Virus record (IMG/VR): IMGVR_UViG_3300045051_000720
Location: 1-64,000 of that record
Length of the DNA stretch: 64,000 bases
Strand: one strand, 5' to 3'
Shown here: positions 1-64,000 of the stretch, in pieces
Layout: every line of letters starts with the position of its first letter
Position numbering within the stretch: the first letter of the stretch is position 1
The notes under the pieces: model-generated
Seen by the model: the letters and a program-made list of their open reading frames with translations, nothing else
Database searches by the model: none
Told to the model about the DNA's origin: nothing
Program-made: the position numbers and the translations under genes

Positions 1-40
1 CGCGGTCGGACAACCGCGCTTTGACCTCGGCGCTGTTCAC
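1..40 (-). CDS. 5' fragment of a CDS running off the window edge (MNSAEVKARLSDR...), possibly primase/helicase
   Basis: GTG at 40-38 overlaps the TGA stop (37-39) of the replication gene; only 13 codons visible, product is a guess from position. Confidence 0.3.
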   Translation of the reverse strand, partial: MNSAEVKARLSDR

Positions 41-774
41 GAGCGCGTTCGTTTGACAGATTCGGCGTCGCCTAATTGCGGCAGCCGCAAAGGACGATCA
101 CAGCGATTCAGCCAATTGATGAATCGCCTTCGATTTGGCTGGCGATTATTTGCCGTGCACCACGCCGTCATCTTCGCCAACTCCCGCCGCACGTCGATTC
201 CGTAGTAGGCCACGTCGGATTCGAGTGATTTGAGCCATCCATCATCGTCAACCGGATCGGCAGCAGCCGATCGTTTTGGCTTCTTCACTTCTTCTGTATT
301 TGCGTCTGCGTCTGCTTCTGTCTCTGCTTGTGCTGACATTGCTGACAATGATTGACTGTGATTGACTGTAATTGACTTTTGCTGACACGACGTTGACGGA
401 TTAGCGCGGCGTTGTCTTTCTCTAAATTCCTGCTGCTTCAGTCGGTTATATTGTCGGCGCTCGTCCGCGGACATCTTTTCCCGGTATTTCGCGTGATTCA
501 GTATCACCCAGCCGCCGTCGACGACCTCAATACGCCGGCCCTCAAAATCCTTCGTCCGTGAAAAGCTATCCGGTGAGGATAGGATTTGAAGAGCCGTTTC
601 GGTTTCGGGCAACGAGACCCGGGCCATGTCAGCCAAGCCAGGGACCGACGCCTCAACAATCCCGTGTTTATTGGCCATCGCCAACATCGTGATCCACACG
701 ATCTTTGTCTCTTTCGACTCACGCCAGATTGTTGAAGCAATGATGGAGCCAAACAGTTTCGTGTAACCATTCAT
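37..774 (-). CDS. phage replication initiator-like protein
   Basis: N-terminal wHTH-like YTKLFGSIIASTIW...SRT..FEGRRI...GGW.ILNHAKYR, basic linker, C-terminal RRRFINWLNR domain; ATG 774 preferred over ORF-track start 840. Confidence 0.65.
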   Translation of the reverse strand: MNGYTKLFGSIIASTIWRESKETKIVWITMLAMANKHGIVEASVPGLADMARVSLPETETALQILSSPDSFSRTKDFEGRRIEVVDGGWVILNHAKYREKMSADERRQYNRLKQQEFRERQRRANPSTSCQQKSITVNHSQSLSAMSAQAETEADADANTEEVKKPKRSAAADPVDDDGWLKSLESDVAYYGIDVRRELAKMTAWCTANNRQPNRRRFINWLNRCDRPLRLPQLGDAESVKRTRS

Positions 775-918
775 GTCAACGCGATTGATGACGCCGAGTT
801 GACTGCGAAGAGTCAAGAAATCCTTAGGGACAATTCTCATGCCAGCGGGCGGAAAGTTACCGCTTCGCGCGGTCGAACAGCGCGAACAGCGCGGACGTGG
901 CTTCGGCGCCGAAGGAGG

Positions 919-1917
919 TCATACGCCGCACATGCCTTCGCACTCCGCGTTGAACCCGGCGAGAATACCCTGGCCGCGGTCTTCGTCGGTCGAAAGGTCA
1001 ACTTGGTCGAGTGGCACACAGGAGCGGTGAAGGAACGGTGTGCTGTTGAAGTTCTGCGAATGCAGCTTCTCTCTCTGCACCCCCTTCTCGAACTGCACCG
1101 CCTTCTCGAACTCGGCGGGCTCGCTATCACGAAGCCGTCGCCATTCCGAGTTTGAATGATGCGGGCAATAGACGCACGCGGAGCGCGGCGGCTCGGGAAA
1201 GTTATGCGCCGTCATCCACCGTTTACAGTCGTGCCGCGACATTTCTTTTTCGATGAGCGGCCACCGCGACCGCAGCCACGGATCGCGCGACGGCTTCATG
1301 CGCGCCATCTCGTCGAGCGAGATTCCGATCCACTGAATAGCCAAGCAGTCTGCCTGCATGGCATTCCATTCGGCTTTCGGAAACGCGGGCACCGCTGGAA
1401 TTGGTTTGCCTGCCTTGCGCGCGGCCTCCGCTGCGGCGGACAATTTCTTCCAAGCGGACCAGACACGAAGTTCGGTGCGCCATTTCTTGCGCCACTCACG
1501 CAACACAAGAATGCCGACAAGTTCAGCGGCCTTTGTCTTGATCGGGATGAGTTTGAAATCTCGCGTGCAGCCGCGAAGCTTCACCTTTCCCTTATCGCCA
1601 TTGGCGGCTTTCGCGAAAAATGGGATGTTTGTCGTTGTGAATCGCCGACCGTCCTTCGTGAACTTCATTTTCAGCGCCGATGCACTGAGGCTGCCCGCGG
1701 TGACGCGGTAGAGTGGAAAGCTATGCGCGCCCAATCCGTTTGATAGACGCGGCTCCAGCCAATCCAGCCAACGGTAAACGCTCGCCGGTTCGTCCTGCGT
1801 ATCGGCGAAGATTGCCGCGTTCGGCATCGGCGTGATTTCGCCGAATGCCGCCATCAACGCCATGGTTGAAGATTGCACGCCAGCCCCGAGGGAAATGATG
1901 TGGAGTGGTTCGCTCAT
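919..1917 (-). CDS. PAPS-reductase-like PP-loop (adenine nucleotide alpha hydrolase) protein
   Basis: ISLGAGVQSS PP-loop, FADTQDE, RSACVYCP and terminal ECEGMCG cysteine motifs. Confidence 0.7.
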   Translation of the reverse strand: MSEPLHIISLGAGVQSSTMALMAAFGEITPMPNAAIFADTQDEPASVYRWLDWLEPRLSNGLGAHSFPLYRVTAGSLSASALKMKFTKDGRRFTTTNIPFFAKAANGDKGKVKLRGCTRDFKLIPIKTKAAELVGILVLREWRKKWRTELRVWSAWKKLSAAAEAARKAGKPIPAVPAFPKAEWNAMQADCLAIQWIGISLDEMARMKPSRDPWLRSRWPLIEKEMSRHDCKRWMTAHNFPEPPRSACVYCPHHSNSEWRRLRDSEPAEFEKAVQFEKGVQREKLHSQNFNSTPFLHRSCVPLDQVDLSTDEDRGQGILAGFNAECEGMCGV

Positions 1918-1957
1918 AGTTTTCTCGTCTCAGTCGCCGCTTGGCCGAAGGGCGCGG

Positions 1958-2158
1958 TCATGGGGTGATGCGACGAATGACCCGTGCGTCCGGTGTGATG
2001 GGTTCGCCCTCGGCAATTTCCCAGTCGCCGCGATTGCCGATCCATGGAAACGGAGGACGCCACTTCAAATCCTCGCGGTCAAGGATGCGATCACCATTTC
2101 GGACTTGGCCGTAAATCACACGACGCCAGCCGGCGGGAATCTTGATTTGAGCGTTCAT
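1958..2158 (-). CDS. hypothetical protein
   Basis: 66 aa ORF, 4-nt overlap with upstream ORF. Confidence 0.5.
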   Translation of the reverse strand: MNAQIKIPAGWRRVIYGQVRNGDRILDREDLKWRPPFPWIGNRGDWEIAEGEPITPDARVIRRITP

Positions 2159-2355
2159 GGAAATCTGTCTCCGCGCATCGGCGACCAGTAGTAGACGGGT
2201 TCCTCTTTCGCGGCGATAAACGCGTCGCGCATCGGAATATATCGCGCGTCGGCAATCTCGGCGGCTTTGCGAAACTGCTCACGGCTGCGTTCGCGTCGAC
2301 GCTGATGCGCCTCGGTTAGCGGTCCGACGAAGTGTCGCGTTCCGGGGCCGGTCAT
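2155..2355 (-). CDS. hypothetical protein
   Basis: 66 aa ORF in chain of ATGA overlaps. Confidence 0.55.
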   Translation of the reverse strand: MTGPGTRHFVGPLTEAHQRRRERSREQFRKAAEIADARYIPMRDAFIAAKEEPVYYWSPMRGDRFP

Positions 2356-2546
2356 GTGCGTGGCTCCAATAGCTCCTTAGCGTCTTCGATGTTGTGTTCA
2401 CACTGGCCGCAAGAACACCAGTAATCGGGTTTCTCTGGTCGCTGCGTCGCGATTCGCCCAACGAACTCGCGTAACCGGGCGATCTCTGCGGCTTGTTCAG
2501 CAACAAGCTGCGCCTGTTGAGCAATGAAAGAAACCTCGCCTTTCAC
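2352..2546 (-). CDS. hypothetical protein (CxCxxC motif)
   Basis: GTG at 2546 overlaps upstream TGA; coiled coil followed by WCSCGQC. Confidence 0.55.
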   Translation of the reverse strand: MKGEVSFIAQQAQLVAEQAAEIARLREFVGRIATQRPEKPDYWCSCGQCEHNIEDAKELLEPRT

Positions 2547-2974
2547 GGCTCGCTCCTTTTGTCGGCGTCGCGCACCTCTTCCCATCGCGCCCGCCACGTC
2601 TTCCCGTCGGCGGTCTTGAGCGTGATCGTGACTTCCTCGGGCTTCTGCGGCGCGAGATACGGACGCTTCATTGGAAACAATGATTCATACACCTCTTGCC
2701 CTTGTGGGCAGCCGCTAATGGACAAAAATTCACCAAATCCATGCGCCCAAAGACGAACATCACCCCCGGATGCAAAGGTCATTATCGTCTCAATCTTTCC
2801 TTGTAAAATAACCAGCGGTGATGTGTTTAATACCGCCGTATCAGGCGGGTGGAATTGCGGTGTGCTCGATATGTTTCCGCCGTCGTAAAGGTCTGGTTTT
2901 TTGTCCTGCGCTGCGAGGAATATGGTAAACGCGAGCCCAATGGCGATGGCGATGATTGTGGTGATAGTTTTCAT
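2543..2974 (-). CDS. hypothetical membrane-anchored/secreted protein
   Basis: N-terminal hydrophobic stretch IIAIAIGLAFTIFLAA. Confidence 0.6.
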   Translation of the reverse strand: MKTITTIIAIAIGLAFTIFLAAQDKKPDLYDGGNISSTPQFHPPDTAVLNTSPLVILQGKIETIMTFASGGDVRLWAHGFGEFLSISGCPQGQEVYESLFPMKRPYLAPQKPEEVTITLKTADGKTWRARWEEVRDADKRSEP

Positions 2975-2978
2975 GGAT

Positions 2979-3074
2979 TCAGTGAGTCTTCTGCGCGTCG
3001 CGCACCAGCCACCCGACCAGCGCGCCGACCGCCGCTGCGATGCAGACCACGATGCAGATTGCCGTGGCGCTCAT
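2979..3074 (-). CDS. 31-aa single-pass membrane peptide (MSATAICIVVCIAAAVGALVGWLVRDAQKTH)
   Basis: hand-translated; ATG overlaps upstream stop; fills the gap between neighbours. Confidence 0.45.
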   Translation of the reverse strand: MSATAICIVVCIAAAVGALVGWLVRDAQKTH

Positions 3075-3256
3075 GGTAGTTGTCTGGATTCCAAGTCTGC
3101 GATCATCTCGTTGAGTTCGGCGTCTGACGGCGCATATCCGTTTTCCTCACGGAAAGCATCAGCCACACGCTGCCGCCGGTCCGCAATGTCCTGCCCGAGC
3201 CAGTCGTCTTGCTGCGCGTTCGCCCAGGAGTGGAGGTCGCGGTCGTGGTCGCTCAT
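3071..3256 (-). CDS. hypothetical protein
   Basis: ATGA overlap at 3253-3256. Confidence 0.55.
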   Translation of the reverse strand: MSDHDRDLHSWANAQQDDWLGQDIADRRQRVADAFREENGYAPSDAELNEMIADLESRQLP

Positions 3257-3573
3257 TTGATTTCTAGCCGCCATTTTTCGCCGCCGTCCTTGCGCATCAC
3301 GTCAATTGCGGCGCGTAACGGCAATTCCGTCACGATTGAATAGGCTTTCGCCGATGCGGGTAGGCCGTTGATGCTCGCCGCGCACGGATGCTGCTCAAGC
3401 CAGTCGAGCCGCTCGGTATCGCTCAGCGCACTACCAAGGAGCGCCCGCATCTGTGCGCCGTCGCTCAGCACGGTTTGCACGGCGCCAACCAACCCACTCC
3501 AGTCGCGGAACGGTTCGTTCGGATGGCTGATGTGCCATTCGAGAAAGCGGGTCAGGTATTCGTCGGCGGTCAT
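3253..3573 (-). CDS. hypothetical protein
   Basis: ATGA overlap at 3570-3573 with exonuclease stop. Confidence 0.55.
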   Translation of the reverse strand: MTADEYLTRFLEWHISHPNEPFRDWSGLVGAVQTVLSDGAQMRALLGSALSDTERLDWLEQHPCAASINGLPASAKAYSIVTELPLRAAIDVMRKDGGEKWRLEIK

Positions 3574-4439
3574 TGTGATTGCCTTAGTTTCCACTCCGAC
3601 AGCGACACAGGCCGCGGCTCGTTCGGTTCGCCCGGCCAAACTCCGCTCTCGTAGCAACGCGCCAGCAACTGCAAATCAGCCATCACCTCGCGCGTGCCGA
3701 CGTTCAACGACTCCGCATCCGGCAACCGAATGGAGCACTCGAAAGGCTCCTGCTTCTCCACCACGAGATTCACGCACTGCGGCACGAAAGTTTCCACGCC
3801 GAGCACGCGCGCAACGACAAGCCGGTAAAAAGCGTCGCTCTTGTAGTAGTTAAATTTCTCGTACTGGTGATCGAAATCGTCTAGGCATTCGATTGTCTTG
3901 ACGTTCATCAGCAGCGGGCCGGCGGTCGCCTTCGGATCGAACCAATCGACGCGCGCCTGTACGGCGAAACCAGGAAGCTGGTGGCGAAACGTAACCTCGG
4001 GTGTGCCGCAGTTCAGCAACTCGGCGGCAGCCGGTTTCTCCCGCACGGCGTCAACCATGCGCTCGGCGAGATCGACTGATTCGCGGGCGATGATTTCGCG
4101 GGAGCCGCGCTCCTTTTCAAAACCATCCCACCACGAAATTGAATCACAGGTTTTCTGTGACGGTTTGGCGGCACAACGGAATCGCCGCAAGTCCTCCGGC
4201 GCATCATCGGGAATCACGACGTACCGCTCCGCGAATACCTTCGGCCCCTCCAGCGCAAGGCAGTGGAAGGCGCGGCCAAATTGCAGCGCCTCCGTGTCTT
4301 TGGGTGGCGGCATAGTCCGCTGAATCCACCGCTTGAAGAAAATCAGCGGACGCGGGCGCAAGTCGTCGAGTTGGCCGGCGCGAACGGCATCGCTTGCGAG
4401 GTAGTCCGCGAAACTTTCGTTCAGGATTCCTGTGCTCAT
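3570..4439 (-). CDS. RecE/exonuclease VIII-like PD-(D/E)XK protein (DUF3799-like)
   Basis: ALQFGRAFHCLALE, PEVTF, ARVDW, NVKT, Y..SDAFY motifs; directly downstream of RecT-like gene. Confidence 0.8.
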   Translation of the reverse strand: MSTGILNESFADYLASDAVRAGQLDDLRPRPLIFFKRWIQRTMPPPKDTEALQFGRAFHCLALEGPKVFAERYVVIPDDAPEDLRRFRCAAKPSQKTCDSISWWDGFEKERGSREIIARESVDLAERMVDAVREKPAAAELLNCGTPEVTFRHQLPGFAVQARVDWFDPKATAGPLLMNVKTIECLDDFDHQYEKFNYYKSDAFYRLVVARVLGVETFVPQCVNLVVEKQEPFECSIRLPDAESLNVGTREVMADLQLLARCYESGVWPGEPNEPRPVSLSEWKLRQSQ

Positions 4440-5140
4440 GGTGCGGCGGTAGTCGCGGGTTTTTCCAAGTCGCTAAGACTCGGCGTGACGTTCTTCTCCG
4501 GCTCGGGATGGTCGCGCAGCTCTTCGATGGTCTTCAAGCCGCGCAGCAAATCTGGGAAAGCGTCCCGCAGGCAGAATGTGCGCGCCCGCATCAGCAACAT
4601 CCGGTCAGGATATTGGGACCACGGACCGGTTTTACCCCACAATCCAGCCCTCTTGGCCATCGCGACGGTGAACGATCGCACGATGGGTTCGGCGCGCTCC
4701 TTACGCTTGACGGTCACACGGAATCCCATCTCGTCGCCAGTCCCGATCATCTCGTCCTTGTATGAGTCGATGAGAGACTGACAAACCCCTGGAACAGCGT
4801 CACCCCAAAGCGCGGGGCGACCGTTGATAAGAGCGATGTTTTGGAGCGATGCCATCGGCCCAAGCCCCACCTCGGCGCCGAATTGAATAGCGACCAGCAC
4901 GGCCTCCGGCGTACCGAACCCCTTCGGCGCCATGCCAGAGGTAATGACCGCCTTCGCGAAAATAAAGGCGTCCGCCATGCTGCGCAGCGACACGCCGCGT
5001 TCGTCGTAGGGGATGAGTTCGCTGCGCTTTGGACCGCCGGCGATCGGCACGATCGGCGCGGGTGATGGCGTCGGTTGCTGGCCTGTGGACTCAGCCTGCG
5101 TAGCCAGCTCCAGCGTTTCGGATTCGGGATGTTTTGTCAT
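4436..5140 (-). CDS. recT: RecT/Bet-family single-strand annealing protein
   Basis: GAEVGLGPMASLQNIALINGRPALWGDA and GPWSQYPDRMLLMRARTFCLRDAFPDLLRG motifs. Confidence 0.85.
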   Translation of the reverse strand: MTKHPESETLELATQAESTGQQPTPSPAPIVPIAGGPKRSELIPYDERGVSLRSMADAFIFAKAVITSGMAPKGFGTPEAVLVAIQFGAEVGLGPMASLQNIALINGRPALWGDAVPGVCQSLIDSYKDEMIGTGDEMGFRVTVKRKERAEPIVRSFTVAMAKRAGLWGKTGPWSQYPDRMLLMRARTFCLRDAFPDLLRGLKTIEELRDHPEPEKNVTPSLSDLEKPATTAAP

Positions 5141-5150
5141 TGGAAAATGG

Positions 5151-5378
5151 TTACAGCACCACGACCGCCAGTTGCGACCCCTCCGGCATCTGCAGGTAGG
5201 CGACGCCGGGGTAGTACGGGTCTTTGTGGACGAACTCGACGCCGGGAACGGGAATGCCGTTCACGGCGAAACAGCGCGACGGTCTTGCGCTGACGACTTC
5301 GCGAATCGTCCCGTTGAGCACGAAGCACGCGCCGGCTCGCACCGTGCGCACGTCTTGGCGGATTATGGTCGGGTTCAT
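5151..5378 (-). CDS. hypothetical protein
   Basis: 75 aa ORF, coupled overlap. Confidence 0.5.
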   Translation of the reverse strand: MNPTIIRQDVRTVRAGACFVLNGTIREVVSARPSRCFAVNGIPVPGVEFVHKDPYYPGVAYLQMPEGSQLAVVVL

Positions 5379-5608
5379 GCGTGCTCCGTGGTGTAGTGCG
5401 GCGGGACCTCTTGCTCTTGGGCGGCGACGGCGCGATCTAGCGCCGCGCAGAGCCGTTCTCGCGACGGGCCTTCCTTGTCGTCTTGCTCACACATGACGCC
5501 GAGCGCGCCGAGAAGGCTGTGTAAAACTAACATCGCGCGATGGTCGTCGAGCGACGTAACCCGCCAGCGCAAGGCGGCGATTCGATGTGTGTAGTCTGGA
5601 CTGATCAT
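5375..5608 (-). CDS. hypothetical protein
   Basis: ATGA overlap at 5605-5608 (MISPDY...). Confidence 0.5.
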   Translation of the reverse strand: MISPDYTHRIAALRWRVTSLDDHRAMLVLHSLLGALGVMCEQDDKEGPSRERLCAALDRAVAAQEQEVPPHYTTEHA

Positions 5609-5850
5609 GGAATTGTCTTCGGCAAGTCCGCCGCCGCGATCGTCGTCTTCCCGTAGTTCGCGCCCGGTCGCATCTGCTTCGCCTCGCGGATGAGCTCCGT
5701 CGATTCGCGCATGATTTCCCGCGTCGCGTCGTCCGCGCGTTCCGAGTAGAGCGCGAGCTGTTGCACCGCGACGAAAAGCGCGTCGCACAGTCGGCTGTTC
5801 ATCAGCGCGAGGCGGTCGGCGTCAGTCTCCGGTGAATTCGCGTTTGGCAT
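5605..5850 (-). CDS. hypothetical protein
   Basis: 81 aa ORF. Confidence 0.5.
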   Translation of the reverse strand: MPNANSPETDADRLALMNSRLCDALFVAVQQLALYSERADDATREIMRESTELIREAKQMRPGANYGKTTIAAADLPKTIP

Positions 5851-6082
5851 AGCACTCCCGCAGGTATTCCGCGTCGCGAAACCGCACCGGGTACGACCGC
5901 CGCGCCTTCCCGCCCATCAGCGCCAGAATCGCCTCCGTCGCGCTCGGAAACGCCTCCGAGGATGAGCCGTCGGCCCACTCGATCCGGTAGCATCCTGGCG
6001 ACTCCATGCGCACGTCGGCGTCGGCGAGGGTCGCGATTTTGTCGGCGGGGAAAGTTGGTGCGGTGGTGATCATGCGCGTCAT
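5822..6082 (-). CDS. hypothetical protein
   Basis: TAATG overlap at 6080-6084 (MTRMITT...). Confidence 0.45.
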   Translation of the reverse strand: MTRMITTAPTFPADKIATLADADVRMESPGCYRIEWADGSSSEAFPSATEAILALMGGKARRSYPVRFRDAEYLRECYAKREFTGD

Positions 6083-6267
6083 TATTCGTCTTGCTTTGGC
6101 CATTCACCGGGCAATTCTTCGTCCGGTTGACTTACAGGCGGCGTCTCGGGGTTGTTACCGGGCGCCGCCTTCGTTTTTACGGTGTTCGTCAGAAGAAACT
6201 CGGCTCGCACGGCCTCATGCTGTTCCTCGTTGAATCGGTACGGTTTCCCTGACGGGTCGGTGGTCAT
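6082..6267 (-). CDS. hypothetical protein
   Basis: ATGA overlap with methyltransferase stop (MTTDPSG...). Confidence 0.5.
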   Translation of the reverse strand: MTTDPSGKPYRFNEEQHEAVRAEFLLTNTVKTKAAPGNNPETPPVSQPDEELPGEWPKQDE

Positions 6268-7214
6268 GGCGTGACAGGCCGATAGGTGGCGCCGATCCAT
6301 CGCGCGAGGACCAGCGGAATCTTGGCAATCGTGGCACTTGCGGCCTTGCGCGCCTTGCTCTTGCTGGCGGTGTGTTGCGCCACACCCCATCCGCTACATG
6401 CGCCGCGATAGGCAGCCCCGGCTTTCACCCCTTCGTGCTCGCCCGGATTCGTCAGGTGCTTGGTGTGGCCTTCACCGTCTCGGATGTGCGGCGCGCCGTC
6501 CGTCTTCCTCCCTTTCAAATTTCGTTCTGCGTGGCCGTTGAATGCGAGTCCGGCAACATGCTTTGGGTGGCCGGGTGGATACCAGCCCGCGCCCATCGTC
6601 GTCACCTTCACGCCTTCCACGCCTTCTCTGAATTGGTCGGGACGAATCGCGCTGAGTTGATTACCCGTTCCCGGTTTCGGCGCCTTGGTGCGAGATGCCG
6701 TGATGGGCATCAGCGCCGGCACGTCCCCCCAAAGATAAAATGAGCCGAAGTTCCACTTGGCCCTACCGACCCACGGCTGAGCCCCGCGCACGTTTTCGAC
6801 CACCATCGGAATGTGATGCCCCGCCGCCTCGCACGCCTCGCGCTGAATCCGAAAGCAGGCGTTGAAGAGCTGGTTCAGCTTGTCCAGCTTTTCGCCCGTC
6901 ATGTCGGCGCGAATTGCTGCGGCCTTCGCTTTACCCTTTTTCCACGGCATCGCCATGTAGCTGTACGCTTGGCACGGAGGGCTACAAACTATCAGACCAG
7001 CATCCCTGAATTGGCTTCCGTGCAATGTGAGCACGTCTTGGATTATCAACTCAACATGCGCCGGCCGCGCGACGTTGAATTGTGCGCACATATCCTCGAT
7101 GTCGAAACCCTTAACGCGCCAACCTTCCGCGACCAGCCCTTCAGCCCAGCCATGAAGGCCCGTGAACAGGTCAATCGCGAGCGGCCTTTCCCCAGATGAG
7201 ATTGAAGGCGTCAA
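6264..7214 (-). CDS. C5 DNA cytosine methyltransferase (compact phage type), TTG start inside upstream endonuclease gene
   Basis: motif I AIDLFTGLHGW, motif IV SPPCQ, motif VI ENV, motif X-like ATIAKIP. Confidence 0.8.
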   Translation of the reverse strand: MTPSISSGERPLAIDLFTGLHGWAEGLVAEGWRVKGFDIEDMCAQFNVARPAHVELIIQDVLTLHGSQFRDAGLIVCSPPCQAYSYMAMPWKKGKAKAAAIRADMTGEKLDKLNQLFNACFRIQREACEAAGHHIPMVVENVRGAQPWVGRAKWNFGSFYLWGDVPALMPITASRTKAPKPGTGNQLSAIRPDQFREGVEGVKVTTMGAGWYPPGHPKHVAGLAFNGHAERNLKGRKTDGAPHIRDGEGHTKHLTNPGEHEGVKAGAAYRGACSGWGVAQHTASKSKARKAASATIAKIPLVLARWIGATYRPVTP

Positions 7215-7833
7215 GAAATCGCTCCATTTCCGTTTCTCGATAGACGAGAAGTTTTGAACGATGCGGGAAGAGGCGAGGTGAACGATTTGTCACCGCCGAT
7301 GCAGGAATGACGTACAACGGCCCAACGAGCCCGGCGCAATGCACGATAAAGAAATCCACATCGCCGGGGTCGTAACCGGAGCGCACGCCGTTTCGTCGAT
7401 GTCGGTCGAAATTCACTCGGAAGCATTTCGTGCTGAGATCGTAAGTGCCCGATTTTACCTGCAAACGCTTTACGCCGTTTCTGCCAAGCACGATCAAATC
7501 CGTCCTGTGGTTTTGGCATGCTGGTTCCCAGACATCGAAACCCAGCTCGGACAATCTGGTCTTGGCGTAGTTTTCCGAGATAGTTCCTTTCACGGTTGAA
7601 TCGAGTTCGTCCCATTGAGCTTTGAACCGAACGAGGTCGGTATCCTCGATTGACGCCGTTGGAGCGGGGCGTTGCGGCTTCTCTCGGCTGAGCCGCATAG
7701 CCGAAACGATTTTGCTGATCGTTGTGAAGGACCATCCCGTTTGCAATCGGATCGCCTTGAATGTTGCACCTTGGCGATAGAGTTCTGCGACGACCGTTGC
7801 TTGTTGGGCCGTTGGGGATTTCTTTTTTGCCAT
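7171..7833 (-). mobile_element. free-standing PD-(D/E)XK homing endonuclease (I-Ssp6803I-like) with N-terminal HTH
   Basis: KGTISE...TDLIV...RLQVKS...GYDPGDVDFFIV...LYVIP; own promoter; sits between two copies of MTase motif I. Confidence 0.75.
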
Positions 7834-7840
7834 GAAGTGT

Positions 7841-7869
7841 GTTATATCTTAGCACCTGCGTTGTGCCAA
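7841..7869 (-). promoter_or_regulatory. sigma70-type promoter TTGGCA-17-TATAAC for the endonuclease
   Basis: exact 17-nt spacing, 7 nt upstream of ATG 7833. Confidence 0.6.
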
Positions 7870-7885
7870 GATGATTTACGCACGC

Positions 7886-7921
7886 CCCTCCGCAGAAAAG
7901 GTCTATCGCGATCGGTTTCAT
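7886..7921 (-). pseudogene. orphaned 5' end of a C5-MTase (MKPIAIDLFCGG)
   Basis: ATG-initiated motif I copy; frame continues as non-MTase sequence through the endonuclease. Confidence 0.65.
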
Positions 7922-8061
7922 GTCGGCGGCTTTCACTGCCGACACCATACCAAAGCCCAGCGCCGCCGCCTATGGAAAACCAAAACGGCGTTTGTAATCG
8001 GATTCGGACCGTCAGACCCGCTCGTGTTATCCGAAGTACGGATACACGGTGAAGCTCGTTG

Positions 8062-8280
8062 TCAGGTCATCGCCAGCAGCAGCCGCAGAAGCCAGATGAC
8101 CGCCGCGCACGCGAGGATTGCCAGGATGACCTTGCGGAACGGCTCCGGAATCCCGATGTAGCCGACGAGCCATGTCAGCAAAAAAAATACCAGGCCGATC
8201 ACGACGACCGTGATGACCAAGTGGATCATCGCGTCGGAGTTGATGGCGGGGACCGACGAGGCGAGGACGATGGGTTGCAC
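8062..8280 (-). CDS. small two-TM membrane protein
   Basis: two hydrophobic helices around IGIPEPFRK. Confidence 0.7.
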   Translation of the reverse strand: MQPIVLASSVPAINSDAMIHLVITVVVIGLVFFLLTWLVGYIGIPEPFRKVILAILACAAVIWLLRLLLAMT

Positions 8281-8317
8281 GCCGACACTGACCGTCTGCG
8301 GGCGAATAGGTTGCCGC

Positions 8318-8647
8318 CTACCTTGCCAGCATCGTATTCATCTTCGCATTCGTGTCCCGCGTCTGCGCGTTCGTGTCGCGCACAAGCCCACGAATATCTT
8401 CCATTTGCCGGTCCAGGCCTTCCATTCGCACCATGAACTCGGTGCGCGGAATAAAGACGAGCATCCGCTTATCCATCGGCATGATTTCTTCATGCAGGGC
8501 AACCAACCCCTGCTTCAGGTGCTCGATGTCCGCGCGCGTCGATCCAGTGAACGCCCCGTAGATGATGGCTTGGCCGATGAACGGACCAACGATTGCGACC
8601 GCCAACGGCAGCCATTTGAACACGCTTGCTCGTTGGGATTCGCTCAT
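8318..8647 (-). CDS. membrane-anchored coiled-coil protein (lysis cluster)
   Basis: N-terminal TM, helical C-terminus. Confidence 0.65.
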   Translation of the reverse strand: MSESQRASVFKWLPLAVAIVGPFIGQAIIYGAFTGSTRADIEHLKQGLVALHEEIMPMDKRMLVFIPRTEFMVRMEGLDRQMEDIRGLVRDTNAQTRDTNAKMNTMLAR

Positions 8648-8844
8648 TGGATTTGATTCAGACGTTCGCGCGCAGCCTGCACTCTGGCAAGATGCCGCGT
8701 GAACTGCCAGCGGTGCAAGCGCGGAAGCCCTTCCTTGCGCAGCGCGTCCTGAATATGCCGCTCCAAGGCCTCCAACCGGATTCGCTCGCTTTCCAGCAAT
8801 GCGGCGTTCTTGGCGTCCGCGTCATTTGGCGGTTCCCATTTCAC
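8644..8844 (-). CDS. hypothetical helical protein
   Basis: 66 aa, ATGA overlap with downstream gene. Confidence 0.5.
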   Translation of the reverse strand: MKWEPPNDADAKNAALLESERIRLEALERHIQDALRKEGLPRLHRWQFTRHLARVQAARERLNQIQ

Positions 8845-9238
8845 GCAATGCCCTCCGGTGCTGGGGCAGCGGGTCGGGATGGTGAAGTTTCCACGCGAAC
8901 TCGGACACGCCCATTAGGTCGCTCAGCACGTCCTGAAACTCCACGATTGCATTGCCGAGCACGACCGTCTGCCCGCCCTGCTGCACCAGGTCGAAGTTGA
9001 CCGGCACGATCGCGTAACGCGGCGTCTTCCCGTCGGGCCGCATTTCCTTCACGCGGAACTTCGCCGTGACATGGAACGACTCCAATTCGCCGGCGTCGCT
9101 GTAAAGTGGCGTCCCCGAGAACTCGATGAGCTGCGGCTTCTCCACCAGCGTCGGCCCCTGCGCTCCGAATAGCGCGCACGCGAGGACCACGAGGACGACC
9201 AGCACCACGCAAAGGATCGTGAGCCGGCGGGAGGTCAC
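8822..9238 (-). CDS. hypothetical secreted/membrane-anchored protein
   Basis: N-terminal LTILCVVLVVLVVLACALFG; GTGA overlap at 9235-9238. Confidence 0.6.
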   Translation of the reverse strand: MTSRRLTILCVVLVVLVVLACALFGAQGPTLVEKPQLIEFSGTPLYSDAGELESFHVTAKFRVKEMRPDGKTPRYAIVPVNFDLVQQGGQTVVLGNAIVEFQDVLSDLMGVSEFAWKLHHPDPLPQHRRALREMGTAK

Positions 9239-9438
9239 AGCGGCACGACTTTCCCGTCTACGATCTTCAGCCCGGCTGCGGTAAGCGAATCGGTCGAGCG
9301 GTACTGCGCGAGCTTCATGAGTTCAGCGAAATCATCAGCCGTAACCTCGGTTTTACCCGAGTGAATCCAGGTGAAAATCTGCTGAGTGAGTGGCAGCCCG
9401 AATTGTACGAGTAGCTGGGCAATAATCGCGGGGCTCAT
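9235..9438 (-). CDS. hypothetical protein (MSPAIIAQLLVQFG...)
   Basis: C-terminal part of ORF-track 9235..10068; ATG 9438 overlaps lipoprotein stop. Confidence 0.6.
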   Translation of the reverse strand: MSPAIIAQLLVQFGLPLTQQIFTWIHSGKTEVTADDFAELMKLAQYRSTDSLTAAGLKIVDGKVVPL

Positions 9439-9785
9439 TTTGTCGGTGGGGTTGTGAGTTGAGACACGAGGTTTGCGAAGTCGGTGGCGAGCGCGATCAA
9501 GTCGGGGCTGGCCAGCGTTGAAAGGTCGGCCCGTGCTGCGCCGACCGCGACGCTGAAGGCCGGCTGCCAGCGGGTATCGTAGAACAGCGCGACCCTCTGC
9601 CACTGCGTCACGGTGATTTGGCCGCGCTTCAGGAGGTCGGTCGCGGCGTCCATCCCGGCCTTTGCGGATGCGCCCAACACCTTCAGTGTCGTGACGACTT
9701 GGGTGCGTTGCGTCGGCGCAGTCTGGCAGCCGGTCTGAAATGCCGGCGCGAATGCCAGCGCGAGTACGAGCAGGATTGTTCTCAT
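9435..9785 (-). CDS. putative lipoprotein
   Basis: signal peptide ending FQTG-C. Confidence 0.65.
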   Translation of the reverse strand: MRTILLVLALAFAPAFQTGCQTAPTQRTQVVTTLKVLGASAKAGMDAATDLLKRGQITVTQWQRVALFYDTRWQPAFSVAVGAARADLSTLASPDLIALATDFANLVSQLTTPPTK

Positions 9786-10162
9786 TGGATTGATGGTTGC
9801 GTCGGGAACGGCGGCTTGGTTTCAAGTGCCTTCGCGTCGTCGGCAGTCGTGGTAATCTTCCCGTCTTTGATTTCGGTCGTGCTCGCGAAAGGTGGCGTTG
9901 TCTCAGGCAGTTTGTCGGGAAGCGGATTGTCTTTGAAGTAGCCGAGCGCGGAAATACTGAAGACAACGCAGAACGTGTATGCGATGGTTCGCCAATCCGG
10001 AATGTTAAAATGGGCCGGGTCGAGTCCGGCGCCCACCGCTTGACCGACGAACGCATACACGGCGGCAATCGCGCCGTTGAACGACTTTGAGAATAGCCCG
10101 TAGGCGTAATGCTTGATCGCGATCCAAACGGAATGCCTGGTTTTTTTTAGTCCGTTGTTCAC
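9782..10162 (-). CDS. holin-like membrane protein
   Basis: GTG start at 10162; 2-3 hydrophobic segments, Pro/Thr-rich tail. Confidence 0.5.
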   Translation of the reverse strand: MNNGLKKTRHSVWIAIKHYAYGLFSKSFNGAIAAVYAFVGQAVGAGLDPAHFNIPDWRTIAYTFCVVFSISALGYFKDNPLPDKLPETTPPFASTTEIKDGKITTTADDAKALETKPPFPTQPSIQ

Positions 10163-10247
10163 GGTAGCCTCGGGTAAGTCGCCGGCTGCGGATGCTGGTT
10201 TGGCGCAAGTTCGACCGGCGGCAGTGTTGGCGCCGTCTGGCAGCCGC

Positions 10248-10679
10248 TCAAAACCGCAAGAAAAAACGCGACGCAAATTGCTCGTCGGACATTGGCCATA
10301 GAGTGTTGTTTTGAGGTTCGATAAAAAGCAGCCCGCGATCCGTTATCGCCGGTACGATTCCGTGGTTGGGGTCAAAAGGATCGGCCGGGGTTGGATCGAA
10401 CCAGATTTCCCCGACGCTCAACCCATCGTCCTCGGAAACCACGCCATCGCTTGCACCCCAGCACTCGATTGCCGTTGCGCGATAGAGTGCCGCGAAGTCG
10501 CGACAGGCGAAACGCTTCTTCCATTTGTGCAGATTCTCGTCCCAAAGGCGCTTTCGGAAAACATCGTAGAATGGTCCCTGCAGCCATTTGAGCGTCGGAA
10601 CCGCGTAACTCCCCGCACCCAAATGCGTGACGCAGGCCAGGGTGGATGGACAAAAAGCGAGGAGTTCGGCGCGAGTCAT
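10248..10679 (-). CDS. papain/transglutaminase-like Cys-His-Glu enzyme (MOA agglutinin C-terminal domain-like)
   Basis: W....ACRDFA, NHG, FIEPQN motifs. Confidence 0.55.
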   Translation of the reverse strand: MTRAELLAFCPSTLACVTHLGAGSYAVPTLKWLQGPFYDVFRKRLWDENLHKWKKRFACRDFAALYRATAIECWGASDGVVSEDDGLSVGEIWFDPTPADPFDPNHGIVPAITDRGLLFIEPQNNTLWPMSDEQFASRFFLRF

Positions 10680-10736
10680 GTTTCGTATTGAACCGCGCTC
10701 GAAACTGCCATGCGGTGAAGACTCATCGCGCGACTA

Positions 10737-11108
10737 TCACGGAGCGATGCCCTGTCGCGTGGCCTCGTCGAGCGCGACCTGTCGGAGGAGCGCGGCGAGT
10801 TGCACGCCCGTCACCGTCTTGCCGGCGGCGGTGTAATTCGTCGTCGCAACCGGTGCGCCGATCAGATCGAAGCTGACCTTGACGCGGTGGTCCTGTCCGA
10901 CCGCCTGCGTGATGTCGCTATCGTTCGTGACCAGCGCCTCCAAGAAAGCGTCCATTCGGACAGCGGTCGCCGTCGCGCTGGTGTTGCTCGCAAACGTGGT
11001 GTCGGCCTGCAAGCGCCAGACCCGCGTGGAATTCTTGGTCCATGCAGCCAACGCGAGGGAAGCGCCGAGACAGAGGGCGATGAGAAAGAGGAGAGACTTG
11101 GTTTTCAT
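10737..11108 (-). CDS. hypothetical protein with signal peptide
   Basis: MKTKSLLFLIALCLGASLALA; follows tail fibre. Confidence 0.65.
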   Translation of the reverse strand: MKTKSLLFLIALCLGASLALAAWTKNSTRVWRLQADTTFASNTSATATAVRMDAFLEALVTNDSDITQAVGQDHRVKVSFDLIGAPVATTNYTAAGKTVTGVQLAALLRQVALDEATRQGIAP

Positions 11109-11115
11109 TGGGAGA

Positions 11116-12882
11116 TTATTTGCGGATGCTTGAAATGTTCGCGCGGATGCCGAGGATTAGCGCCGCGAGGGCGATCAGTTCGAAGATTCGGATTTCAACA
11201 GCCGATGGCCGGTCGGCCAATTCCTTCATGCCGTTCACGACTGCGGCGAGGATCGTCCGGTCAGAAAGCCCGCGCATTCCCATCGCGTCGGCGCTCACTG
11301 CCTCGGGAATTGCAGCCTGCACGTCCTGCGCGACGAACCCGCTGTATTCCTTCGCCGAGATGACGCCGCTTTCCGGCCGCCATGTGTATTTCGCAGGGTG
11401 AATCTTCACCACGTCGGCCAACCCGCGCGTGAAAGAGCCGGTGATGTTTTTCAGCCGCGCGTCCGACGAGGAAACTACAATGCCGGTCGCAACCGAGAGC
11501 GTGCCGTCTGCATACGTCGAAAGCGCCAGCTTCTTTTTTGCGAGGATGCCTCCTTCGGTGGCAATCGCGGCAGCCGTCGTTGTGGCCTCGGTCGTGCTCG
11601 ATGCGGTGAGGTTGCCGGCGAGGGTGGCGTTACCTGTGGTGCCTAACGAGAAAATGGATGAGCCGCCGTCAACCGTCATATACAGCGTGGTCGCGCCGCC
11701 GAAAATGTCCCAATCATGCGCCCCCGAACGGGTCAATCGGAGTTGACCGTCTGCGCTGGTTCGGAAGCTCTGGATGACGCCTGCGTTAGCGGTGGCGAAA
11801 TTGGTCGCTGTTCCGATTTGGCAGACGCCCCCGATATATGCCGCCCCCGCGTTCCCGAACCCACCGGCATTGATGAGGGAGCCGCTCGTCGTGCTGATCG
11901 CCGCCGTGGTACCACCCACACTAACGTCTCCCTTGTGGTAGGCGGCACCGTCGTCGCGCACCCAAAAAGTATCCACGCCTCCGCTATCGGTCACGTCTAG
12001 CCCGTATGTGGCTGACGTGGCACCCGTGCCCTTTATCTGTGCCCGCCCGAACACCTGAAGCCGCTGCCCACCATCGGTTGTGCCGCCGATGAGGAGGTTG
12101 CCGTTTGTAACGGTTAGGCGCATCTGTGCCGCCGCGCCGGCCGTCGAGAAGTCAAGATGCGGGTCGGCGCCTGCCGCGGAAGTTGTCAGCAAAACTGCCG
12201 GCGTGCCGGGTGTGATGCGAACGTCGAACACTTTGACCTGCCCGGCGGCATTGTTCTTTCTCCCGCTGAAAACAGTGCCGATTGCGTCGGAGTCCGTGCC
12301 TCCAAAGACCGCAGTGAGATAGCCCGTCCCCTTCGGCGTAATCGTCACCGCCCCATTCGCCCCCTGCCCGAGCACCAGCGAGGCACCGCTGGACCCTCCG
12401 GCCAAAGTCAAGTCCGTGGCGGCGGGGGCGGTCGCCGAGGTTAGCGCCGTCACCACCCCATTGGTGAACGTGATTGGCCCCAGTGTGTGAGCGGACGTGG
12501 ATGCCGCCGCGATGGCCCCGGCAAAAGTCGCGGCAAGTGTGCTGCTGGTCAGGGTCAGTGCCGTGCCCCCGGTACCTAGCGCGAGCACCAGATTCTGGCC
12601 GGCCGCGCTGGTGACGGAGTTGATGGACACGAGGGTTGTGGCCAACGACAGGGTCACTGCTCCAGTGCTCGCACTGGCCACAATCTGATTAGTGGTACCC
12701 GCGATGGAGTTAACTCCCTCCGAGGCGAGAGAGAAGAATCCTTTCACCCCCCCGCTGTCCGTACCGTAGTAGTAGTTCGCGCCGGGATTGACCGCGTCGT
12801 TGACAAGGGTCAGGGTCGTCCCCGTTACGACCAATGAGCCGCCGACAGTTAGAGATCCGAGCCCGAGTGAGATAACCGACAT
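11116..12882 (-). CDS. tail fibre with C-terminal peptidase S74 intramolecular chaperone
   Basis: Gly/Thr/Ala-rich beta repeats; SSDARLKN...GFVAQDVQAAIPEAV...AVVNGMKEL. Confidence 0.85.
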   Translation of the reverse strand: MSVISLGLGSLTVGGSLVVTGTTLTLVNDAVNPGANYYYGTDSGGVKGFFSLASEGVNSIAGTTNQIVASASTGAVTLSLATTLVSINSVTSAAGQNLVLALGTGGTALTLTSSTLAATFAGAIAAASTSAHTLGPITFTNGVVTALTSATAPAATDLTLAGGSSGASLVLGQGANGAVTITPKGTGYLTAVFGGTDSDAIGTVFSGRKNNAAGQVKVFDVRITPGTPAVLLTTSAAGADPHLDFSTAGAAAQMRLTVTNGNLLIGGTTDGGQRLQVFGRAQIKGTGATSATYGLDVTDSGGVDTFWVRDDGAAYHKGDVSVGGTTAAISTTSGSLINAGGFGNAGAAYIGGVCQIGTATNFATANAGVIQSFRTSADGQLRLTRSGAHDWDIFGGATTLYMTVDGGSSIFSLGTTGNATLAGNLTASSTTEATTTAAAIATEGGILAKKKLALSTYADGTLSVATGIVVSSSDARLKNITGSFTRGLADVVKIHPAKYTWRPESGVISAKEYSGFVAQDVQAAIPEAVSADAMGMRGLSDRTILAAVVNGMKELADRPSAVEIRIFELIALAALILGIRANISSIRK

Positions 12883-12905
12883 GTTAGTCCTTGGTCTACA
12901 AGGTC

Positions 12906-13142
12906 TTATGTCGAGTAAAACACCGTGACGCGATTGAGTGAGCCAGTGGTTCCAATCGCGATAGGTTGTCCGAGTATTACCTTGGAGTCAGGGGCCGCCC
13001 ACGACAATGCCTGTCCCGCGACGTATAAAGAGCCATTGACAAAGGCTGTGCCCGATACGACGTTAAACGAGAAGGCGCGTGTGCCTACGGGTACGATGAC
13101 TTGCGAGCCGGTGAAAGAGGCAAAGACGGGATTGGAGAACAT
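12906..13142 (-). CDS. small virion-associated hypothetical protein
   Basis: 78 aa beta-rich ORF downstream of GTGTATAG motif. Confidence 0.6.
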   Translation of the reverse strand: MFSNPVFASFTGSQVIVPVGTRAFSFNVVSGTAFVNGSLYVAGQALSWAAPDSKVILGQPIAIGTTGSLNRVTVFYST

Positions 13143-13162
13143 GGGACGAAAAGGCTGCTAGG

Positions 13163-13170
13163 CTATACAC
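13163..13170 (-). promoter_or_regulatory. putative late promoter GTGTATAG
   Basis: recurrent motif, 20 nt upstream of ATG 13142. Confidence 0.65.
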
Positions 13171-13233
13171 TTGGCAGGCCCCATCTGAGTACACTTCCCT
13201 TTCCCCCGTTGGTCAGAGGCGCGAGACGGTAGG

Positions 13234-13241
13234 TTATACAC
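13234..13241 (-). promoter_or_regulatory. putative late promoter GTGTATAA (tandem copy)
   Basis: recurrent motif in intergenic DNA. Confidence 0.5.
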
Positions 13242-13275
13242 GATCGTTGTGTGCTCCCCCACGCTCGCAAACACG

Positions 13276-13300
13276 AAAAAAGCGGCCCTTTTGAGGCCGC
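13276..13300 (-). terminator. rho-independent terminator
   Basis: GCGGCC/GGCCGC stem followed by U6 on minus strand. Confidence 0.65.
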
Positions 13301-13318
13301 CCGTGGGGTGCGAGATGG

Positions 13319-13735
13319 TTACTTGGTTGCCTTATCCACCTGTTCGGGGTCGATGCCGAAGACATCAATGATCTCCCCGAACACCGGGTTCGGCCCCAGC
13401 CCCTTCGCCTTAATCAGCTCCCCGATGAAGTGGAGGAAGGCCTTCTTGACCACGGCAGCTTGCTTCTCGGTTAGGGTCAGTTCGACGGGTTTCTCGCCCC
13501 ACGCCTTGTCAAAGGCCTGATAGGTCTTCAATTCATCTGCGCTCATAGCCTTCGCCTCAGCATCGGTCTTGACCCACGCCAGATCCAACGCGGGCAGGTA
13601 TTTCTCAACCATCTTGCCGCCGACATAGGCCTCGCCGAGGGTCTCGGCCCAGCCTTTGGCGTTGATGAGCTGTTTGAGGACGTTCAGGCACTGCTGCGTG
13701 ACGGTATAGGTGGTGGTAGGAGTCTCGGTAGCCAT
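13319..13735 (-). CDS. hypothetical protein
   Basis: MATETPTTT start lies just downstream of a consensus promoter. Confidence 0.7.
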   Translation of the reverse strand: MATETPTTTYTVTQQCLNVLKQLINAKGWAETLGEAYVGGKMVEKYLPALDLAWVKTDAEAKAMSADELKTYQAFDKAWGEKPVELTLTEKQAAVVKKAFLHFIGELIKAKGLGPNPVFGEIIDVFGIDPEQVDKATK

Positions 13736-13745
13736 ATGGTACCTC

Positions 13746-13774
13746 ATCATAGCCGCGCGCGAGGGTGTTGTCAA
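13746..13774 (-). promoter_or_regulatory. sigma70 promoter TTGACA-17-TATGAT
   Basis: near-perfect consensus. Confidence 0.75.
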
Positions 13775-13805
13775 CAATCGACCTCCATAATCCACCGCGC
13801 GCTGG

Positions 13806-13813
13806 GTGTATAA
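13806..13813 (+). promoter_or_regulatory. putative late promoter GTGTATAA
   Basis: recurrent motif, 26 nt upstream of ATG 13840. Confidence 0.65.
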
Positions 13814-13839
13814 CCAGCCCCGGGTGTGCCCCGGTCTCT

Positions 13840-14859
13840 ATGTGGCGACCCTTCTTGATTCTCACCCTCCTGCTTGCGACCGGATGCAGTCATTTTGACT
13901 ATACCGTGGCCCGGCGCTCGGCCATCGACAAGGAAATCGCGGAGGCGCGCGCCGAGACGACCAATCAGCTCAAGATCCTCAACGACCGCGAGTTGGGCCT
14001 GCTCAAAGACACCATCAAGCAGCTTCAGGCGCGCCAACAGGCGGCGTCGGACTACCTGTTCAAGGCGACCGTCACGTTCTCGACCCTCAAGACCCCCACC
14101 CGCCCCGAGATGGTGATGGGGCAGAGTGTCAATCAGACCGCCACCCAACTTCCCCCCGCCACGGCTGAGGCACAGGCCGCGACCTTGAAGGCCCTTCAGA
14201 CTGAACTGGACGAGACCAAGGTGTCCACCGAAGCCTTGCGCGCCCAATATGAAACCGAGCTGGGCAAAGCGCGCGCCGAGGGGGCGGCCAAAGCACAGGC
14301 CCTCAGCGATCTCGGGACGAAGCTGGCGGACGTGGACAAGGACCGCGTCAAGGCCCTCGAAGCGGCGCGCACCAAAGAGGCGGACCTCCAAGCCGCCAAG
14401 GACAAGGTACAGGACGCCGCGCTAGCGGCCAAGACCAAGGAGGCGGAGAACGCCAAGCACAACGAGCATGTCAAGATGTGGCTGATAGGCATTTTACTCA
14501 CTGCCGCTGCTGCCTGTGGCATAGGAGCAGCGTTCGTGCCTATTCCCACCCTCAAAACCAAGCTCATCATCGGCGCGGCGTTGTGTGGCGGGGCCGCGAT
14601 AGCGATTCCGTTCATAGAATGGTGGATGGTGATGGTCGCGATTGGGGGATGTCTTCTACTGGTCGCCGGGTGGGTAATCGTCGATTATCGACGCGAGCAT
14701 GGTGATGCTACAGACACTTATCGCGCCCTCAACGAGGTCAGGCAGAAGGCGACGGCTGAGTTCAAGGCGGTCGTGGCCCCCATCCTTGAGCAATGGCACA
14801 CCAACCCCGATACGAGCAAACGCATTGACGAGAGGCTCAAGCAGGTTGGGGACACCTAA
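13840..14859 (+). CDS. lipoprotein with long coiled coil and three C-terminal TM segments (unimolecular spanin candidate)
   Basis: MWRPFLILTLLLATG-C lipobox; Ala/Lys/Glu heptad region; three hydrophobic segments near C-terminus. Confidence 0.6.
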   Translation: MWRPFLILTLLLATGCSHFDYTVARRSAIDKEIAEARAETTNQLKILNDRELGLLKDTIKQLQARQQAASDYLFKATVTFSTLKTPTRPEMVMGQSVNQTATQLPPATAEAQAATLKALQTELDETKVSTEALRAQYETELGKARAEGAAKAQALSDLGTKLADVDKDRVKALEAARTKEADLQAAKDKVQDAALAAKTKEAENAKHNEHVKMWLIGILLTAAAACGIGAAFVPIPTLKTKLIIGAALCGGAAIAIPFIEWWMVMVAIGGCLLLVAGWVIVDYRREHGDATDTYRALNEVRQKATAEFKAVVAPILEQWHTNPDTSKRIDERLKQVGDT

Positions 14860-14869
14860 GTGACATTCG

Positions 14870-14898
14870 TTGACAATGCCCCCGCCACTGGCTAAGAT
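14870..14898 (+). promoter_or_regulatory. sigma70 promoter TTGACA-17-TAAGAT
   Basis: near-perfect consensus upstream of the sigma/terminase operon. Confidence 0.75.
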
Positions 14899-14920
14899 AG
14901 GGTAAAGCCCCTAGACACCC

Positions 14921-15442
14921 ATGCCCACCTACTACTGCCCGTTCGACCGCTGTGGGGCGGCGATTCAGTACACCATCACGAAACCCACCACCTGCCCGCG
15001 CTGCGAGCGGCGATTTGCGGATGCGTTCAAGGTGGCTGTGGCTCAAACACCCCCGCCGCCCGCGCCTGTTGTCGAGGAAGACGATGAACCGCGCCTTACT
15101 CGCTCGGCACTGGAAGCGCGGCGTAAGTCGCTCTCTACAACCTCCGTCAAGCCCCGCACTCGGCGCGAGCGTGATGATACCGCGGCCAATGTGATGACGC
15201 CAGTGGGGAGCAAAGCCCATCCTGCGCTGCCCGATCCCGAGCCCGAATCCGATATAGAGGACGATACCTACGACCCACGCGAGGCGCGGCGGCTGGCGCG
15301 TGAACTGGCGGCGTCCATCGACCCATCTACGATCGTCGTCGAGGACCAAGACGACGGCATCGTCCGATTCAGCCAGTTCGTCGAAGAAGCCAAGCGCAAT
15401 GGGGGCAAAGCCCCCAGCACCAAGACCAAGCGCCGCCGCTGA
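14921..15442 (+). CDS. zinc-ribbon protein with disordered charged C-terminus
   Basis: CPFDRC...CPRC motif. Confidence 0.7.
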   Translation: MPTYYCPFDRCGAAIQYTITKPTTCPRCERRFADAFKVAVAQTPPPPAPVVEEDDEPRLTRSALEARRKSLSTTSVKPRTRRERDDTAANVMTPVGSKAHPALPDPEPESDIEDDTYDPREARRLARELAASIDPSTIVVEDQDDGIVRFSQFVEEAKRNGGKAPSTKTKRRR

Positions 15443-16179
15443 TGGATGCCACTACGGAGGGCACCGCAAAGCCCGCCTTCGAGCACGCCTATCCCGAGAT
15501 CAAGCGTATCGTAGAGACCCGTCGTGGCTCGTGGACCTATACGAGTCTGATGGAGTGGACTGACGTATCGGCCATTATCGTAGAGCGGGCATGGCGCAAG
15601 TGGGATACCTTCGAGCCCGCGAAGGGGCCGCTAGAGAATTGGCTCAATCGTTTGATTAGCCACGCGCTTATCAATCTACGCCGCGACCTACTCCTTAGGT
15701 GGAGTCGTCCGTGCATAGGTGGTTGGAACGCAAGGGGGAAGACGTGCTTTCACAACCTCGGCGGCGAGACGTGCGCTATCACCAAATCGCATAAACAATG
15801 TGCTGAATGCCCCATCTATGCTGATTGGCAAAAGGCGCGCGAACATCAGCTTCACATCAAATCCACCGTCGCCCTCGAACACCACGCGCAGGAGGCGCAC
15901 AACATCCAAGGAGACTTCACTGACGCCGCCGAGATCAAGGACAAACTCGACGCCGCGATGAAGGAGGAGCTAACCCCGGGCGAGTGGCGCGTCTGGTATT
16001 GTCTTTACGTCAAACACATGAAGCCGAGCGAGGCCAGCACACACCTCGAAGCCCTTGTCAAGACATGGAAGCGCCTGCCGCGACCTGATGAGATCTATGG
16101 CTATCAATCCATCCTTCAGACCTCGCGCCGCCTTAAGGAGATCGCGATGGAGTGGCTGCGCCGGGAGGACCATATATGA
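15442..16179 (+). CDS. phage sigma70-family (ECF-like) sigma factor with Cys-rich insert
   Basis: region-2-like WRKWDTFEPAKGPLENWLNRLISHALINLRR; region-4-like LTPGEWRVWYCLY; five-Cys insert between them. Confidence 0.7.
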   Translation: MDATTEGTAKPAFEHAYPEIKRIVETRRGSWTYTSLMEWTDVSAIIVERAWRKWDTFEPAKGPLENWLNRLISHALINLRRDLLLRWSRPCIGGWNARGKTCFHNLGGETCAITKSHKQCAECPIYADWQKAREHQLHIKSTVALEHHAQEAHNIQGDFTDAAEIKDKLDAAMKEELTPGEWRVWYCLYVKHMKPSEASTHLEALVKTWKRLPRPDEIYGYQSILQTSRRLKEIAMEWLRREDHI

Positions 16180-17288
16180 TCACACTGACCGACGACCAGA
16201 AGAAGACCGCACTAGAGCTATGCGCCAAGATGACCATTGGCGAGTTGGTCACCCGTCTGTGGCCTGACGCCAAGCCCGACCCGCGCAGCCCGCAGGGTAA
16301 GGCCCTCAAGGAGTTTTTGGCCGGCGAGGATGTGAAGGTGAAAACCGTCACCGCACAGCCCGTCACCAAGGGCCTGATTGAACTGACCGAGGAGCAGAAA
16401 CGGGTCGTGGACCAGCTCGTCACCAGTGAGCGGTGCAAGACCAGCATGGAAATCGCGCGGCTGGTGTTTCCCGACCGCAAGGTTAAGAGCCTGTCCAGCG
16501 AGTGGCGCGCGGTATACGCCTACATGAAGGAGGTCTACCCCGACTCGTTCAGCACGACCGAGGAGCCCGTGGACGGACAATGGAGCCCGCCCGACAAGAT
16601 GCAGGGTCTGATTGCCCTTGTCAACACCTACGTGATGACGGGTGATTCGACGCGCAAGGCCTATAACTCCGCCACGCTCAAGGTCTCTGAAGACCGCCAG
16701 CTCAAGGCTCTCATGGGCTACCTGCGTGAGTACACGGTCAAGTACATCGCCGATACGTACGAGCTGCGCGTGGACCGCGATCTGTTTCTCTCCACCTTCA
16801 TCCGATGGACCCACGACAAGGCGGACCTCACCGAAATGGAGCGCGACCAGATGGCGCAGGCCGCCGCCGAGAAGGTCAACGTTGCCCAATTGGGCCGCGA
16901 AATCGAGGAGATCAAGGCCTATCACCGCTCCATCATGGCGGGTGATGAAGTCGACGCTAATGGCAAAGCCAAACGGTTTGGCATGGCCGAGGTCGAGCAG
17001 ATCAGTCAGACTCGCCTGCGCCAAGACGCTGCCAAGGCTCGTCTCAAGACCCTGATGGAGGGACTGGAGGAAGCACGCTCCAAGCGGCTAGGTGCGATGA
17101 AGGACCGCAACGCGTCCATCCTCAACCTATTCGAGGCGTGGCGCGGCGATCCTGTTTGGCGCGAGTCTTTACACGCCCTCGCCAAGCGCGAGAAAGCCGA
17201 CGACGCGGCCGAGGTGAAACGGCTGTATGACATGGATGACGTGACAGCCCTCATCTCGGGGATGACCATCGAGGAGGCCTCCGCATGA
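16176..17288 (+). CDS. conserved-looking hypothetical protein, tandem HTH-like N-terminal repeats plus coiled coil (possible small terminase)
   Basis: LTDDQKK...LWPD and LTEEQKR...VFPD repeats; coupled to sigma and nuclease genes. Confidence 0.55.
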   Translation: MITLTDDQKKTALELCAKMTIGELVTRLWPDAKPDPRSPQGKALKEFLAGEDVKVKTVTAQPVTKGLIELTEEQKRVVDQLVTSERCKTSMEIARLVFPDRKVKSLSSEWRAVYAYMKEVYPDSFSTTEEPVDGQWSPPDKMQGLIALVNTYVMTGDSTRKAYNSATLKVSEDRQLKALMGYLREYTVKYIADTYELRVDRDLFLSTFIRWTHDKADLTEMERDQMAQAAAEKVNVAQLGREIEEIKAYHRSIMAGDEVDANGKAKRFGMAEVEQISQTRLRQDAAKARLKTLMEGLEEARSKRLGAMKDRNASILNLFEAWRGDPVWRESLHALAKREKADDAAEVKRLYDMDDVTALISGMTIEEASA

Positions 17289-17458
17289 CCGCTCATACCA
17301 TCAAGTGTACATGTTGTGGGGATGATACCGACGAGGCCAAGGCCTATACCGATCCTGACCTTCGGACACCCGTCTGCGAGGAATGCAAACTGGCGTTGAG
17401 ATGGGCTCAAGCACGCCTCAAGGAAGCCAACATCGTCGCGCCGCCGCGCGAGCCATGA
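17285..17458 (+). CDS. small zinc-finger protein
   Basis: hand-translated MTAHTIKCTCCGD...VCEEC; ATGA overlaps at both ends. Confidence 0.6.
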   Translation: MTAHTIKCTCCGDDTDEAKAYTDPDLRTPVCEECKLALRWAQARLKEANIVAPPREP

Positions 17459-18429
17459 TCAAGTGTCTGATCGATGATTCGGAGCACCCCTCCTATGCCG
17501 CTCTCCACACCTATGTGTGGAGGACGTATCACATGGGCAAGGAGTCGTATTATCGCACCTATCTCCCGCGCCACGATCTGCTTACGGGACAACCCATTCC
17601 CTTCAAGGATGCCGAGCAGTATCTGGGCGCTGACTTCGCCAACCGCGTCAACCTGAAGAAATGGCTTGCCACTCAGCCGCGCGAGGTGGGGTTGGCGTGG
17701 GCCAAGGAGTGGTTGGCCAAGCGCAAGGTCTCCAAGGGTCTGATCTATGCCCCGTCGCAGGCCGAGTTGCGCACCCTATGCACGCCCACGATGCCCTATT
17801 ACGAGGCAGTGGCCGCGGACGAGGGGGGCTACTATGGAATCACCACCGCAATGGGATTCAAGCTGCGCTATGTAAAGGGTCTGGTGGGTCAGACGCTACC
17901 CGCCGGAGTGTCGGTCATACAAGACACTCGCGAGCAGGCTCCTGTCAAGCTGGACCTTCCAACCCGTATCGATACCCTAGATGTAGGCGACTATGCTCTT
18001 GCATCGCCACATGACCAAGGCGTCCGCATCGAGCGCAAGTCTCTCGGTGATTTTTGTGGCACGCTCAGCGCGCGCAAACAGGTGCGCGAAGGTAAGACCA
18101 AGACGACCGAGTGGACAGCCTACGAACGCTTTGACCGTGAACTCACGCGCGCCAGTGAGGCAGGTCTCTACGTTGTCATGATGGTCGAGGCCAATATCAA
18201 TGACGCCCAACGATTCGACTACCTTCCTCAGACCAAATGGGTGAAGGCCACGCCCGCGCACATCCTGCACAACCTGCGCACGCTGTTGACCAAGTATCCC
18301 CTCTCGTTTCAGGTCGTGTTCTGCGATGGGCGAAAGGAGCTGGCAGACAAGATGACGCGCGTGCTGGCGTTGGGCGCGGCGGTGAGGTCGTACGACCTTC
18401 AGTACCACCATGAGGAGGGTCTCCTGTGA
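17455..18429 (+). CDS. ERCC4/XPF-family nuclease
   Basis: QDTREQ, LDVGDY, IERKSLGDF motifs. Confidence 0.85.
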   Translation: MIKCLIDDSEHPSYAALHTYVWRTYHMGKESYYRTYLPRHDLLTGQPIPFKDAEQYLGADFANRVNLKKWLATQPREVGLAWAKEWLAKRKVSKGLIYAPSQAELRTLCTPTMPYYEAVAADEGGYYGITTAMGFKLRYVKGLVGQTLPAGVSVIQDTREQAPVKLDLPTRIDTLDVGDYALASPHDQGVRIERKSLGDFCGTLSARKQVREGKTKTTEWTAYERFDRELTRASEAGLYVVMMVEANINDAQRFDYLPQTKWVKATPAHILHNLRTLLTKYPLSFQVVFCDGRKELADKMTRVLALGAAVRSYDLQYHHEEGLL

Positions 18430-20405
18430 GCTGGAAGGGCAACGGAAACAACCCCCCGCCCGACCCGATCACGGACTGGAACGCCGAGTTCGAGTGCCTG
18501 CTTGACTACAACGAGCTGCCCGAGGACATGGCGCGCAAGACCCTTGGGCGCTTCCTGATGACCAATATCGGGATGCTAGTCGAGATCCTCACACGCAAGA
18601 TGCTGGAGCCTTACCAGCGCATCGTGCTGAAGGGTTGGCTGAACAAAAATTTCTCACTCACCATCGCGGGCCGTGCGTGGGGTAAGAGCACCGTTGCGTC
18701 GCATTTCTGCTATCTCTATTGCCTGCTCAACCCGGGCCACCATATCTTGATCTGCGCCGCGACCTTCAGGTCCAGCCGTCAGATTGTTGAACGCATCGAT
18801 GAATGGGCCAACGCCGCGGGTGGTGAGTTATTGCGTGAGACGCTCAAAGCAACCCCGACCGGTGGTACCATCATCAAGAAGCAGGACCTGTATCGCATCT
18901 GGTTCAAGAACGGTTCATCGGTCACAGCAGTACCTCTGGGCGATCCCGACAATCTGCGCGGCTTTCGGTGCAACGTACTGATGATCGACGAAGGCCTGCT
19001 CATCCCACAGCACACCATCAACATGGTGCTCAAGCCGTTCCTCGCAGGCGGCGCCGACGCGACCAAAAAGCAACGCATCCGCCGCCGCGAGGCGCGCCTC
19101 ATCGAGATGGGCAAGATGCAGGCCAAGGACAAGGTCAAGTTCAAGGCCGACAGCAAGATGATCATCATCTCGTCCGCCTCCTACCAGTGGGAGGAGCTAT
19201 ACAAAGACATCTACAAACCCTACCGCGCCATCATCGAGGCAACGGATGTCGAGCGTCCGCGCGCCGAGGAGAACGAGAAGGGGGCATCCAGTTACCTCGT
19301 CCATCAGCTCTCCTACAAGATGGTCAACCCCGACCTGATGGACACCAGCATCCTTGAGGAAATCCGCGAGAAGCGCATCCCCGAGAGCGTCATCAAGCGC
19401 GAATACGAGGCACAGTTTGTCAACGAGTCGGGAGGCTTCTTCAGCGCGCGCCAGATGGCAGATTGCACTATCCCACTTGGCCAGCGGCCTTGTATCGAAA
19501 TCGTGGGCGAGCGTAACGCCGAATACATCCTCGCCGTCGACCCGGCGGGTGGCAGCATCGGTAACGATGCGGCGGGTGACCATTTCGCGATGTGTGTCAT
19601 CAAGATCATCCAGCGCGCCAAGGATGGCAAGAAGATCGGGTTAGTGGTACACCAATACGCGTGCGCGGGCAAGGACATGAAGCACCACCTAGCTTACATG
19701 TACTACCTGCTCAAGCGGTTCAACGTGGTCTATGTCGTGATGGACTCAACCGGTGGCGAGAACATGAGCTTTTTGACGATGTGCAACGAAAGCGAGTACT
19801 TCAAATCGCGCAAGATGGAGTTGAAGGCTATCGAGGCGGACTTCGCCAAGGAAGGGTTTGACGACACCGTCGCCGCGGTGCGCCGCTCGTACAACGCCGA
19901 CAGCAGTTTGCGGCGCATCGTGCATAACCAGTATTTCTCCTCCAGCATCATCAAGGCCGGTAACGACCACCTACGCGCCTGTTTTGAGCAGAAGACCATC
20001 ATGTTCGCGTCCAAGGCAGCGTCAGTGGACGGCGCAGTGGCTCAGATGTGCCAATGTGATATACTCGACATTCACAAGACCCATCCCGAATACTATGATC
20101 CTGAGTTGGAGGGCAGCGCCTCCATGCACGAGTTCGTCATCTATCAGGATGCCATGATGGACCTCGTCAAGACCGAGTGTGCGCTGATCGAGGTGAAGGC
20201 GAGCCCGCTGGGGCATCTGACCTATGATTTGCCCCAGCACATGACGCGTAACCGGAAGGATGAGAGGCGCTCCAGAAAGGACTCATATTCAGCACTTTGG
20301 CTAGGTGTCTGGGGCCTTAAGATATATCTTGCTATGTTGGAGATGCCCCCGCCCGAGGATGACACCTTCGTCCCTGTAGCTATCCCGATGCCGGGGGTGG
20401 GATAA
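18426..20405 (+). CDS. terL: terminase large subunit
   Basis: Walker A AGRAWGKST, RGFRCN + Walker B LMIDEG, RNaseH-like ILAVDP and C-terminal KDSYSAL. Confidence 0.92.
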   Translation: MSWKGNGNNPPPDPITDWNAEFECLLDYNELPEDMARKTLGRFLMTNIGMLVEILTRKMLEPYQRIVLKGWLNKNFSLTIAGRAWGKSTVASHFCYLYCLLNPGHHILICAATFRSSRQIVERIDEWANAAGGELLRETLKATPTGGTIIKKQDLYRIWFKNGSSVTAVPLGDPDNLRGFRCNVLMIDEGLLIPQHTINMVLKPFLAGGADATKKQRIRRREARLIEMGKMQAKDKVKFKADSKMIIISSASYQWEELYKDIYKPYRAIIEATDVERPRAEENEKGASSYLVHQLSYKMVNPDLMDTSILEEIREKRIPESVIKREYEAQFVNESGGFFSARQMADCTIPLGQRPCIEIVGERNAEYILAVDPAGGSIGNDAAGDHFAMCVIKIIQRAKDGKKIGLVVHQYACAGKDMKHHLAYMYYLLKRFNVVYVVMDSTGGENMSFLTMCNESEYFKSRKMELKAIEADFAKEGFDDTVAAVRRSYNADSSLRRIVHNQYFSSSIIKAGNDHLRACFEQKTIMFASKAASVDGAVAQMCQCDILDIHKTHPEYYDPELEGSASMHEFVIYQDAMMDLVKTECALIEVKASPLGHLTYDLPQHMTRNRKDERRSRKDSYSALWLGVWGLKIYLAMLEMPPPEDDTFVPVAIPMPGVG

Positions 20406-20420
20406 TTGGAGCGAGATTGG

Positions 20421-20428
20421 GTGTATAA
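20421..20428 (+). promoter_or_regulatory. putative late promoter GTGTATAA
   Basis: recurrent motif between terL and HNH/portal. Confidence 0.6.
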
Positions 20429-21217
20429 GTGAGAATCAAAGTCATTTCTGTGCCAAATCAAACCACTTCTAAGCAATGCCCTAGATGTCAAATTGTAAAA
20501 GAGTTGACAGATTTTCGCGTTGACCGCTCGAAAATATCTGGATACGGATCACATTGTAAAGCATGTGAGGCGGCTCGACGACGCGAGTGGTATGCGTCTC
20601 ATCGTGAAGAAAGCGCGGCCAATCACGCCGATTGGGTAGACGAAAATCGAGAGTATCTAAATGCATATCGGCGCGCTAGACAGTCTAAGGACACAGAATT
20701 TGTTGGTAAAAATAAATCTCGCACTAGACAAACACACGAAGAATGTGTTGAGAAAAGAAAAAATCAAGCAAGGGCATATTATCGCCGTACAGCCGATCAA
20801 CAGAAGGCCTATCGAAAAGAATATAACGCCACGCATAAGAAAGAAAATGCGCAACGCAAGGCAAGACAAGAAAGAGAGCATATCAATTACAAAATAGCTA
20901 ACCGTCTTCGAGCGAGAACAAGACTAGCTTTACGCGCCCAATCTAGCCAGAAACAATATACTCTAAACGAATTTTTGGGTTGTACACCTGAATTTCTGCG
21001 ACACTGGATTGAACAGCAATTTCGTGATGGAATGACTTGGGATAATTGGGGGTTGGGGGATGGCAAGTGGCATATCGATCACATCCGTCCCTGCGCATCG
21101 TTTGACCTCACCGATCCCGAACAACAGAAGCAGTGTTTCCATTATACTAATCTCCGCCCACTCTGGGCGATAGAAAATCTATCCAAAGGTGGTAAACTAT
21201 GTCACGAAAATACGTAA
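20429..21217 (+). mobile_element. free-standing HNH homing endonuclease
   Basis: N-terminal CPRC...CKAC Zn motif, WHIDHIRPCASFDL...HYTNLRPLWAIENLSKG; AT-rich. Confidence 0.85.
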
Positions 21218-23238
21218 AAAAATCCGAATACTGGTCCCAACCTCGGAAGCCTATTATGGTTCCGGCTATAGCGGCCCCCAGCACACCATCTAATACGCAA
21301 GTACCATTTGGAGATGTAGAGGCGGCATTTGATGGCCACGCGCATTATTCCGCTACAGCCGCATGTGGAGGGGGTGATGTCATAAATACTTCCTATCGAG
21401 ATAGTGCGGCTCCGTCCGTATTAGATGTCAATCGTTACCGAAACATTAGACAAGGGATTGTGCCGATTTCAGAAATCGAAGGTAATTATTCAGTATTCGG
21501 GGCCATCGATCTTGTTTATAGAGCTTATTACAATTTCGCGCTTTTGCGAAACGCCATTTCGATGCTTACTGATTTCAGTTCAGGAAAGATCAATGTCAAG
21601 ACCTCTAATAAACGAGTAAAAACCTTCATTGAAACGTGGCTTGATGCTATTGGCATCAATGATCTTCAGCAGAAAGCTTTTCTTGAATACTATCGTTCGG
21701 GTAATGTCTGGTTTTACAAATTTAGCGGTAAAATTAGCGACGATGGGTTGAACATGCTTAGGCGTGCCTATGCTAAAGAAACGGTCAGAGGTCAACAAGC
21801 ATTTTCGAGTCGGCAGAGCAAGATTGTTCCCATTCGGTATATCATACTGAATCCAATGCAAGTCTATTTAATGCGTGGGGCGTCCTATACCTATGGCTAC
21901 GTGCGCATGCTATCGACCTACGAGATCGAGCGGCTCAAGAACCCCCAGACCGACGAAGACAAGCAGATCTTCGACTCGTTCCCAAAGGACATCCAGCGCC
22001 AGATCAAGCAAGGCGGCGCATGGAGGTACCTGTTCGTGCCACTCGACCAAAACCGGCTCTACTACGTGTTCTATCGCAAGACCGACTACGAGCCCCTTGC
22101 GGTACCGATGGCCTTTCCTCTGCTGAACGACATCGAGTTCAAGCTGGAGCTGCGACGCATCGACATGACGCTCGCGCGCACGATGGAGCAAGTCGTGTTG
22201 CTCGTCACGGCGGGACAGAAGGCCGATCAGTTCAATCAGGCCCCCGGCAACAAGCAGCTGGTTGCTCTCCAGAATATCTTCCAGAATCAAACCATCGGGC
22301 GGGTGCTGGTCGCCGACTACACGACCAAGCTGGAGTGGTGCATCCCCGATCTCAAGGAGCTGCTCGGTCCCGCCAAGTACGAGCGCGTCGACAAGGACAT
22401 CAAGGAGGGCCTCCAGTACATGTTTTTTGGCGAGGAGAAATTCGCCAACGCCGCCATCAAGATCCGCATCTTCATCGAGTCGCTCAAGGAGGGCCGTCGC
22501 GCCTTCTTAGAGGGATTCCTCATCCCCGAGGTCAAGAAAGTCTGCGAGCAGATGGGCTTCCGCGATGTTCCCACGCTGGAGTACGAGGACATCGTTCTCC
22601 AAGACGAGGCTCTGATGAACCGGCTGTATGTCCAGATGGGCCAGCTGGGTTTCCTCACCCCCGACGAGGTGTTTACGGCGGTCAAGACAGGGGATTTGCC
22701 GACGACGGAGGAGTCCCTAGACCATCAAGAAGCGCACAAGGCCGCGCGCAAGAAGGGGTTGTACGAACCCGTTGCGCCCGCACTAGCCGGCGGCAAGGGT
22801 CGTCCTGACGGCACTCCCGGTACACCTGCGACGCGCCATGTGTCCACCCCGATCGGCCAGACCAAGGCCAGCGAAGACATCGTGCGCGGCGATCATCACT
22901 TCGGCATGGTACGAATCGCCGAGAACCTCGTCGCGATGGACAAGGTACGCGCGGCAGTGGAGGCAACCCTCCTCAAGCAGCACAAGCTAGATGAGCTGAA
23001 CGATGCCCAGCAGATCGTCGCCGCGCAGGTGGCGCAGTCGATTTGCTTCAACGAGCCCGAGGGTCAGTGGCTGAAGGCGGTCAAGCGGTACGTCAAGGAG
23101 CCGCGAGACCCGCCCAAGACCGTGACCGACGAGATCGCCGAGATTCGTGCGGCGTATCACGAGGATGAACACCCGATCAGTCAGTGGCTTGGGGGGGTGT
23201 TGGTGCGCAGCAAGGTGGATTTCACGCCACGGGCGTGA
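21199..23238 (+). CDS. portal protein
   Basis: position between TerL and protease; EYYRSGNVWFY, DYEPLAVPMAFP, DYTTKLEW motifs; 679 aa. Confidence 0.8.
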   Translation: MSRKYVKKSEYWSQPRKPIMVPAIAAPSTPSNTQVPFGDVEAAFDGHAHYSATAACGGGDVINTSYRDSAAPSVLDVNRYRNIRQGIVPISEIEGNYSVFGAIDLVYRAYYNFALLRNAISMLTDFSSGKINVKTSNKRVKTFIETWLDAIGINDLQQKAFLEYYRSGNVWFYKFSGKISDDGLNMLRRAYAKETVRGQQAFSSRQSKIVPIRYIILNPMQVYLMRGASYTYGYVRMLSTYEIERLKNPQTDEDKQIFDSFPKDIQRQIKQGGAWRYLFVPLDQNRLYYVFYRKTDYEPLAVPMAFPLLNDIEFKLELRRIDMTLARTMEQVVLLVTAGQKADQFNQAPGNKQLVALQNIFQNQTIGRVLVADYTTKLEWCIPDLKELLGPAKYERVDKDIKEGLQYMFFGEEKFANAAIKIRIFIESLKEGRRAFLEGFLIPEVKKVCEQMGFRDVPTLEYEDIVLQDEALMNRLYVQMGQLGFLTPDEVFTAVKTGDLPTTEESLDHQEAHKAARKKGLYEPVAPALAGGKGRPDGTPGTPATRHVSTPIGQTKASEDIVRGDHHFGMVRIAENLVAMDKVRAAVEATLLKQHKLDELNDAQQIVAAQVAQSICFNEPEGQWLKAVKRYVKEPRDPPKTVTDEIAEIRAAYHEDEHPISQWLGGVLVRSKVDFTPRA

Positions 23239-23246
23239 GTGTATAG
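23239..23246 (+). promoter_or_regulatory. putative late promoter GTGTATAG
   Basis: 9 nt upstream of ATG 23256. Confidence 0.7.
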
Positions 23247-23255
23247 CCAAGGGCA

Positions 23256-25775
23256 ATGGCCCCAACGCCCCGCCACAAGGCCCGCTTCGTAGCGACGGCC
23301 CATCTATACACGCCGCCTGCGAGTGAGCAGATGGAGGCCTGTGCGTCGCTGGACAAGCTGCGCGCGCTGTTGCCTTCGGACATCGATCCTTCTACGCGTC
23401 CCACCCTGCTGTTCGCTGCGGGCAATCTGGCAGTGGCAAATTTGGCCAACCTTAACGACGACGCCGTCACGCTCGAAGACACCTTGCGCACCTATCGCCA
23501 GTTCGAGTGGCAGCTAGTGGATGTGGAGCACAACCGTGGCACAGTCGTCGGGTTCATCGTCAAGGCCGGGCTGAGCGAGTTCGGCACCGATCGTCTGATC
23601 ACCGAGGACGAGGCCCGCGCCGCGGGCAAGCCAGTGAATGTCGCCATTGTTATTGCGCTATGGCGCGTAGTGGACCCCGAGCTGGCGAGCTGGCTGGAGC
23701 GCGCCGACGCTCCCGGCAGCCCCGACAAGGGTAAGCTCAGCCTTTCGTTCGAGGTCGGGTTTGACGACTACGACGTAGTCTTGCTGCCCAAAGACGCATC
23801 CAACTTAGCCCTCGCCACCGCGCGCATCACACCCGACTCGCCCGAGTTCGAGCACTACAGCAAGATGCTGCGCTGCTACGGTGGCAAAGGTGTGTACAAG
23901 GACCAGCGGGTCGCGCGCATCATCATGGGTAATATAGTACCGCTCGGCGCGGGCATCGTGACGGTTCCAGCGGCGGACGTGAAGGGTTTGACGACCATCA
24001 CGGAGAGCCCCCATGCAGCGGACCCAGCCGCGGCGGCGGTAGTGAATGTGAACGCCGAAACTGATGCGGGCCTGTATAAATACAGCTCCACCCAATGCAC
24101 CCTCGCCGAGGCTGACGCCGCGCCGTTCAAGGCGTTTGCAGCATCTATTCCTGACGAGCACGTGCATACAGACGAGAAGGACTCGACGTTGGGACGGGAG
24201 ATGTCCACGCACTGCACCGTCCTCTACGGTATCAAAACCGCCGATGCCGAGGCCATCAAAACCATCCTCGCGGGATTCGGCCCCATCAAGATGACGCTGG
24301 GCAAGGTGTCCATGTTCGAGCGGGACGCCTACGATGTGCTCAAAGTGGACGTGGACAGCCCCGACCTGCACCGCGCGCACGCGCTCATCAAGACGGCCAC
24401 GGAGACCGAGACCAAGTGGCCGACCTATTCGCCGCACGCAACGATTGCCTATATGCGCAAGGGTCACGCGCGCGGCTACGTAGGCGACAGCCGCTTTGAG
24501 GGGATGTCGTTCACGTTCAACAGCGTCACGTTTTCTCCTCACACTGGCGACCGTGTCGAGATCCCTCTTGTACAAACCACCACCGCGGCGGTGTATATAG
24601 ACAACGACATGGCCACCCCCTCCCGTTTGATCAAGCTCCCCCAAGGCTGGCAGGAGCGTCTCAATTCCATTGCCAACTGGTCCGCCTCACCAGAGGGCGT
24701 GGTCACCGCTGCGAGTCTTCCGCATGGCGTGACGATTACCCTCTCCGATGGCCGCAAGATCGTTGCTAAAGTCGTTGATGGTCAGACACTTGAGGCAGCG
24801 ACGGAGGTCTCGATGGCCGGAGTGGTCATCACCGACATGACGCCGGGTGTGGGTCCGCAAGCCGACGATCCTGCTAACGAGCATCCCGCCAAGGCCAATG
24901 TCTATCCCACCAAGACGCCCGAGAAGGTTGCCGCAGAACAGGCCGAGCTGGAGAAGCAGCGCGCGGGTCAACAGGCGGGGTATAGCGGAGCCTCGGTTGC
25001 CCAAGTCACTAGCCTTCTTCAGTCGGTCGCTGTTAGCACCGCAGATCTCGCTGATGCTGTCTCTCGCATAAACACTGCCTCCGCAAGTGTATCATCCATC
25101 ACGACCCCATCTTCCCCCATGAACCTCTCTGATCTCAAGCAATCCCTCGCCAGCGTCAAGACTATCGAAGAGCTGCCCACCGTCGTTGCCAACGTTGGCC
25201 TGTTCGCCGACGAGATTGCCAAGGCCAGCGAGAAAATCGCCGCCGAGCGCAAGGCTGCCGTTGAAGCACAAGCCGCCGCCGAGAAGACCCTCGCCGAGGT
25301 CAAGGCCCAGCTCGACCAGATCTCCAAGGCTCACAATGACATGGTCGCCGCACAACAGGCCGCCGCCGCTGAGGCTGCGTTCCAAGCGCGCATGACCGCC
25401 GTGGCCGATACGTTCGACCTTGACGACGAAGTGCGCGCCGATGTGACCGAAGAGGTCAAGGCGTGTGCTGACGATGCTGCGTTCGCCAAGTGGATGACCA
25501 AGGCGAAGAAGACGATGAAGGGCTGGCTCAAGGCCGCGAAGCCGGCGAAAAAGGACGATGACGGCGACGATGATGACGCGCAGGCCAAGGCCGCCGCGAA
25601 AACGGCCCTTGCTTCCGCCAAAGCCAACATCGTCGATCCCAACATTCCGAATACGCTTGAGGTCAACGCCAAGACGCTGCGTGAGCAGTACGCGGAGACC
25701 TTCGCCAAGGGTATCCGCATCGGCGGCGAGAGTGTCGCTGACATCACCGCGCGTGCCAAGCCCGCGAAGAAATAA
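23256..25775 (+). CDS. prohead protease - 2H phosphoesterase - scaffold polyprotein
   Basis: HK97/herpes-type protease motifs (VEH, SLSFEV, GAGIVTVPA); HCT and HAT 2H motifs; acidic Ala-rich coiled-coil C-terminus; located between portal and MCP. Confidence 0.8.
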   Translation: MAPTPRHKARFVATAHLYTPPASEQMEACASLDKLRALLPSDIDPSTRPTLLFAAGNLAVANLANLNDDAVTLEDTLRTYRQFEWQLVDVEHNRGTVVGFIVKAGLSEFGTDRLITEDEARAAGKPVNVAIVIALWRVVDPELASWLERADAPGSPDKGKLSLSFEVGFDDYDVVLLPKDASNLALATARITPDSPEFEHYSKMLRCYGGKGVYKDQRVARIIMGNIVPLGAGIVTVPAADVKGLTTITESPHAADPAAAAVVNVNAETDAGLYKYSSTQCTLAEADAAPFKAFAASIPDEHVHTDEKDSTLGREMSTHCTVLYGIKTADAEAIKTILAGFGPIKMTLGKVSMFERDAYDVLKVDVDSPDLHRAHALIKTATETETKWPTYSPHATIAYMRKGHARGYVGDSRFEGMSFTFNSVTFSPHTGDRVEIPLVQTTTAAVYIDNDMATPSRLIKLPQGWQERLNSIANWSASPEGVVTAASLPHGVTITLSDGRKIVAKVVDGQTLEAATEVSMAGVVITDMTPGVGPQADDPANEHPAKANVYPTKTPEKVAAEQAELEKQRAGQQAGYSGASVAQVTSLLQSVAVSTADLADAVSRINTASASVSSITTPSSPMNLSDLKQSLASVKTIEELPTVVANVGLFADEIAKASEKIAAERKAAVEAQAAAEKTLAEVKAQLDQISKAHNDMVAAQQAAAAEAAFQARMTAVADTFDLDDEVRADVTEEVKACADDAAFAKWMTKAKKTMKGWLKAAKPAKKDDDGDDDDAQAKAAAKTALASAKANIVDPNIPNTLEVNAKTLREQYAETFAKGIRIGGESVADITARAKPAKK
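24591..24598 (+). promoter_or_regulatory. internal late-promoter motif GTGTATAT before in-frame ATG 24609
   Basis: GC-rich upstream flank and spacing match the intergenic copies. Confidence 0.45.
25119..25775 (+). CDS. putative nested in-frame scaffold protein (MNLSDLKQ...)
   Basis: GTGTATC at 25087, C-rich leader TCTTCCCCC-ATG, in frame with the protease; coiled-coil domain starts here. Confidence 0.5.
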   Translation: MNLSDLKQSLASVKTIEELPTVVANVGLFADEIAKASEKIAAERKAAVEAQAAAEKTLAEVKAQLDQISKAHNDMVAAQQAAAAEAAFQARMTAVADTFDLDDEVRADVTEEVKACADDAAFAKWMTKAKKTMKGWLKAAKPAKKDDDGDDDDAQAKAAAKTALASAKANIVDPNIPNTLEVNAKTLREQYAETFAKGIRIGGESVADITARAKPAKK

Positions 25776-25803
25776 CTCACGCATATAAATCGCGCTACAC
25801 TGA

Positions 25804-25811
25804 GTGTATAG
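25804..25811 (+). promoter_or_regulatory. putative late promoter GTGTATAG
   Basis: upstream of decoration/MCP genes. Confidence 0.7.
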
Positions 25812-25845
25812 ACCTTCAACCCCCCTCTTACCATAGGACCACCCC

Positions 25846-26445
25846 ATGAGCGTTCTCACCAATAGTGCCCTCCTTCCCTTCCGCCAGTACGCCGATGCCG
25901 AAGTGATTCAGCTGTATTCGGCTGACTTCACTGGTCAGGCCGGTACGCTGGTTACCCTCCAGACGGCCAACCAAGAACCCTCACAGGGTGCAGGTGCCTA
26001 CACGACTTCCGCCCCGCTGACGGCCTTCACGAACGTCGGCAACTACGCCTACAACAACCCCCGCAAGGTTCGTCCGGCGACGACCGACGACAACAAGTTC
26101 CAGATGCTGGGCTTGACCCTGTACACGGTCGCCACTCACGACGAAAACGGTATCCCGCTGCGCGGCCTGCCCTACGACAAGACCCTTGAGCGTGGTTTCG
26201 TACAGACCGGCTTCACGGTTCCCGTCCTCGCACGCGGTATCGTGACCATCAAGCAGTCGCAGGTTGCCGGTACGGTCGCCGCTGGCTCCATCGCCATCGC
26301 GGGCACCAACGGCACCATCACGGCCCTCGCCAACAGCGCGGCCAACACCATCGTAGTCGGCACGGGCGCGTACGCCATCGGCAAGTTCCTGAGCACCTCG
26401 GGTCTGGCCTTCGGCGGCTACTACCAGCTCAAGCTGGAGCTGTAA
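25846..26445 (+). CDS. capsid decoration/cement-like protein
   Basis: 199 aa beta-rich protein immediately before MCP; VPVLARGIVTI motif. Confidence 0.6.
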   Translation: MSVLTNSALLPFRQYADAEVIQLYSADFTGQAGTLVTLQTANQEPSQGAGAYTTSAPLTAFTNVGNYAYNNPRKVRPATTDDNKFQMLGLTLYTVATHDENGIPLRGLPYDKTLERGFVQTGFTVPVLARGIVTIKQSQVAGTVAAGSIAIAGTNGTITALANSAANTIVVGTGAYAIGKFLSTSGLAFGGYYQLKLEL

Positions 26446-26492
26446 TCCCTTCCTCTCCCATCAACCCCTATTAGGCACCCCCTATCCTCTCC

Positions 26493-27668
26493 ATGAATCC
26501 CCGCAAGAGAAACCTCAAGGTTACATTCGAGCGCACGCCCGAGCAGATCGAACTCGTCCAGCGCATGGGCTCGAAGAACAAGACCGAGTCGATGGCCGCC
26601 GCCGAGGCTCTCGCGGCAGTAATGACGCGCCCCATCCTGCAAGTCATCGAGCAGGCTCCCGTCATCAGCAACCTCTACCAGACGCTGACCTTCAGCGCCG
26701 GTACGCCGTCCACCATCCCGCTCGACCCGTACTTCGATGTGCGCGCGCGCAACTTCCTCAACGTCTGGACCCAGAGCCAGCCGGGTGGCAATGCGCAGAA
26801 CTTCAACGTCGGCGCGACCGAGTTGTACGTCCAGACCTACCCGCTGTTCAGCGAGGTCTCGATGAACAAGAACCAGCTGCGCGCTGGCAACCTTGACTAT
26901 CTCGCTGCGTACCTCACCCGCCTCGTGCAGGAGGTCCTGCTGGTTCAGGAAACCAACGGCGCGTTCGTGCTGTTCAATTCGGCGGCTGGTGCTCGCATCG
27001 ACGGTGACGGCACCAACAATGCGACCAACAACCTCACGGTTGCGCGTTCGGCAACGGCTGGCGTCTTCCAGCTGGACGACTGGAACACGATCGAAATCGG
27101 TTACGACCGCACCACGGCGTCGTGGGTCGGTGGTACGCCGGTCAATGATCGCCGCTCCATCACCGATCTGCTCGGTTCGCCCGAGTGGATGGGCCAGATC
27201 CGCGCTATCGCCTATCAGCCGCAGAACACCCGTCAGGGTGCAGTCACGGTTCAGGGTGGCAGCTCCATCGCGGCTCCCGAGTCCCTGCGCGAAGAAATCT
27301 TCCGCGGCGGTGGCATCCCCACCCTGTTCGGCGTCGACCTGCACAAGGTCTACGAAATGGGCGTCGGGCGCAATTACAACACGGTGTATGACACCGCGGT
27401 TGGTGCGACGGCTCTCCCCGTCAACGGTGGCGGCTTCGGCGGCACGGCTGGTGCGGCCTTCAACGGCGCGACCGAGCAGGTGGTTGTTGGTCTTAACAGC
27501 GAGATGTTCGACCTTGCCCGCCTCCGCATGACGGAGATGGGCAGTGAGTTCAGCCTCGTGGCGGACGATCAGTTCACCCTGCGGCAGGACAGATTAGGGA
27601 TGTTCGGCGGTTTGGTCGAGGGCTACGTTTCCGTAGAGTCCCGCAGCAAGTTCCTGCTGGTGTACTAA
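26493..27668 (+). CDS. major capsid protein
   Basis: 391 aa, strongly biased codons, follows protease/decoration genes, ends in strong terminator. Confidence 0.85.
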   Translation: MNPRKRNLKVTFERTPEQIELVQRMGSKNKTESMAAAEALAAVMTRPILQVIEQAPVISNLYQTLTFSAGTPSTIPLDPYFDVRARNFLNVWTQSQPGGNAQNFNVGATELYVQTYPLFSEVSMNKNQLRAGNLDYLAAYLTRLVQEVLLVQETNGAFVLFNSAAGARIDGDGTNNATNNLTVARSATAGVFQLDDWNTIEIGYDRTTASWVGGTPVNDRRSITDLLGSPEWMGQIRAIAYQPQNTRQGAVTVQGGSSIAAPESLREEIFRGGGIPTLFGVDLHKVYEMGVGRNYNTVYDTAVGATALPVNGGGFGGTAGAAFNGATEQVVVGLNSEMFDLARLRMTEMGSEFSLVADDQFTLRQDRLGMFGGLVEGYVSVESRSKFLLVY

Positions 27669-27688
27669 TCATACAGATACACTTCTTC

Positions 27689-27713
27689 AAGCCCGCCTCG
27701 TGCGGGCTTTTTC
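27689..27713 (+). terminator. rho-independent terminator
   Basis: AAGCCCGC-CTCGT-GCGGGCTT stem-loop plus U tract. Confidence 0.85.
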
Positions 27714-27748
27714 TTCATCTCCTACCCTCAAGAGCCTATTTGTTTCTC

Positions 27749-28726
27749 ATGATAACCACCCCATGGACCTCTCAAGAAGACGCTATCCTGCGTGAACGCT
27801 TTGCTTCGTGTTCTAGCATCGAAGAAGTGGTGCCTTATTTACCCGGACGCACCTATAACGCGATACGCACACGCGCTAACGCATATCTTGGTGTCAAAAT
27901 AAAAAAACTTCCCGTCCACGATACCCACTGTTTTGACGTGCCCGATGAGATCAACTGTTCGTGGGCGGGTTATCTGGCAGCAGACGGATGTGTATCTGAC
28001 AAAGGCCGCTTAACGTTAGGTATTGCGAGTAAAGACCGTGCTCATATTGAAGCGTTAGTACTGTATATGGGATTCACAGGGCGGATTTGGGACTATACCA
28101 AATCCTATACCGACCTCAAGGTGAAAAAATACGGCAAGGTCAGTACCTACTCGGGTACTTGCCATATCTCCACCCTTCAAATCCAATGTCCAGCCGTCTG
28201 TGTACAACTAGCTAGACACTGGAACATCACGCCTCGCAAAACGCGCACTCTGCAACCTCCTAATCTGACTGATGACCGCCTTATCATGGCTTACCTCTCG
28301 GGTTTTATTGACGGCGATGGATGGATTATCGAGGACAAAAGCACAAAGCACCCCCAGTACAGCATTGCCGTCATGGGTACTAAGGAGATGATGGAATGGA
28401 CCAAGGCTGTATTTGATCGTCTGACGCCTTACCTTATCACTGCTAAGCTACAGCCCACTGAATCGGACAACATATACGATTACAAGGTCAGCGGGGTCAA
28501 GGCTTTCTGGTTGGCTAAATTATTTTTGACGCTGGATATTCCTCGTCTTGACCGGAAATGGGACAAAATGCGACGATTGATTGCGGAGGTAGAGGCAGGC
28601 ACTCCGTCCCAACGTTTTTTAACCACTATGGTAAATGGTCGCCCTAGCGATACCATCCTTACGCAGTTCGGACTCCTTGATTACGCAAATGCCTTATGCA
28701 CAACGGTTAGACCAAGTGTAGCATAA
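27749..28726 (+). mobile_element. free-standing double-motif LAGLIDADG homing endonuclease
   Basis: WAGYLAADGC and YLSGFIDGDG motifs; AT-richer than flanks. Confidence 0.85.
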
Positions 28727-28741
28727 TCTCCCCCCCCTCGG

Positions 28742-28780
28742 GTGTATGGTATCCTGCTTACCTTACCCCATTGGGTAAGG
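28742..28780 (+). promoter_or_regulatory. late-promoter variant GTGTATGG plus perfect 8-bp hairpin CCTTACCC-CATT-GGGTAAGG
   Basis: direct reading of the intergenic sequence. Confidence 0.45.
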
Positions 28781-28800
28781 AACGGTCCAAGGCCCCTTTT

Positions 28801-29313
28801 ATGTCTACCCGCAAGAAAGCCCTCATTCCAGCCCAGTCCACGACTGGGGCTACCTCCACCCCCACCACGGTCAAATCCACCGTTAAAACGCAACAGGCGG
28901 CGGCTGTATGCCCCGCCGCGCCGCGTCGTAGTCCGGCGATGGGTCATCAAACCCATGGGGCTTTCACCCCTCTCACCGGCCCTATCACCAATGTGTCCCA
29001 GCTGATGAATGGCGGACGCAATATCGCCAAGGGTTCAGCCGGGTCCTTCGAGACACTGGGCGAATACTCAACCTATCTGAAAGGCCTCTCCCTTCACGAC
29101 CTCCACCGCCACGCCGTCGAAGACGCGCGCATTGTGCCAATCGACGATCGCGACCGTTTGATCCGCCGTCTGGAGACCGAATGGACCAGCACCGCATCGC
29201 GCTATCCGGGTCGCAACCCCGCCAATAACAAGATCCCCCAGCGCGCGCCTTTTACTGCCGCGCAGATGGAGGCGCAGGCCGAATTGCGCCGCAAGGCTCT
29301 GCGTCAGACCTAA
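28801..29313 (+). CDS. hypothetical protein (head morphogenesis region)
   Basis: ATG after pyrimidine leader; helical C-terminal domain. Confidence 0.65.
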   Translation: MSTRKKALIPAQSTTGATSTPTTVKSTVKTQQAAAVCPAAPRRSPAMGHQTHGAFTPLTGPITNVSQLMNGGRNIAKGSAGSFETLGEYSTYLKGLSLHDLHRHAVEDARIVPIDDRDRLIRRLETEWTSTASRYPGRNPANNKIPQRAPFTAAQMEAQAELRRKALRQT

Positions 29314-29326
29314 CGAGCGGCGCGGG

Positions 29327-29334
29327 GTGTATAA
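29327..29334 (+). promoter_or_regulatory. putative late promoter GTGTATAA
   Basis: 9 nt upstream of ATG 29344. Confidence 0.7.
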
Positions 29335-29343
29335 CCCTACGCC

Positions 29344-29862
29344 ATGGATGATCCTACTCTCATAGGTGGTTGGGCTTCGGGCGTCTGGCTAGAACTAGGC
29401 GCTCCTTCTACCGTTGCTGCTTCCACTATCTCCGGCTACGCCGTACAGGAGAGTACGCTCGGCCGCCTCAACAGCCTAATCGGCACCTGCTTCAGCGGGT
29501 CTGGTTACCTCGGCACAGGTACCTCCAACTATCAGATCGGCCCCTTCGTGACCAATACTGAGCTGGCGCTCATCGGAGCGATGTACACGGTTAGCTACTA
29601 CCGCAACCTTGCGCAGGCCATGATGGGGGCAACAACAGCCGGTATCCCGTGGACTACAATCAAGGAGGAGGGCAGCACTATCCAGCGCGCGAACGGCGCG
29701 AATATCGGTGAGATCTACCTCAAGGAGGCCAAGACCGCGAACGATCAGCTCAATTATCTGGTCAACGCCTATAGGCAAGGATCACAGGGCGGTAACATGG
29801 CCCGCAGCATTGACTATTACGATCTCAGTGGTCCCACCTACGGCGCGACGGTGTGGCCGTAG
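29344..29862 (+). CDS. putative head-tail adaptor
   Basis: 172 aa, position after MCP, WTTIKEEGSTIQR adaptor-like segment. Confidence 0.5.
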   Translation: MDDPTLIGGWASGVWLELGAPSTVAASTISGYAVQESTLGRLNSLIGTCFSGSGYLGTGTSNYQIGPFVTNTELALIGAMYTVSYYRNLAQAMMGATTAGIPWTTIKEEGSTIQRANGANIGEIYLKEAKTANDQLNYLVNAYRQGSQGGNMARSIDYYDLSGPTYGATVWP

Positions 29863-29871
29863 AGGGCATCC

Positions 29872-31008
29872 ATGGGCGAGTACACAGTCAACCGTACCCA
29901 GACATATGAGGCAAAGGCGGTCTTTGTCTCCAGCGGCGCGTACGATAGCGATCAAACGGTCAGTGGAAGCCTGCGCCAACTCTCACGCGTTCAGGGCGTA
30001 GATTGGTCAATCAACTATCCGGTCGAGCAGGTCACCTACCTTGACGTGGGCGACGAGGCCTATTTGAGCAGCCACAATCCCGTCGATGTGACCATCCAAT
30101 GGATGCACTCGAACGGACGCAATGAGCAGGCCTTGGGACTCGTTGACACAGTCGGGCTGAGTGGCACTGCCGCGCTCAATCTCGACCAAGAGAAGAACCT
30201 CTACATCACCATCGAGAACACCCCCGGTCGCGATGCCATCGGTGCGGCGCCGGGTTCGCCCAAGTCTATTATTGGGATGGGACAAGCACTGATGACTTCC
30301 TACGACCTCAGCGCGCAGGTCGGCGGCTATGTGCATTCACGCGCCACGATGAACTGCTTGACGGCATTCGTATACACGGGTACGTCGGGTAACGCGGTAC
30401 CAGCAGTGCAATATCAAAACGGCGCACAACTCACTGGCCAGTTTGTCCTCCAACAGGCCTTCATCCAGTACGATCCCAACATCACGGGTTTTGACAATCC
30501 CATCGCTGCGCCCGCAGTCGGCGCACGAGATATGTTTCTGACCTTCCCCGAGGGTACACCCTTCGGCGCGATTTTCTCTGGCGCGCAATCGTGGTACCTG
30601 CAAGGTTTCAGCCTTGGCCTCGACATCGCGCGGCGTGAGCTAAAACCCTTGGGGAGCGTCTACCCTCCCGTCCGTGCCACCCACTATCCAATCGTGGTGA
30701 GTTTGAGTACCGACGCCATTGTCAATCGCTATCAGCGCGATCAACTCGATCGCATCGATTGTCTTGCCACCGGTCAGAGTGTGTACCTCATCGTCAAGCA
30801 GCCCTGTTCGTCGGACGTGCTATTCGGCATCTATCTGGACCACCTTCAGATCCAATCGCAGTCCTTCACGACCGACATTGGAAACGCCGATCGGGCAACC
30901 GTTCAATGGCGCGGGCTGATTACAAACCCCAACGCCTTCTTCATCAATCCGTGGGTTGCCTCTCTGGTCAATCTGGACACCCAAAGCGGAATTGGCGACA
31001 CGTGGTAA
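29872..31008 (+). CDS. tail-tube-like protein (paralogue 3)
   Basis: SRVQGVDWS and LQGFSLGLDIARRELKPLG..YP..R segments shared with 48561..49712 and 49848..50804. Confidence 0.55.
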   Translation: MGEYTVNRTQTYEAKAVFVSSGAYDSDQTVSGSLRQLSRVQGVDWSINYPVEQVTYLDVGDEAYLSSHNPVDVTIQWMHSNGRNEQALGLVDTVGLSGTAALNLDQEKNLYITIENTPGRDAIGAAPGSPKSIIGMGQALMTSYDLSAQVGGYVHSRATMNCLTAFVYTGTSGNAVPAVQYQNGAQLTGQFVLQQAFIQYDPNITGFDNPIAAPAVGARDMFLTFPEGTPFGAIFSGAQSWYLQGFSLGLDIARRELKPLGSVYPPVRATHYPIVVSLSTDAIVNRYQRDQLDRIDCLATGQSVYLIVKQPCSSDVLFGIYLDHLQIQSQSFTTDIGNADRATVQWRGLITNPNAFFINPWVASLVNLDTQSGIGDTW

Positions 31009-31224
31009 TCAGGGTGGCGCGACTTCGGCGGCCTTGATGGCGATGATTTGCTTTTGGATGGCATCAGTCAGGCTGGCGATATACGACAGCGCGCCGCGAT
31101 GTTGTTCAATCTGATTATTCAGGTCGTGAACTTGCGCGAGCTTGGCATTGGCAGCTTCTTGTAGACGTGTCGCGTCTTGTTGTAGAGCGACAAGCTGGGC
31201 TTGGAGGGTAAGGGGGTCTAACAT
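31009..31224 (-). CDS. small coiled-coil protein (tail fibre chaperone-like)
   Basis: 71 aa heptad pattern after gpJ-like gene. Confidence 0.55.
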   Translation of the reverse strand: MLDPLTLQAQLVALQQDATRLQEAANAKLAQVHDLNNQIEQHRGALSYIASLTDAIQKQIIAIKAAEVAPP

Positions 31225-31227
31225 AGA

Positions 31228-34200
31228 TTAGGGGTTCGGGATAGTACCCTGACGAGAGCCATCAACATAGACCTCAACGTTAGCACCATTCCAGTTAAGC
31301 GAAATGTTATTAGAGCCTGTATACTGAATCCCATTACCTTTTACCTGAAAGGGGACCTGAAAAGTTGCTTTACCGTCAAAATTAGATGTAGTGTCTACAT
31401 CAAGGATATCGCAGTTGATGGAGCCATTCTGGCCGTTTAACGTAATAGTGCCGGCCGCCGATTCGTTAGATAATAATAGAACCCCGGGAAATTGTCCACC
31501 AATGTTCTGTGCTCCTAGGGCGACTACTAAATTATTAGACGTATTAAATGAGCGAAATAGTTTATTTCCGGCTGCCCCTAGGAACATTTCCAATCGCTCT
31601 CCAGCAGGATCTCCTACTAACGCCCCTTGAGTATTTAATACTGCGAGTGAAGATCCGGCTCCTCCAGTAAAAGCCCCACGCGCCGAGACGTTGTTAAACT
31701 CTGCATCGCCGTTTGCTCTAATTCTCCATCCCGCGCTGCCCGCGCTGAATGTACTACTTTCAAGATCGAGATTGCCAAACACAGCAGTTCCGTACGACTG
31801 GAATGAATTGACCGTCGCTTTCATGGACGCGATCTTGCCATCTGCTCCAATCTCAAATCCCCATCGCGCCTGAGCCGCACCACCAATTCCATTCACGCTA
31901 CCGGTCACTGCCGCGTCCATGTAAAGACGGGCAGTGGCATTATTACCTGTAGTGACGGTGCTGAGCTGGGTCAGATAGGCCGCATAAGCACCTCCTGACG
32001 CTGCCAATGCATCCATGATGGTACCCGCCAGCGCGTAGTTAATCGCGCCAGTTGTCACTAGCCGCGCGCTGACCGCATTGATCTGCGTAGACTGTGCGCC
32101 GCTTGCGTTGACAACAGCTGTCTGGATGGATGCATTAAGTGCAGTGCTGATCGCACCCACTCCAGTGATCGATCCACTCAGACCAATCACTGTAGTGAGA
32201 AGCGTAGATCCAGTCTGATAGAGCGCGGTTTGAAACAGGTTGAGGTCACCCGTTAGGAGGTTAAACGCGCCCGACAGCCGATCACTGATGTCATAGAAGA
32301 ACGTCCCGAACAATTGTTCGGCATTACCCGAGATGGGACCATAGATCGGAGCATTGTAATCACCGTTAGCCGCGAGCGATCCGCTATAGCCAAACGTATC
32401 GACCAGCGAGAACCACGTGTAGAAAGACCCTACCTGTGGCGCAATGTTGGCGTTTCCCGCTAGATTAGTCGAGGTGAAGTTGACATTATCGTAGGTTGGC
32501 GTGAACGATGGACTGGCATTGCACCACAGATAGATCCCACTGATATCACTCTGGGGGCGTGGTGTGATGTTGTACACAACACCGCCGTTATACCCCACGA
32601 ATCCGCTGTTCAAAGGCGGTGGAGGCTGGGGGTTGTTGACCGCAAGTCGCGCGCCTGATACCACGTTGTTAAACTCATCTACCGAATCTACCGCGAAGGT
32701 AAACCCGCGCAGGGGTTTCACGGTCGTGCCGGTGAACAGATACTGAGGATCGATATTCCACGTCGTGTTGCTCCCGCCGCTGATCGAGATGTCGGTGGAC
32801 GACAGAATCGTGCTTTCGGCGCCCAGCTTGAGCAGTCGCGCCCGGTATCCCGTTACGAACTGTGCGGTCGGCGTTTCGTTATCATTCGAATCAAGGTTAA
32901 CATGCCAGCCAAACGATGGCGAGCGGCCCATATAACCCGTGTAGCGCGCATCGCTCGGGCGAATGTAGTACATGTCTTCATTGGCCGCGATGAACACACC
33001 AGACAGTGCTGCGGTCGTACCCAACGGATTTGTGGACGCGTTGGTATAGAGGATACGGCAGAACGGAGACTGATATCCATTGGCGTTGTTAGCCGCTACT
33101 GAGAAGGTATAAACGCCGTATCGATCGGGGGTGTAGTTGATTCCTGTCGTCTGTGGTTGACCAATCAGGAAGGGTGTACCCCCAAACGACCCTGACTGGG
33201 TATAGTAGGCCACATTGGACGATGTGGACCCCGACCACGACAGGTAGAGATACGAGTAAAAGCTGTTATCCACTTCCAACCCCGTCACGCGCGTCGCGAC
33301 CAATCCGGTTGGCGGAGCGGGTGGGGTAGTATCGCCCGCGACTGGGGGATTAGTCACCACCGAGTAGTTGTTGTTGACGAGGTAGTTGACACCAGTGTTA
33401 TATTTGACCCCGAGGATCTCGATTGTCCCCTGCCGCGGCTCGGAGGTCGCCAAACATTTGTATTGCGTGGCTTGGTCAAACACCGTGACCGATGTACCAC
33501 TGGCGGTCAGAGTCCACGTCGATCCTTTGAACAGCGCGCTAGAGAAGCCGCTATTCAGCGTCAGCAATGTCGTACTGTTGGTCGGGGCGGTAGTGACCGT
33601 GCGCGTCTCGATCTGAGAGTTGCGAATCAGTCCCACCTGATTGGACCCCGTGATTCCGGTCGCATCCACCGTCGCGGGCACGATGGCGGCCATGAAATAG
33701 GTGAAACCGTTGGTGAGCTTGACGGATTTGTCCAGCGTGATCGCCTCTCGGCCCGTGCTGAAGTCCATGATCTTACCGCCCTGCTGCTGGTTGTTGCGGT
33801 AGTTGTCGTAGACGTTGAACACGTCACCCGGACGCAGGTATAATCCCTCCACATCGGTCGCGAAAGCAATGGTCTCCGTCAACAGCTGTTCAACCGTCAA
33901 TATCCAGTTGGCCGCACGGATGGCTTGCCCGCGTGAGGTGGTCGCGAAGGCAGTGATCTGCTTCTCGACATAACCGAATCGGGCGATGCCTTGGGTGTCT
34001 TCGACGCGCTCAGGGGTCGTACGAAACAGATTGTCTGGGTCCGTCCATTTGACTACGCACACTGTCGAACGCGTGTTGCGCGGCGTGTCCGAGTACGTAA
34101 ACGCACCGTTGACGACGTTGGCGTTGGAGAAATTGAACACCGGGTCGCGCAACTCGCTACCTACCGGGAAGATTCGCCCATTGGCGTAGTACAACATGCC

Positions 34201-35397
34201 GCGAAACACCGAGACGAGGTTGTTGAGCAGGGTGTAGGCATCCTGCGGCTGTTGGATAGCCACGTTGCACGTGAAGCGGGGTTCGAGGCCGCCATTGCCG
34301 TCATCCACCATCTCGTCGCAGAACTGGGCAATCTGGTACAACGTCCACTTGTCCAGCCACTCGGGACGGATGTAGCGCCCCAAACCGTACCGCTTGTTCG
34401 TGACGATGTCGTAGAAGATCCATGCGGGGTTGTCGGTCCACTTGCGCGTACTCAGCCCGCCCGTCCAGATGCCCGGATACACCGCCGCCGTGATTGTCCC
34501 ATCAACGTTATACGCAGTGGGCGTATAGCCATCCGGTACAAGCACCTCGATGCCCTTGCAATCAATCGCGCGCGTTGGGATACCGGCGAACTGGTCTGCG
34601 CTCAGTTCAATCCCCACCATAGCCGACATTGGGTATCGGTACTGGTTAGAGGACACCACCGCCATGGTATCGACATAGAGATCGTTGGCGGTGTTGACCG
34701 AGAGGATGTTGTTGTCCAATCGGCTGACGCGCACCTTCCATGAGTAAAAATCGGCTCCGGCAGGGGTCTTGGGCAGCGGGATGACGTGGGTCTTGTAGTA
34801 GGCCGACGTACACTTACCCTTGATCTCGTAAACCGTGCTGGGATTGCCATCACCATCCGGCCCGAGAATCTGGGGCGTAAACGGGCCGTTGTTGGTCGAG
34901 ATGGCAATCTCGTAGAACAAGCTGAACTGGTTGGTATTGCCGTTGGACGTGTCGACTGTGTAAAGCGCCGGGACGCGAGTAGTGACCTTCAGGCCCTCGC
35001 CATCAGGGTACTGAGTGGTATTAAACGATGCAATGACGCTCTTGGGGTAGCCAGCATTGACGTTCGGGAAGGCGGCGTTGAGCGGGGGATTTGTGACGCG
35101 GGTGTTGTACGGAAGCGGGATGAGTGCCTCGACCTTGTCAAAGCCCGTGATGGCGTACTCACCCGACGCACCGCTTTTCCAGCCAAAGCTGAAACCCTGT
35201 CCTGACAGATTGAAGTTGGGCGACCCATCGCCGTTCAGCAACGGCACCCCATCAAAATAGATGGAACACATCGGGTTCGATCCCGACACACCCGACTGCG
35301 GCCAGAATATGGGCGATGGCCCCTCCGTCACCAGATCAAGAATCTTGATCCGGGTGTTGGAGATGAGGGTATTGGGGGATTCGACGGAGCCGGCCAT
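31228..35397 (-). CDS. lambda gpJ-like central tail fibre / tip attachment protein
   Basis: KWTDNPAWIFYD, EPRFTCN, FATTSRGQAIRAANW, FN3-like segment, C-terminal GWRIRANGDAEFNNV. Confidence 0.92.
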   Translation of the reverse strand: MAGSVESPNTLISNTRIKILDLVTEGPSPIFWPQSGVSGSNPMCSIYFDGVPLLNGDGSPNFNLSGQGFSFGWKSGASGEYAITGFDKVEALIPLPYNTRVTNPPLNAAFPNVNAGYPKSVIASFNTTQYPDGEGLKVTTRVPALYTVDTSNGNTNQFSLFYEIAISTNNGPFTPQILGPDGDGNPSTVYEIKGKCTSAYYKTHVIPLPKTPAGADFYSWKVRVSRLDNNILSVNTANDLYVDTMAVVSSNQYRYPMSAMVGIELSADQFAGIPTRAIDCKGIEVLVPDGYTPTAYNVDGTITAAVYPGIWTGGLSTRKWTDNPAWIFYDIVTNKRYGLGRYIRPEWLDKWTLYQIAQFCDEMVDDGNGGLEPRFTCNVAIQQPQDAYTLLNNLVSVFRGMLYYANGRIFPVGSELRDPVFNFSNANVVNGAFTYSDTPRNTRSTVCVVKWTDPDNLFRTTPERVEDTQGIARFGYVEKQITAFATTSRGQAIRAANWILTVEQLLTETIAFATDVEGLYLRPGDVFNVYDNYRNNQQQGGKIMDFSTGREAITLDKSVKLTNGFTYFMAAIVPATVDATGITGSNQVGLIRNSQIETRTVTTAPTNSTTLLTLNSGFSSALFKGSTWTLTASGTSVTVFDQATQYKCLATSEPRQGTIEILGVKYNTGVNYLVNNNYSVVTNPPVAGDTTPPAPPTGLVATRVTGLEVDNSFYSYLYLSWSGSTSSNVAYYTQSGSFGGTPFLIGQPQTTGINYTPDRYGVYTFSVAANNANGYQSPFCRILYTNASTNPLGTTAALSGVFIAANEDMYYIRPSDARYTGYMGRSPSFGWHVNLDSNDNETPTAQFVTGYRARLLKLGAESTILSSTDISISGGSNTTWNIDPQYLFTGTTVKPLRGFTFAVDSVDEFNNVVSGARLAVNNPQPPPPLNSGFVGYNGGVVYNITPRPQSDISGIYLWCNASPSFTPTYDNVNFTSTNLAGNANIAPQVGSFYTWFSLVDTFGYSGSLAANGDYNAPIYGPISGNAEQLFGTFFYDISDRLSGAFNLLTGDLNLFQTALYQTGSTLLTTVIGLSGSITGVGAISTALNASIQTAVVNASGAQSTQINAVSARLVTTGAINYALAGTIMDALAASGGAYAAYLTQLSTVTTGNNATARLYMDAAVTGSVNGIGGAAQARWGFEIGADGKIASMKATVNSFQSYGTAVFGNLDLESSTFSAGSAGWRIRANGDAEFNNVSARGAFTGGAGSSLAVLNTQGALVGDPAGERLEMFLGAAGNKLFRSFNTSNNLVVALGAQNIGGQFPGVLLLSNESAAGTITLNGQNGSINCDILDVDTTSNFDGKATFQVPFQVKGNGIQYTGSNNISLNWNGANVEVYVDGSRQGTIPNP

Positions 35398-35400
35398 GGT

Positions 35401-36111
35401 CTAGGCGGGATTGAGGTTGGGATCAGGTTGGTATTGACTACCACCACCCGGCAATGGAGTCGTCGTTACGCCACCAGTGGTACCGGCCTCGCTGGTGCTC
35501 ACATCATTGTTCGTGGTCGTCATGCAGACGGGAATGGGCGACACCAACGCGCGGCCATAGACGAGGGGCACGCAGCCGCCCTGAGTAACCGCCCCGGCGG
35601 TACCGGGAAAGGCGGTGGACTGAGCCTGATCGGGGTTCGCGCTGGCTCCTTGCGGGGTAGGAGTCAGCATTTGGGTGATGCCACCAAGGACCAGCGAAAT
35701 ACCAAACCCCGCGATGACCGTAGTCGCGGCAGTGAATCCAGCCGTGCCGACGAAGCTCCATGTGTACGGCAACAGACCGGGGTTGATGAATGACAACGCG
35801 ATCAACGCAACGCCCGCGATGACCTTGGCCGCACCACTATTACGCCCGCGAATCGTGGGCATGAAGAAGATGGTCGAGAGGCCCGACCGGTGCGTCCCCT
35901 CGCTGGGGTCAATCACATTGGACCGTTTTTGGAGAGCGATACGATACAGCTTGTCGCGCGCGGGGCCTGTCAAGTAGCGCGTCAACGCGCCACGGGTATT
36001 GATGTCAATCGCGCGCAACGCTTCGGCAGGCGACCGCACATCAAGCTGCCATTCGGATTGGCCAATGGCCTTGCCAAGAGACCCGACGAGATGAATGGTG
36101 GTCAGTTGCAT
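35401..36111 (-). CDS. lambda gpI-like tail assembly protein
   Basis: IHLVGSLG...SPAEALRAI, QGGCVPLVYG. Confidence 0.85.
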   Translation of the reverse strand: MQLTTIHLVGSLGKAIGQSEWQLDVRSPAEALRAIDINTRGALTRYLTGPARDKLYRIALQKRSNVIDPSEGTHRSGLSTIFFMPTIRGRNSGAAKVIAGVALIALSFINPGLLPYTWSFVGTAGFTAATTVIAGFGISLVLGGITQMLTPTPQGASANPDQAQSTAFPGTAGAVTQGGCVPLVYGRALVSPIPVCMTTTNNDVSTSEAGTTGGVTTTPLPGGGSQYQPDPNLNPA

Positions 36112-36815
36112 TGGTAACGGAGAACCCCAACGAGCCGACGCAGCCACGCGCCGTCGATTGGATCGATGGACGAGAGGTGATGACGGCGGTGATGGAGCAT
36201 TTGGTTAGGCCCGGTCACGACCGCGAGGTGGTGGGGGTAAGCGGACCCATAGGTGCGGAACAACAGCACGTCATCCGTGACAATAGGCTGGTCTTTGGGG
36301 ACGTAGACAAAGCCCTCGTCGGCGATGTGGCGCGTGATGGCTGACTCCTCGGCGTGCTCGAAGGACTCGTCACGATCGTAGTCGGTGAGGTAGATCCCAT
36401 GGGTTTGGCGGTAGTGAAGACGAATCGTTTCGTAGCAATCCCACTGTCCCCAGATCCAGACGAGTCCCGTGGGCTCTACGCGGTATGTCTCGGGCACATA
36501 GGTAGCCCATTTGCCCGACGCCGCGCACAGATGGAGTGGCAAACACATCTCGCGCGCGGTCTCAAGGTCTGCCTCACTGAACCCCTCGTTGGTATGGCTC
36601 GATCCGCCATGGTAGATGGCGCAAACTCGCCCGAGGCCCGCGGCAGTGGCGTAATCCGATGGGTCAATCTCGAAGGAGTCGTGGGGTTCTGGACTGACAT
36701 TGCGGCATGGGAAGGCGTGAACCGAAGACTCGGTGTGATAAACCAGCCCACACACTTCCTCGCCCGGCATGGCGTGGGTGTGAGCGACAATATCGGCTTT
36801 GACGCGCGTGTTCAT
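36102..36815 (-). CDS. lambda gpK-like protein (JAB-like + NlpC/P60)
   Basis: EEVCGL, WGQWDCY, PHHLAV motifs; ATGA overlap with gpL stop. Confidence 0.85.
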   Translation of the reverse strand: MNTRVKADIVAHTHAMPGEEVCGLVYHTESSVHAFPCRNVSPEPHDSFEIDPSDYATAAGLGRVCAIYHGGSSHTNEGFSEADLETAREMCLPLHLCAASGKWATYVPETYRVEPTGLVWIWGQWDCYETIRLHYRQTHGIYLTDYDRDESFEHAEESAITRHIADEGFVYVPKDQPIVTDDVLLFRTYGSAYPHHLAVVTGPNQMLHHRRHHLSSIDPIDGAWLRRLVGVLRYQCN

Positions 36816-37729
36816 ACGTAGCTGGCCCGACTCAAACCGGGGTAGGCCAGTAGCGGAAGCTGGGCGGGCAATGGGAAGTGGGCAGTGCATCCCAAGAGGT
36901 TGTGCGGACAGGCGTCCGCCACCCAGTTGGTTTCGTTGAACTGGGGGTTGTTGATCGCCCCTGTAGTGCCTGCCTGCCCACATACGTAGACCAATAGCTC
37001 GCCAAAAGTGAAGTCGCTCGCGCTGACGATGGTCACCCAATCGCCTACCGCATAGGTGTTACCAGCCGCCCACGTGCCGCGCGCGTTGAGGGTATATCCA
37101 TACCCAGCTGGCGCGGCGGCGGCGAAAAGCTTGCCAAAACGGTCAGACACAGGGACGCCAACATACCCGCAGGTCTCGCCATCCCGATAGACAGCCGAAC
37201 ACACCGTAGCCAAGGCGGGCCGGCGCGGGAGCTGGACGTTATCGATTTCCCAAGGCGAAGTAAGCTCCATCTCCACGACCTCGGGGGTCTCGACCACCTT
37301 GCGATTGACGAAGAAAATGTCAGGCTCATAAGCCGCGCTGGGGTCAGGCGTACCGTAGGGATTGACGTTGTTGGTAAAGTTGGCGGCATCAATGAAGCGA
37401 GCGAACACCCGCGTGCGCGTGAGTTTTGCCCCGACGAGATCACCTTGGGTCAGCAAGAACTGGCTGACGTAGCCATTGATATTGCTCGCACGCAGCTTTG
37501 GGCGAACGGGGTTACCTTTGCCATCCGTGCCCCAATCGGTTAGCTCAATCGGGAAGGCGGTATACGTAACACCGTTGAAGATGAGCGGTTGGTAAAGACC
37601 ATTCACGCCCGGATGCCAGAAATATTGGTTTCCGTTCACGCTGATATACCGTGAATCGAGCGTGAACAAATCTAAAAGACAGCCCGGGTCGGGTATGTAG
37701 CTCTGAGCGTTGGTACTAATTAAGGCCAT
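36812..37729 (-). CDS. lambda gpL-like minor tail protein
   Basis: YTAFPIE, DLVGAKLTRTRVFARFID, CSAVYRDGETCGY and C-terminal Cys. Confidence 0.88.
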   Translation of the reverse strand: MALISTNAQSYIPDPGCLLDLFTLDSRYISVNGNQYFWHPGVNGLYQPLIFNGVTYTAFPIELTDWGTDGKGNPVRPKLRASNINGYVSQFLLTQGDLVGAKLTRTRVFARFIDAANFTNNVNPYGTPDPSAAYEPDIFFVNRKVVETPEVVEMELTSPWEIDNVQLPRRPALATVCSAVYRDGETCGYVGVPVSDRFGKLFAAAAPAGYGYTLNARGTWAAGNTYAVGDWVTIVSASDFTFGELLVYVCGQAGTTGAINNPQFNETNWVADACPHNLLGCTAHFPLPAQLPLLAYPGLSRASYV

Positions 37730-38549
37730 GTTTTTGTTTCCACGCGTCCTGTTGACGACGATGTGACGCGTCGATAGCAACAGGATCGGTTACAAAGCTC
37801 CAACGATACCCTCCAGCGGTTTGAATTTTACCGTAGCATACGTGCCGCACGCTATCGGGGTGCAGACCGACTGATTCAGCAGCCAACCGAGGACTATCCC
37901 ACATGCGAAGGACTTGTCCATCTAAGTCATGTTGCCATACCGGGCGGGCAGCAGCGTTACCGCCGCGAGGCTTTCGTTGACGCAACTGATACGTCGCGGG
38001 ATCGTAGTTTTCTTTGAAACACCAGTGATAGCCACCTGCGGTGACGCCAACTCCACAACACACTTTGTGAATGGGTCTACCCGCAATACCAGTGGCCTGT
38101 GTTGCCAATCCAGTAGACCGATATTCGGCTATGAATACTCCTGATACGGGGTCGAGTTGAACAACTGCTCGTCCATTCTGCCCCATACATGCTTTAGATA
38201 GCTTGAGGCGCGTTTCGGAAGTATGTACAATCCCCAGACATGAGTAAGCAAGCGGGGCCACATTATACCCTATGGGGTCCCACGGTTGTAAAGTGTCTAG
38301 ATAGTGCTGCTCACGCGTGATGAGCATAGTAACGTCATCTACCCATTCGAGCACGGAAAACGTGAAATTCTCAAAGCCGTGCTTACGAATGGCTCGTGCC
38401 ATAGGTCGGTCTTCTCGACCCCCTAGCTTACGGTACTGACCGTATCGGTGGTAAAAGTTTTGCGCGCTGCCGACATAGATCTTGCCGTTCACCATGTTTG
38501 TGGCGAGGTAGACAGCGGGCTTGGAATGCTCTTGTTTCGTGGGGACCAT
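37716..38549 (-). mobile_element. free-standing GIY-YIG homing endonuclease with NUMOD repeats
   Basis: AVYLATNMVNGKIYVGS; two ...TAGGY.W.F repeats. Confidence 0.88.
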
Positions 38550-38586
38550 GACCTTGGACCTAGACTGAACCGGAACCTACCCTATC

Positions 38587-38594
38587 CTATACAC
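38587..38594 (-). promoter_or_regulatory. putative late promoter GTGTATAG
   Basis: recurrent motif upstream of GIY-YIG/L-K-I-J. Confidence 0.65.
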
Positions 38595-38600
38595 CCACCG

Positions 38601-39350
38601 CTATGGAATATCCCATACTTGGCTCACTGGGACCGTCACCGCATTCAGTCCATAAGCTGTCAACCCGTGCCGTGGTGGCCCAGACACGTATTGTAAATCT
38701 GCGCGATTGTAAAGGTTACCTACTGGAAACGCCAGTTTGAACGGCGTGGCTCCTCCATAGTTTTGGAGGAAGTTGAGCATCGAGGCAATCTCCTTGTCCG
38801 ATCGCTCGGCAAACACAAGGTTCCACGCGAGGGAGTTGGAGTTGATGGTGGTCGTTTGGCGCTGTGAATAACCCTCCCCGAGCTGAGTTTTGATGACCGC
38901 CATTTCATGCGTCACGTCGGTGGTCCAGCTGGGTATCCAGTAAAATCCCGTCGTCCAGTACGGGTGTATAGGTGCTCTCACGCCGCCGGCCGTGACGACA
39001 TTCGACACGTTGAGTCCGGGGTTGAGATAATCCACATATCCCGATCCTGCCGCGAGGACCACCCCGGTATAGTTGCAACTTGGATCGGGTTGGATGCCCG
39101 AGACGACCACCACACTGCCCGGCTGGAAAAAAATCGCGCCGGTTTGGTTGAAGGTGACGCGGTTGACGTTATCGGTTCGTGACAACGTCAATGGGCTGAA
39201 CACATATTGACCCAACGGGTCCGCGCCGTAGCTGGCAATCGTCGCGTAGAAATATCGAGTGTCCGACACAGACGACCCATAGATGACATCCCACTTGGAG
39301 TAGTTGTAGTTCGCGTTCCACGAGGGAAAATTATAGGTGGTGACAGTCAT
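38601..39350 (-). CDS. lambda gpM-like distal tail protein with N-terminal extension
   Basis: KTQLGEGYSQR...INSNSLAWNLVFAERSDKE...NFL motif. Confidence 0.8.
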   Translation of the reverse strand: MTVTTYNFPSWNANYNYSKWDVIYGSSVSDTRYFYATIASYGADPLGQYVFSPLTLSRTDNVNRVTFNQTGAIFFQPGSVVVVSGIQPDPSCNYTGVVLAAGSGYVDYLNPGLNVSNVVTAGGVRAPIHPYWTTGFYWIPSWTTDVTHEMAVIKTQLGEGYSQRQTTTINSNSLAWNLVFAERSDKEIASMLNFLQNYGGATPFKLAFPVGNLYNRADLQYVSGPPRHGLTAYGLNAVTVPVSQVWDIP

Positions 39351-42300
39351 TAAGATGACCTCAGGTTAGACTGCGGGCGGAGCATGCCGCCCAGACGTTT
39401 CTGTTCCTCAATGGTCTGAAGCACGACCTGCTTGACCCGTGCGCCCATCGACTCGGCGAAGTGGCGATCCATGCCACCTCCACCCTGCGTGTTGGACGAG
39501 GTCGAGGTAGTGGAGTTGTCGTTGATCGTGACCCCAATACTGACGGCGGTGCCGCCACCACCAGAGATCGTGCCCATTGGGGTGGGCGTAGCCATCATGC
39601 TGGACACCGCGCCGCCCGTGTCGAGGCGGACTGATGTGAGTGGAGCATCCGGTTCTCCACCGAGAGACAGAGAAGCCAATGTCCCCGCCCCATATCGCTC
39701 GACCATCGGCTTGCGGATGACATACGAACCGGGCGAGAGACCCGCAAAGACATCATCGCGCACACCAGATCCGCCGCGCACCAGCCCGCCCGGCGCGAAC
39801 CGCGCCACGCCCGAGTTGATGGCACTGAGGTTGCGCTGGCCGATGCGTGACGCCTGCCGCGGGGGGAACACATACTCACCACCAGTCAGGAGGGTGGGAA
39901 TGGAACCTCCACCTGCGCGACCGATAGGGCCACCGTTGGCGTGGCCGGGAGATGGTGCAACACCCGGGGTCAATGGAGAGACAGAGGTCGTTCCGATGTT
40001 ACCGAGAAACATCCCCAACAAACTGACCACTGCCTTAGTAGCGAACGCGCGCGCTGATTCGCTGAGCACGCTCAGGATGAAGTCGCGGAACGCATCCTTG
40101 GCTTTCTTTGCGCCCGTGACGAAGTTGCCAAAGGCGTCCGAGAAACTGGTCGCCAAGCTATTCGCTACGTTGCGTCCCACGTCGGCGAAGTTACTGATCT
40201 CTTGACGTGCGCCCGCAAACACCGACTTGAATCCGCCTTGGAAGCTGTTAACGCTCTCTCCATACATGCCTTGGCGATCAGCTTGGCCAAAAACCGCTCC
40301 ACTCAGCATATCGCCTCGTACAAGGCGACCATTTGGTCCTCTTGCCACATCAATCGTCGCTTGGTCTGCGATGCGTGATTCATCAAACCCTTGACGTAAT
40401 GCTCCGGTCAAATAGGCCGCGGCCCCCGTAGGAGTCTTACGATAGTTCAGCTGGTCGACAAGCAGTTTATTCGTCGTATCGTTGACCTCAATCGCCTTCT
40501 GCTCAGTCTCGTCAAGGATCATCATCTGACGAATCAGCCCCTCCAATGCCTCGATGGTTTGCTTGCGCGTGTTATCGGCATCCTTGGCACCGCCGAACAT
40601 GTCGCCGCCCTTGCGGGCCTCTTCTAGCACCGACTGGAGGTCACCGATACTCTGCACTCCTACCAGCTTATCCTCGAAGAACGAGCGGTTCTTGACCCCA
40701 GCGCGACCGAGCATATCAATGATCGAACCCGTTCCCTCTTCCAGCGCGGAGGTGCGCTGCGCTCCATATTGGGCGCGGATGTTTTGTCGCCCAAACACGC
40801 CTTCGCGCATCAACCGCCCTACGTCCGTTACACCCGGCGCTTCCAGTGCAATCTGCTGGCGCGTCTGCATGATGCGCATCGCGGCCTCGGCATCGACCGA
40901 TTTGAGTTGGCCGCTCAGCTTGAATGATGCGCCCAGTGCAATGGACTCGGGGGCCAGCATCGGGCGCGGACCAGCCTTCTTCAGCCGCATGTCCTCGAAC
41001 GCCTTCATCGCTTGACGATCAGCAATCTCGCGGCTGATGGCGCCCCGCACCATGTCAGGGGTGCCAAACCCCTCGGTACCCGCGCGCTTGGAGAGGTCCA
41101 ACAGCTCAGTGTTTGACAGCCCCGCTATCTGCGCGCGATAGGCGTCGCGCCCCTTGCCGATGTTCTCAGAATCGCCGAACACCGTGCGCTGGCTGAACTC
41201 CGACGTGCTGGCGAAGGGGTTGAACAGCGAGAGGTACGTACCAAACCCTGTGCGCTTCTCCTGCGCGCCAGTCATGGCGATGCGCATGGCGCCTTGCGCA
41301 GACTCTTCTTCGGCGCGGTCGGACAGGATGCGAGTGGCTTCGGCACGGTTACCGTTCAAGATGAGACTACGGATCTGCGGGTCCGTGACTTTGCCAAGGC
41401 TAGCTTGTGATCGCTGTTGGAGGCGCAGAAGCTGTTTAGCGTTCAACCCACTCGCTTTGCCCTCGTTGAAGGTATCGATGTCCTCGAAGGCCTGAACCGT
41501 CGCGTCCATCTGTTCCTTGATCTTGGCGGTCTGTTTATTGACCTCCTCCGCGACTTCAGCGAGGCTCTTTTCGGCACGACTCAAAAACCCACTAATCGCA
41601 CCAGTCAGCCCACCGACCCCAGCTCCAACAAAAGTACCTATCGGACCAAACACACTACCAATCGACGCACCAATAGCTGCACCTTGTAGACCTCCACCAA
41701 TTGCGCCTGAAACTTGACCGGAGGCAGTACCCCCCTCACCTTGAGGAATAAACCCACTAGCGAGAGAACCAATTAATAGACCATTTTGGAGAGAGGAGGC
41801 GCGCCCAGCGCGACGCGAAGCGCGTGCGGCAATAGCATTATCAGCTAATACTTGTGCCTGTTCGGCTGCGCGGGTAGCCAAGGCCGCGTCCATCGCGGCT
41901 CGTTGGCGAGCACGGACTTCACCTTGGTGTAGGCCCGGAGTATTCTCATCAGGCGTGGAAGTCATTGGACGACCTCTTAGGTCCGTCATAACATAAGGCT
42001 GACCGCTCCACGGGCGTGATTCAATAATCGAACCCGGGCCACCCGCACGACGGGTAGAATCGGTAATGATCTTGAGAGCGTTGGCGCCCCTCGCTGTGTC
42101 AGCTTTAGCAAGGGCACTAGTCAGCGCCACGATGCTCTCAACGGTTTTGGCAATCTGCGCAGAGTTCCCGGTATATGCCCCAAGAAATTGACCAAACCCT
42201 TGACCCGTCGCGCTAGCGGTTGGCGTACTTGGTACTGCCGGGCTCATTGGCGCCCCCCACGGCTGACCCATTATCAATGGCGGATTGGGTCTGATGCGAT

Positions 42301-44293
42301 ATGATGGAGGGACGTTGTAATTGTTCGCCGCGTTGGGCAGGTATCCTTCTGCCGCCACAGGCGTACTGCCCGGCGGCAACCCGTGCCGCGTGATCATGTC
42401 GCGGTTGAGGATAGCTGGTCCCTTGGGTGTCGGAGCTACCCACTCGCTGCTGTTAGCCACGATGCCGCGCCCATCGCCACGCGCGAAGTTGGGCAGGTAT
42501 ACTGGTCGTGCGCCCGCAGGAGCACCACCGATTCCTCGCGCAATGGCTGATGCTTCCTCTCCAATCGGGATATACCCTCCTGCCGCCGAACCGGGGCGAT
42601 AAGCTGTACGTGTAGCCGCAGCGCCTAATTTAGCTTCTTGGGCAAGAATTGAAGCCTGTGCACCGCGTTTAATTCCAGCGATTTCAGCAACAAGGACCGC
42701 TTGTCGTTGTAATATCTCAAGGATGATCTTTTCCTGATCGGCTACCGTGCGCGCGGCCATATACCGCTTCTGTTCTTCCTCGGTTCCTTTCGTGAGCAAC
42801 TGATTGGTTCGCGAGATCGCTTCCGCCTCACCCACTGGTTGGAGCAGGCGCGATCCGACGTTGGACCGCGTCCCAATAGGCATCATCATGGTACCGGGCA
42901 TGAACATGTTGGCCCCAGCCTTGATGTCACCAGCGACTTCGGGTATGGTCTTGCGCAACAAACCCATTGCAGTGCGCAGAATAAATATCAAACCGGGACC
43001 CGCGAGAACGTTTCCTATACCCTTGAGGATGCTTTCACCGACATAAGCACCAAAATCCTTGGCGGGGTCGGTATCGCCCGTCGCTTTAGCATTCTTGAAC
43101 AGGTTAGCGACAATGTTACCCGTGCTAATACCCTCCATCAGAAGGGGCTTGAGCGAGAGACTCCCCACCACCGCCGCCATCTGTGTCGCGCTGGTCTTGA
43201 GGTTCTGTACCGACGTGGCGAGGGTGTCATTCAGCGCGGCGTTGCGGATGATGGCCTCGTTGGTCTGGTTGGCGGCAACCGCCGTGGCCTGATCCTTGAT
43301 GCCACTATTGCGACCCAGATCCTGCATCAGGGCCTTGAACTGGTTGATCTGGAACACACCCGCGCCGAGCTGCGCGACCTGCTGCTGGTTCTCGCGCGTC
43401 ATGTTCTTGTACGCGTCGGCGAGTGCGTTGAACACCTGCCCGGCGGACTTGGCGTTGCCCTCGGCGTCACGGATGCCCACGCCCAGTGCCTCTAGCTGAT
43501 CGAGGGTTGACGACCGCTCCAGCCGCGTGAAGATGGTCTTGAACGCGTTCGAGATGACCGCACCACCGCGCTGGGTGATTTGCTGCGCCGCCGTGATGTA
43601 GCCGATGAACTCGTCGATCGACAGCCCTGCGTCCGCCGCCACCGAGCCTGCACGCTGGAAAGCCTCGGCGAGATCTCGCGCCGACACGGCGAACCGCTGG
43701 TCCACCGCGACGAGCTTGTTGATGATGGTGGTCGTGTCCTCGCCCGCGCGCCCGTAGGTATTGACGGCGGCGGTGAGTGTTTCAACGGACTTGGCGGTGT
43801 CGAGTCCTGTCAAACGGGTCAGAATCATCGCGTCGCGCGTGCGTTTGAGGGTCTCCTGCACACCCAAACCCTGCCGCGACAGCTCCTCGGCAGCCTTGGC
43901 GACCTCATCGAAGGACTGACCCGTCTCGCGCGCGACGTTGAAGAGGGATTTGGAGAAGCTGTCTAGATTGCGGGCCGAGAGGGTGAAGATCGAGTTGATG
44001 CTGGCCATCCGTTTCTCGACGTTCACTGTCGCCTTGACCAGCTCGTTGAAGGCCCGTACGGTACCGTACACGATGCTGGCCGACGTGCCGAACGCGATGA
44101 CCCGGCGGTTGGAAAAGTCGAGGGACTGCTCGAACCGGCGCAGGTTGCCCGTCATCCCGCCCAGCGCGGCGTTGAAGGCTTTGTCGTTGATCGGGATCTT
44201 GAGCCCGCCCGTCCCCGTCGCGGCACGAATCTGCTTCTCCAGCGAGCTGGACAAGCCGACGAACTCCGCACTGATCTTGACGGTGGATGGCAT
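39350..44293 (-). CDS. tape measure protein
   Basis: 1647 aa; TP901-type core (TGQSFDEVAKAAEELSRQG), helical body, C-terminal ANGG/GEYV segments. Confidence 0.92.
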   Translation of the reverse strand: MPSTVKISAEFVGLSSSLEKQIRAATGTGGLKIPINDKAFNAALGGMTGNLRRFEQSLDFSNRRVIAFGTSASIVYGTVRAFNELVKATVNVEKRMASINSIFTLSARNLDSFSKSLFNVARETGQSFDEVAKAAEELSRQGLGVQETLKRTRDAMILTRLTGLDTAKSVETLTAAVNTYGRAGEDTTTIINKLVAVDQRFAVSARDLAEAFQRAGSVAADAGLSIDEFIGYITAAQQITQRGGAVISNAFKTIFTRLERSSTLDQLEALGVGIRDAEGNAKSAGQVFNALADAYKNMTRENQQQVAQLGAGVFQINQFKALMQDLGRNSGIKDQATAVAANQTNEAIIRNAALNDTLATSVQNLKTSATQMAAVVGSLSLKPLLMEGISTGNIVANLFKNAKATGDTDPAKDFGAYVGESILKGIGNVLAGPGLIFILRTAMGLLRKTIPEVAGDIKAGANMFMPGTMMMPIGTRSNVGSRLLQPVGEAEAISRTNQLLTKGTEEEQKRYMAARTVADQEKIILEILQRQAVLVAEIAGIKRGAQASILAQEAKLGAAATRTAYRPGSAAGGYIPIGEEASAIARGIGGAPAGARPVYLPNFARGDGRGIVANSSEWVAPTPKGPAILNRDMITRHGLPPGSTPVAAEGYLPNAANNYNVPPSYRIRPNPPLIMGQPWGAPMSPAVPSTPTASATGQGFGQFLGAYTGNSAQIAKTVESIVALTSALAKADTARGANALKIITDSTRRAGGPGSIIESRPWSGQPYVMTDLRGRPMTSTPDENTPGLHQGEVRARQRAAMDAALATRAAEQAQVLADNAIAARASRRAGRASSLQNGLLIGSLASGFIPQGEGGTASGQVSGAIGGGLQGAAIGASIGSVFGPIGTFVGAGVGGLTGAISGFLSRAEKSLAEVAEEVNKQTAKIKEQMDATVQAFEDIDTFNEGKASGLNAKQLLRLQQRSQASLGKVTDPQIRSLILNGNRAEATRILSDRAEEESAQGAMRIAMTGAQEKRTGFGTYLSLFNPFASTSEFSQRTVFGDSENIGKGRDAYRAQIAGLSNTELLDLSKRAGTEGFGTPDMVRGAISREIADRQAMKAFEDMRLKKAGPRPMLAPESIALGASFKLSGQLKSVDAEAAMRIMQTRQQIALEAPGVTDVGRLMREGVFGRQNIRAQYGAQRTSALEEGTGSIIDMLGRAGVKNRSFFEDKLVGVQSIGDLQSVLEEARKGGDMFGGAKDADNTRKQTIEALEGLIRQMMILDETEQKAIEVNDTTNKLLVDQLNYRKTPTGAAAYLTGALRQGFDESRIADQATIDVARGPNGRLVRGDMLSGAVFGQADRQGMYGESVNSFQGGFKSVFAGARQEISNFADVGRNVANSLATSFSDAFGNFVTGAKKAKDAFRDFILSVLSESARAFATKAVVSLLGMFLGNIGTTSVSPLTPGVAPSPGHANGGPIGRAGGGSIPTLLTGGEYVFPPRQASRIGQRNLSAINSGVARFAPGGLVRGGSGVRDDVFAGLSPGSYVIRKPMVERYGAGTLASLSLGGEPDAPLTSVRLDTGGAVSSMMATPTPMGTISGGGGTAVSIGVTINDNSTTSTSSNTQGGGGMDRHFAESMGARVKQVVLQTIEEQKRLGGMLRPQSNLRSS

Positions 44294-44330
44294 GACCTTG
44301 GACGGCGACTGACGCCTTAAACCTGCCTAG

Positions 44331-44338
44331 CTATACAC
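44331..44338 (-). promoter_or_regulatory. putative late promoter GTGTATAG
   Basis: upstream of TMP. Confidence 0.7.
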
Positions 44339-44346
44339 CCCGCCGA

Positions 44347-45306
44347 CTAGCCCGAACGGTTGTTCTTGACCAGCCAGCGGGCCAGTTCCACGCCACTGAG
44401 GTCGGATGGCGGGAGGGCAGTCATCTTCTGCTTCATCCCCATCTCCTTGATGTCGGTCGAGGTGAGCCCCACAGGTGACCTTCCCTCCATCGAGGCCTGA
44501 TTCTTCTGCATGATATACGCCTGCTCCAGCGCATCGGGGTCCACGCGTTTGTTGGGTGCGAGCTTGTTCAGGTCAGTGTGGTCAATCACCCCCTTCATGT
44601 AGCGCGCGATGTTCGCCAGCTTGACCTGATAGTAGGTCAGCTCACAGATGGGGCGCCCATAGAAGGCGTGGGCGTTGTCGGCGCAGAGGGTGTAGTACGA
44701 CACGAAGAAATCCTGCACCGCGAGGCGCCGCAGATTGGCGTCGGCACAGGGTTCGATGGCCGCGCGGTAGGCGTCGTGTAGCTTGTCCACTTGCGCGTCC
44801 TCAAGGTCCTCAAAGGCTTCCATCGACACCAACGGCTCGCGGAACGTGCTATCCGCGAATAGGTTATGGACAATGGAGTAGTCCTCGGCGCGCCGCCGAG
44901 CGTACAGCTCGACGGTCATACCGATCGCTGTGGCGCGCTCCATCAGCATCTGGGTCAGCTTCTTGCGCTCCTCGGCAGTCTGCTGGTCGTGGGACCGCAG
45001 CACCGAGGGGATACCAATGGTCTGCCGCCCCGCCTCAAGGCGCGCGATGTAGTCGCGCTGGGTGTCTATCGCCTTCTCACGGGCCTGATCCCACTGGCCC
45101 TTGGCGAACAGATAGGCTAGTCTCTGGGCCTCGGTCTGGGCACCCATCGCCGCCGCCTCGGCCTCGAAGCGATGCTGGATTAGGTCGAAATCGACGTGTT
45201 CGGCGTGGCCGAGGTGACGCACATAGAAGGGACGATCCGCATGGCCCAGCGAGTACCCGCGACACACATCGACGAACGCGCGGCGGAGTGTGTTGACATC
45301 AGTCAC
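44347..45306 (-). CDS. putative tail assembly chaperone (second)
   Basis: position directly upstream of TMP; helical. Confidence 0.55.
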   Translation of the reverse strand: MTDVNTLRRAFVDVCRGYSLGHADRPFYVRHLGHAEHVDFDLIQHRFEAEAAAMGAQTEAQRLAYLFAKGQWDQAREKAIDTQRDYIARLEAGRQTIGIPSVLRSHDQQTAEERKKLTQMLMERATAIGMTVELYARRRAEDYSIVHNLFADSTFREPLVSMEAFEDLEDAQVDKLHDAYRAAIEPCADANLRRLAVQDFFVSYYTLCADNAHAFYGRPICELTYYQVKLANIARYMKGVIDHTDLNKLAPNKRVDPDALEQAYIMQKNQASMEGRSPVGLTSTDIKEMGMKQKMTALPPSDLSGVELARWLVKNNRSG

Positions 45307-45307
45307 G

Positions 45308-46129
45308 TCAAGCGATCGGGGCGGCCGGAGGCGCCTCGGCCTTCGCCTCTTCCTTCATCTTCTCGGCGGCCTCGACTTGCTTGCGCCACTGGTCCTCGAT
45401 CTCGACGAAGTCTTCGGCCTTGTTCGCGCGGCCAAACAGGTACAGTTGCCAATAGAGACTCAGCTTCCCTCCATCCATGACCGCCTTGTACAGGTCATCA
45501 CCCGCGTCCTCCATATCTGCCGCGCGCTGCTCCTTCGCCGCGAAATCAGCACCTGTGAACAGAGGCTCGGGCTTGGCGTCGGGCGCGGCCTTGATGTAGG
45601 TCAGGAACAGCATCAGCCACGACAGGGCCTTCACCTGCATGTGGTTCTCGGCGGTGTACGCATACACCGACTGGTAAGCGGTGTTCAGGTCCTCCACCCG
45701 CTTCGCAAGGATGCTATACTCCAGCGCGAGCTTCGCCTTGCGCGCTTTCAATTCGTCGGTTTCTGGCTCATGATTGGCCGACAGACGCATATAGTCGTTG
45801 CTCAGCTCTTGGAGGCGCTGGTTCATCGCCGCGATGTTCTTGTCTTCGTCGCCCGAGAGAGGACTGTTCGCGTCCTTGGCCAGCTTCTGCTGCATGATCA
45901 CCTTGGGCAGGAGACCCAGCGTAATGGCCTCGTTGTAGGTGACCTGCTGGAACAGCGCGAGCGCCTGCTTTTCGGGGCGCGTGGGCTCCTTCAGCACGAC
46001 GGTGTGAGGAACGGGCTTGGTGACCTTCTTGGAGGTCGTGACGGTCTGGCCGTCCTCTTCGCGGGTGGATGTCTCGGTGACCTCGCGGTCGAGGTTGACG
46101 GTAAAGGAATGAAGGGTCTTGAAGGACAT
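45308..46129 (-). CDS. putative tail assembly chaperone (first)
   Basis: position; acidic helical protein. Confidence 0.55.
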   Translation of the reverse strand: MSFKTLHSFTVNLDREVTETSTREEDGQTVTTSKKVTKPVPHTVVLKEPTRPEKQALALFQQVTYNEAITLGLLPKVIMQQKLAKDANSPLSGDEDKNIAAMNQRLQELSNDYMRLSANHEPETDELKARKAKLALEYSILAKRVEDLNTAYQSVYAYTAENHMQVKALSWLMLFLTYIKAAPDAKPEPLFTGADFAAKEQRAADMEDAGDDLYKAVMDGGKLSLYWQLYLFGRANKAEDFVEIEDQWRKQVEAAEKMKEEAKAEAPPAAPIA

Positions 46130-46131
46130 GG

Positions 46132-46605
46132 TTAGGAGGTGTGCCGCATCGCGGCATAGGCTTGGCAGTAGATACCGTGGGGGTTGGTTAAGTCGCGCAG
46201 CAGAGCCGTGACAAGGAAGATCATAAATACTCCCCCTACTGCCTCAGCGATACGTTGACGTTTGGTTGGGGATGCGCGCCCATAAACCTTGGCGACATCT
46301 TTGAGTACCGCCAAAGTTGCGCGAGGACGCCCCTTGCGTGTATACCCACTGACCCCCGCTACCGCTAAGACATTGGCGCGCCGGATGCGTGAGAACACGG
46401 TCTTGAGGACATTGCCAATCACCACGCCATTTCGCGAAGTGGCTTGTTTTGTAGCAGCAATGCAGGCGATTAGTTGGTCGACTGACACCCTTGCGTCATC
46501 GGCCGTAGATCCGATACGTCGTATGGCCTGAGCGAGGTCACGAGAAGACATGGCGAACCGCGCGTCTATAGCCGCCAATTTGTTGGTAATGTGTGAGGGA
46601 GGCAT
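46132..46605 (-). CDS. free-standing paralogue of the TMP core domain
   Basis: NKLAAIDARFAMSSRDLAQAIRRIGS aligns with TMP NKLVAVDQRFAVSARDLAEAFQRAGS. Confidence 0.7.
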   Translation of the reverse strand: MPPSHITNKLAAIDARFAMSSRDLAQAIRRIGSTADDARVSVDQLIACIAATKQATSRNGVVIGNVLKTVFSRIRRANVLAVAGVSGYTRKGRPRATLAVLKDVAKVYGRASPTKRQRIAEAVGGVFMIFLVTALLRDLTNPHGIYCQAYAAMRHTS

Positions 46606-46607
46606 GG

Positions 46608-46964
46608 TCAGGAGAGACGTTTGAAGAGGTTACGGGCGACGCGGCGTAGCTTGGCCCAATAGTAGGTCGCGACCCAGACCACAGGATGACCCCACGGACG
46701 CACCTTGACCGTGGTGTGTTCCATCAGAGCGACCAGATCCGCGGGCGTGGCGATGGTCTCGACGACACAGCGCGAGCCAACGTCGCCGATCGATAATGAC
46801 CATGTTACGCTCTGCACCGCGCCGAGGCTGGTGCCATCCGACAGATGGACTTGGGTACTATAGGGACGACCATCCGCCGTGGACTGGATGAAGATATAGG
46901 ATTGGCCATTCGCCTTAACGGCGCTGGTGACATCGTTAGTGGGGGTGGGTGGGCGGGTGATCAT
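46608..46964 (-). CDS. hypothetical protein
   Basis: 118 aa, ATGA overlap. Confidence 0.6.
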   Translation of the reverse strand: MITRPPTPTNDVTSAVKANGQSYIFIQSTADGRPYSTQVHLSDGTSLGAVQSVTWSLSIGDVGSRCVVETIATPADLVALMEHTTVKVRPWGHPVVWVATYYWAKLRRVARNLFKRLS

Positions 46965-47290
46965 TTGAAGGAAAGAGTGTATTGGTCAAGCTCTTGACAC
47001 ACGGCCCGCGTGCAGTCATTCCCGCGCCGAAGAATCGCGCGCCGGATGCGCTCGCCCTTCTCGTCCGTGAAGTGGTCAGCCAGTCCAACATGGACGTGGT
47101 ACTCGGGCGGCAGTGCCGCGTAGAGCTTCTCCAATGCTTCGTCATGTTCCTCGGCAAGCTGCTCGACGATCATCAGACACTCCTTGAACAGGGTCGTGAT
47201 GTGACGGCTGATCGTGAATTGCGCAGAGGCGCGCAGATCGAGCGTAGTGGGAACACCAACGGCGGCGTGAACGATTGTGGACTGAGACAT
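46961..47290 (-). CDS. hypothetical helical protein
   Basis: 109 aa downstream of late motif. Confidence 0.65.
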   Translation of the reverse strand: MSQSTIVHAAVGVPTTLDLRASAQFTISRHITTLFKECLMIVEQLAEEHDEALEKLYAALPPEYHVHVGLADHFTDEKGERIRRAILRRGNDCTRAVCQELDQYTLSFK

Positions 47291-47340
47291 ACCGGAACCT
47301 TGGACTGACCTGAGACCCGAGGGGTGGCCCTCGTGTAGGG

Positions 47341-47348
47341 CTATACAC
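47341..47348 (-). promoter_or_regulatory. putative late promoter GTGTATAG
   Basis: recurrent motif. Confidence 0.65.
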
Positions 47349-47363
47349 TTACGGCGGGTGGGA

Positions 47364-48488
47364 TTATGCGGCGTAGGTTTTGCCTACGGTCCCAGCTGCG
47401 TGTGCAGAGGCGACTTCCTCGGGAGAGACAGCGACCCAATCAGGGTGATCCATTGTGGATGAAAGGATACGCGCAAGGCTATCACTACCCAACCCTACCA
47501 TCTCCTCAAAACGTCGCTTACCTTCGACCTCACATATCATCCCATCGGAGCGGCGTTTGATGTAGAAGACCGTTCCGGTACCTTTACGAGGACGCGCCAT
47601 AGCTTGTCTTCGGCGATCTTCGCGTTCGCGCTGAACGCGCGTTTCGTACTGCTCTATCAATCGGATGAGGTCCTGCCATTTAACCCACTTGCGTTCCATG
47701 CGAAAGGTACACCCCGAGTAGAGGTAGGCCATAACCTTCAAGATCTGTTGGTTGCCTAGTATCTTGAGGGTGTAATTGTTGTTCGCCCGCGTCTTGTGGC
47801 GTTTGACCAAGCGGTAGGTAATCCCACACACTCGTTTGAGGACTTCTCCATATCCCTCGCACAATTCGTGCGTACTAGTGATGGAGAACTCAGCGTTTCC
47901 AACAATACGGTCGTGGTCGGTACTGGGTTGAGCAATGTATAGACAACCATCACCCTCAAAATAGCCGAGGAGAAAGGAAGAAAGGTATTCGGGCGGGACC
48001 TGAGTAGAGGTAGGAAACTGGAGCGTGAACGTTTTGCGAGGAGTACAACCCAATGCGATGAGATCGGTGGCGAGTTGCTGACTAGTCATACGCAAAGTAC
48101 ATACGTCTTGCGCCGCCGCGGTGTTCCTATCTCGATAGGTGAAAGGATTAGTGCAACCCATTCGTTGGCGCAATATCTCCAAATAGTCCTTGTCTTGTTT
48201 TGCGAGAGATATCGTAGTGGTATGTTGACCGGCGTGACTGATATGCACGCAACCGTCTGCATATAAAAAGCCAAGAAGCTGCGCCTTATCATGAGAGTCA
48301 ATCCGCGCGAAATATGTTTCATCAAGCATGTACTGGCGTCGCGCCTCGGACGTAGATCTAGTCACTCCTGCCGACTTCAGTAGAGCAAACATACGATTGC
48401 GTGGTATTCCCGTCAGGCGAGCTAATACCTCCCCGTTCATATGGCGATGGACATAGAGGTCAATGATATCGGAGGTGCTGTATGACAT
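47364..48488 (-). mobile_element. free-standing double-motif LAGLIDADG homing endonuclease
   Basis: LLGFLYADGC and FLLGYFEGDGC motifs; ATG 48488 follows own promoter. Confidence 0.85.
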
Positions 48489-48495
48489 AGGGAGT

Positions 48496-48524
48496 AGTAT
48501 AATGACGTTGACCGAACTAGACAA
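48496..48524 (-). promoter_or_regulatory. sigma70-type promoter TTGTCT-17-TATACT
   Basis: 17-nt spacing; overlaps U tract of upstream terminator. Confidence 0.6.
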
Positions 48525-48551
48525 GAAAAGACGGCTCCGTGAAGAGCCGTC
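48523..48551 (-). terminator. rho-independent terminator after major tail gene
   Basis: GACGGCTC-TTCACG-GAGCCGTC stem plus UUUUCUU. Confidence 0.8.
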
Positions 48552-48560
48552 TAGTGAAAA

Positions 48561-49712
48561 TCAGAGAGTGGGTACTCTGCCGTATGTGCCGTTGAACACG
48601 ATTCCTCGTCCAGCATAGCCGGCGGTGATCCCCGCGAGTTGATTTGTGAATGTATACCGTACCGTCGAACTCTGACCGATAGATGAGGTATAATCGCGGC
48701 TGACAAACTTGGCCTGATTGAAATTAACCGTAATAGCCGAGGGACCAGTACGAGTGCAGCTGGGGTTATCAAGCGTTACGATGATGTTAATCGGATCGTC
48801 ACTGCAAAAGACCGACGCAAGATTATCTTCTGCAATATCCCCCTGCATCGCATCAACCGATAACGTACAATTGACTGGGAAACGAATCCTCTTTGCAATC
48901 GGGTACGGCGATCCCAGTTGATTGATATAGTCAAGTGCGATGGGTACCGACATCGTGACGCCCTGCACAATGAACTGGCCAATGCCCGACGTATAGTCAG
49001 TGAATCCACCCGTGCGTGGCATCCCAATTCGCACGTCTCCCGGCCTAAGGGCGGGTTGCACCGACGCGCCCGTATACCCCGACATCGTCGGTAGTGTCCA
49101 CAATGGGCCGACAACCTGAAGCGACGTGTTGGGATCGATGGCGGGCGACGCTTTGCCGGTCGAGCCATTATAGGCCTGCTGGTTGGTCCCCTCGATGGTC
49201 ACCGATGCACGCGGAATCTGCCCGACCTGAAGTGTCATCGTGTAGTTGGACACTACCCCGTTACCAATGCCGATGACATTGAGGTTGTTGGCACTGGAGG
49301 GACTCGAACCGATCAAGTCCACGCCCTCGGGCGCGACACCGAGGAAGTAGTTCTTTTCCGACTGCGTGCCATCAATCAGGCCCGAAACGAATGACTGCTG
49401 GCCAGATGCCGCGAAGCCGAGGAGGCTTTCGGCGTAGCCGTCGAGCAGGTAGTAGTCGAAGTTGAGCGTGGTGGTTGGCGGCGTGGTGATCAGTGTATCG
49501 ATGCGATCCAGCTGACCGTATTGATTCACATCTTCACGCGCGATGTTGGTTGCGATGCTGACCGACTGGACGCGCGGGATGAAGTTGAGCAGGTTCTGAC
49601 CTGACGTAGGCGCCGAAGCGCCCCCGGCGAACATGTAACCCGTTGCGGGAGAGGGAGAGACGGCGAGGCCGAGGACATTACTGATCTGGCGCACCACTTG
49701 TACGTTAGCCAT
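48561..49712 (-). CDS. major tail tube protein (paralogue 1)
   Basis: own late motif and terminator; IPRVQSVSI and LDYINQLGSPYPIAKRIRFPVNCTL segments. Confidence 0.65.
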   Translation of the reverse strand: MANVQVVRQISNVLGLAVSPSPATGYMFAGGASAPTSGQNLLNFIPRVQSVSIATNIAREDVNQYGQLDRIDTLITTPPTTTLNFDYYLLDGYAESLLGFAASGQQSFVSGLIDGTQSEKNYFLGVAPEGVDLIGSSPSSANNLNVIGIGNGVVSNYTMTLQVGQIPRASVTIEGTNQQAYNGSTGKASPAIDPNTSLQVVGPLWTLPTMSGYTGASVQPALRPGDVRIGMPRTGGFTDYTSGIGQFIVQGVTMSVPIALDYINQLGSPYPIAKRIRFPVNCTLSVDAMQGDIAEDNLASVFCSDDPINIIVTLDNPSCTRTGPSAITVNFNQAKFVSRDYTSSIGQSSTVRYTFTNQLAGITAGYAGRGIVFNGTYGRVPTL

Positions 49713-49770
49713 GGAGAGAGGGGGTTAGGAGGAAAGGGGGTGCTGTAAAGCGAGGGGGGTTGGTGCGTTG

Positions 49771-49778
49771 CTATACAC
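49771..49778 (-). promoter_or_regulatory. putative late promoter GTGTATAG
   Basis: recurrent motif. Confidence 0.7.
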
Positions 49779-49847
49779 CCGCCGCGACCGTCAGTTGTGA
49801 TTCAAACGCCGGTCGCTGGTAGTCATAGCGGTAGTGATAGGGCACGT

Positions 49848-50804
49848 CTACGTAATGATCACGTTGGACCCTATCGCCGCTTCAGCTGCAACCGTGGTCA
49901 GAGGAATCGAGAAACCCAACTCTACGCTCGTGTACGAGCCCACCTGAGTCCCGACCGTCTGCCGCTCCACATACGGCTGTACCAACGTGATCGTGGTCGG
50001 CTGTTCGTTGCCGCACGACGGCTGTAGGCTCAAAACGTAGGTACCTGACACCGGCAAGCCGCCATCATAGATGCTTAGCCCCGTCACGGTATTTGTCACC
50101 CCTTCCATGAATCCCACCAGCTGGAGGGTAGCAGTCCCCTCGGTAATGCGCCGTTCGGGGTACTTGGTACCAATGCGAAACGTCGCCGCGTGGTTGATGT
50201 TGAGACCAAAGTTGAACGACTGCACCGTCAATCCCGAGAAGCCGAGGCCGGTGAAGTTGATCCCTGTGAGGGTGATGTTCTCGCTCTTAATAACCTGACC
50301 CGAGTACTGCGGCGTTGTCTTGATGCCATTGTTCGCAGCTTGTTGTAGATCAAGGGCTTCCACACTAAACGACCCATCGACCACACCCCCAACTGAACCC
50401 CCCAGCGAGAATGACTTGAGCACGCCGGTCACGATGTTCCACTGGCCAGCGTAGTTGGTAGCGTTGATGGGGGCATTATAGATACGGAACGAACGCGCAC
50501 CCCAGTTGGTGACATCGGTGTTTTGACCGATCTGACAAAGCACGCCAGTTGTGTTGAGGAGGCCAAGGTTGCGTTCTACGTCCCGATTACCTTCGGTATA
50601 ATTGACGCTCAGGCTGACGGGGGTGTAATTGACGACATACCGCTCGTTGAGAGGCTTGAAACGCCCAATCACGCGCGTTTCCGTGCGCGGGATCTGGTAA
50701 GACACATCGACGTTGCTGACACGCTGGACGAGGGCATAGGCCTCGTTCGCCACGCCAGTTGACATCGCCAGTTCCGCGCCTTGGAAAAATAGTGTAGTAG
50801 CCAT
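49848..50804 (-). CDS. tail-tube-like protein (paralogue 2)
   Basis: VQRVSNVDVS and VQSFNFGLNI...IGTKYP segments. Confidence 0.55.
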   Translation of the reverse strand: MATTLFFQGAELAMSTGVANEAYALVQRVSNVDVSYQIPRTETRVIGRFKPLNERYVVNYTPVSLSVNYTEGNRDVERNLGLLNTTGVLCQIGQNTDVTNWGARSFRIYNAPINATNYAGQWNIVTGVLKSFSLGGSVGGVVDGSFSVEALDLQQAANNGIKTTPQYSGQVIKSENITLTGINFTGLGFSGLTVQSFNFGLNINHAATFRIGTKYPERRITEGTATLQLVGFMEGVTNTVTGLSIYDGGLPVSGTYVLSLQPSCGNEQPTTITLVQPYVERQTVGTQVGSYTSVELGFSIPLTTVAAEAAIGSNVIIT

Positions 50805-50822
50805 ACCTGAGACCGCGCCTAG

Positions 50823-50830
50823 CTATACAC
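50823..50830 (-). promoter_or_regulatory. putative late promoter GTGTATAG
   Basis: 18 nt upstream of ATG 50804. Confidence 0.7.
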
Positions 50831-50839
50831 CGCGCCGCG

Positions 50840-51709
50840 CTACGCGAACAGGTTGGGAGCCTGTCGGATGTAGCTCAGGTCCAAATCGATCATGCCCGCG
50901 AACTGGGTGGGGCTCAGTTTGAGCCGATCCGACACCTTGGCCGTGCGTACGTCCTCGATGTAAATCAGATTGCCAACCGTGCCGAATTGCGAGATATAGG
51001 TCTGGTAGTTGTAACCCGTCCCGCCTTTCACGTCACCCCACTCATCAACGGGGTCATTCGTGACGTTGAGCATTGGGATGTACTCGTAGCGCATATCACG
51101 GAACGTCGACAACAGTGTGTTGAGCTGGTAGCTGGACTCCGCCAGCACGGTCAGGGTGATGGTGTCGCGGGAGTTGACCAGCCCACCCAACTGGTAGGCC
51201 TCATTGCGCGACGAAAGGGTGTTTACGAACACGGCGGGCGTCGCCATGACATAGGGAGGAACCCCCGAGGTTGGCGTGCCGTTGTAGCGGGGGTTGATGA
51301 AGTACTTGCCTTGGGTCAGCAGCGCGTCTTGAGACTCGTTCGCAATGTAGGTGTTGACCTCCTTGAGAGAGTAGGTGCCTGTGAGAGTCAGGGTCGAGCC
51401 AAACGAGGCGGGTACCACGATGCGCCCATTGTCGTAGTCGAAGTGAACGCCACTCGCGCGCGTCAGAGGGTAGTTCGTGAAGGCGTCTCCGCTGGCGGCA
51501 TTGATGATATAAGCCCCGCTAATGCCACTGTCGTACACCCATTGTTTGAATGGCGCACTGTAACTCACCCACCCGGTGCCCAGCTGGGGGTCAGCAGTAG
51601 GGTATAGTCGCGTCGTGACTGTCTGGTAGGCCTGAAGCCCCTGACAGATGGAGTATTCGGCCCAGAGGAAGGTCGACGCGAGGAGGTTGTTGGAGTGAGA
51701 GGCTAACAC
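50840..51709 (-). CDS. putative tail completion/terminator protein
   Basis: position before tube genes; TPAVFVN...RDTITLTVLAE segment. Confidence 0.5.
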   Translation of the reverse strand: MLASHSNNLLASTFLWAEYSICQGLQAYQTVTTRLYPTADPQLGTGWVSYSAPFKQWVYDSGISGAYIINAASGDAFTNYPLTRASGVHFDYDNGRIVVPASFGSTLTLTGTYSLKEVNTYIANESQDALLTQGKYFINPRYNGTPTSGVPPYVMATPAVFVNTLSSRNEAYQLGGLVNSRDTITLTVLAESSYQLNTLLSTFRDMRYEYIPMLNVTNDPVDEWGDVKGGTGYNYQTYISQFGTVGNLIYIEDVRTAKVSDRLKLSPTQFAGMIDLDLSYIRQAPNLFA

Positions 51710-51718
51710 CGCCCTAGG

Positions 51719-51726
51719 CTATACAC
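51719..51726 (-). promoter_or_regulatory. putative late promoter GTGTATAG
   Basis: 9 nt upstream of GTG 51709. Confidence 0.7.
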
Positions 51727-51729
51727 CCC

Positions 51730-52398
51730 TCAGATGGTCCGACCATTGTCGGATCTGCCTACCACCCGCCGTAGGAAGTTGTTCAGGATGCGAGTGAGGT
51801 ACGAGGTTGGTCGGTACCTACCTGTTCTGAGTGTTCCCTCGATTTGAATGCCACCGCCGCTACGCGAAGACGGGCGACCATATACGTTGAGAAAGTGGGC
51901 GATGCCCGGTATCCCGGCTTCTATCCGCTTTACCCAGCTGATATCGCCTTCCAACCAGCTGTCTGGGAAGGGAGTCTCGTTGTAGATGGCTCCTTCGTCC
52001 GGAGCCACGACCTCGAAGACGTACTCCAGCCTGTCCTTGGACCGGCTCTTGTAGACCAGCTTCGGCCCCTCCTCATGGCGCGGGTCAAGGCGCTGAAGGA
52101 TCGGTGCTATCACCTGTTCGGGTGGCGCATCAAAGCCGATGAAAGAAGTTAGGTTGGCAGGGCTATCCCCCTCTGCATCACGAAACTTACCCTCTAGGGT
52201 CGCGCTGGTGTTGGAGGCGTTCACGCCACCGAGAATCTCTTTCGTCACCTCGTGCTCCATGAACTCGCGTTTCATCTCCGCCACTGCTGGCTCGAAATAC
52301 TGCTGACGCATGATCACCTCAGCCTCGCGCTTGAGCAGAGGGTCAGACGCCTCCAGTTCGACCATCAGCTGGCGGGGGTCTATGCTATACCCAGCCAT
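51730..52398 (-). CDS. putative neck protein
   Basis: position in head-tail joining cluster; WVKRIEAGIPG segment. Confidence 0.5.
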   Translation of the reverse strand: MAGYSIDPRQLMVELEASDPLLKREAEVIMRQQYFEPAVAEMKREFMEHEVTKEILGGVNASNTSATLEGKFRDAEGDSPANLTSFIGFDAPPEQVIAPILQRLDPRHEEGPKLVYKSRSKDRLEYVFEVVAPDEGAIYNETPFPDSWLEGDISWVKRIEAGIPGIAHFLNVYGRPSSRSGGGIQIEGTLRTGRYRPTSYLTRILNNFLRRVVGRSDNGRTI

Positions 52399-52865
52399 TA
52401 GTCCACCTTCTGCAATATATGCGTCCAGCGAGTCGGCGTCACCAACCCATGCGGTCGCGGCGTGGAGACCTGCTCGAAGTTGAAGCCGTCAAGGGTGACT
52501 TGCTTGGCCGTGGCCAACAGCGCGTTGCCTGTCGCGTCGACTTGTATCTTTACTACCCCAAACGACTCCCTGAGCTTGTTCTGCTGGTAATCCCGCCGCG
52601 TGCCGGGCTCGACATAATCCCACGGCTGCTTGTTCCCGTAGGTGATACAACCGCTGATGACGTAGGACTGGGGGGTCACTGCGGGGTTATCAGCTCCAAT
52701 CGCTGCCATCTGATCGTGCTGACCGAAGCGTGAGTAGGTCGGGGACGTGCTGATGGTCGTGCGCGCGGCCTCGATGTACACCGTCATCGGGCGTCGGAAC
52801 GCTTCGAACAGGCTGTACAGAGCATCGTCATACTCGCTCTTCTGTGCGGTGGTGAGAAGGGACAT
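52398..52865 (-). CDS. putative head closure/stopper protein
   Basis: 155 aa beta-rich, first gene of tail operon. Confidence 0.5.
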   Translation of the reverse strand: MSLLTTAQKSEYDDALYSLFEAFRRPMTVYIEAARTTISTSPTYSRFGQHDQMAAIGADNPAVTPQSYVISGCITYGNKQPWDYVEPGTRRDYQQNKLRESFGVVKIQVDATGNALLATAKQVTLDGFNFEQVSTPRPHGLVTPTRWTHILQKVD

Positions 52866-52877
52866 GGGGTCCCTATG

Positions 52878-52885
52878 CTATACAC
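52878..52885 (-). promoter_or_regulatory. putative late promoter GTGTATAG
   Basis: 12 nt upstream of ATG 52865. Confidence 0.7.
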
Positions 52886-52887
52886 CC

Positions 52888-53181
52888 CTAGGTGGCCTCG
52901 GCGAGGGCGATGAGGGTCATGCCGTGGCACCTCTGGCTACCACACCAACACCCTAACACCTGACCCCTCAGCTCGGGTAAGCGTCTCAGGATCTCCTCCC
53001 GCCGCGCCGCTGTGGCCTCGGGATGACCAAAATCGCGCCCGGTGCGCAGCCACTGATCATATCGGTCACAGACCTCGTCGCGCGTGCCATCAGGGCCGAT
53101 GACCCATGGGTTGCCCCATAGGGAAGGCCGACCGATGTAGGTGTCAAACGGTGCCCGTTTGCAGTGGACTATCCGGCTCAA
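52888..53181 (-). CDS. DUF4326-family protein
   Basis: YIGRPSLWGNPW...LRGQVLGCWC...CHG. Confidence 0.85.
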   Translation of the reverse strand: MSRIVHCKRAPFDTYIGRPSLWGNPWVIGPDGTRDEVCDRYDQWLRTGRDFGHPEATAARREEILRRLPELRGQVLGCWCGSQRCHGMTLIALAEAT

Positions 53182-53500
53182 TGGTCGTCTCCTTCAGCTC
53201 ACGCATGATGCGGTTCAGGTCCTCCATCCACATCGCGCGGCAACAGCCAAATGAGACGGGATGGAACGCCCTCCCCTCATCTGACTCCTCCTCGCGGTCC
53301 AGATAGCCAAACAGCTCTGCCGCCAACCGGCGGGCCTTGTCCCATTCCTCCAGCTTGGCCCCCACCAGCGCGGCGCTGTCATCTATGGACACACCTGCGC
53401 CCAAGGCCAATCCCATGATCTCCTTGGCGCGTTCGAGGTAGAGCGGATGCACCGCACCGCGCGCGGCTGTGGCGGCAATCTTGGCGTCGGCGGCGGTCAT
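53144..53500 (-). CDS. hypothetical protein
   Basis: ATGA overlap at 53497-53500. Confidence 0.55.
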   Translation of the reverse strand: MTAADAKIAATAARGAVHPLYLERAKEIMGLALGAGVSIDDSAALVGAKLEEWDKARRLAAELFGYLDREEESDEGRAFHPVSFGCCRAMWMEDLNRIMRELKETTIEPDSPLQTGTV

Positions 53501-53823
53501 CGTAAGACTAACCCCGTAGCCCCGAGAGGGGCATACTGTGTAAACGTGTGTTCGATCCAAAACCCCCACAAGGACGGCTGTTTTCCACTTCCGCATTCAA
53601 TCCACTGTCCCGGTCGTTCGACGGCGGGACGATAGACAGTGTAGGCGATGTAGGGATAGGTCACGTCTGTTATCCGCTCGCGCGTTTCTGGAGCCCACGA
53701 TGGAGAGTAGACATTACCAGCTTTAAACCCAAGCGCGATAGCTTCAAGCCCAAATATAAAACGGGCTTCCGCATCCCAGAAGCCACTGTTAAGCCGCCCG
53801 ATAAAACGTAGCAACCGTTTCAT
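53497..53823 (-). CDS. hypothetical protein
   Basis: 108 aa, ATGA overlaps. Confidence 0.55.
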   Translation of the reverse strand: MKRLLRFIGRLNSGFWDAEARFIFGLEAIALGFKAGNVYSPSWAPETRERITDVTYPYIAYTVYRPAVERPGQWIECGSGKQPSLWGFWIEHTFTQYAPLGATGLVLR

Positions 53824-54011
53824 GCTTTTCCCAACAGGTCATCAAACACCGGGTCCAATCCGCGCGCCTCGGGCTGAGTGTCCCAATCGCACTCCTCCAA
53901 CGCGCGAATCAAAGCGCGGTATATCGGTCTCCGCTTCTGCACGGGCAGGTCGGCCTCGACAATGGCCTTGACCACCTCGCGCGCTACGTCACTGCCCGCG
54001 GCCCACCCCAT
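53820..54011 (-). CDS. hypothetical protein
   Basis: MGW..GS..A.E...W pattern; TAATG overlap. Confidence 0.6.
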   Translation of the reverse strand: MGWAAGSDVAREVVKAIVEADLPVQKRRPIYRALIRALEECDWDTQPEARGLDPVFDDLLGKA

Positions 54012-54832
54012 TACTTCGCCCCCTTCTTGGCTACCTCATCGGCCTTCTTGATGAGCCCGACAAGCAGCCACGCGTCGATGGGTTGAACGCTATCAAACCC
54101 CGTCCACGTTGATGGGTCCCCTTGAATCCTCTCGTTCTGCCGGTCGGGAGTCAATTCCGCATTATGCTTCACCGCCCGCGCTTTGAGCGCCTCAAAGGCA
54201 ATCGGATGCTTACGTTTGGTACAGACCTCCTCAAGCCGTCGCCACGCATCGGCGCTGGCTGGTTGTGCAGACGGAGTATCCTCCTCCTCTTGCTTCAGGG
54301 CCTCGGCGTCAACCTCATCCTCGGAGAGAATGTTGATCTGAAGCGCGCGCTTGACGCACCGCGCGAACGAGCGATTCTCGGCGAAGGCCTCAAGGTATGG
54401 TAGCATCTGCTTGTCCATACTCCGGGTAGAGGCAGAGGCTACGCCAGACGCGATGACCGGGAGCCCATCGGTTTCGTAATTGCCTATCAGCTCAATCTCA
54501 CACACCACCGCGGCGCGCGAGTCGGATGTCTGGAGAGAGTGATACTGGATGGAGCGGTAACCCCTCACATTGAGGAGATAGTTGAACCCCGCCTGCCGGA
54601 TGCGCAGCCATTTCTCAGGAACCAGACTGAGATCGCACTCTCCAATCGGCTTGCCTTGCGTCTTGGCGACCTCCGGTTCCTTGGTGCGGATGACGAAGAG
54701 ATAGGGGGTGGTCAACGCGATGGCGAGCCAGTCAACCCGTCCTTCGGGGGTGAATTTGTAAGGGAAGCCGGGGATGAGACCGTCTTCGTCGCGCTTGAAG
54801 GAGGGGCGGGTGGACTTGGGAGAATCGCTCAT
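54011..54832 (-). CDS. Rad52/Erf-like single-strand annealing protein (putative)
   Basis: VVCEIELIG...IASGVASAS...AFAENRSFARCVKRALQINI topology. Confidence 0.45.
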   Translation of the reverse strand: MSDSPKSTRPSFKRDEDGLIPGFPYKFTPEGRVDWLAIALTTPYLFVIRTKEPEVAKTQGKPIGECDLSLVPEKWLRIRQAGFNYLLNVRGYRSIQYHSLQTSDSRAAVVCEIELIGNYETDGLPVIASGVASASTRSMDKQMLPYLEAFAENRSFARCVKRALQINILSEDEVDAEALKQEEEDTPSAQPASADAWRRLEEVCTKRKHPIAFEALKARAVKHNAELTPDRQNERIQGDPSTWTGFDSVQPIDAWLLVGLIKKADEVAKKGAK

Positions 54833-56484
54833 GGGTTCAGTCGGTTATAGAGAGTGACGAAAGCCTTGGCAACGACATCGGGGTCAACCCCGTTTCCGAG
54901 GAGTCGGAGTTCATCAACACGACTATCCACGGTCTCGCACAGCTTGGTGTAGTCCAGCCAATCGGGAGCCCCATCAGGGTCTCCACCCAGCGTGGGTTGA
55001 GCTGACCCGTTTTCAGGTTGCGTGGTCCCTCTATCTGGGCAGGCAGGTCGTTGGCTGTCTCCTTGTATGCTCGCCCCTGCTGCCCCTTCCAGTCGCGAGC
55101 TTGGGGTGTGTTCCACTGGTCGCTCACCTGCTTGCTCAGAGCCACATAGCCGTCTTGACTGTTGGTCTGCTGGCGTTCCTCCGCACGGGGCGTGGACCAT
55201 TTCAACTTGGCTGATGGTAGTTGACGTACCTCCGCATCCAGCTGGTTGATCCCCGGACGGTTTGAGTCTTGGTGACTGTATCCCCGAGGAGTCGGCCACT
55301 GTTGGTTGACTGCACTCGGTAGCATCAGATCCCCCTTGCTGCCCGATTGGTTCGGACCGCCCTTCTCGCCGTCTGTTGCTCGTGCTGTCGGCCACATCAC
55401 TTGACCCACTTGGGTCTCCAGATTGGGGAAGCGGTCCTTGTCCCAGACTGACTCGGGCGTTATCGTCGCTGCCATGACCGAGCACACTCGCGGCGTTGCC
55501 CACTGTTTGGCTTCCGCCTCTAGTATCTTGCCCCCGTTCAGATTGGGGCGACTCCCCGGATTCCCCGCCCTTGGCGTCGGCCACAAACCGTTTGTGCCGA
55601 TTGGCGATGCGGGTGTGGTTGTGGATGACTCGGGCTGGCTCCCACCACCATTGGTCGGGTCCGGGCGGGAGGGGGCGGCATAAACGAACGTCCCGAGGTG
55701 ATGGACCCATTCCCTCAGGTTGGAGCAACCCCCTTTGGTTCTCGCTTGGTCTAGCGCCGCTTGGTCTTTCGGCTCCATCACATCCATCACCTGAGGCGTT
55801 GGCCACTGCTTGTTCTCCACCATCCAAACCACCCGAGGTAGCACATCCTTCCTGACCTTGCCGTCCCTCCGTATCATGGAGGTCCCCAAGTCGCCCGTAT
55901 CCCGATAGTCTCTGGTGGTGGTGGGCCATTGCGAGGATGAAGACCCGCTTGCGCTGGTGGCTCGCGCCGATTTCAGCCGAACTGAATACTCCCGCCGTTG
56001 CTCGGTAACCCACTCGTTCCAGCTCTCGGAGGACATGGAGCAGAACGGGCGTTCCTGCGGGGTCTCGCCAACTTGCTCCAGCGAGCTTGGCACTGATGAT
56101 ACCCTCGACGTTTTCGAGGAACACGAGGTCTGGCTGGCACTCGGTGATGCCGCGCAGGATGTGGGGGAAGAGGTGTCGTGGGTCGTCGTCCCCCCCCCGC
56201 TTGCCCGCTGAGCTGAAGGGTTGACAAGGAAAGCCCCCAGAGAGGAGACCCACTCGGTCACGAAACGCTCCCCATGGGAAGGTCTTAACATCCGTCCAGA
56301 TAGGTGCTGTGTCCAAGAGTCCCGACTCCATTTTCGCGACCAGATTCGCACAGGCGAAGGCTTCGATCTCACTAACAGCGACCGCGCGCAAGCCTCGGAT
56401 GACTCGGCTGAGTCCAAGGTCAATGCCTCCGTAACCTGCGCAGAGGGAGATATGGTTGATAGGATGGGTTGGGGTAGAATCCAC
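54829..56484 (-). CDS. C5 DNA methyltransferase, catalytic (alpha) frame
   Basis: motif I SLCAGYGG, IV GGFPCQPFS, VI FLENV, VIII HQRKRVF, X LRLLGNGV; GTG at 56484. Confidence 0.88.
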   Translation of the reverse strand: MDSTPTHPINHISLCAGYGGIDLGLSRVIRGLRAVAVSEIEAFACANLVAKMESGLLDTAPIWTDVKTFPWGAFRDRVGLLSGGFPCQPFSSAGKRGGDDDPRHLFPHILRGITECQPDLVFLENVEGIISAKLAGASWRDPAGTPVLLHVLRELERVGYRATAGVFSSAEIGASHQRKRVFILAMAHHHQRLSGYGRLGDLHDTEGRQGQEGCATSGGLDGGEQAVANASGDGCDGAERPSGARPSENQRGLLQPEGMGPSPRDVRLCRPLPPGPDQWWWEPARVIHNHTRIANRHKRFVADAKGGESGESPQSERGQDTRGGSQTVGNAASVLGHGSDDNARVSLGQGPLPQSGDPSGSSDVADSTSNRRREGRSEPIGQQGGSDATECSQPTVADSSGIQSPRLKPSGDQPAGCGGTSTTISQVEMVHAPCGGTPADQQSRRLCGSEQAGERPVEHTPSSRLEGAAGASIQGDSQRPACPDRGTTQPENGSAQPTLGGDPDGAPDWLDYTKLCETVDSRVDELRLLGNGVDPDVVAKAFVTLYNRLNP

Positions 56485-56486
56485 AT
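54837..56486 (-). CDS. C5 DNA methyltransferase overlapping (beta) frame: W-x-T repeats plus motif IX
   Basis: 549-codon open frame; eight W[PASN]T[PTA] repeats; LNPRWVETLMGLPIGWT. Confidence 0.7.
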   Translation of the reverse strand: MWILPQPILSTISPSAQVTEALTLDSAESSEACARSLLVRSKPSPVRIWSRKWSRDSWTQHLSGRMLRPSHGERFVTEWVSSLGAFLVNPSAQRASGGGTTTHDTSSPTSCAASPSASQTSCSSKTSRVSSVPSSLEQVGETPQERPFCSMSSESWNEWVTEQRREYSVRLKSARATSASGSSSSQWPTTTRDYRDTGDLGTSMIRRDGKVRKDVLPRVVWMVENKQWPTPQVMDVMEPKDQAALDQARTKGGCSNLREWVHHLGTFVYAAPSRPDPTNGGGSQPESSTTTPASPIGTNGLWPTPRAGNPGSRPNLNGGKILEAEAKQWATPRVCSVMAATITPESVWDKDRFPNLETQVGQVMWPTARATDGEKGGPNQSGSKGDLMLPSAVNQQWPTPRGYSHQDSNRPGINQLDAEVRQLPSAKLKWSTPRAEERQQTNSQDGYVALSKQVSDQWNTPQARDWKGQQGRAYKETANDLPAQIEGPRNLKTGQLNPRWVETLMGLPIGWTTPSCARPWIVVLMNSDSSETGLTPMSLPRLSSLSITD

Positions 56487-56489
56487 TCG

Positions 56490-57740
56490 TCAAGGGGTCG
56501 GGTGTAGGGTACAAAGCATGTGTTGCTGGTCCCGCCACAGCGCGGGGTCGTCAATCAGATCGGCAGTGTTCGCGGCGAGGGAGTCGATGAACTGCCCAGC
56601 GGCGAGGTGGGCATATGAGATCGCAACCTTCCCACCCGACAAGATGTATTTGTTCGTCTTGAACCTCACTCTCCCATTCTGGGCGAGTTGACCAACGATG
56701 TCAAGCCTGTTCTCGGGGGTGTCGGGGCGGTTGGTATAGGTCAGGACAGACCCTATCCAGTCATCGCGCGTGGGGTCGCGCTGGACCCCCACAGTGACAT
56801 GATCGAAGTACCGGAACCGGATGTCCGCGATTTTCTTCTCGTCAGTCTCCCGCGTGTAAAACGCATGATTCGCCGCGAACAGCGCGCGGATGGAGTCTGC
56901 GTATCCTACCTCTACCTCACCCAGTTCGTGGCTATAGGTCAGGATGGACGGGCGCGCTTGCTGGAGCAGGCCGAGGTCAATCGGAGCCTTGGTGACGATG
57001 TGGATCTTGCGGCCCGTCTGGAGAACCTGTACCAGCACGTCCATGTTGTGCTCGTGGTCCATGCGGACCGTGATGGGCAGGTCGGGGAGAAATGAAGGCG
57101 CGGGTACCGTATTGGGCACCAGCTCAAGCAGCGTGTGGGAGTAGAGTGGGCCGATGGAGAGAGTCGAGAAGGGGAACTGCTCACCGATGCCAAGGAGGCG
57201 CAACACCGCGTTGGCGACTTGTTCGGGGGGGATCAAATCGATGGTCTTCGGCACCTCCTGCTGGACAAAGGTGGGTCGCCCTCCGTTGCGGTGCGAGACC
57301 AGCAACACGGTCTTGCTCACGTCACACCAGTAGGGGCCGTGGGCCGAGGGGTCCGTGGACCCATACAGGGCGACCAAAGGACGATGAAACGCGCCTGCCA
57401 AGTGTGCGAGCCAGCTGTCGGTTCCCATATGGCACAGCGCGCGCTTGAGGATGAAGGCAGACTGGAGGTACGTCGTCTTGCCGCGCAGGTCGTGGGTGCC
57501 GTTCACCATGGGGTCATCATTCCCGCCCAACAACACGATCCCAATCCGGTTAGCATCCAGCATGGGTTTGAGCAGGCTAACGACCTCCAGCCAGTACGTG
57601 TACATCTTCGCCCCTTGCTTCGAGCCCGTCTGGAGCGTGATGTAGCGGTCGTGCGGCTGGGGGTAGAAGGCCTCCATGATAGAGGGTTGGTCGAGGAGGA
57701 GGCCCGTGCTGCGGGCATAGGTGGAGGCGAGCTTCGTCAT
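56490..57740 (-). CDS. GT9 (heptosyltransferase-like) C-terminal half plus unknown domain
   Basis: YITLQTGS...K.Y..W, LRGKTT, GTDSWLAHLAGAF..PLVALYG. Confidence 0.75.
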   Translation of the reverse strand: MTKLASTYARSTGLLLDQPSIMEAFYPQPHDRYITLQTGSKQGAKMYTYWLEVVSLLKPMLDANRIGIVLLGGNDDPMVNGTHDLRGKTTYLQSAFILKRALCHMGTDSWLAHLAGAFHRPLVALYGSTDPSAHGPYWCDVSKTVLLVSHRNGGRPTFVQQEVPKTIDLIPPEQVANAVLRLLGIGEQFPFSTLSIGPLYSHTLLELVPNTVPAPSFLPDLPITVRMDHEHNMDVLVQVLQTGRKIHIVTKAPIDLGLLQQARPSILTYSHELGEVEVGYADSIRALFAANHAFYTRETDEKKIADIRFRYFDHVTVGVQRDPTRDDWIGSVLTYTNRPDTPENRLDIVGQLAQNGRVRFKTNKYILSGGKVAISYAHLAAGQFIDSLAANTADLIDDPALWRDQQHMLCTLHPTP

Positions 57741-59701
57741 AAGACCTCCTTTATCGTCACATCAAACGCTGGCTCAGGCTGGCTGAGGTAGGTGAGGGGC
57801 ATGCGTTGAGTCTGTGAGGCCGTGTGGTAGAACACATCGAACAGCCGCTGGCCTTGACCCTGTCCGATCATCAGCAGCTCGTTCTCCATCGGCGGGATGT
57901 AGGGAAGGACCTTATAGACGTGCTCGTTGCCAGCAAGCAGCTCGTGATACTGAGGGTCAGTGGCGACATACAGGTCGGTGTCGGGGTGTTGCTGATGGAA
58001 CGATTTGAACAGCGCCGTGCAGATGAGCACGTCGCCCGCGCTTTCCTTGATGACCATCAGCCCGCGTTTGCGGCCGGTATTGTCAAGGAGCGAGGCGAAA
58101 TCCGTGTTTCCCGCGCCAGTCCATCCGTTCTTCTGATTCTCCTGCTGGGCGACCTGTCGGAAGTAGGCGTAGATCTGGTCGCGGGGCATACCGGCTTTCA
58201 GTTTATCTTCCCAATGGCGCTGGCCCTCCCCGTCCAGCCGCTCGTCCATCAGCAGGATGCCCTTGTAGAGGGCCTGTACGAAATCGGCATCGTTGCCACC
58301 CACAGGCATCGGTAACGCGTCGTTCTTGCGCGCCGGGCGGGTGATGTCAATCGATGACCAGTCCGGCATGGGGAGACTATCAAACAGCTTCTCCCACTGC
58401 GCACCGATTGCTTCGATCCCAAAGGTCTTGATGGCCCAGTCGCGCCCGCGCTCGCCCGCCATTTCCAACGCGCGTTTGGGTTGACGTACGTGTGACCGCA
58501 TGAAGGCGGTGATGTCACTCACCTTGTTCGCGGCCTTGATGAAGTTGGTGCCCGGCTCGTCGTAGGGAGCCCAGCCGATGGGTGTGACGAACCCCTGCGT
58601 TTCGTCGGTACAGAAATCCTCGCCGCAGGAGTAGTTGGTACAGGCCAGTGGTTTGCCGCACAGGAGGGACTGAACCGAATGGTACTCCTGCCCGCCGCTG
58701 GTGAACACGCTCAAGCAGGCGTCGCTCAGTCCATATATCAACCGCATCTGGTCACTCGGCACGCCGTTCGTGATGGTGGCCGTAGACACGGCCTTGTCTG
58801 TGCCGCACGCCGGGCACTTGAGATCCTCACCGCCGAACGGGGCCACATACCACGATCCGCACGCACGGCACACGTAGGTACAGAGCATCTCGCTGGGGGG
58901 TACCCCATAAAACGCTGCCATCTTGGGCAGGTCCCACCCGACCTGTTTCTCGCTGAACGAGGTGTGAAAATGCAGCGCCGCGCGGATGTTGGGATGGTCG
59001 GCACGGAATCGCGCGTAGGCTTCGAGCACGCGGCTGGCGGACTTCCGCAACTGGTTGCGGAAGACGAAGAGGAAGATGACGGTCTCGGGTGGGATGCCAA
59101 ACCGCTTGCGCAGATCGATACGCTCCGCCTCAGTGATGGGTGAGAACAGCTGCGTGTCCATCGCGCCGTAGATGGAATCGACATGATTCATCGCCGCGCC
59201 GCCAGCTCGCCGCATCTCGCGCGCTGCGAACTTGGCCCACGTCAGATAGGTTTTCGACCGCTTAGCCTGCTCATAGGCCTGCTCAAGCACCGGCACCGAA
59301 TCGACGGTGGTGTGGTGAATGGAATTGATGCGGCTGTACCACGGCTTGTCGGCATAGTGCGCGAGGGAATGACTCCATACGTCGTCCGACCCAATCCAGA
59401 TCGTCGGCTTCCACTCCTTGACTACCGCGTCGATGTTAACCGATCCATACGATGCATCCCGCGCGAGCGCGGGGTCGGCATTGATCTGGGCTACCAGATT
59501 GGGGTCGGGCGGGATGCATCCGAACGATCGCCACGGGGTGAGTCCCAGCTGTGGGTGGTTCGTCGGCGTACCTTGGGTGCAGTAGTGGGCTATGGTATGG
59601 CCGCGCTTGTGGAGGTAGCTGAGCAACGTACGGGCATTCTCAGCCAATCCGGTTTTGAGCCAGCACGGATTGGTCTGAAGCAGGATGCGGTGCGAGGCCA
59701 T
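57737..59701 (-). CDS. multidomain glycosyltransferase (GT-B/GT4-like + Zn ribbon + GT9 N-terminal half)
   Basis: KTGLAENARTLL, FLFVFRNQLRK, GGQEYHSVQSLLCGKP, CRAC..CPAC, ESAGDVLICTALFK. Confidence 0.8.
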   Translation of the reverse strand: MASHRILLQTNPCWLKTGLAENARTLLSYLHKRGHTIAHYCTQGTPTNHPQLGLTPWRSFGCIPPDPNLVAQINADPALARDASYGSVNIDAVVKEWKPTIWIGSDDVWSHSLAHYADKPWYSRINSIHHTTVDSVPVLEQAYEQAKRSKTYLTWAKFAAREMRRAGGAAMNHVDSIYGAMDTQLFSPITEAERIDLRKRFGIPPETVIFLFVFRNQLRKSASRVLEAYARFRADHPNIRAALHFHTSFSEKQVGWDLPKMAAFYGVPPSEMLCTYVCRACGSWYVAPFGGEDLKCPACGTDKAVSTATITNGVPSDQMRLIYGLSDACLSVFTSGGQEYHSVQSLLCGKPLACTNYSCGEDFCTDETQGFVTPIGWAPYDEPGTNFIKAANKVSDITAFMRSHVRQPKRALEMAGERGRDWAIKTFGIEAIGAQWEKLFDSLPMPDWSSIDITRPARKNDALPMPVGGNDADFVQALYKGILLMDERLDGEGQRHWEDKLKAGMPRDQIYAYFRQVAQQENQKNGWTGAGNTDFASLLDNTGRKRGLMVIKESAGDVLICTALFKSFHQQHPDTDLYVATDPQYHELLAGNEHVYKVLPYIPPMENELLMIGQGQGQRLFDVFYHTASQTQRMPLTYLSQPEPAFDVTIKEVL

Positions 59702-59712
59702 AGGGTAGCCCC

Positions 59713-59741
59713 ATCCTAGCCTCCCCACAGCGTCGCGTCAA
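59713..59741 (-). promoter_or_regulatory. sigma70 promoter TTGACG-17-TAGGAT
   Basis: 17-nt spacing, 11 nt before ATG 59701. Confidence 0.65.
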
Positions 59742-59752
59742 CGACTAGACAC

Positions 59753-59778
59753 AAAAAAGCCCACCGCGCGGGTGGGCT
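59753..59778 (-). terminator. rho-independent terminator
   Basis: AGCCCACC/GGTGGGCT stem plus U tract. Confidence 0.8.
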
Positions 59779-59803
59779 AGTGTGGGTTAGGTGGGTTAGT
59801 CGA

Positions 59804-60493
59804 TTAGAACGGCGGGGTGTTATCGGGTACCTCTTCGCCGCCTTCGGCACCCTCGGAAGAGGGTTCACTAGCAGTTTCCTGCGCTGCGGGAGCAGAGGCC
59901 GTAACCCGTTTCGGTGCGGCGGCGTTGACCACCTTGCAGAAGCCCTTCAACTTCTCCTCAAAGAACTCATCGATCGCGCCTGTGTCGCTCACGTCCTTCC
60001 CCTTCAGCTTGACCTTGGGGATGGGCGGGAGGTCTTTCTTGGGGTCGAACAATCCGCGCACCAGCTCGTTGTGTTGTCGCAGGGCAACCGAGGCAAAGCC
60101 ACGCTTGTCCACCGCATCGGGTTTCGGCTTGCTCTGATACAGCCCGATCTCGATGTCATCAAACGACTTGAGCGCGAGGAGGGCGTTGAACAGATTACGC
60201 CCGAGGAACGTGTAACCCACCGAGACGAAGTACACATCGTCGCCGTCTTGGATGGTCAGGTTGAGCGACTTGATCAGCTCGCCGTTGTGCGTGTGCTCCT
60301 TGAGCCGGGCGTCAATCAGATTGCCTGAGACGCGCTGGGCGGTGGCATCCTTGCCCTTGAGCACGGCGTACTTGCCGTCTTCGCCCTTCTTGGAGACCTC
60401 GAAAATCGGGGCGGGGAGGTCTTTGGTTTTGATCTTGAAGCTGTAAAGGACCGAGTTAGGTCCGAAGGAACGTGAGCCGGAGCCGAACGCCAT
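59804..60493 (-). CDS. single-stranded DNA-binding protein-like
   Basis: beta-rich core and acidic tail ending DNTPPF. Confidence 0.55.
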   Translation of the reverse strand: MAFGSGSRSFGPNSVLYSFKIKTKDLPAPIFEVSKKGEDGKYAVLKGKDATAQRVSGNLIDARLKEHTHNGELIKSLNLTIQDGDDVYFVSVGYTFLGRNLFNALLALKSFDDIEIGLYQSKPKPDAVDKRGFASVALRQHNELVRGLFDPKKDLPPIPKVKLKGKDVSDTGAIDEFFEEKLKGFCKVVNAAAPKRVTASAPAAQETASEPSSEGAEGGEEVPDNTPPF

Positions 60494-60549
60494 GGTAGTA
60501 GGGGATTAGGTGTGGTTGATGGTGACGATGAGGCGGGATGCCTCCCAAG

Positions 60550-60557
60550 GTGTATTC
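60550..60557 (+). promoter_or_regulatory. late-promoter variant GTGTATTC within a CCAAGGTGT direct repeat
   Basis: upstream of the only plus-strand gene in this block. Confidence 0.35.
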
Positions 60558-60572
60558 CAAGGTGTCAACCAC

Positions 60573-60601
60573 ATCATAGTCGGGTTGACTAGGCTTGTCA
60601 A
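60573..60601 (-). promoter_or_regulatory. sigma70 promoter TTGACA-17-TATGAT
   Basis: near-perfect consensus upstream of SSB-like gene. Confidence 0.75.
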
Positions 60602-60804
60602 CTCCTTTTCCTATAGAGCAGTCAGACTACTTGAGGCAGCACCAAGCAGAACACGCTGCCGTTGAGGTACACAAATGGTACCTCAGCGAGCGCGCTGGTC
60701 GGGACGTAGGGTGGGAATACGCCAACTGGAGCTGGGTTATGCACGGCCACCGTTCGCGTTGGCGTCGTGTTTACCAACAGAGTGGCAGCCAAACCCACGC
60801 CTGA
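60595..60804 (+). CDS. DUF4032-like small protein
   Basis: AE...HKWYLSERAGRDVGWEYA..W...HRSRWR pattern. Confidence 0.6.
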   Translation: MSTPFPIEQSDYLRQHQAEHAAVEVHKWYLSERAGRDVGWEYANWSWVMHGHRSRWRRVYQQSGSQTHA

Positions 60805-60861
60805 GTATCGCTGACCAGATAAGCAACCCGCACGTAGCTCGCACGGAGGATGGCGCGTAGC

Positions 60862-61272
60862 TTAGTCATCATTGCCCCAATCCACTTTTATTCCCTTTGC
60901 GGCGAGTGTCTTCACGCTTTCCTCGCGCTGCTGCTCGGGGTGCTTTTTACCATGGCGGCGTTTGGAATAGCGGTCGAAATAGGCTTGTCGCACGGGGTCG
61001 GTGCCATCCTTATCCTGCCGCTTGAGCGATAGCTCCTTGGCGCGATCCCAAAGGTCCCCAACGCACCCGCCCTTGCCCGTCGCCTTGACGAAATCCTTGG
61101 CCGAATAAGGGTCGACCTTCGTATCGACCATCGCGCGCGGCTTGGTCCATTCGCGCTTCCACTGACCTTTCTGGTCACCCTTAGGCCCGGCGTAGACCTT
61201 GTCGTCGTTCATATGAAACACGACTTCGTGTACCTCGCCGGTCTTGACGTGGGAGAATAGATAGATGGGCAT
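60862..61272 (-). CDS. FmdB-like regulatory protein lacking Cys ligands
   Basis: MPIYLF...TGEVHEV start. Confidence 0.55.
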   Translation of the reverse strand: MPIYLFSHVKTGEVHEVVFHMNDDKVYAGPKGDQKGQWKREWTKPRAMVDTKVDPYSAKDFVKATGKGGCVGDLWDRAKELSLKRQDKDGTDPVRQAYFDRYSKRRHGKKHPEQQREESVKTLAAKGIKVDWGNDD

Positions 61273-61469
61273 CAGAAAAGCAGAACCTCACCCTTGCTCG
61301 TGGCGATGGACACGAGGCTTTGACCCTTCGCCTTGGACCACATGCGCTCCGCCAACACCCGCCGTTTGGTCGGCGTGGGGTAGTTTGACCTCACTGCCGG
61401 GTCGCGATCCAACCGCACGAGATACGCAGCCTTGTGTTCACTATCGCGCGGCGTGGGGTAAGACGACAT
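61272..61469 (-). CDS. hypothetical protein
   Basis: 65 aa downstream of consensus promoter. Confidence 0.55.
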   Translation of the reverse strand: MSSYPTPRDSEHKAAYLVRLDRDPAVRSNYPTPTKRRVLAERMWSKAKGQSLVSIATSKGEVLLF

Positions 61470-61476
61470 CTAATCT

Positions 61477-61505
61477 ATGGTAGCCTCAGCGCGGGCTGGT
61501 GTCAA
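61477..61505 (-). promoter_or_regulatory. sigma70 promoter TTGACA-17-TACCAT
   Basis: 17-nt spacing, 7 nt before ATG 61469. Confidence 0.65.
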
Positions 61506-61999
61506 CAAGCCATAGGGGGTTGGTCGTTGACCTTGGGAGCCGGAGCGGCGTCGCCGCCCTTGTTGGGCCGCTTGGTGTCCTTCTCGACCTTTCTGAACGA
61601 CAGAGGCCATTTGGCGAGGCCAGTCTGAGGGTCCGTCACCACCTCTATCTCGCCCATCATCCATGGCATCTCGTCGAGCGGGGGTTTCTTCCCATTGTCC
61701 ATCGAATCGGGGTTGGGCGACGAGGCGGGGCCTCCCTTGTCAGGATTCGGGAGAGGCGGGTCACCCGCCTGCTTCTCGCGCTTCTTGATGTCGCTATCGA
61801 TGGGTTCTTTGACGATAGCATACTCGTCATCACCCGCGCGCACGATATAGGCGGCCTTGGCTTTGTGATCACGCCAAGTGGACATGCAGATAGCAACGGC
61901 CTGACCCTCGTGGTCCTTATACTCGTCGTAGATGGTCGAAACACATCTCGATACAAAGGCCTTCTTCGACTCGTCCTTACGCGGTGATGGAATAGGCAT
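61502..61999 (-). CDS. hypothetical protein (MPIP.P...E....FVSRC N-terminal phage motif)
   Basis: small N-terminal two-Cys helical motif, Pro-rich tail. Confidence 0.6.
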   Translation of the reverse strand: MPIPSPRKDESKKAFVSRCVSTIYDEYKDHEGQAVAICMSTWRDHKAKAAYIVRAGDDEYAIVKEPIDSDIKKREKQAGDPPLPNPDKGGPASSPNPDSMDNGKKPPLDEMPWMMGEIEVVTDPQTGLAKWPLSFRKVEKDTKRPNKGGDAAPAPKVNDQPPMAC

Positions 62000-62059
62000 A
62001 TAAAAAGCCCCCGCTCGGCGCGGGCCAAGAGGGGGCGAAGGAGTTAGGTTGGGTCAACC

Positions 62060-62626
62060 TTAGATCGCACCAAACGCATGGTCGGTCGAGTACCAACGCG
62101 CGCCATAGGCGAGGAAGTTGAATGTCATGCCGCCCGTGAGGGTCGACGCGACAGACACACCTACCGAAGACGCCGCCGTCGCGCCTGCGTTAACAATCAG
62201 GTCAGCCGCGTTGGCACAGCGGATGGTCGCCGTACCAGTCGTGGCCGTCTTGATCGTAACCGTCTTGCCCTGCATGTTGGCGGTCGGAGGAAGCGTGTAG
62301 ATGACCGGCGCGAACCCGGACAGCAGCACGAAGTTTTCCGCGATGCCAGTGAAGTTGCTCGTCAGCGGGCCGACGCCGCTGAAGGAGGGCAGCGCGGCAA
62401 TCCAGCGGCCCGTTGTGGGCGTAGAGAGGACGTTGATGTTATCTACCGTCGCAGTCGACGATGCCGAGAAGTAGTAAAGGTTGGCGCCACCGTCGTTGGG
62501 GGTGTTCGTTCCAAGGGTGCGAACCACAGCGTTCTCACCAAGGGTTGCAACACTGATGGCGGCTAGGGCGGCATTGGTGGCAACCGCGCCATTGGGGAGA
62601 GCAGAGATGGGGACGATAGTAGCCAT
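62060..62626 (-). CDS. virion accessory protein with tailspike N-terminal-type domain
   Basis: VRTLG...NDGGANLYYF...D...TGRW; late motif upstream. Confidence 0.55.
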   Translation of the reverse strand: MATIVPISALPNGAVATNAALAAISVATLGENAVVRTLGTNTPNDGGANLYYFSASSTATVDNINVLSTPTTGRWIAALPSFSGVGPLTSNFTGIAENFVLLSGFAPVIYTLPPTANMQGKTVTIKTATTGTATIRCANAADLIVNAGATAASSVGVSVASTLTGGMTFNFLAYGARWYSTDHAFGAI

Positions 62627-62650
62627 GGAAGTAAGAGGGGTTGTCCATCG

Positions 62651-62658
62651 CTATACAC
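62651..62658 (-). promoter_or_regulatory. putative late promoter GTGTATAG
   Basis: 24 nt upstream of ATG 62626. Confidence 0.7.
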
Positions 62659-62681
62659 CCGCGCTCGCGCGGTTTATGCCG

Positions 62682-62969
62682 CTAGGGATAGAGTTCTATC
62701 CCGTAGGGTAGCTCGACTACGTAGGATGCATGGAACCGCTCCTTGCCATCCGCCGCGAAATAGATGCACTCCTGATTGTTGTGGAAGGTCTCAAACCCCT
62801 TCTGGCTACCCCGACTCCACCACGTGTTGCTATTAGCCTTTAGCCACGCCTCGAAGGCGTTTGCTGCCGCCTTGTAGTCGGGAGTTAAAAGCAAGGTATC
62901 GCCGTCCCCACCCTCGGCTAGGCAGGCCTGTTCGAGGGCGAGGAAGATGGTGGGGAGGGTGGTTGACAT
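62682..62969 (-). CDS. hypothetical protein
   Basis: MSTTLP start overlapping endonuclease 3' end. Confidence 0.55.
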   Translation of the reverse strand: MSTTLPTIFLALEQACLAEGGDGDTLLLTPDYKAAANAFEAWLKANSNTWWSRGSQKGFETFHNNQECIYFAADGKERFHASYVVELPYGIELYP

Positions 62970-63847
62970 GGGGTTGAATTGAGCCATTTGTCTCTGATGG
63001 CGAGAACGGTTTCTGTTGTAAAAGCCACCCCACCTACATTGGTTGGGTTGTATTGCCTAAGATAGGCTATAAATTTATCGTATTTCCTTGACATTCTGAT
63101 AGTTGCATCAGAGTAAAGATAGTCTAAAAACACTATGGACCCTCGGGTTGACAGTTTTATATCTTTAGCTCGGCTATGGGAGTAACCATGCAAACGGGGT
63201 TTGACCCCTAATCGTTGTTCAATAAATGTTTGAACTCCTTCACAAAAATATGGAGAACCCGTAATTGAAACCCCTATTTTTCTATCTTTGGTATTAAAAT
63301 ATACGCTTCCATCTCCGTCGAATACTCCTCTTAAAAAATGAGACATCAAATCTCTAGGTACCTGCTGTTCGCTTGGAAACTGGAGAATGAGTGACTTGGC
63401 CGGTACGCATCCTAATTTACTAAGAGCATCGCTAATTTTTCGGCTGTAAATAGCCAGTACATACTTTTGCTTATGGAAAGGTTTACGTTTTGCCGGTTGA
63501 TGTAAATTTTGTGGAGAACCCATGGCACGCGCCATTTCAATAAGTAGGTATTGGTCGGGTTCGCACAACTGAAGTGTCAATCCCTCACGATTATTACATC
63601 CGTCCGAATACATCAGCCCTAAAAAATAAGCCTTTTCCGGATCGTCAATACGATCAAAATACGTTTCATTACACGATCTAAACCTAGAAGTGCGACTAAC
63701 ATATGAATCATATTTCTTGAGGATATTTCTTATCTGATCTTCGGTCACGCCATAGTCTTTCGCTATGTCAGACGGCTTCCTATGTCCGTTGACATGAGCA
63801 TCTATGATTCTTGGATGCTGCGATGGAAGTATTTTGACGTTTGGCAA
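62918..63847 (-). mobile_element. free-standing double-motif LAGLIDADG homing endonuclease
   Basis: FLGLMYSDGC and FLRGVFDGDG motifs; very AT-rich. Confidence 0.88.
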
Positions 63848-63848
63848 G

Positions 63849-64000
63849 TTACAAATCTTTTAGCAAAATGTCTACGGCTTGTGCATAGGTGTGGTTTTGC
63901 AGTTCCAAACCTGCCTTGTTTAATCCCGTTTTCGCCCGTCGTTCAGCCTCCTCAAAACCCGCTATGATGTCGTCATCACCCGCTACGAATAAGTTGCCTA
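63849..64000 (-). CDS. 3' end of a gene entering from the right edge (possibly glycosyltransferase)
   Basis: hand-translated GNLFVAGDDDIIAGFEEAERRAKTGLNKAGLELQNHTYAQAVDILLKDL*. Confidence 0.4.
   Translation of the reverse strand, partial: GNLFVAGDDDIIAGFEEAERRAKTGLNKAGLELQNHTYAQAVDILLKDL

What the first reader, a model, noticed from the sequence alone, without database searches (positions are those of the whole stretch)
23256..25775. Acb1-like 2H phosphoesterase built into the prohead protease-scaffold polyprotein
Seen: between the protease domain and the scaffold coiled coil lies a ~165-aa domain (24075-24570) with intact paired motifs GREMSTHCTVLYG (HCT at 24210) and YSPHATIAYMRKG (HAT at 24435) and the linker FERDAYDVLKVDVDSPDL. 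Known: paired HxT motifs define 2H phosphoesterases; T4 gp57B/Acb1 is a member that destroys CBASS cyclic-nucleotide signals, and the prohead protease has been reported as an activator of some type I CBASS systems. Inference: a trigger-antidote fusion that makes a signal-degrading enzyme at the same time, place and stoichiometry as the immune-activating protease; proteolytic maturation could free the domain or leave it packaged for delivery at the next infection.
Basis: partly seen in the sequence, partly recalled or inferred. Interest (0 to 1): 0.85.

Follow-up and report, generated by a model that had tools for sequence, protein, structure and literature searches.

The report
Acb1-like enzyme inside head-protease gene
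A 219-kb soil phage has an Acb1-related enzyme, of the type that destroys bacterial alarm nucleotides, built into the protein that carries its head-maturation protease into the empty capsid; it is probably packaged with the protease, but its activity is untested.

Summary
ORF 23256-25775 (839 aa) is intact. Both HxT motifs lie exactly where stated and are invariant in 23 of 23 relatives.

- **Protease domain (aa ~27-250).** It has no Pfam hit, but a confident model matches only herpesvirus assemblins and phage prohead proteases. H92 and S164 are invariant.
- **2H domain (aa 277-437).** Its best structural match is Acb1. An Acb1-family profile aligns at 93% probability, against 1.7% for E. coli ThpR. 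It is still a separate clade, whose nearest relatives sit in giant "polyvalent" injected proteins and in portal or MuF fusions.
- **New finding: the gene looks nested.** The phage's promoter-like motif GTGTATA (20 copies against 2.65 expected) recurs twice inside the ORF. Each copy precedes a conserved in-frame Met (M452, M622), and both are conserved at nucleotide level in 9 of 9 relatives, in two reading frames. So scaffold-only products are probably made separately, and the 2H domain travels only with the protease.
- **Best reading.** The enzyme is carried into the procapsid by the scaffold tail. It is then freed by maturation cleavage and probably ejected into the next host to degrade nucleotide immune signals.

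The "trigger-antidote" idea remains possible but is untested. This is a new variant of known kinds.

The parts
23239..23245 (+). Promoter-like motif GTGTATA, 10 nt upstream of the gene's ATG
   Evidence: The same motif lies upstream of the orthologous gene in 9 of 9 loci. It occurs 20 times in the window against 2.65 expected.
23256..25775 (+). Full-length ORF of 839 aa: protease, 2H, beta-domain, scaffold-like region
   Evidence: It is conserved full-length in relatives. It lies between the portal-position gene (21199-23238) and the 199-aa and 391-aa head genes.
23334..24005 (+). Prohead (capsid maturation) protease domain of the assemblin/HK97-gp4 fold, aa ~27-250. Invariant H92 is at 23529-23531 and S164 at 23745-23747.
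   Evidence: Model pLDDT 87.8. All top 50 PDB hits are herpesvirus assemblins. There are 87 BFVD hits, including annotated prohead proteases. Invariant residues are listed.
24084..24566 (+). 2H phosphoesterase domain, aa 277-437, Acb1-related. The HxT motifs are at 24210-24218 (H319-C-T321) and 24435-24443 (H394-A-T396).
24591..24597 (+). Internal promoter-like motif GTGTATA (codons V446-Y447-I448)
   Evidence: The exact 7-mer is conserved in 8 of 8 beta-domain-bearing loci despite 38-65% aa identity and GC of 52-62%.
24609..24611 (+). Conserved in-frame ATG (M452): predicted start of a nested 388-aa beta-domain plus scaffold product
   Evidence: The Met is conserved in an otherwise variable linker. 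It is the first ATG after the motif in every locus, 5-41 nt downstream.
24618..24845 (+). Small beta-rich domain (aa ~455-530, LSDGR...VVITDMTP) of unknown role. It is present in two of the three architectures.
   Evidence: There was no informative match.
24897..24992 (+). Linker with protein-level conserved motifs N-V-Y-P-T (aa 548-552) and A-G-Y-S-G-A (574-579): candidate protease recognition or cleavage motifs
   Evidence: These motifs are conserved in the family but use varied synonymous codons, unlike the two promoter-like sites. Cleavage itself has not been shown.
25087..25093 (+). Second internal motif GTGTATC, read in another frame (AGT-GTA-TCA = S-V612-S613)
   Evidence: GTGTAT(C/T) is conserved in 9 of 9 loci, which explains the odd [S/G/R/C]-V-S residue pattern as NGT-GTA-TCN.
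25119..25121 (+). Near-invariant in-frame ATG (M622): predicted start of a nested 218-aa scaffold-only product
   Evidence: M622 is conserved in at least 90% of 33 sequences, including the shortest architecture. It lies 25-52 nt downstream of the motif in 9 of 9 loci.
25119..25772 (+). C-terminal scaffold-like region (aa 622-839), rich in Ala, Lys, Asp and Glu and present in all architectures
   Evidence: Atlas leads point to Mu gpI-like (PF10123) and phage scaffold clusters, and are leads only. The assignment rests mainly on gene position and analogy.

Best explanation
The gene is a nested head-assembly gene. Its full-length product uses its C-terminal scaffold region to co-assemble into the procapsid. 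It thereby carries in two enzymes in 1:1 ratio: the maturation protease (assemblin/HK97-gp4 fold, H92/S164) and an Acb1-related 2H phosphodiesterase (H319xT, H394xT).

Two internal copies of the phage's own promoter-like motif, each followed by a conserved in-frame ATG (M452, M622), probably give separate and more abundant beta-scaffold and scaffold-only proteins. This is the arrangement of herpesvirus UL26/UL26.5, lambda C/Nu3 and Mu I/Z.

After shell assembly the protease cuts the linkers and the scaffold leaves. The freed ~20-kDa 2H enzyme stays in the head like a T4 internal protein and is ejected with the DNA into the next cell. There it hydrolyses host nucleotide immune messengers (CBASS-type cyclic di- or trinucleotides, possibly cyclic oligoadenylates or 2'-5'-linked signals) by metal-independent 2H chemistry. 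Because the same polypeptide is also in the cytoplasm late in infection, it may act there too.

What is shown: the domain identities, the intact catalytic motifs, conservation of the fusion, nucleotide-level conservation of the internal motifs, and the domain's kinship to 2H domains of head-borne and polyvalent proteins. What is inferred: internal transcription and translation, proteolytic release, retention and ejection, and the substrate.
For: - **Enzyme identity.** The 2H domain is real and intact. The catalytic tetrad is invariant in 23 of 23 relatives. The domain is as conserved as the scaffold, at 50% against 48% mean pairwise identity, while linkers are at 34%.
- **Evolutionary retention.** It is retained across a deep clade with one inferred loss.
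- **Closest characterised enzymes.** The top Foldseek hits are viral immune-evasion phosphodiesterases: Acb1 7T26, the penguinpox cGAMP PDE 9CIW, and a phage BCSR5 PDE. hhalign to an Acb1 family profile gives 93% probability and E=2.5e-7.
- **Closest relatives overall.** They lie inside 2,000-6,000-aa proteins carrying LPD38 and SNF2 helicase domains, i.e. polyvalent injected proteins.
- **Fusions to other head proteins.** 2H or Acb1 domains are fused to a Mu-type portal plus ADP-ribosyltransferase, to MuF, and, as a bona fide Acb1 domain of 148 bits, to the portal of Pseudomonas phage psageK9.
- **Prior prediction.** PMC5512222 predicted that such 2H domains are virion-delivered and degrade defence nucleotides, and noted that they never pair with RNA ligases.
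- **Protease fold.**
- **Nested starts.**
- **Modular insert position.** The three architectures differ only by inserts upstream of the internal motifs.
Against: - There is no activity, proteomic or transcript evidence of any kind.
- No RNA run holds this phage.
- Acb1 membership is borderline by Pfam. TM-scores are higher to plant and bacterial CPDases (0.61-0.65) than to Acb1 (0.44/0.57). The fold is known to be retargeted to different substrates (PMC11410667).
- Cleavage sites are unknown.
- In the window the first internal motif lacks the flanking GG..GC of the consensus. The second is GTGTATC, a variant not otherwise seen upstream of genes here.
- Retention in the mature head and ejection rest purely on analogy.
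- The host and its defence systems are unknown.
Confidence: 0.5

Rival explanations
1. Trigger-antidote in cis. The selected function is late and cytoplasmic. The prohead protease trips protease-sensing CBASS CD-NTases, and the covalently linked 2H enzyme destroys the resulting cyclic nucleotides at the same time, place and dose. This is not exclusive of packaging.
For: Prohead proteases activate CD-NTases by cleaving an activation loop, and T4 needs Acb1/Acb2 to mask this (10.64898/2026.03.04.709575; 10.1101/2023.05.21.541620). The 2H domain sits only in the protease-bearing product, upstream of the first internal start, so it is exactly 1:1 with the protease. Acb1 is the nearest characterised relative.
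Against: The same type of enzyme is fused to portal and MuF proteins and to polyvalent injected proteins, none of which is a protease. The common denominator is the capsid interior and delivery. A catalytic enzyme gains little from 1:1 stoichiometry. Relatives with the same protease live without the insert, and no separate 2H gene lies within 10 kb of theirs. Whether this protease is sensed by any CBASS is unknown.
Confidence: 0.25
2. RNA-directed role. The domain acts on RNA rather than on signalling nucleotides. It might be a 2',3'-cyclic phosphodiesterase that heals tRNA or mRNA cut by host anticodon nucleases or toxins, or a Usb1-like RNase effector against host RNA.
For: The strongest Pfam match is the general 2'-5' RNA ligase superfamily model (PF13563, 41 bits). 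TM-scores are highest to CPDases. 7 of 23 members also touch LigT_PEase. PMC5512222 lists a Usb1-like RNase role as one option.
Against: TIGR02258 (ThpR) scores 17 bits against a cut-off of 65.7. hhalign to E. coli ThpR gives 1.7% probability, against 44% for T4 Acb1 in a like-for-like single-sequence test. No RNA ligase or polynucleotide kinase is present in the 64-kb window. This 2H clade is reported never to associate with RNA ligases.
Confidence: 0.15
3. The internal GTGTAT motifs are not promoters but conserved module-boundary or regulatory DNA, such as recombination joints for swapping cargo inserts or binding sites for a late regulator. In that case the gene makes only the full-length protein, which is a true polyprotein.
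For: Both optional inserts (2H, DUF6582) lie immediately upstream of a motif copy. The second site is a GTGTATC variant not used upstream of other genes. No transcript data exist.
Against: 16 of 20 GTGTATA copies precede an ORF start within 60 nt, against a background of 35%. Each internal copy is followed by a conserved in-frame Met that is the first ATG downstream in every locus. The phage encodes its own sigma factor. Nested scaffold genes are the rule for protease-scaffold fusions (general knowledge: HSV UL26/UL26.5, lambda C/Nu3, Mu I/Z).
Confidence: 0.25
4. The fusion is an assembly or annotation artefact, or the 2H domain is a decayed structural spacer.
For: None beyond the fact that the window is a metagenomic contig.
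Against: More than 30 independent assemblies show the same in-frame architecture. A second assembler's contig is identical over the stretch. The catalytic tetrad is invariant and the domain is under constraint equal to the scaffold's.
Confidence: 0.02

Closest known systems
Acb1 (T4 gp57B; Erwinia phage FBB1 Acb1, PDB 7T26/7T27)
   Same: Both have the 2H fold and the HxT/HxT catalytic tetrad. Acb1 is the best Foldseek hit, and the profile-profile match over the whole core has 93% probability. The aromatic positions equivalent to Acb1 W74 and F107 are kept, as an invariant Phe and a mostly aromatic residue. Both are phage proteins.
   Different: This is a separate clade. The Pfam Acb1 score is at the threshold, and T4 Acb1 alone aligns at only E=2e-4. 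It is a domain inside an 839-aa late structural protein, not a free ~150-aa protein. The N-terminal Tyr and C-terminal lid Trp of Acb1 could not be aligned. Its activity is unknown.
2H domains of polyvalent proteins and of MuF/portal fusions (Iyer et al. 2017, PMC5512222)
   Same: These are the true nearest relatives, at E of 1e-45 to 1e-66. They sit in LPD38/SNF2-bearing giant proteins and in portal+ADPRT and MuF fusions. They were predicted to be delivered with the DNA and to degrade defence nucleotides.
   Different: The carrier here is the protease-scaffold protein. None of the fusions described in the passages of that paper I read, or recovered here, has that carrier. The domain is internal, flanked by linkers, rather than terminal.
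Portal-Acb1 fusion of Pseudomonas phage psageK9 gp70 (NC_074661.1, annotated hypothetical)
   Same: A head-incorporated structural protein carries a signal-degrading 2H enzyme. In this case it is a bona fide Acb1 domain (PF23474, 148 bits).
   Different: The carrier is different: the portal, with 12 copies per head and a C-terminal fusion. The 2H clade is different too. No protease is involved.
Nested protease/scaffold genes: herpesvirus UL26/UL26.5, lambda C/Nu3, Mu I/Z (general knowledge)
   Same: All have an N-terminal assemblin-fold protease and a C-terminal scaffold region, plus an in-frame internal start with its own promoter that gives a scaffold-only product. The protease is carried into the procapsid by the shared C-terminus.
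   Different: An extra enzyme (2H) and a beta-domain are inserted between protease and scaffold, and two nested starts are predicted rather than one. Expression is unverified.
T4 internal proteins (IPI*, Alt) targeted to the prohead and trimmed by gp21 (general knowledge; PMC5512222 introduction)
   Same: Anti-defence or host-modifying proteins are loaded into the prohead, processed by the prohead protease and injected with the DNA.
   Different: T4 uses a short capsid-targeting peptide on separate genes. Here the targeting would be by covalent fusion to the scaffold.

Membership tests
2H phosphoesterase superfamily | Two H-x-T/S motifs | tested here: met
   H319-C-T321 and H394-A-T396 are present and invariant in 23 of 23 relatives.
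2H phosphoesterase superfamily | 2H fold and a family-model score above threshold | tested here: met
   The pLDDT 91 model matches only 2H enzymes at probability 1.00. PF13563 scores 41 bits against a gathering score of 27.
Acb1 (PF23474; Hobbs et al. 2022) | Score above the curated family threshold | tested here: inconclusive
   The excised domain scores 27.9-28.1 bits against a gathering score of 27. Within the full protein it scores 24.7 bits, which is below. 20 of 23 relatives match at E<=0.01.
Acb1 (PF23474; Hobbs et al. 2022) | Closer to Acb1 than to other 2H clades | tested here: met
   Acb1 is the Foldseek top hit at E=2e-5. hhalign to T4 Acb1 gives 44%, against 1.7% for E. coli ThpR, and an Acb1 family profile gives 93%. 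However, TM-scores are higher to CPDases, and the real nearest kin are polyvalent-protein 2H domains.
Acb1 (PF23474; Hobbs et al. 2022) | Base-stacking aromatics Y12, W74, F107, W147 and the C-terminal lid (PMC9117128) | tested here: inconclusive
   The W74 equivalent is an invariant Phe, and the F107 equivalent is Trp or another aromatic in most members. Y12 and the lid Trp fall outside the alignable core.
Acb1 (PF23474; Hobbs et al. 2022) | Hydrolysis of 3'3'-cGAMP and other CBASS signals; rescue from CBASS | not testable with these tools
   This needs biochemistry and phage genetics.
ThpR/LigT RNA 2',3'-cyclic phosphodiesterase | Equivalog model score and profile similarity | tested here: not met
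   TIGR02258 scores 17 bits against a cut-off of 65.7. hhalign to E. coli ThpR gives 1.7% probability.
Polyvalent-protein-type 2H domain (Iyer et al. 2017) | Nearest relatives embedded in LPD-bearing giant proteins or fused to MuF or portal; no RNA-ligase partner | tested here: met
   There is no RNA ligase in the window, but only 64 of 219 kb were seen.
Prohead (capsid maturation) serine protease, assemblin/HK97-gp4 fold | Fold | tested here: met
   All top 50 PDB hits are herpesvirus assemblins, at probability up to 0.99 although TM is only 0.27-0.37. There are 87 BFVD hits at E<=1e-3, including annotated prohead proteases, with TM 0.4-0.5.
Prohead (capsid maturation) serine protease, assemblin/HK97-gp4 fold | Conserved His and Ser nucleophile pair; sequence-family membership (S77/S78/S80) | tested here: inconclusive
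   H92 and S164 are invariant and 72 residues apart. For comparison, the HCMV assemblin pair H63/S132 (recalled from general knowledge, not checked here) is 69 residues apart. No Pfam, PHROG or NCBIfam protease model matches. A catalytic role is inferred.
Prohead (capsid maturation) serine protease, assemblin/HK97-gp4 fold | Gene position between portal and major capsid protein | tested here: met
   The order TerL, portal-size gene, this gene, a 199-aa gene, then the 391-aa MCP (phrog_2522) is seen in the window and in relatives.
Nested protease/scaffold gene (UL26/UL26.5, C/Nu3, I/Z type) | In-frame internal start with its own promoter upstream of the scaffold part | tested here: met
   This was tested computationally only. 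The motif is 7.5-fold enriched and tied to gene starts. The two internal copies and their Mets are conserved at nucleotide level in 9 of 9 loci, with protein-level motifs as a contrast.
Nested protease/scaffold gene (UL26/UL26.5, C/Nu3, I/Z type) | Separate shorter products actually made | not testable with these tools
   No RNA run holds the phage. A single 174-nt RNA-library contig at 25120-25293 proves nothing.

The most novel reading that the evidence does not exclude
A phage lineage has physically coupled the very enzyme that trips protease-sensing CBASS (its prohead protease) to an Acb1-type signal-destroying phosphodiesterase, in one polypeptide expressed 1:1. Scaffold is made separately from nested promoters. 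On this reading the fusion is a self-masking 'trigger plus antidote' that is also loaded into the capsid for the next infection. This would be a counter-defence strategy not yet described, in a gene organised like herpesvirus UL26/UL26.5.
Probability: 0.2. Interest if true: 0.85.

Novelty: new variant of a known kind. Interest (0 to 1): 0.62.

Why it matters
If the domain degrades immune nucleotides, this family shows a third structural route, after portal and MuF fusions, by which phages put an anti-signalling enzyme inside the capsid. It is also the first route in which the carrier is the prohead protease. That protease was recently shown to be what many CBASS systems sense, so the idea that phages mask their own trigger becomes directly testable.

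The 2H clade involved is very large: 5,678 cluster representatives at E<=1e-3, mostly inside polyvalent proteins. It is uncharacterised, so one assay would annotate thousands of proteins.

The nested promoter arrangement adds a phage parallel to herpesvirus UL26/UL26.5. It also gives a defined promoter motif (GG-GTGTATA-GC) for an uncultured jumbo-phage group that has its own sigma factor.

Tried and rejected
- **Sequence models for the protease.** Pfam, PHROGs and NCBIfam found nothing for the N-terminal, beta and C-terminal parts. Only structure search resolved the protease.
- **PDB sequence search.** It gave only a marginal Acb1 hit at E=0.6.
- **Cultured-phage search.** It found only isolated 2H domains at 28-39% identity and no full-length relative.
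- **GTDB genome scan.** It found no relative, so there is no host clue.
- **BCSR5 phosphodiesterase (PDB 9Q2Y).** No paper could be found.
- **'VY' and 'VS' linker motifs as cleavage sites.** I first read them this way, then rejected it because the conservation is at nucleotide level, in two reading frames, and matches the promoter motif.
- **Shine-Dalgarno sequences.** None was seen upstream of M452 or M622, or clearly upstream of the gene's own start, so SD presence is not informative here.
- **Antisense GTGTATA at 23305-23311.** It is not conserved in relatives and was dropped.
- **RNA evidence.** No RNA run holds this phage. Laying relatives' runs gave scraps only.
- **Atlas searches.** Those for the beta-domain and scaffold gave leads only.


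Full report
**1.

The window is positions 1-64000 of a 219,464-bp viral contig, IMGVR_UViG_3300045051_000720, from a rhizosphere metagenome. ORF 23256-25775 (+) is one open frame of 839 aa.

The excised middle part matches several family models:
- PF13563 (2'-5' RNA ligase superfamily): E=3e-10, 41 bits.
- PF23474 (Acb1): E=2e-6, 27.9 bits against a curated cut-off of 27. Within the full protein it scores 24.7 bits.
- phrog_755: E=2e-10.

The fusion is not an artefact. A search of 5.8 billion proteins returned 35 full-length relatives at 40-78% identity from NCBI, JGI, ENA and Logan assemblies. A Logan contig of 19.8 kb covers the stretch with no differences, although it may come from the source sample.

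**2. Anatomy**

An alignment of 33 relatives and a domain table show a modular protein with three architectures:
- protease, 2H, beta-domain, C-terminal region (the majority);
- protease, beta-domain, C-terminal region (P0038, P0039, P0040, P0044);
- protease, C-terminal region (P0047-P0053).

A further optional insert, DUF6582 (PF20223), follows the beta-domain in four proteins.

Mean pairwise identity among 20 full-length members is 59% for the protease, 50% for 2H, 49% for the beta-domain and 48% for the scaffold region, against 34-35% for linkers.

A tree on the shared parts places the 2H-less "beta-only" forms inside the 2H-bearing clade, next to P0035/P0036, with 98/99 support. The simplest history is one gain and one loss, though the root is by midpoint only. 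No other 2H domain lies in the window, or within 10 kb of the gene in relatives that lack the insert.

**3. The N-terminal domain is a prohead protease by fold**

It has no Pfam, PHROG or NCBIfam hit. An AlphaFold model built on 29 sequences is confident (pLDDT 87.8).
- Against the PDB, all top 50 matches are herpesvirus assemblins (HCMV, KSHV, EBV, HSV, PRV, VZV). Probability reaches 0.99 but TM is only 0.27-0.37.
- Against BFVD there are 87 matches at E<=1e-3. They include proteins annotated as prohead or capsid maturation protease, and jumbo-phage proteins such as phage G gp19, PaBG and phiRSL1, with TM 0.4-0.5.

H92 and S164 are invariant. Their 72-residue spacing resembles the His-Ser spacing of assemblin (69 residues for the HCMV H63/S132 pair, recalled from general knowledge rather than checked here). 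A catalytic role is inferred.

The gene order is TerL (18426-20405, Terminase_6N), a portal-size gene (21199-23238), this gene, a 199-aa gene, then a 391-aa major head protein (phrog_2522). This order is kept in relatives.

The C-terminal 218 residues are rich in Ala, Lys, Asp and Glu. They give only weak leads to Mu gpI-like and phage scaffold clusters. "Scaffold" therefore rests mainly on position and analogy.

**4. What kind of 2H enzyme it is**

The model of the domain (pLDDT 91.2, structured over aa 277-437) matches only 2H enzymes. In order of E-value:

| Match | PDB | E-value |
|---|---|---|
| Acb1 of phage FBB1 | 7T26 | 2e-5 |
| Penguinpox cGAMP phosphodiesterase | 9CIW | 5e-5 |
| Burkholderia phage BCSR5 phosphodiesterase | 9Q2Y | 8e-5 |
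| Deinococcus CPDase | 5H7E | 3e-4 |
| E. coli LigT | 5LDM | 2e-3 |

AKAP18, coronavirus ns2 and rotavirus VP3 follow. The spread is small, and TM-scores are actually higher to CPDases (0.61-0.65) than to Acb1 (0.44/0.57).

Profile comparisons give a clearer ranking:
- Against single sequences, the family profile aligns to T4 Acb1 at 44% probability (E=2e-4) and to E. coli ThpR at 1.7% (E=0.03).
- Against a six-member Acb1 family profile it aligns from the first HxT to the second at 93% probability, E=2.5e-7.
- ThpR's equivalog model scores 17 bits against a cut-off of 65.7.
- All 23 family members hit PF13563, 20 hit Acb1 and 7 hit LigT_PEase.

Of the four base-stacking aromatics described for Acb1 (PMC9117128), two fall in the alignable core. 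Both are aromatic here: an invariant Phe for W74, and mostly Trp for F107.

So Acb1 is the nearest characterised relative, but the domain is not a member of Acb1 proper.

**5. Its true kin**

A profile search of 1.84 billion cluster representatives found 5,678 hits at E<=1e-3 and 1,404 at E<=1e-30. Beyond the orthologues, the best hits (E of 1e-45 to 1e-66) are mostly domains inside proteins of 2,000-6,000 aa.

Two of these were scanned. They carry LPD38 ("large polyvalent protein associated domain") and SNF2/Strawberry-notch helicase modules. These are the polyvalent proteins that Iyer et al. (PMC5512222) argue are delivered with invading DNA.

Other relatives are Mu-portal + 2H + SAP + ADP-ribosyltransferase (P0054) and 2H + MuF (P0056).

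While assembling Acb1 sequences I found that Pseudomonas phage psageK9 gp70, annotated as hypothetical, is a portal protein (PF06381, 299 bits) with a bona fide C-terminal Acb1 domain (PF23474, 148 bits).

Iyer et al. noted that this type of 2H domain never associates with RNA ligases. They proposed that it degrades nucleotides made by nucleotide-activated defences, or acts as an RNase. The window has no RNA ligase or polynucleotide kinase.

**6. The gene looks nested**

Two short residue motifs ("VY" and "[S/G/R/C]-V-S") and two Met residues (M452, M622) are conserved inside otherwise variable linkers. The DNA explains them.

- GTGTATA lies 10 nt upstream of the gene's ATG (23239-23245).
- It lies again at 24591-24597, 11 nt upstream of the ATG for M452.
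- GTGTATC lies at 25087-25093, 25 nt upstream of the ATG for M622.

GTGTATA occurs 20 times in the window against 2.65 expected, and 0 of 100 shuffles reach 20. In 16 of 20 cases an ORF of at least 90 aa starts within 60 nt, against a background of 35%. The extended consensus is GG-GTGTATA-GC. A cluster of motif-to-ATG spacings at 10-13 nt suggests near-leaderless transcripts (inference). The phage encodes a sigma-70-family protein (15442-16179).

Nine loci were compared, spanning 38-100% protein identity and 45-62% GC:
- The motif precedes the gene in all nine.
- The exact 7-mer precedes the beta-domain Met in all eight loci that have that domain.
- GTGTAT(C/T) precedes the scaffold Met in all nine.
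- That Met is always the first ATG downstream of the motif.

The second site is read in a different frame (NGT-GTA-TCN), which accounts for the odd residue pattern. As a control, two other conserved linker motifs (VYPT and AYTDA-like) use varied synonymous codons, so they are protein-level features.

I therefore read the two internal sites as promoters with in-frame starts, giving 388-aa and 218-aa products. This is the logic of herpesvirus UL26/UL26.5, lambda C/Nu3 and Mu I/Z (general knowledge). No transcript data exist for this phage, so this remains a prediction.

The consequence is that the 2H domain belongs only to the protease-bearing product.

**7. Mechanism proposed**

- Shown: domain identities, intact catalytic residues, long-term retention, kinship, and the nucleotide-level signals.
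- Inferred: the C-terminal region co-assembles the full-length protein into the procapsid; the protease then cuts the linkers (the VYPT and AYTDA-like motifs are candidates); the 2H enzyme is freed and either retained and ejected with the DNA or acts late in the cytoplasm; its substrates are nucleotide immune messengers.

The recurrent fusion of 2H/Acb1 enzymes to portal, MuF, polyvalent and now protease-scaffold proteins points to the capsid interior, and so to delivery, as the common theme.

It has gained context from the demonstration that prohead proteases activate CD-NTases by cleaving an activation loop (bioRxiv 10.64898/2026.03.04.709575; 10.1101/2023.05.21.541620). It is not specifically supported, however.

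Substrate cannot be read from the fold, since LigT-like phosphodiesterases have been retargeted repeatedly (PMC11410667).

**8. Novelty and verdict**

Head-protein-2H fusions and their predicted anti-signalling role were described in 2017, and Acb1 was described in 2022. What is new:
- the carrier, a prohead protease-scaffold protein;
- the nested expression signals that tie the enzyme to the protease alone;
- the size of the uncharacterised clade.

I found no paper describing this arrangement.

Verdict: a real feature and a new variant of known kinds. Interest is moderately high, and the key functional claims await simple biochemistry.

Noticed in passing
L036:5322-7124 (Pseudomonas phage psageK9, NC_074661.1 41321-43123): gp70, annotated as hypothetical, is a portal protein (PF06381, 299 bits) with a bona fide C-terminal Acb1 domain (PF23474, 148 bits). 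It is a portal-Acb1 fusion in a cultured phage.
   Followed up: partly
window, both strands: e.g. 20421, 23239, 25804, 29327 (+); 62658, 52885, 51726, 50830, 49778, 44338, 38594 (-): The promoter-like consensus GG-GTGTATA-GC lies upstream of many genes, with 20 copies against 2.65 expected. A phage sigma-70-family gene lies at 15442-16179. Motif-to-ATG spacings of 10-13 nt suggest leaderless transcripts.
   Followed up: partly
window 20429-21217, 27740-28726, 37716-38549, 47364-48524: Four homing-endonuclease-like genes interrupt the structural module. One is a zinc-ribbon/HNH-like gene between TerL and portal that is absent in relative L021. Two are LAGLIDADG and one is GIY-YIG.
   Followed up: no
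P0006, P0008, P0027, P0043 (relatives; alignment A1 columns ~855-950): A second optional insert, DUF6582 (PF20223), sits after the beta-domain and just upstream of the second internal motif. Its function is unknown.
   Followed up: no
BFVD entries A0A6J5RFH1, A0A6J5N5R9: Proteins with a prohead-protease fold are fused to Dps/ferritin domains. These are other examples of cargo welded to the head protease.
   Followed up: no
window 25120-25293: A wastewater metatranscriptome library (X4) holds one 174-nt contig at 98% identity. It covers only the scaffold part and begins 1 nt after the A of the M622 ATG. It is a single low-depth contig, and DNA carry-over is not excluded, so it is not evidence of a transcript start.
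   Followed up: no
window 23305-23311 (- strand): An antisense GTGTATA copy lies inside the 5' end of the gene. It is not conserved in relatives and is probably chance.
   Followed up: yes
window 31228-46605 (- strand): A lambda-like siphovirus tail module (1,647-aa tape measure; tail L, M and J homologues; NlpC/P60-JAB) sits in a 219-kb genome. C5 DNA methylase homologues lie at 54829-56538 (strong hit) and 6264-7214 (weak hit, below the Pfam cut-off), and a RecT/PDDEXK pair at 3570-5140, where the RecT hit is also below the cut-off.
   Followed up: no
L001:3592-4411 (phage T4): T4 acb1 (57B) lies immediately next to ipI, the gene for an internal head protein that is injected to block restriction. 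This may be coincidence.
   Followed up: no
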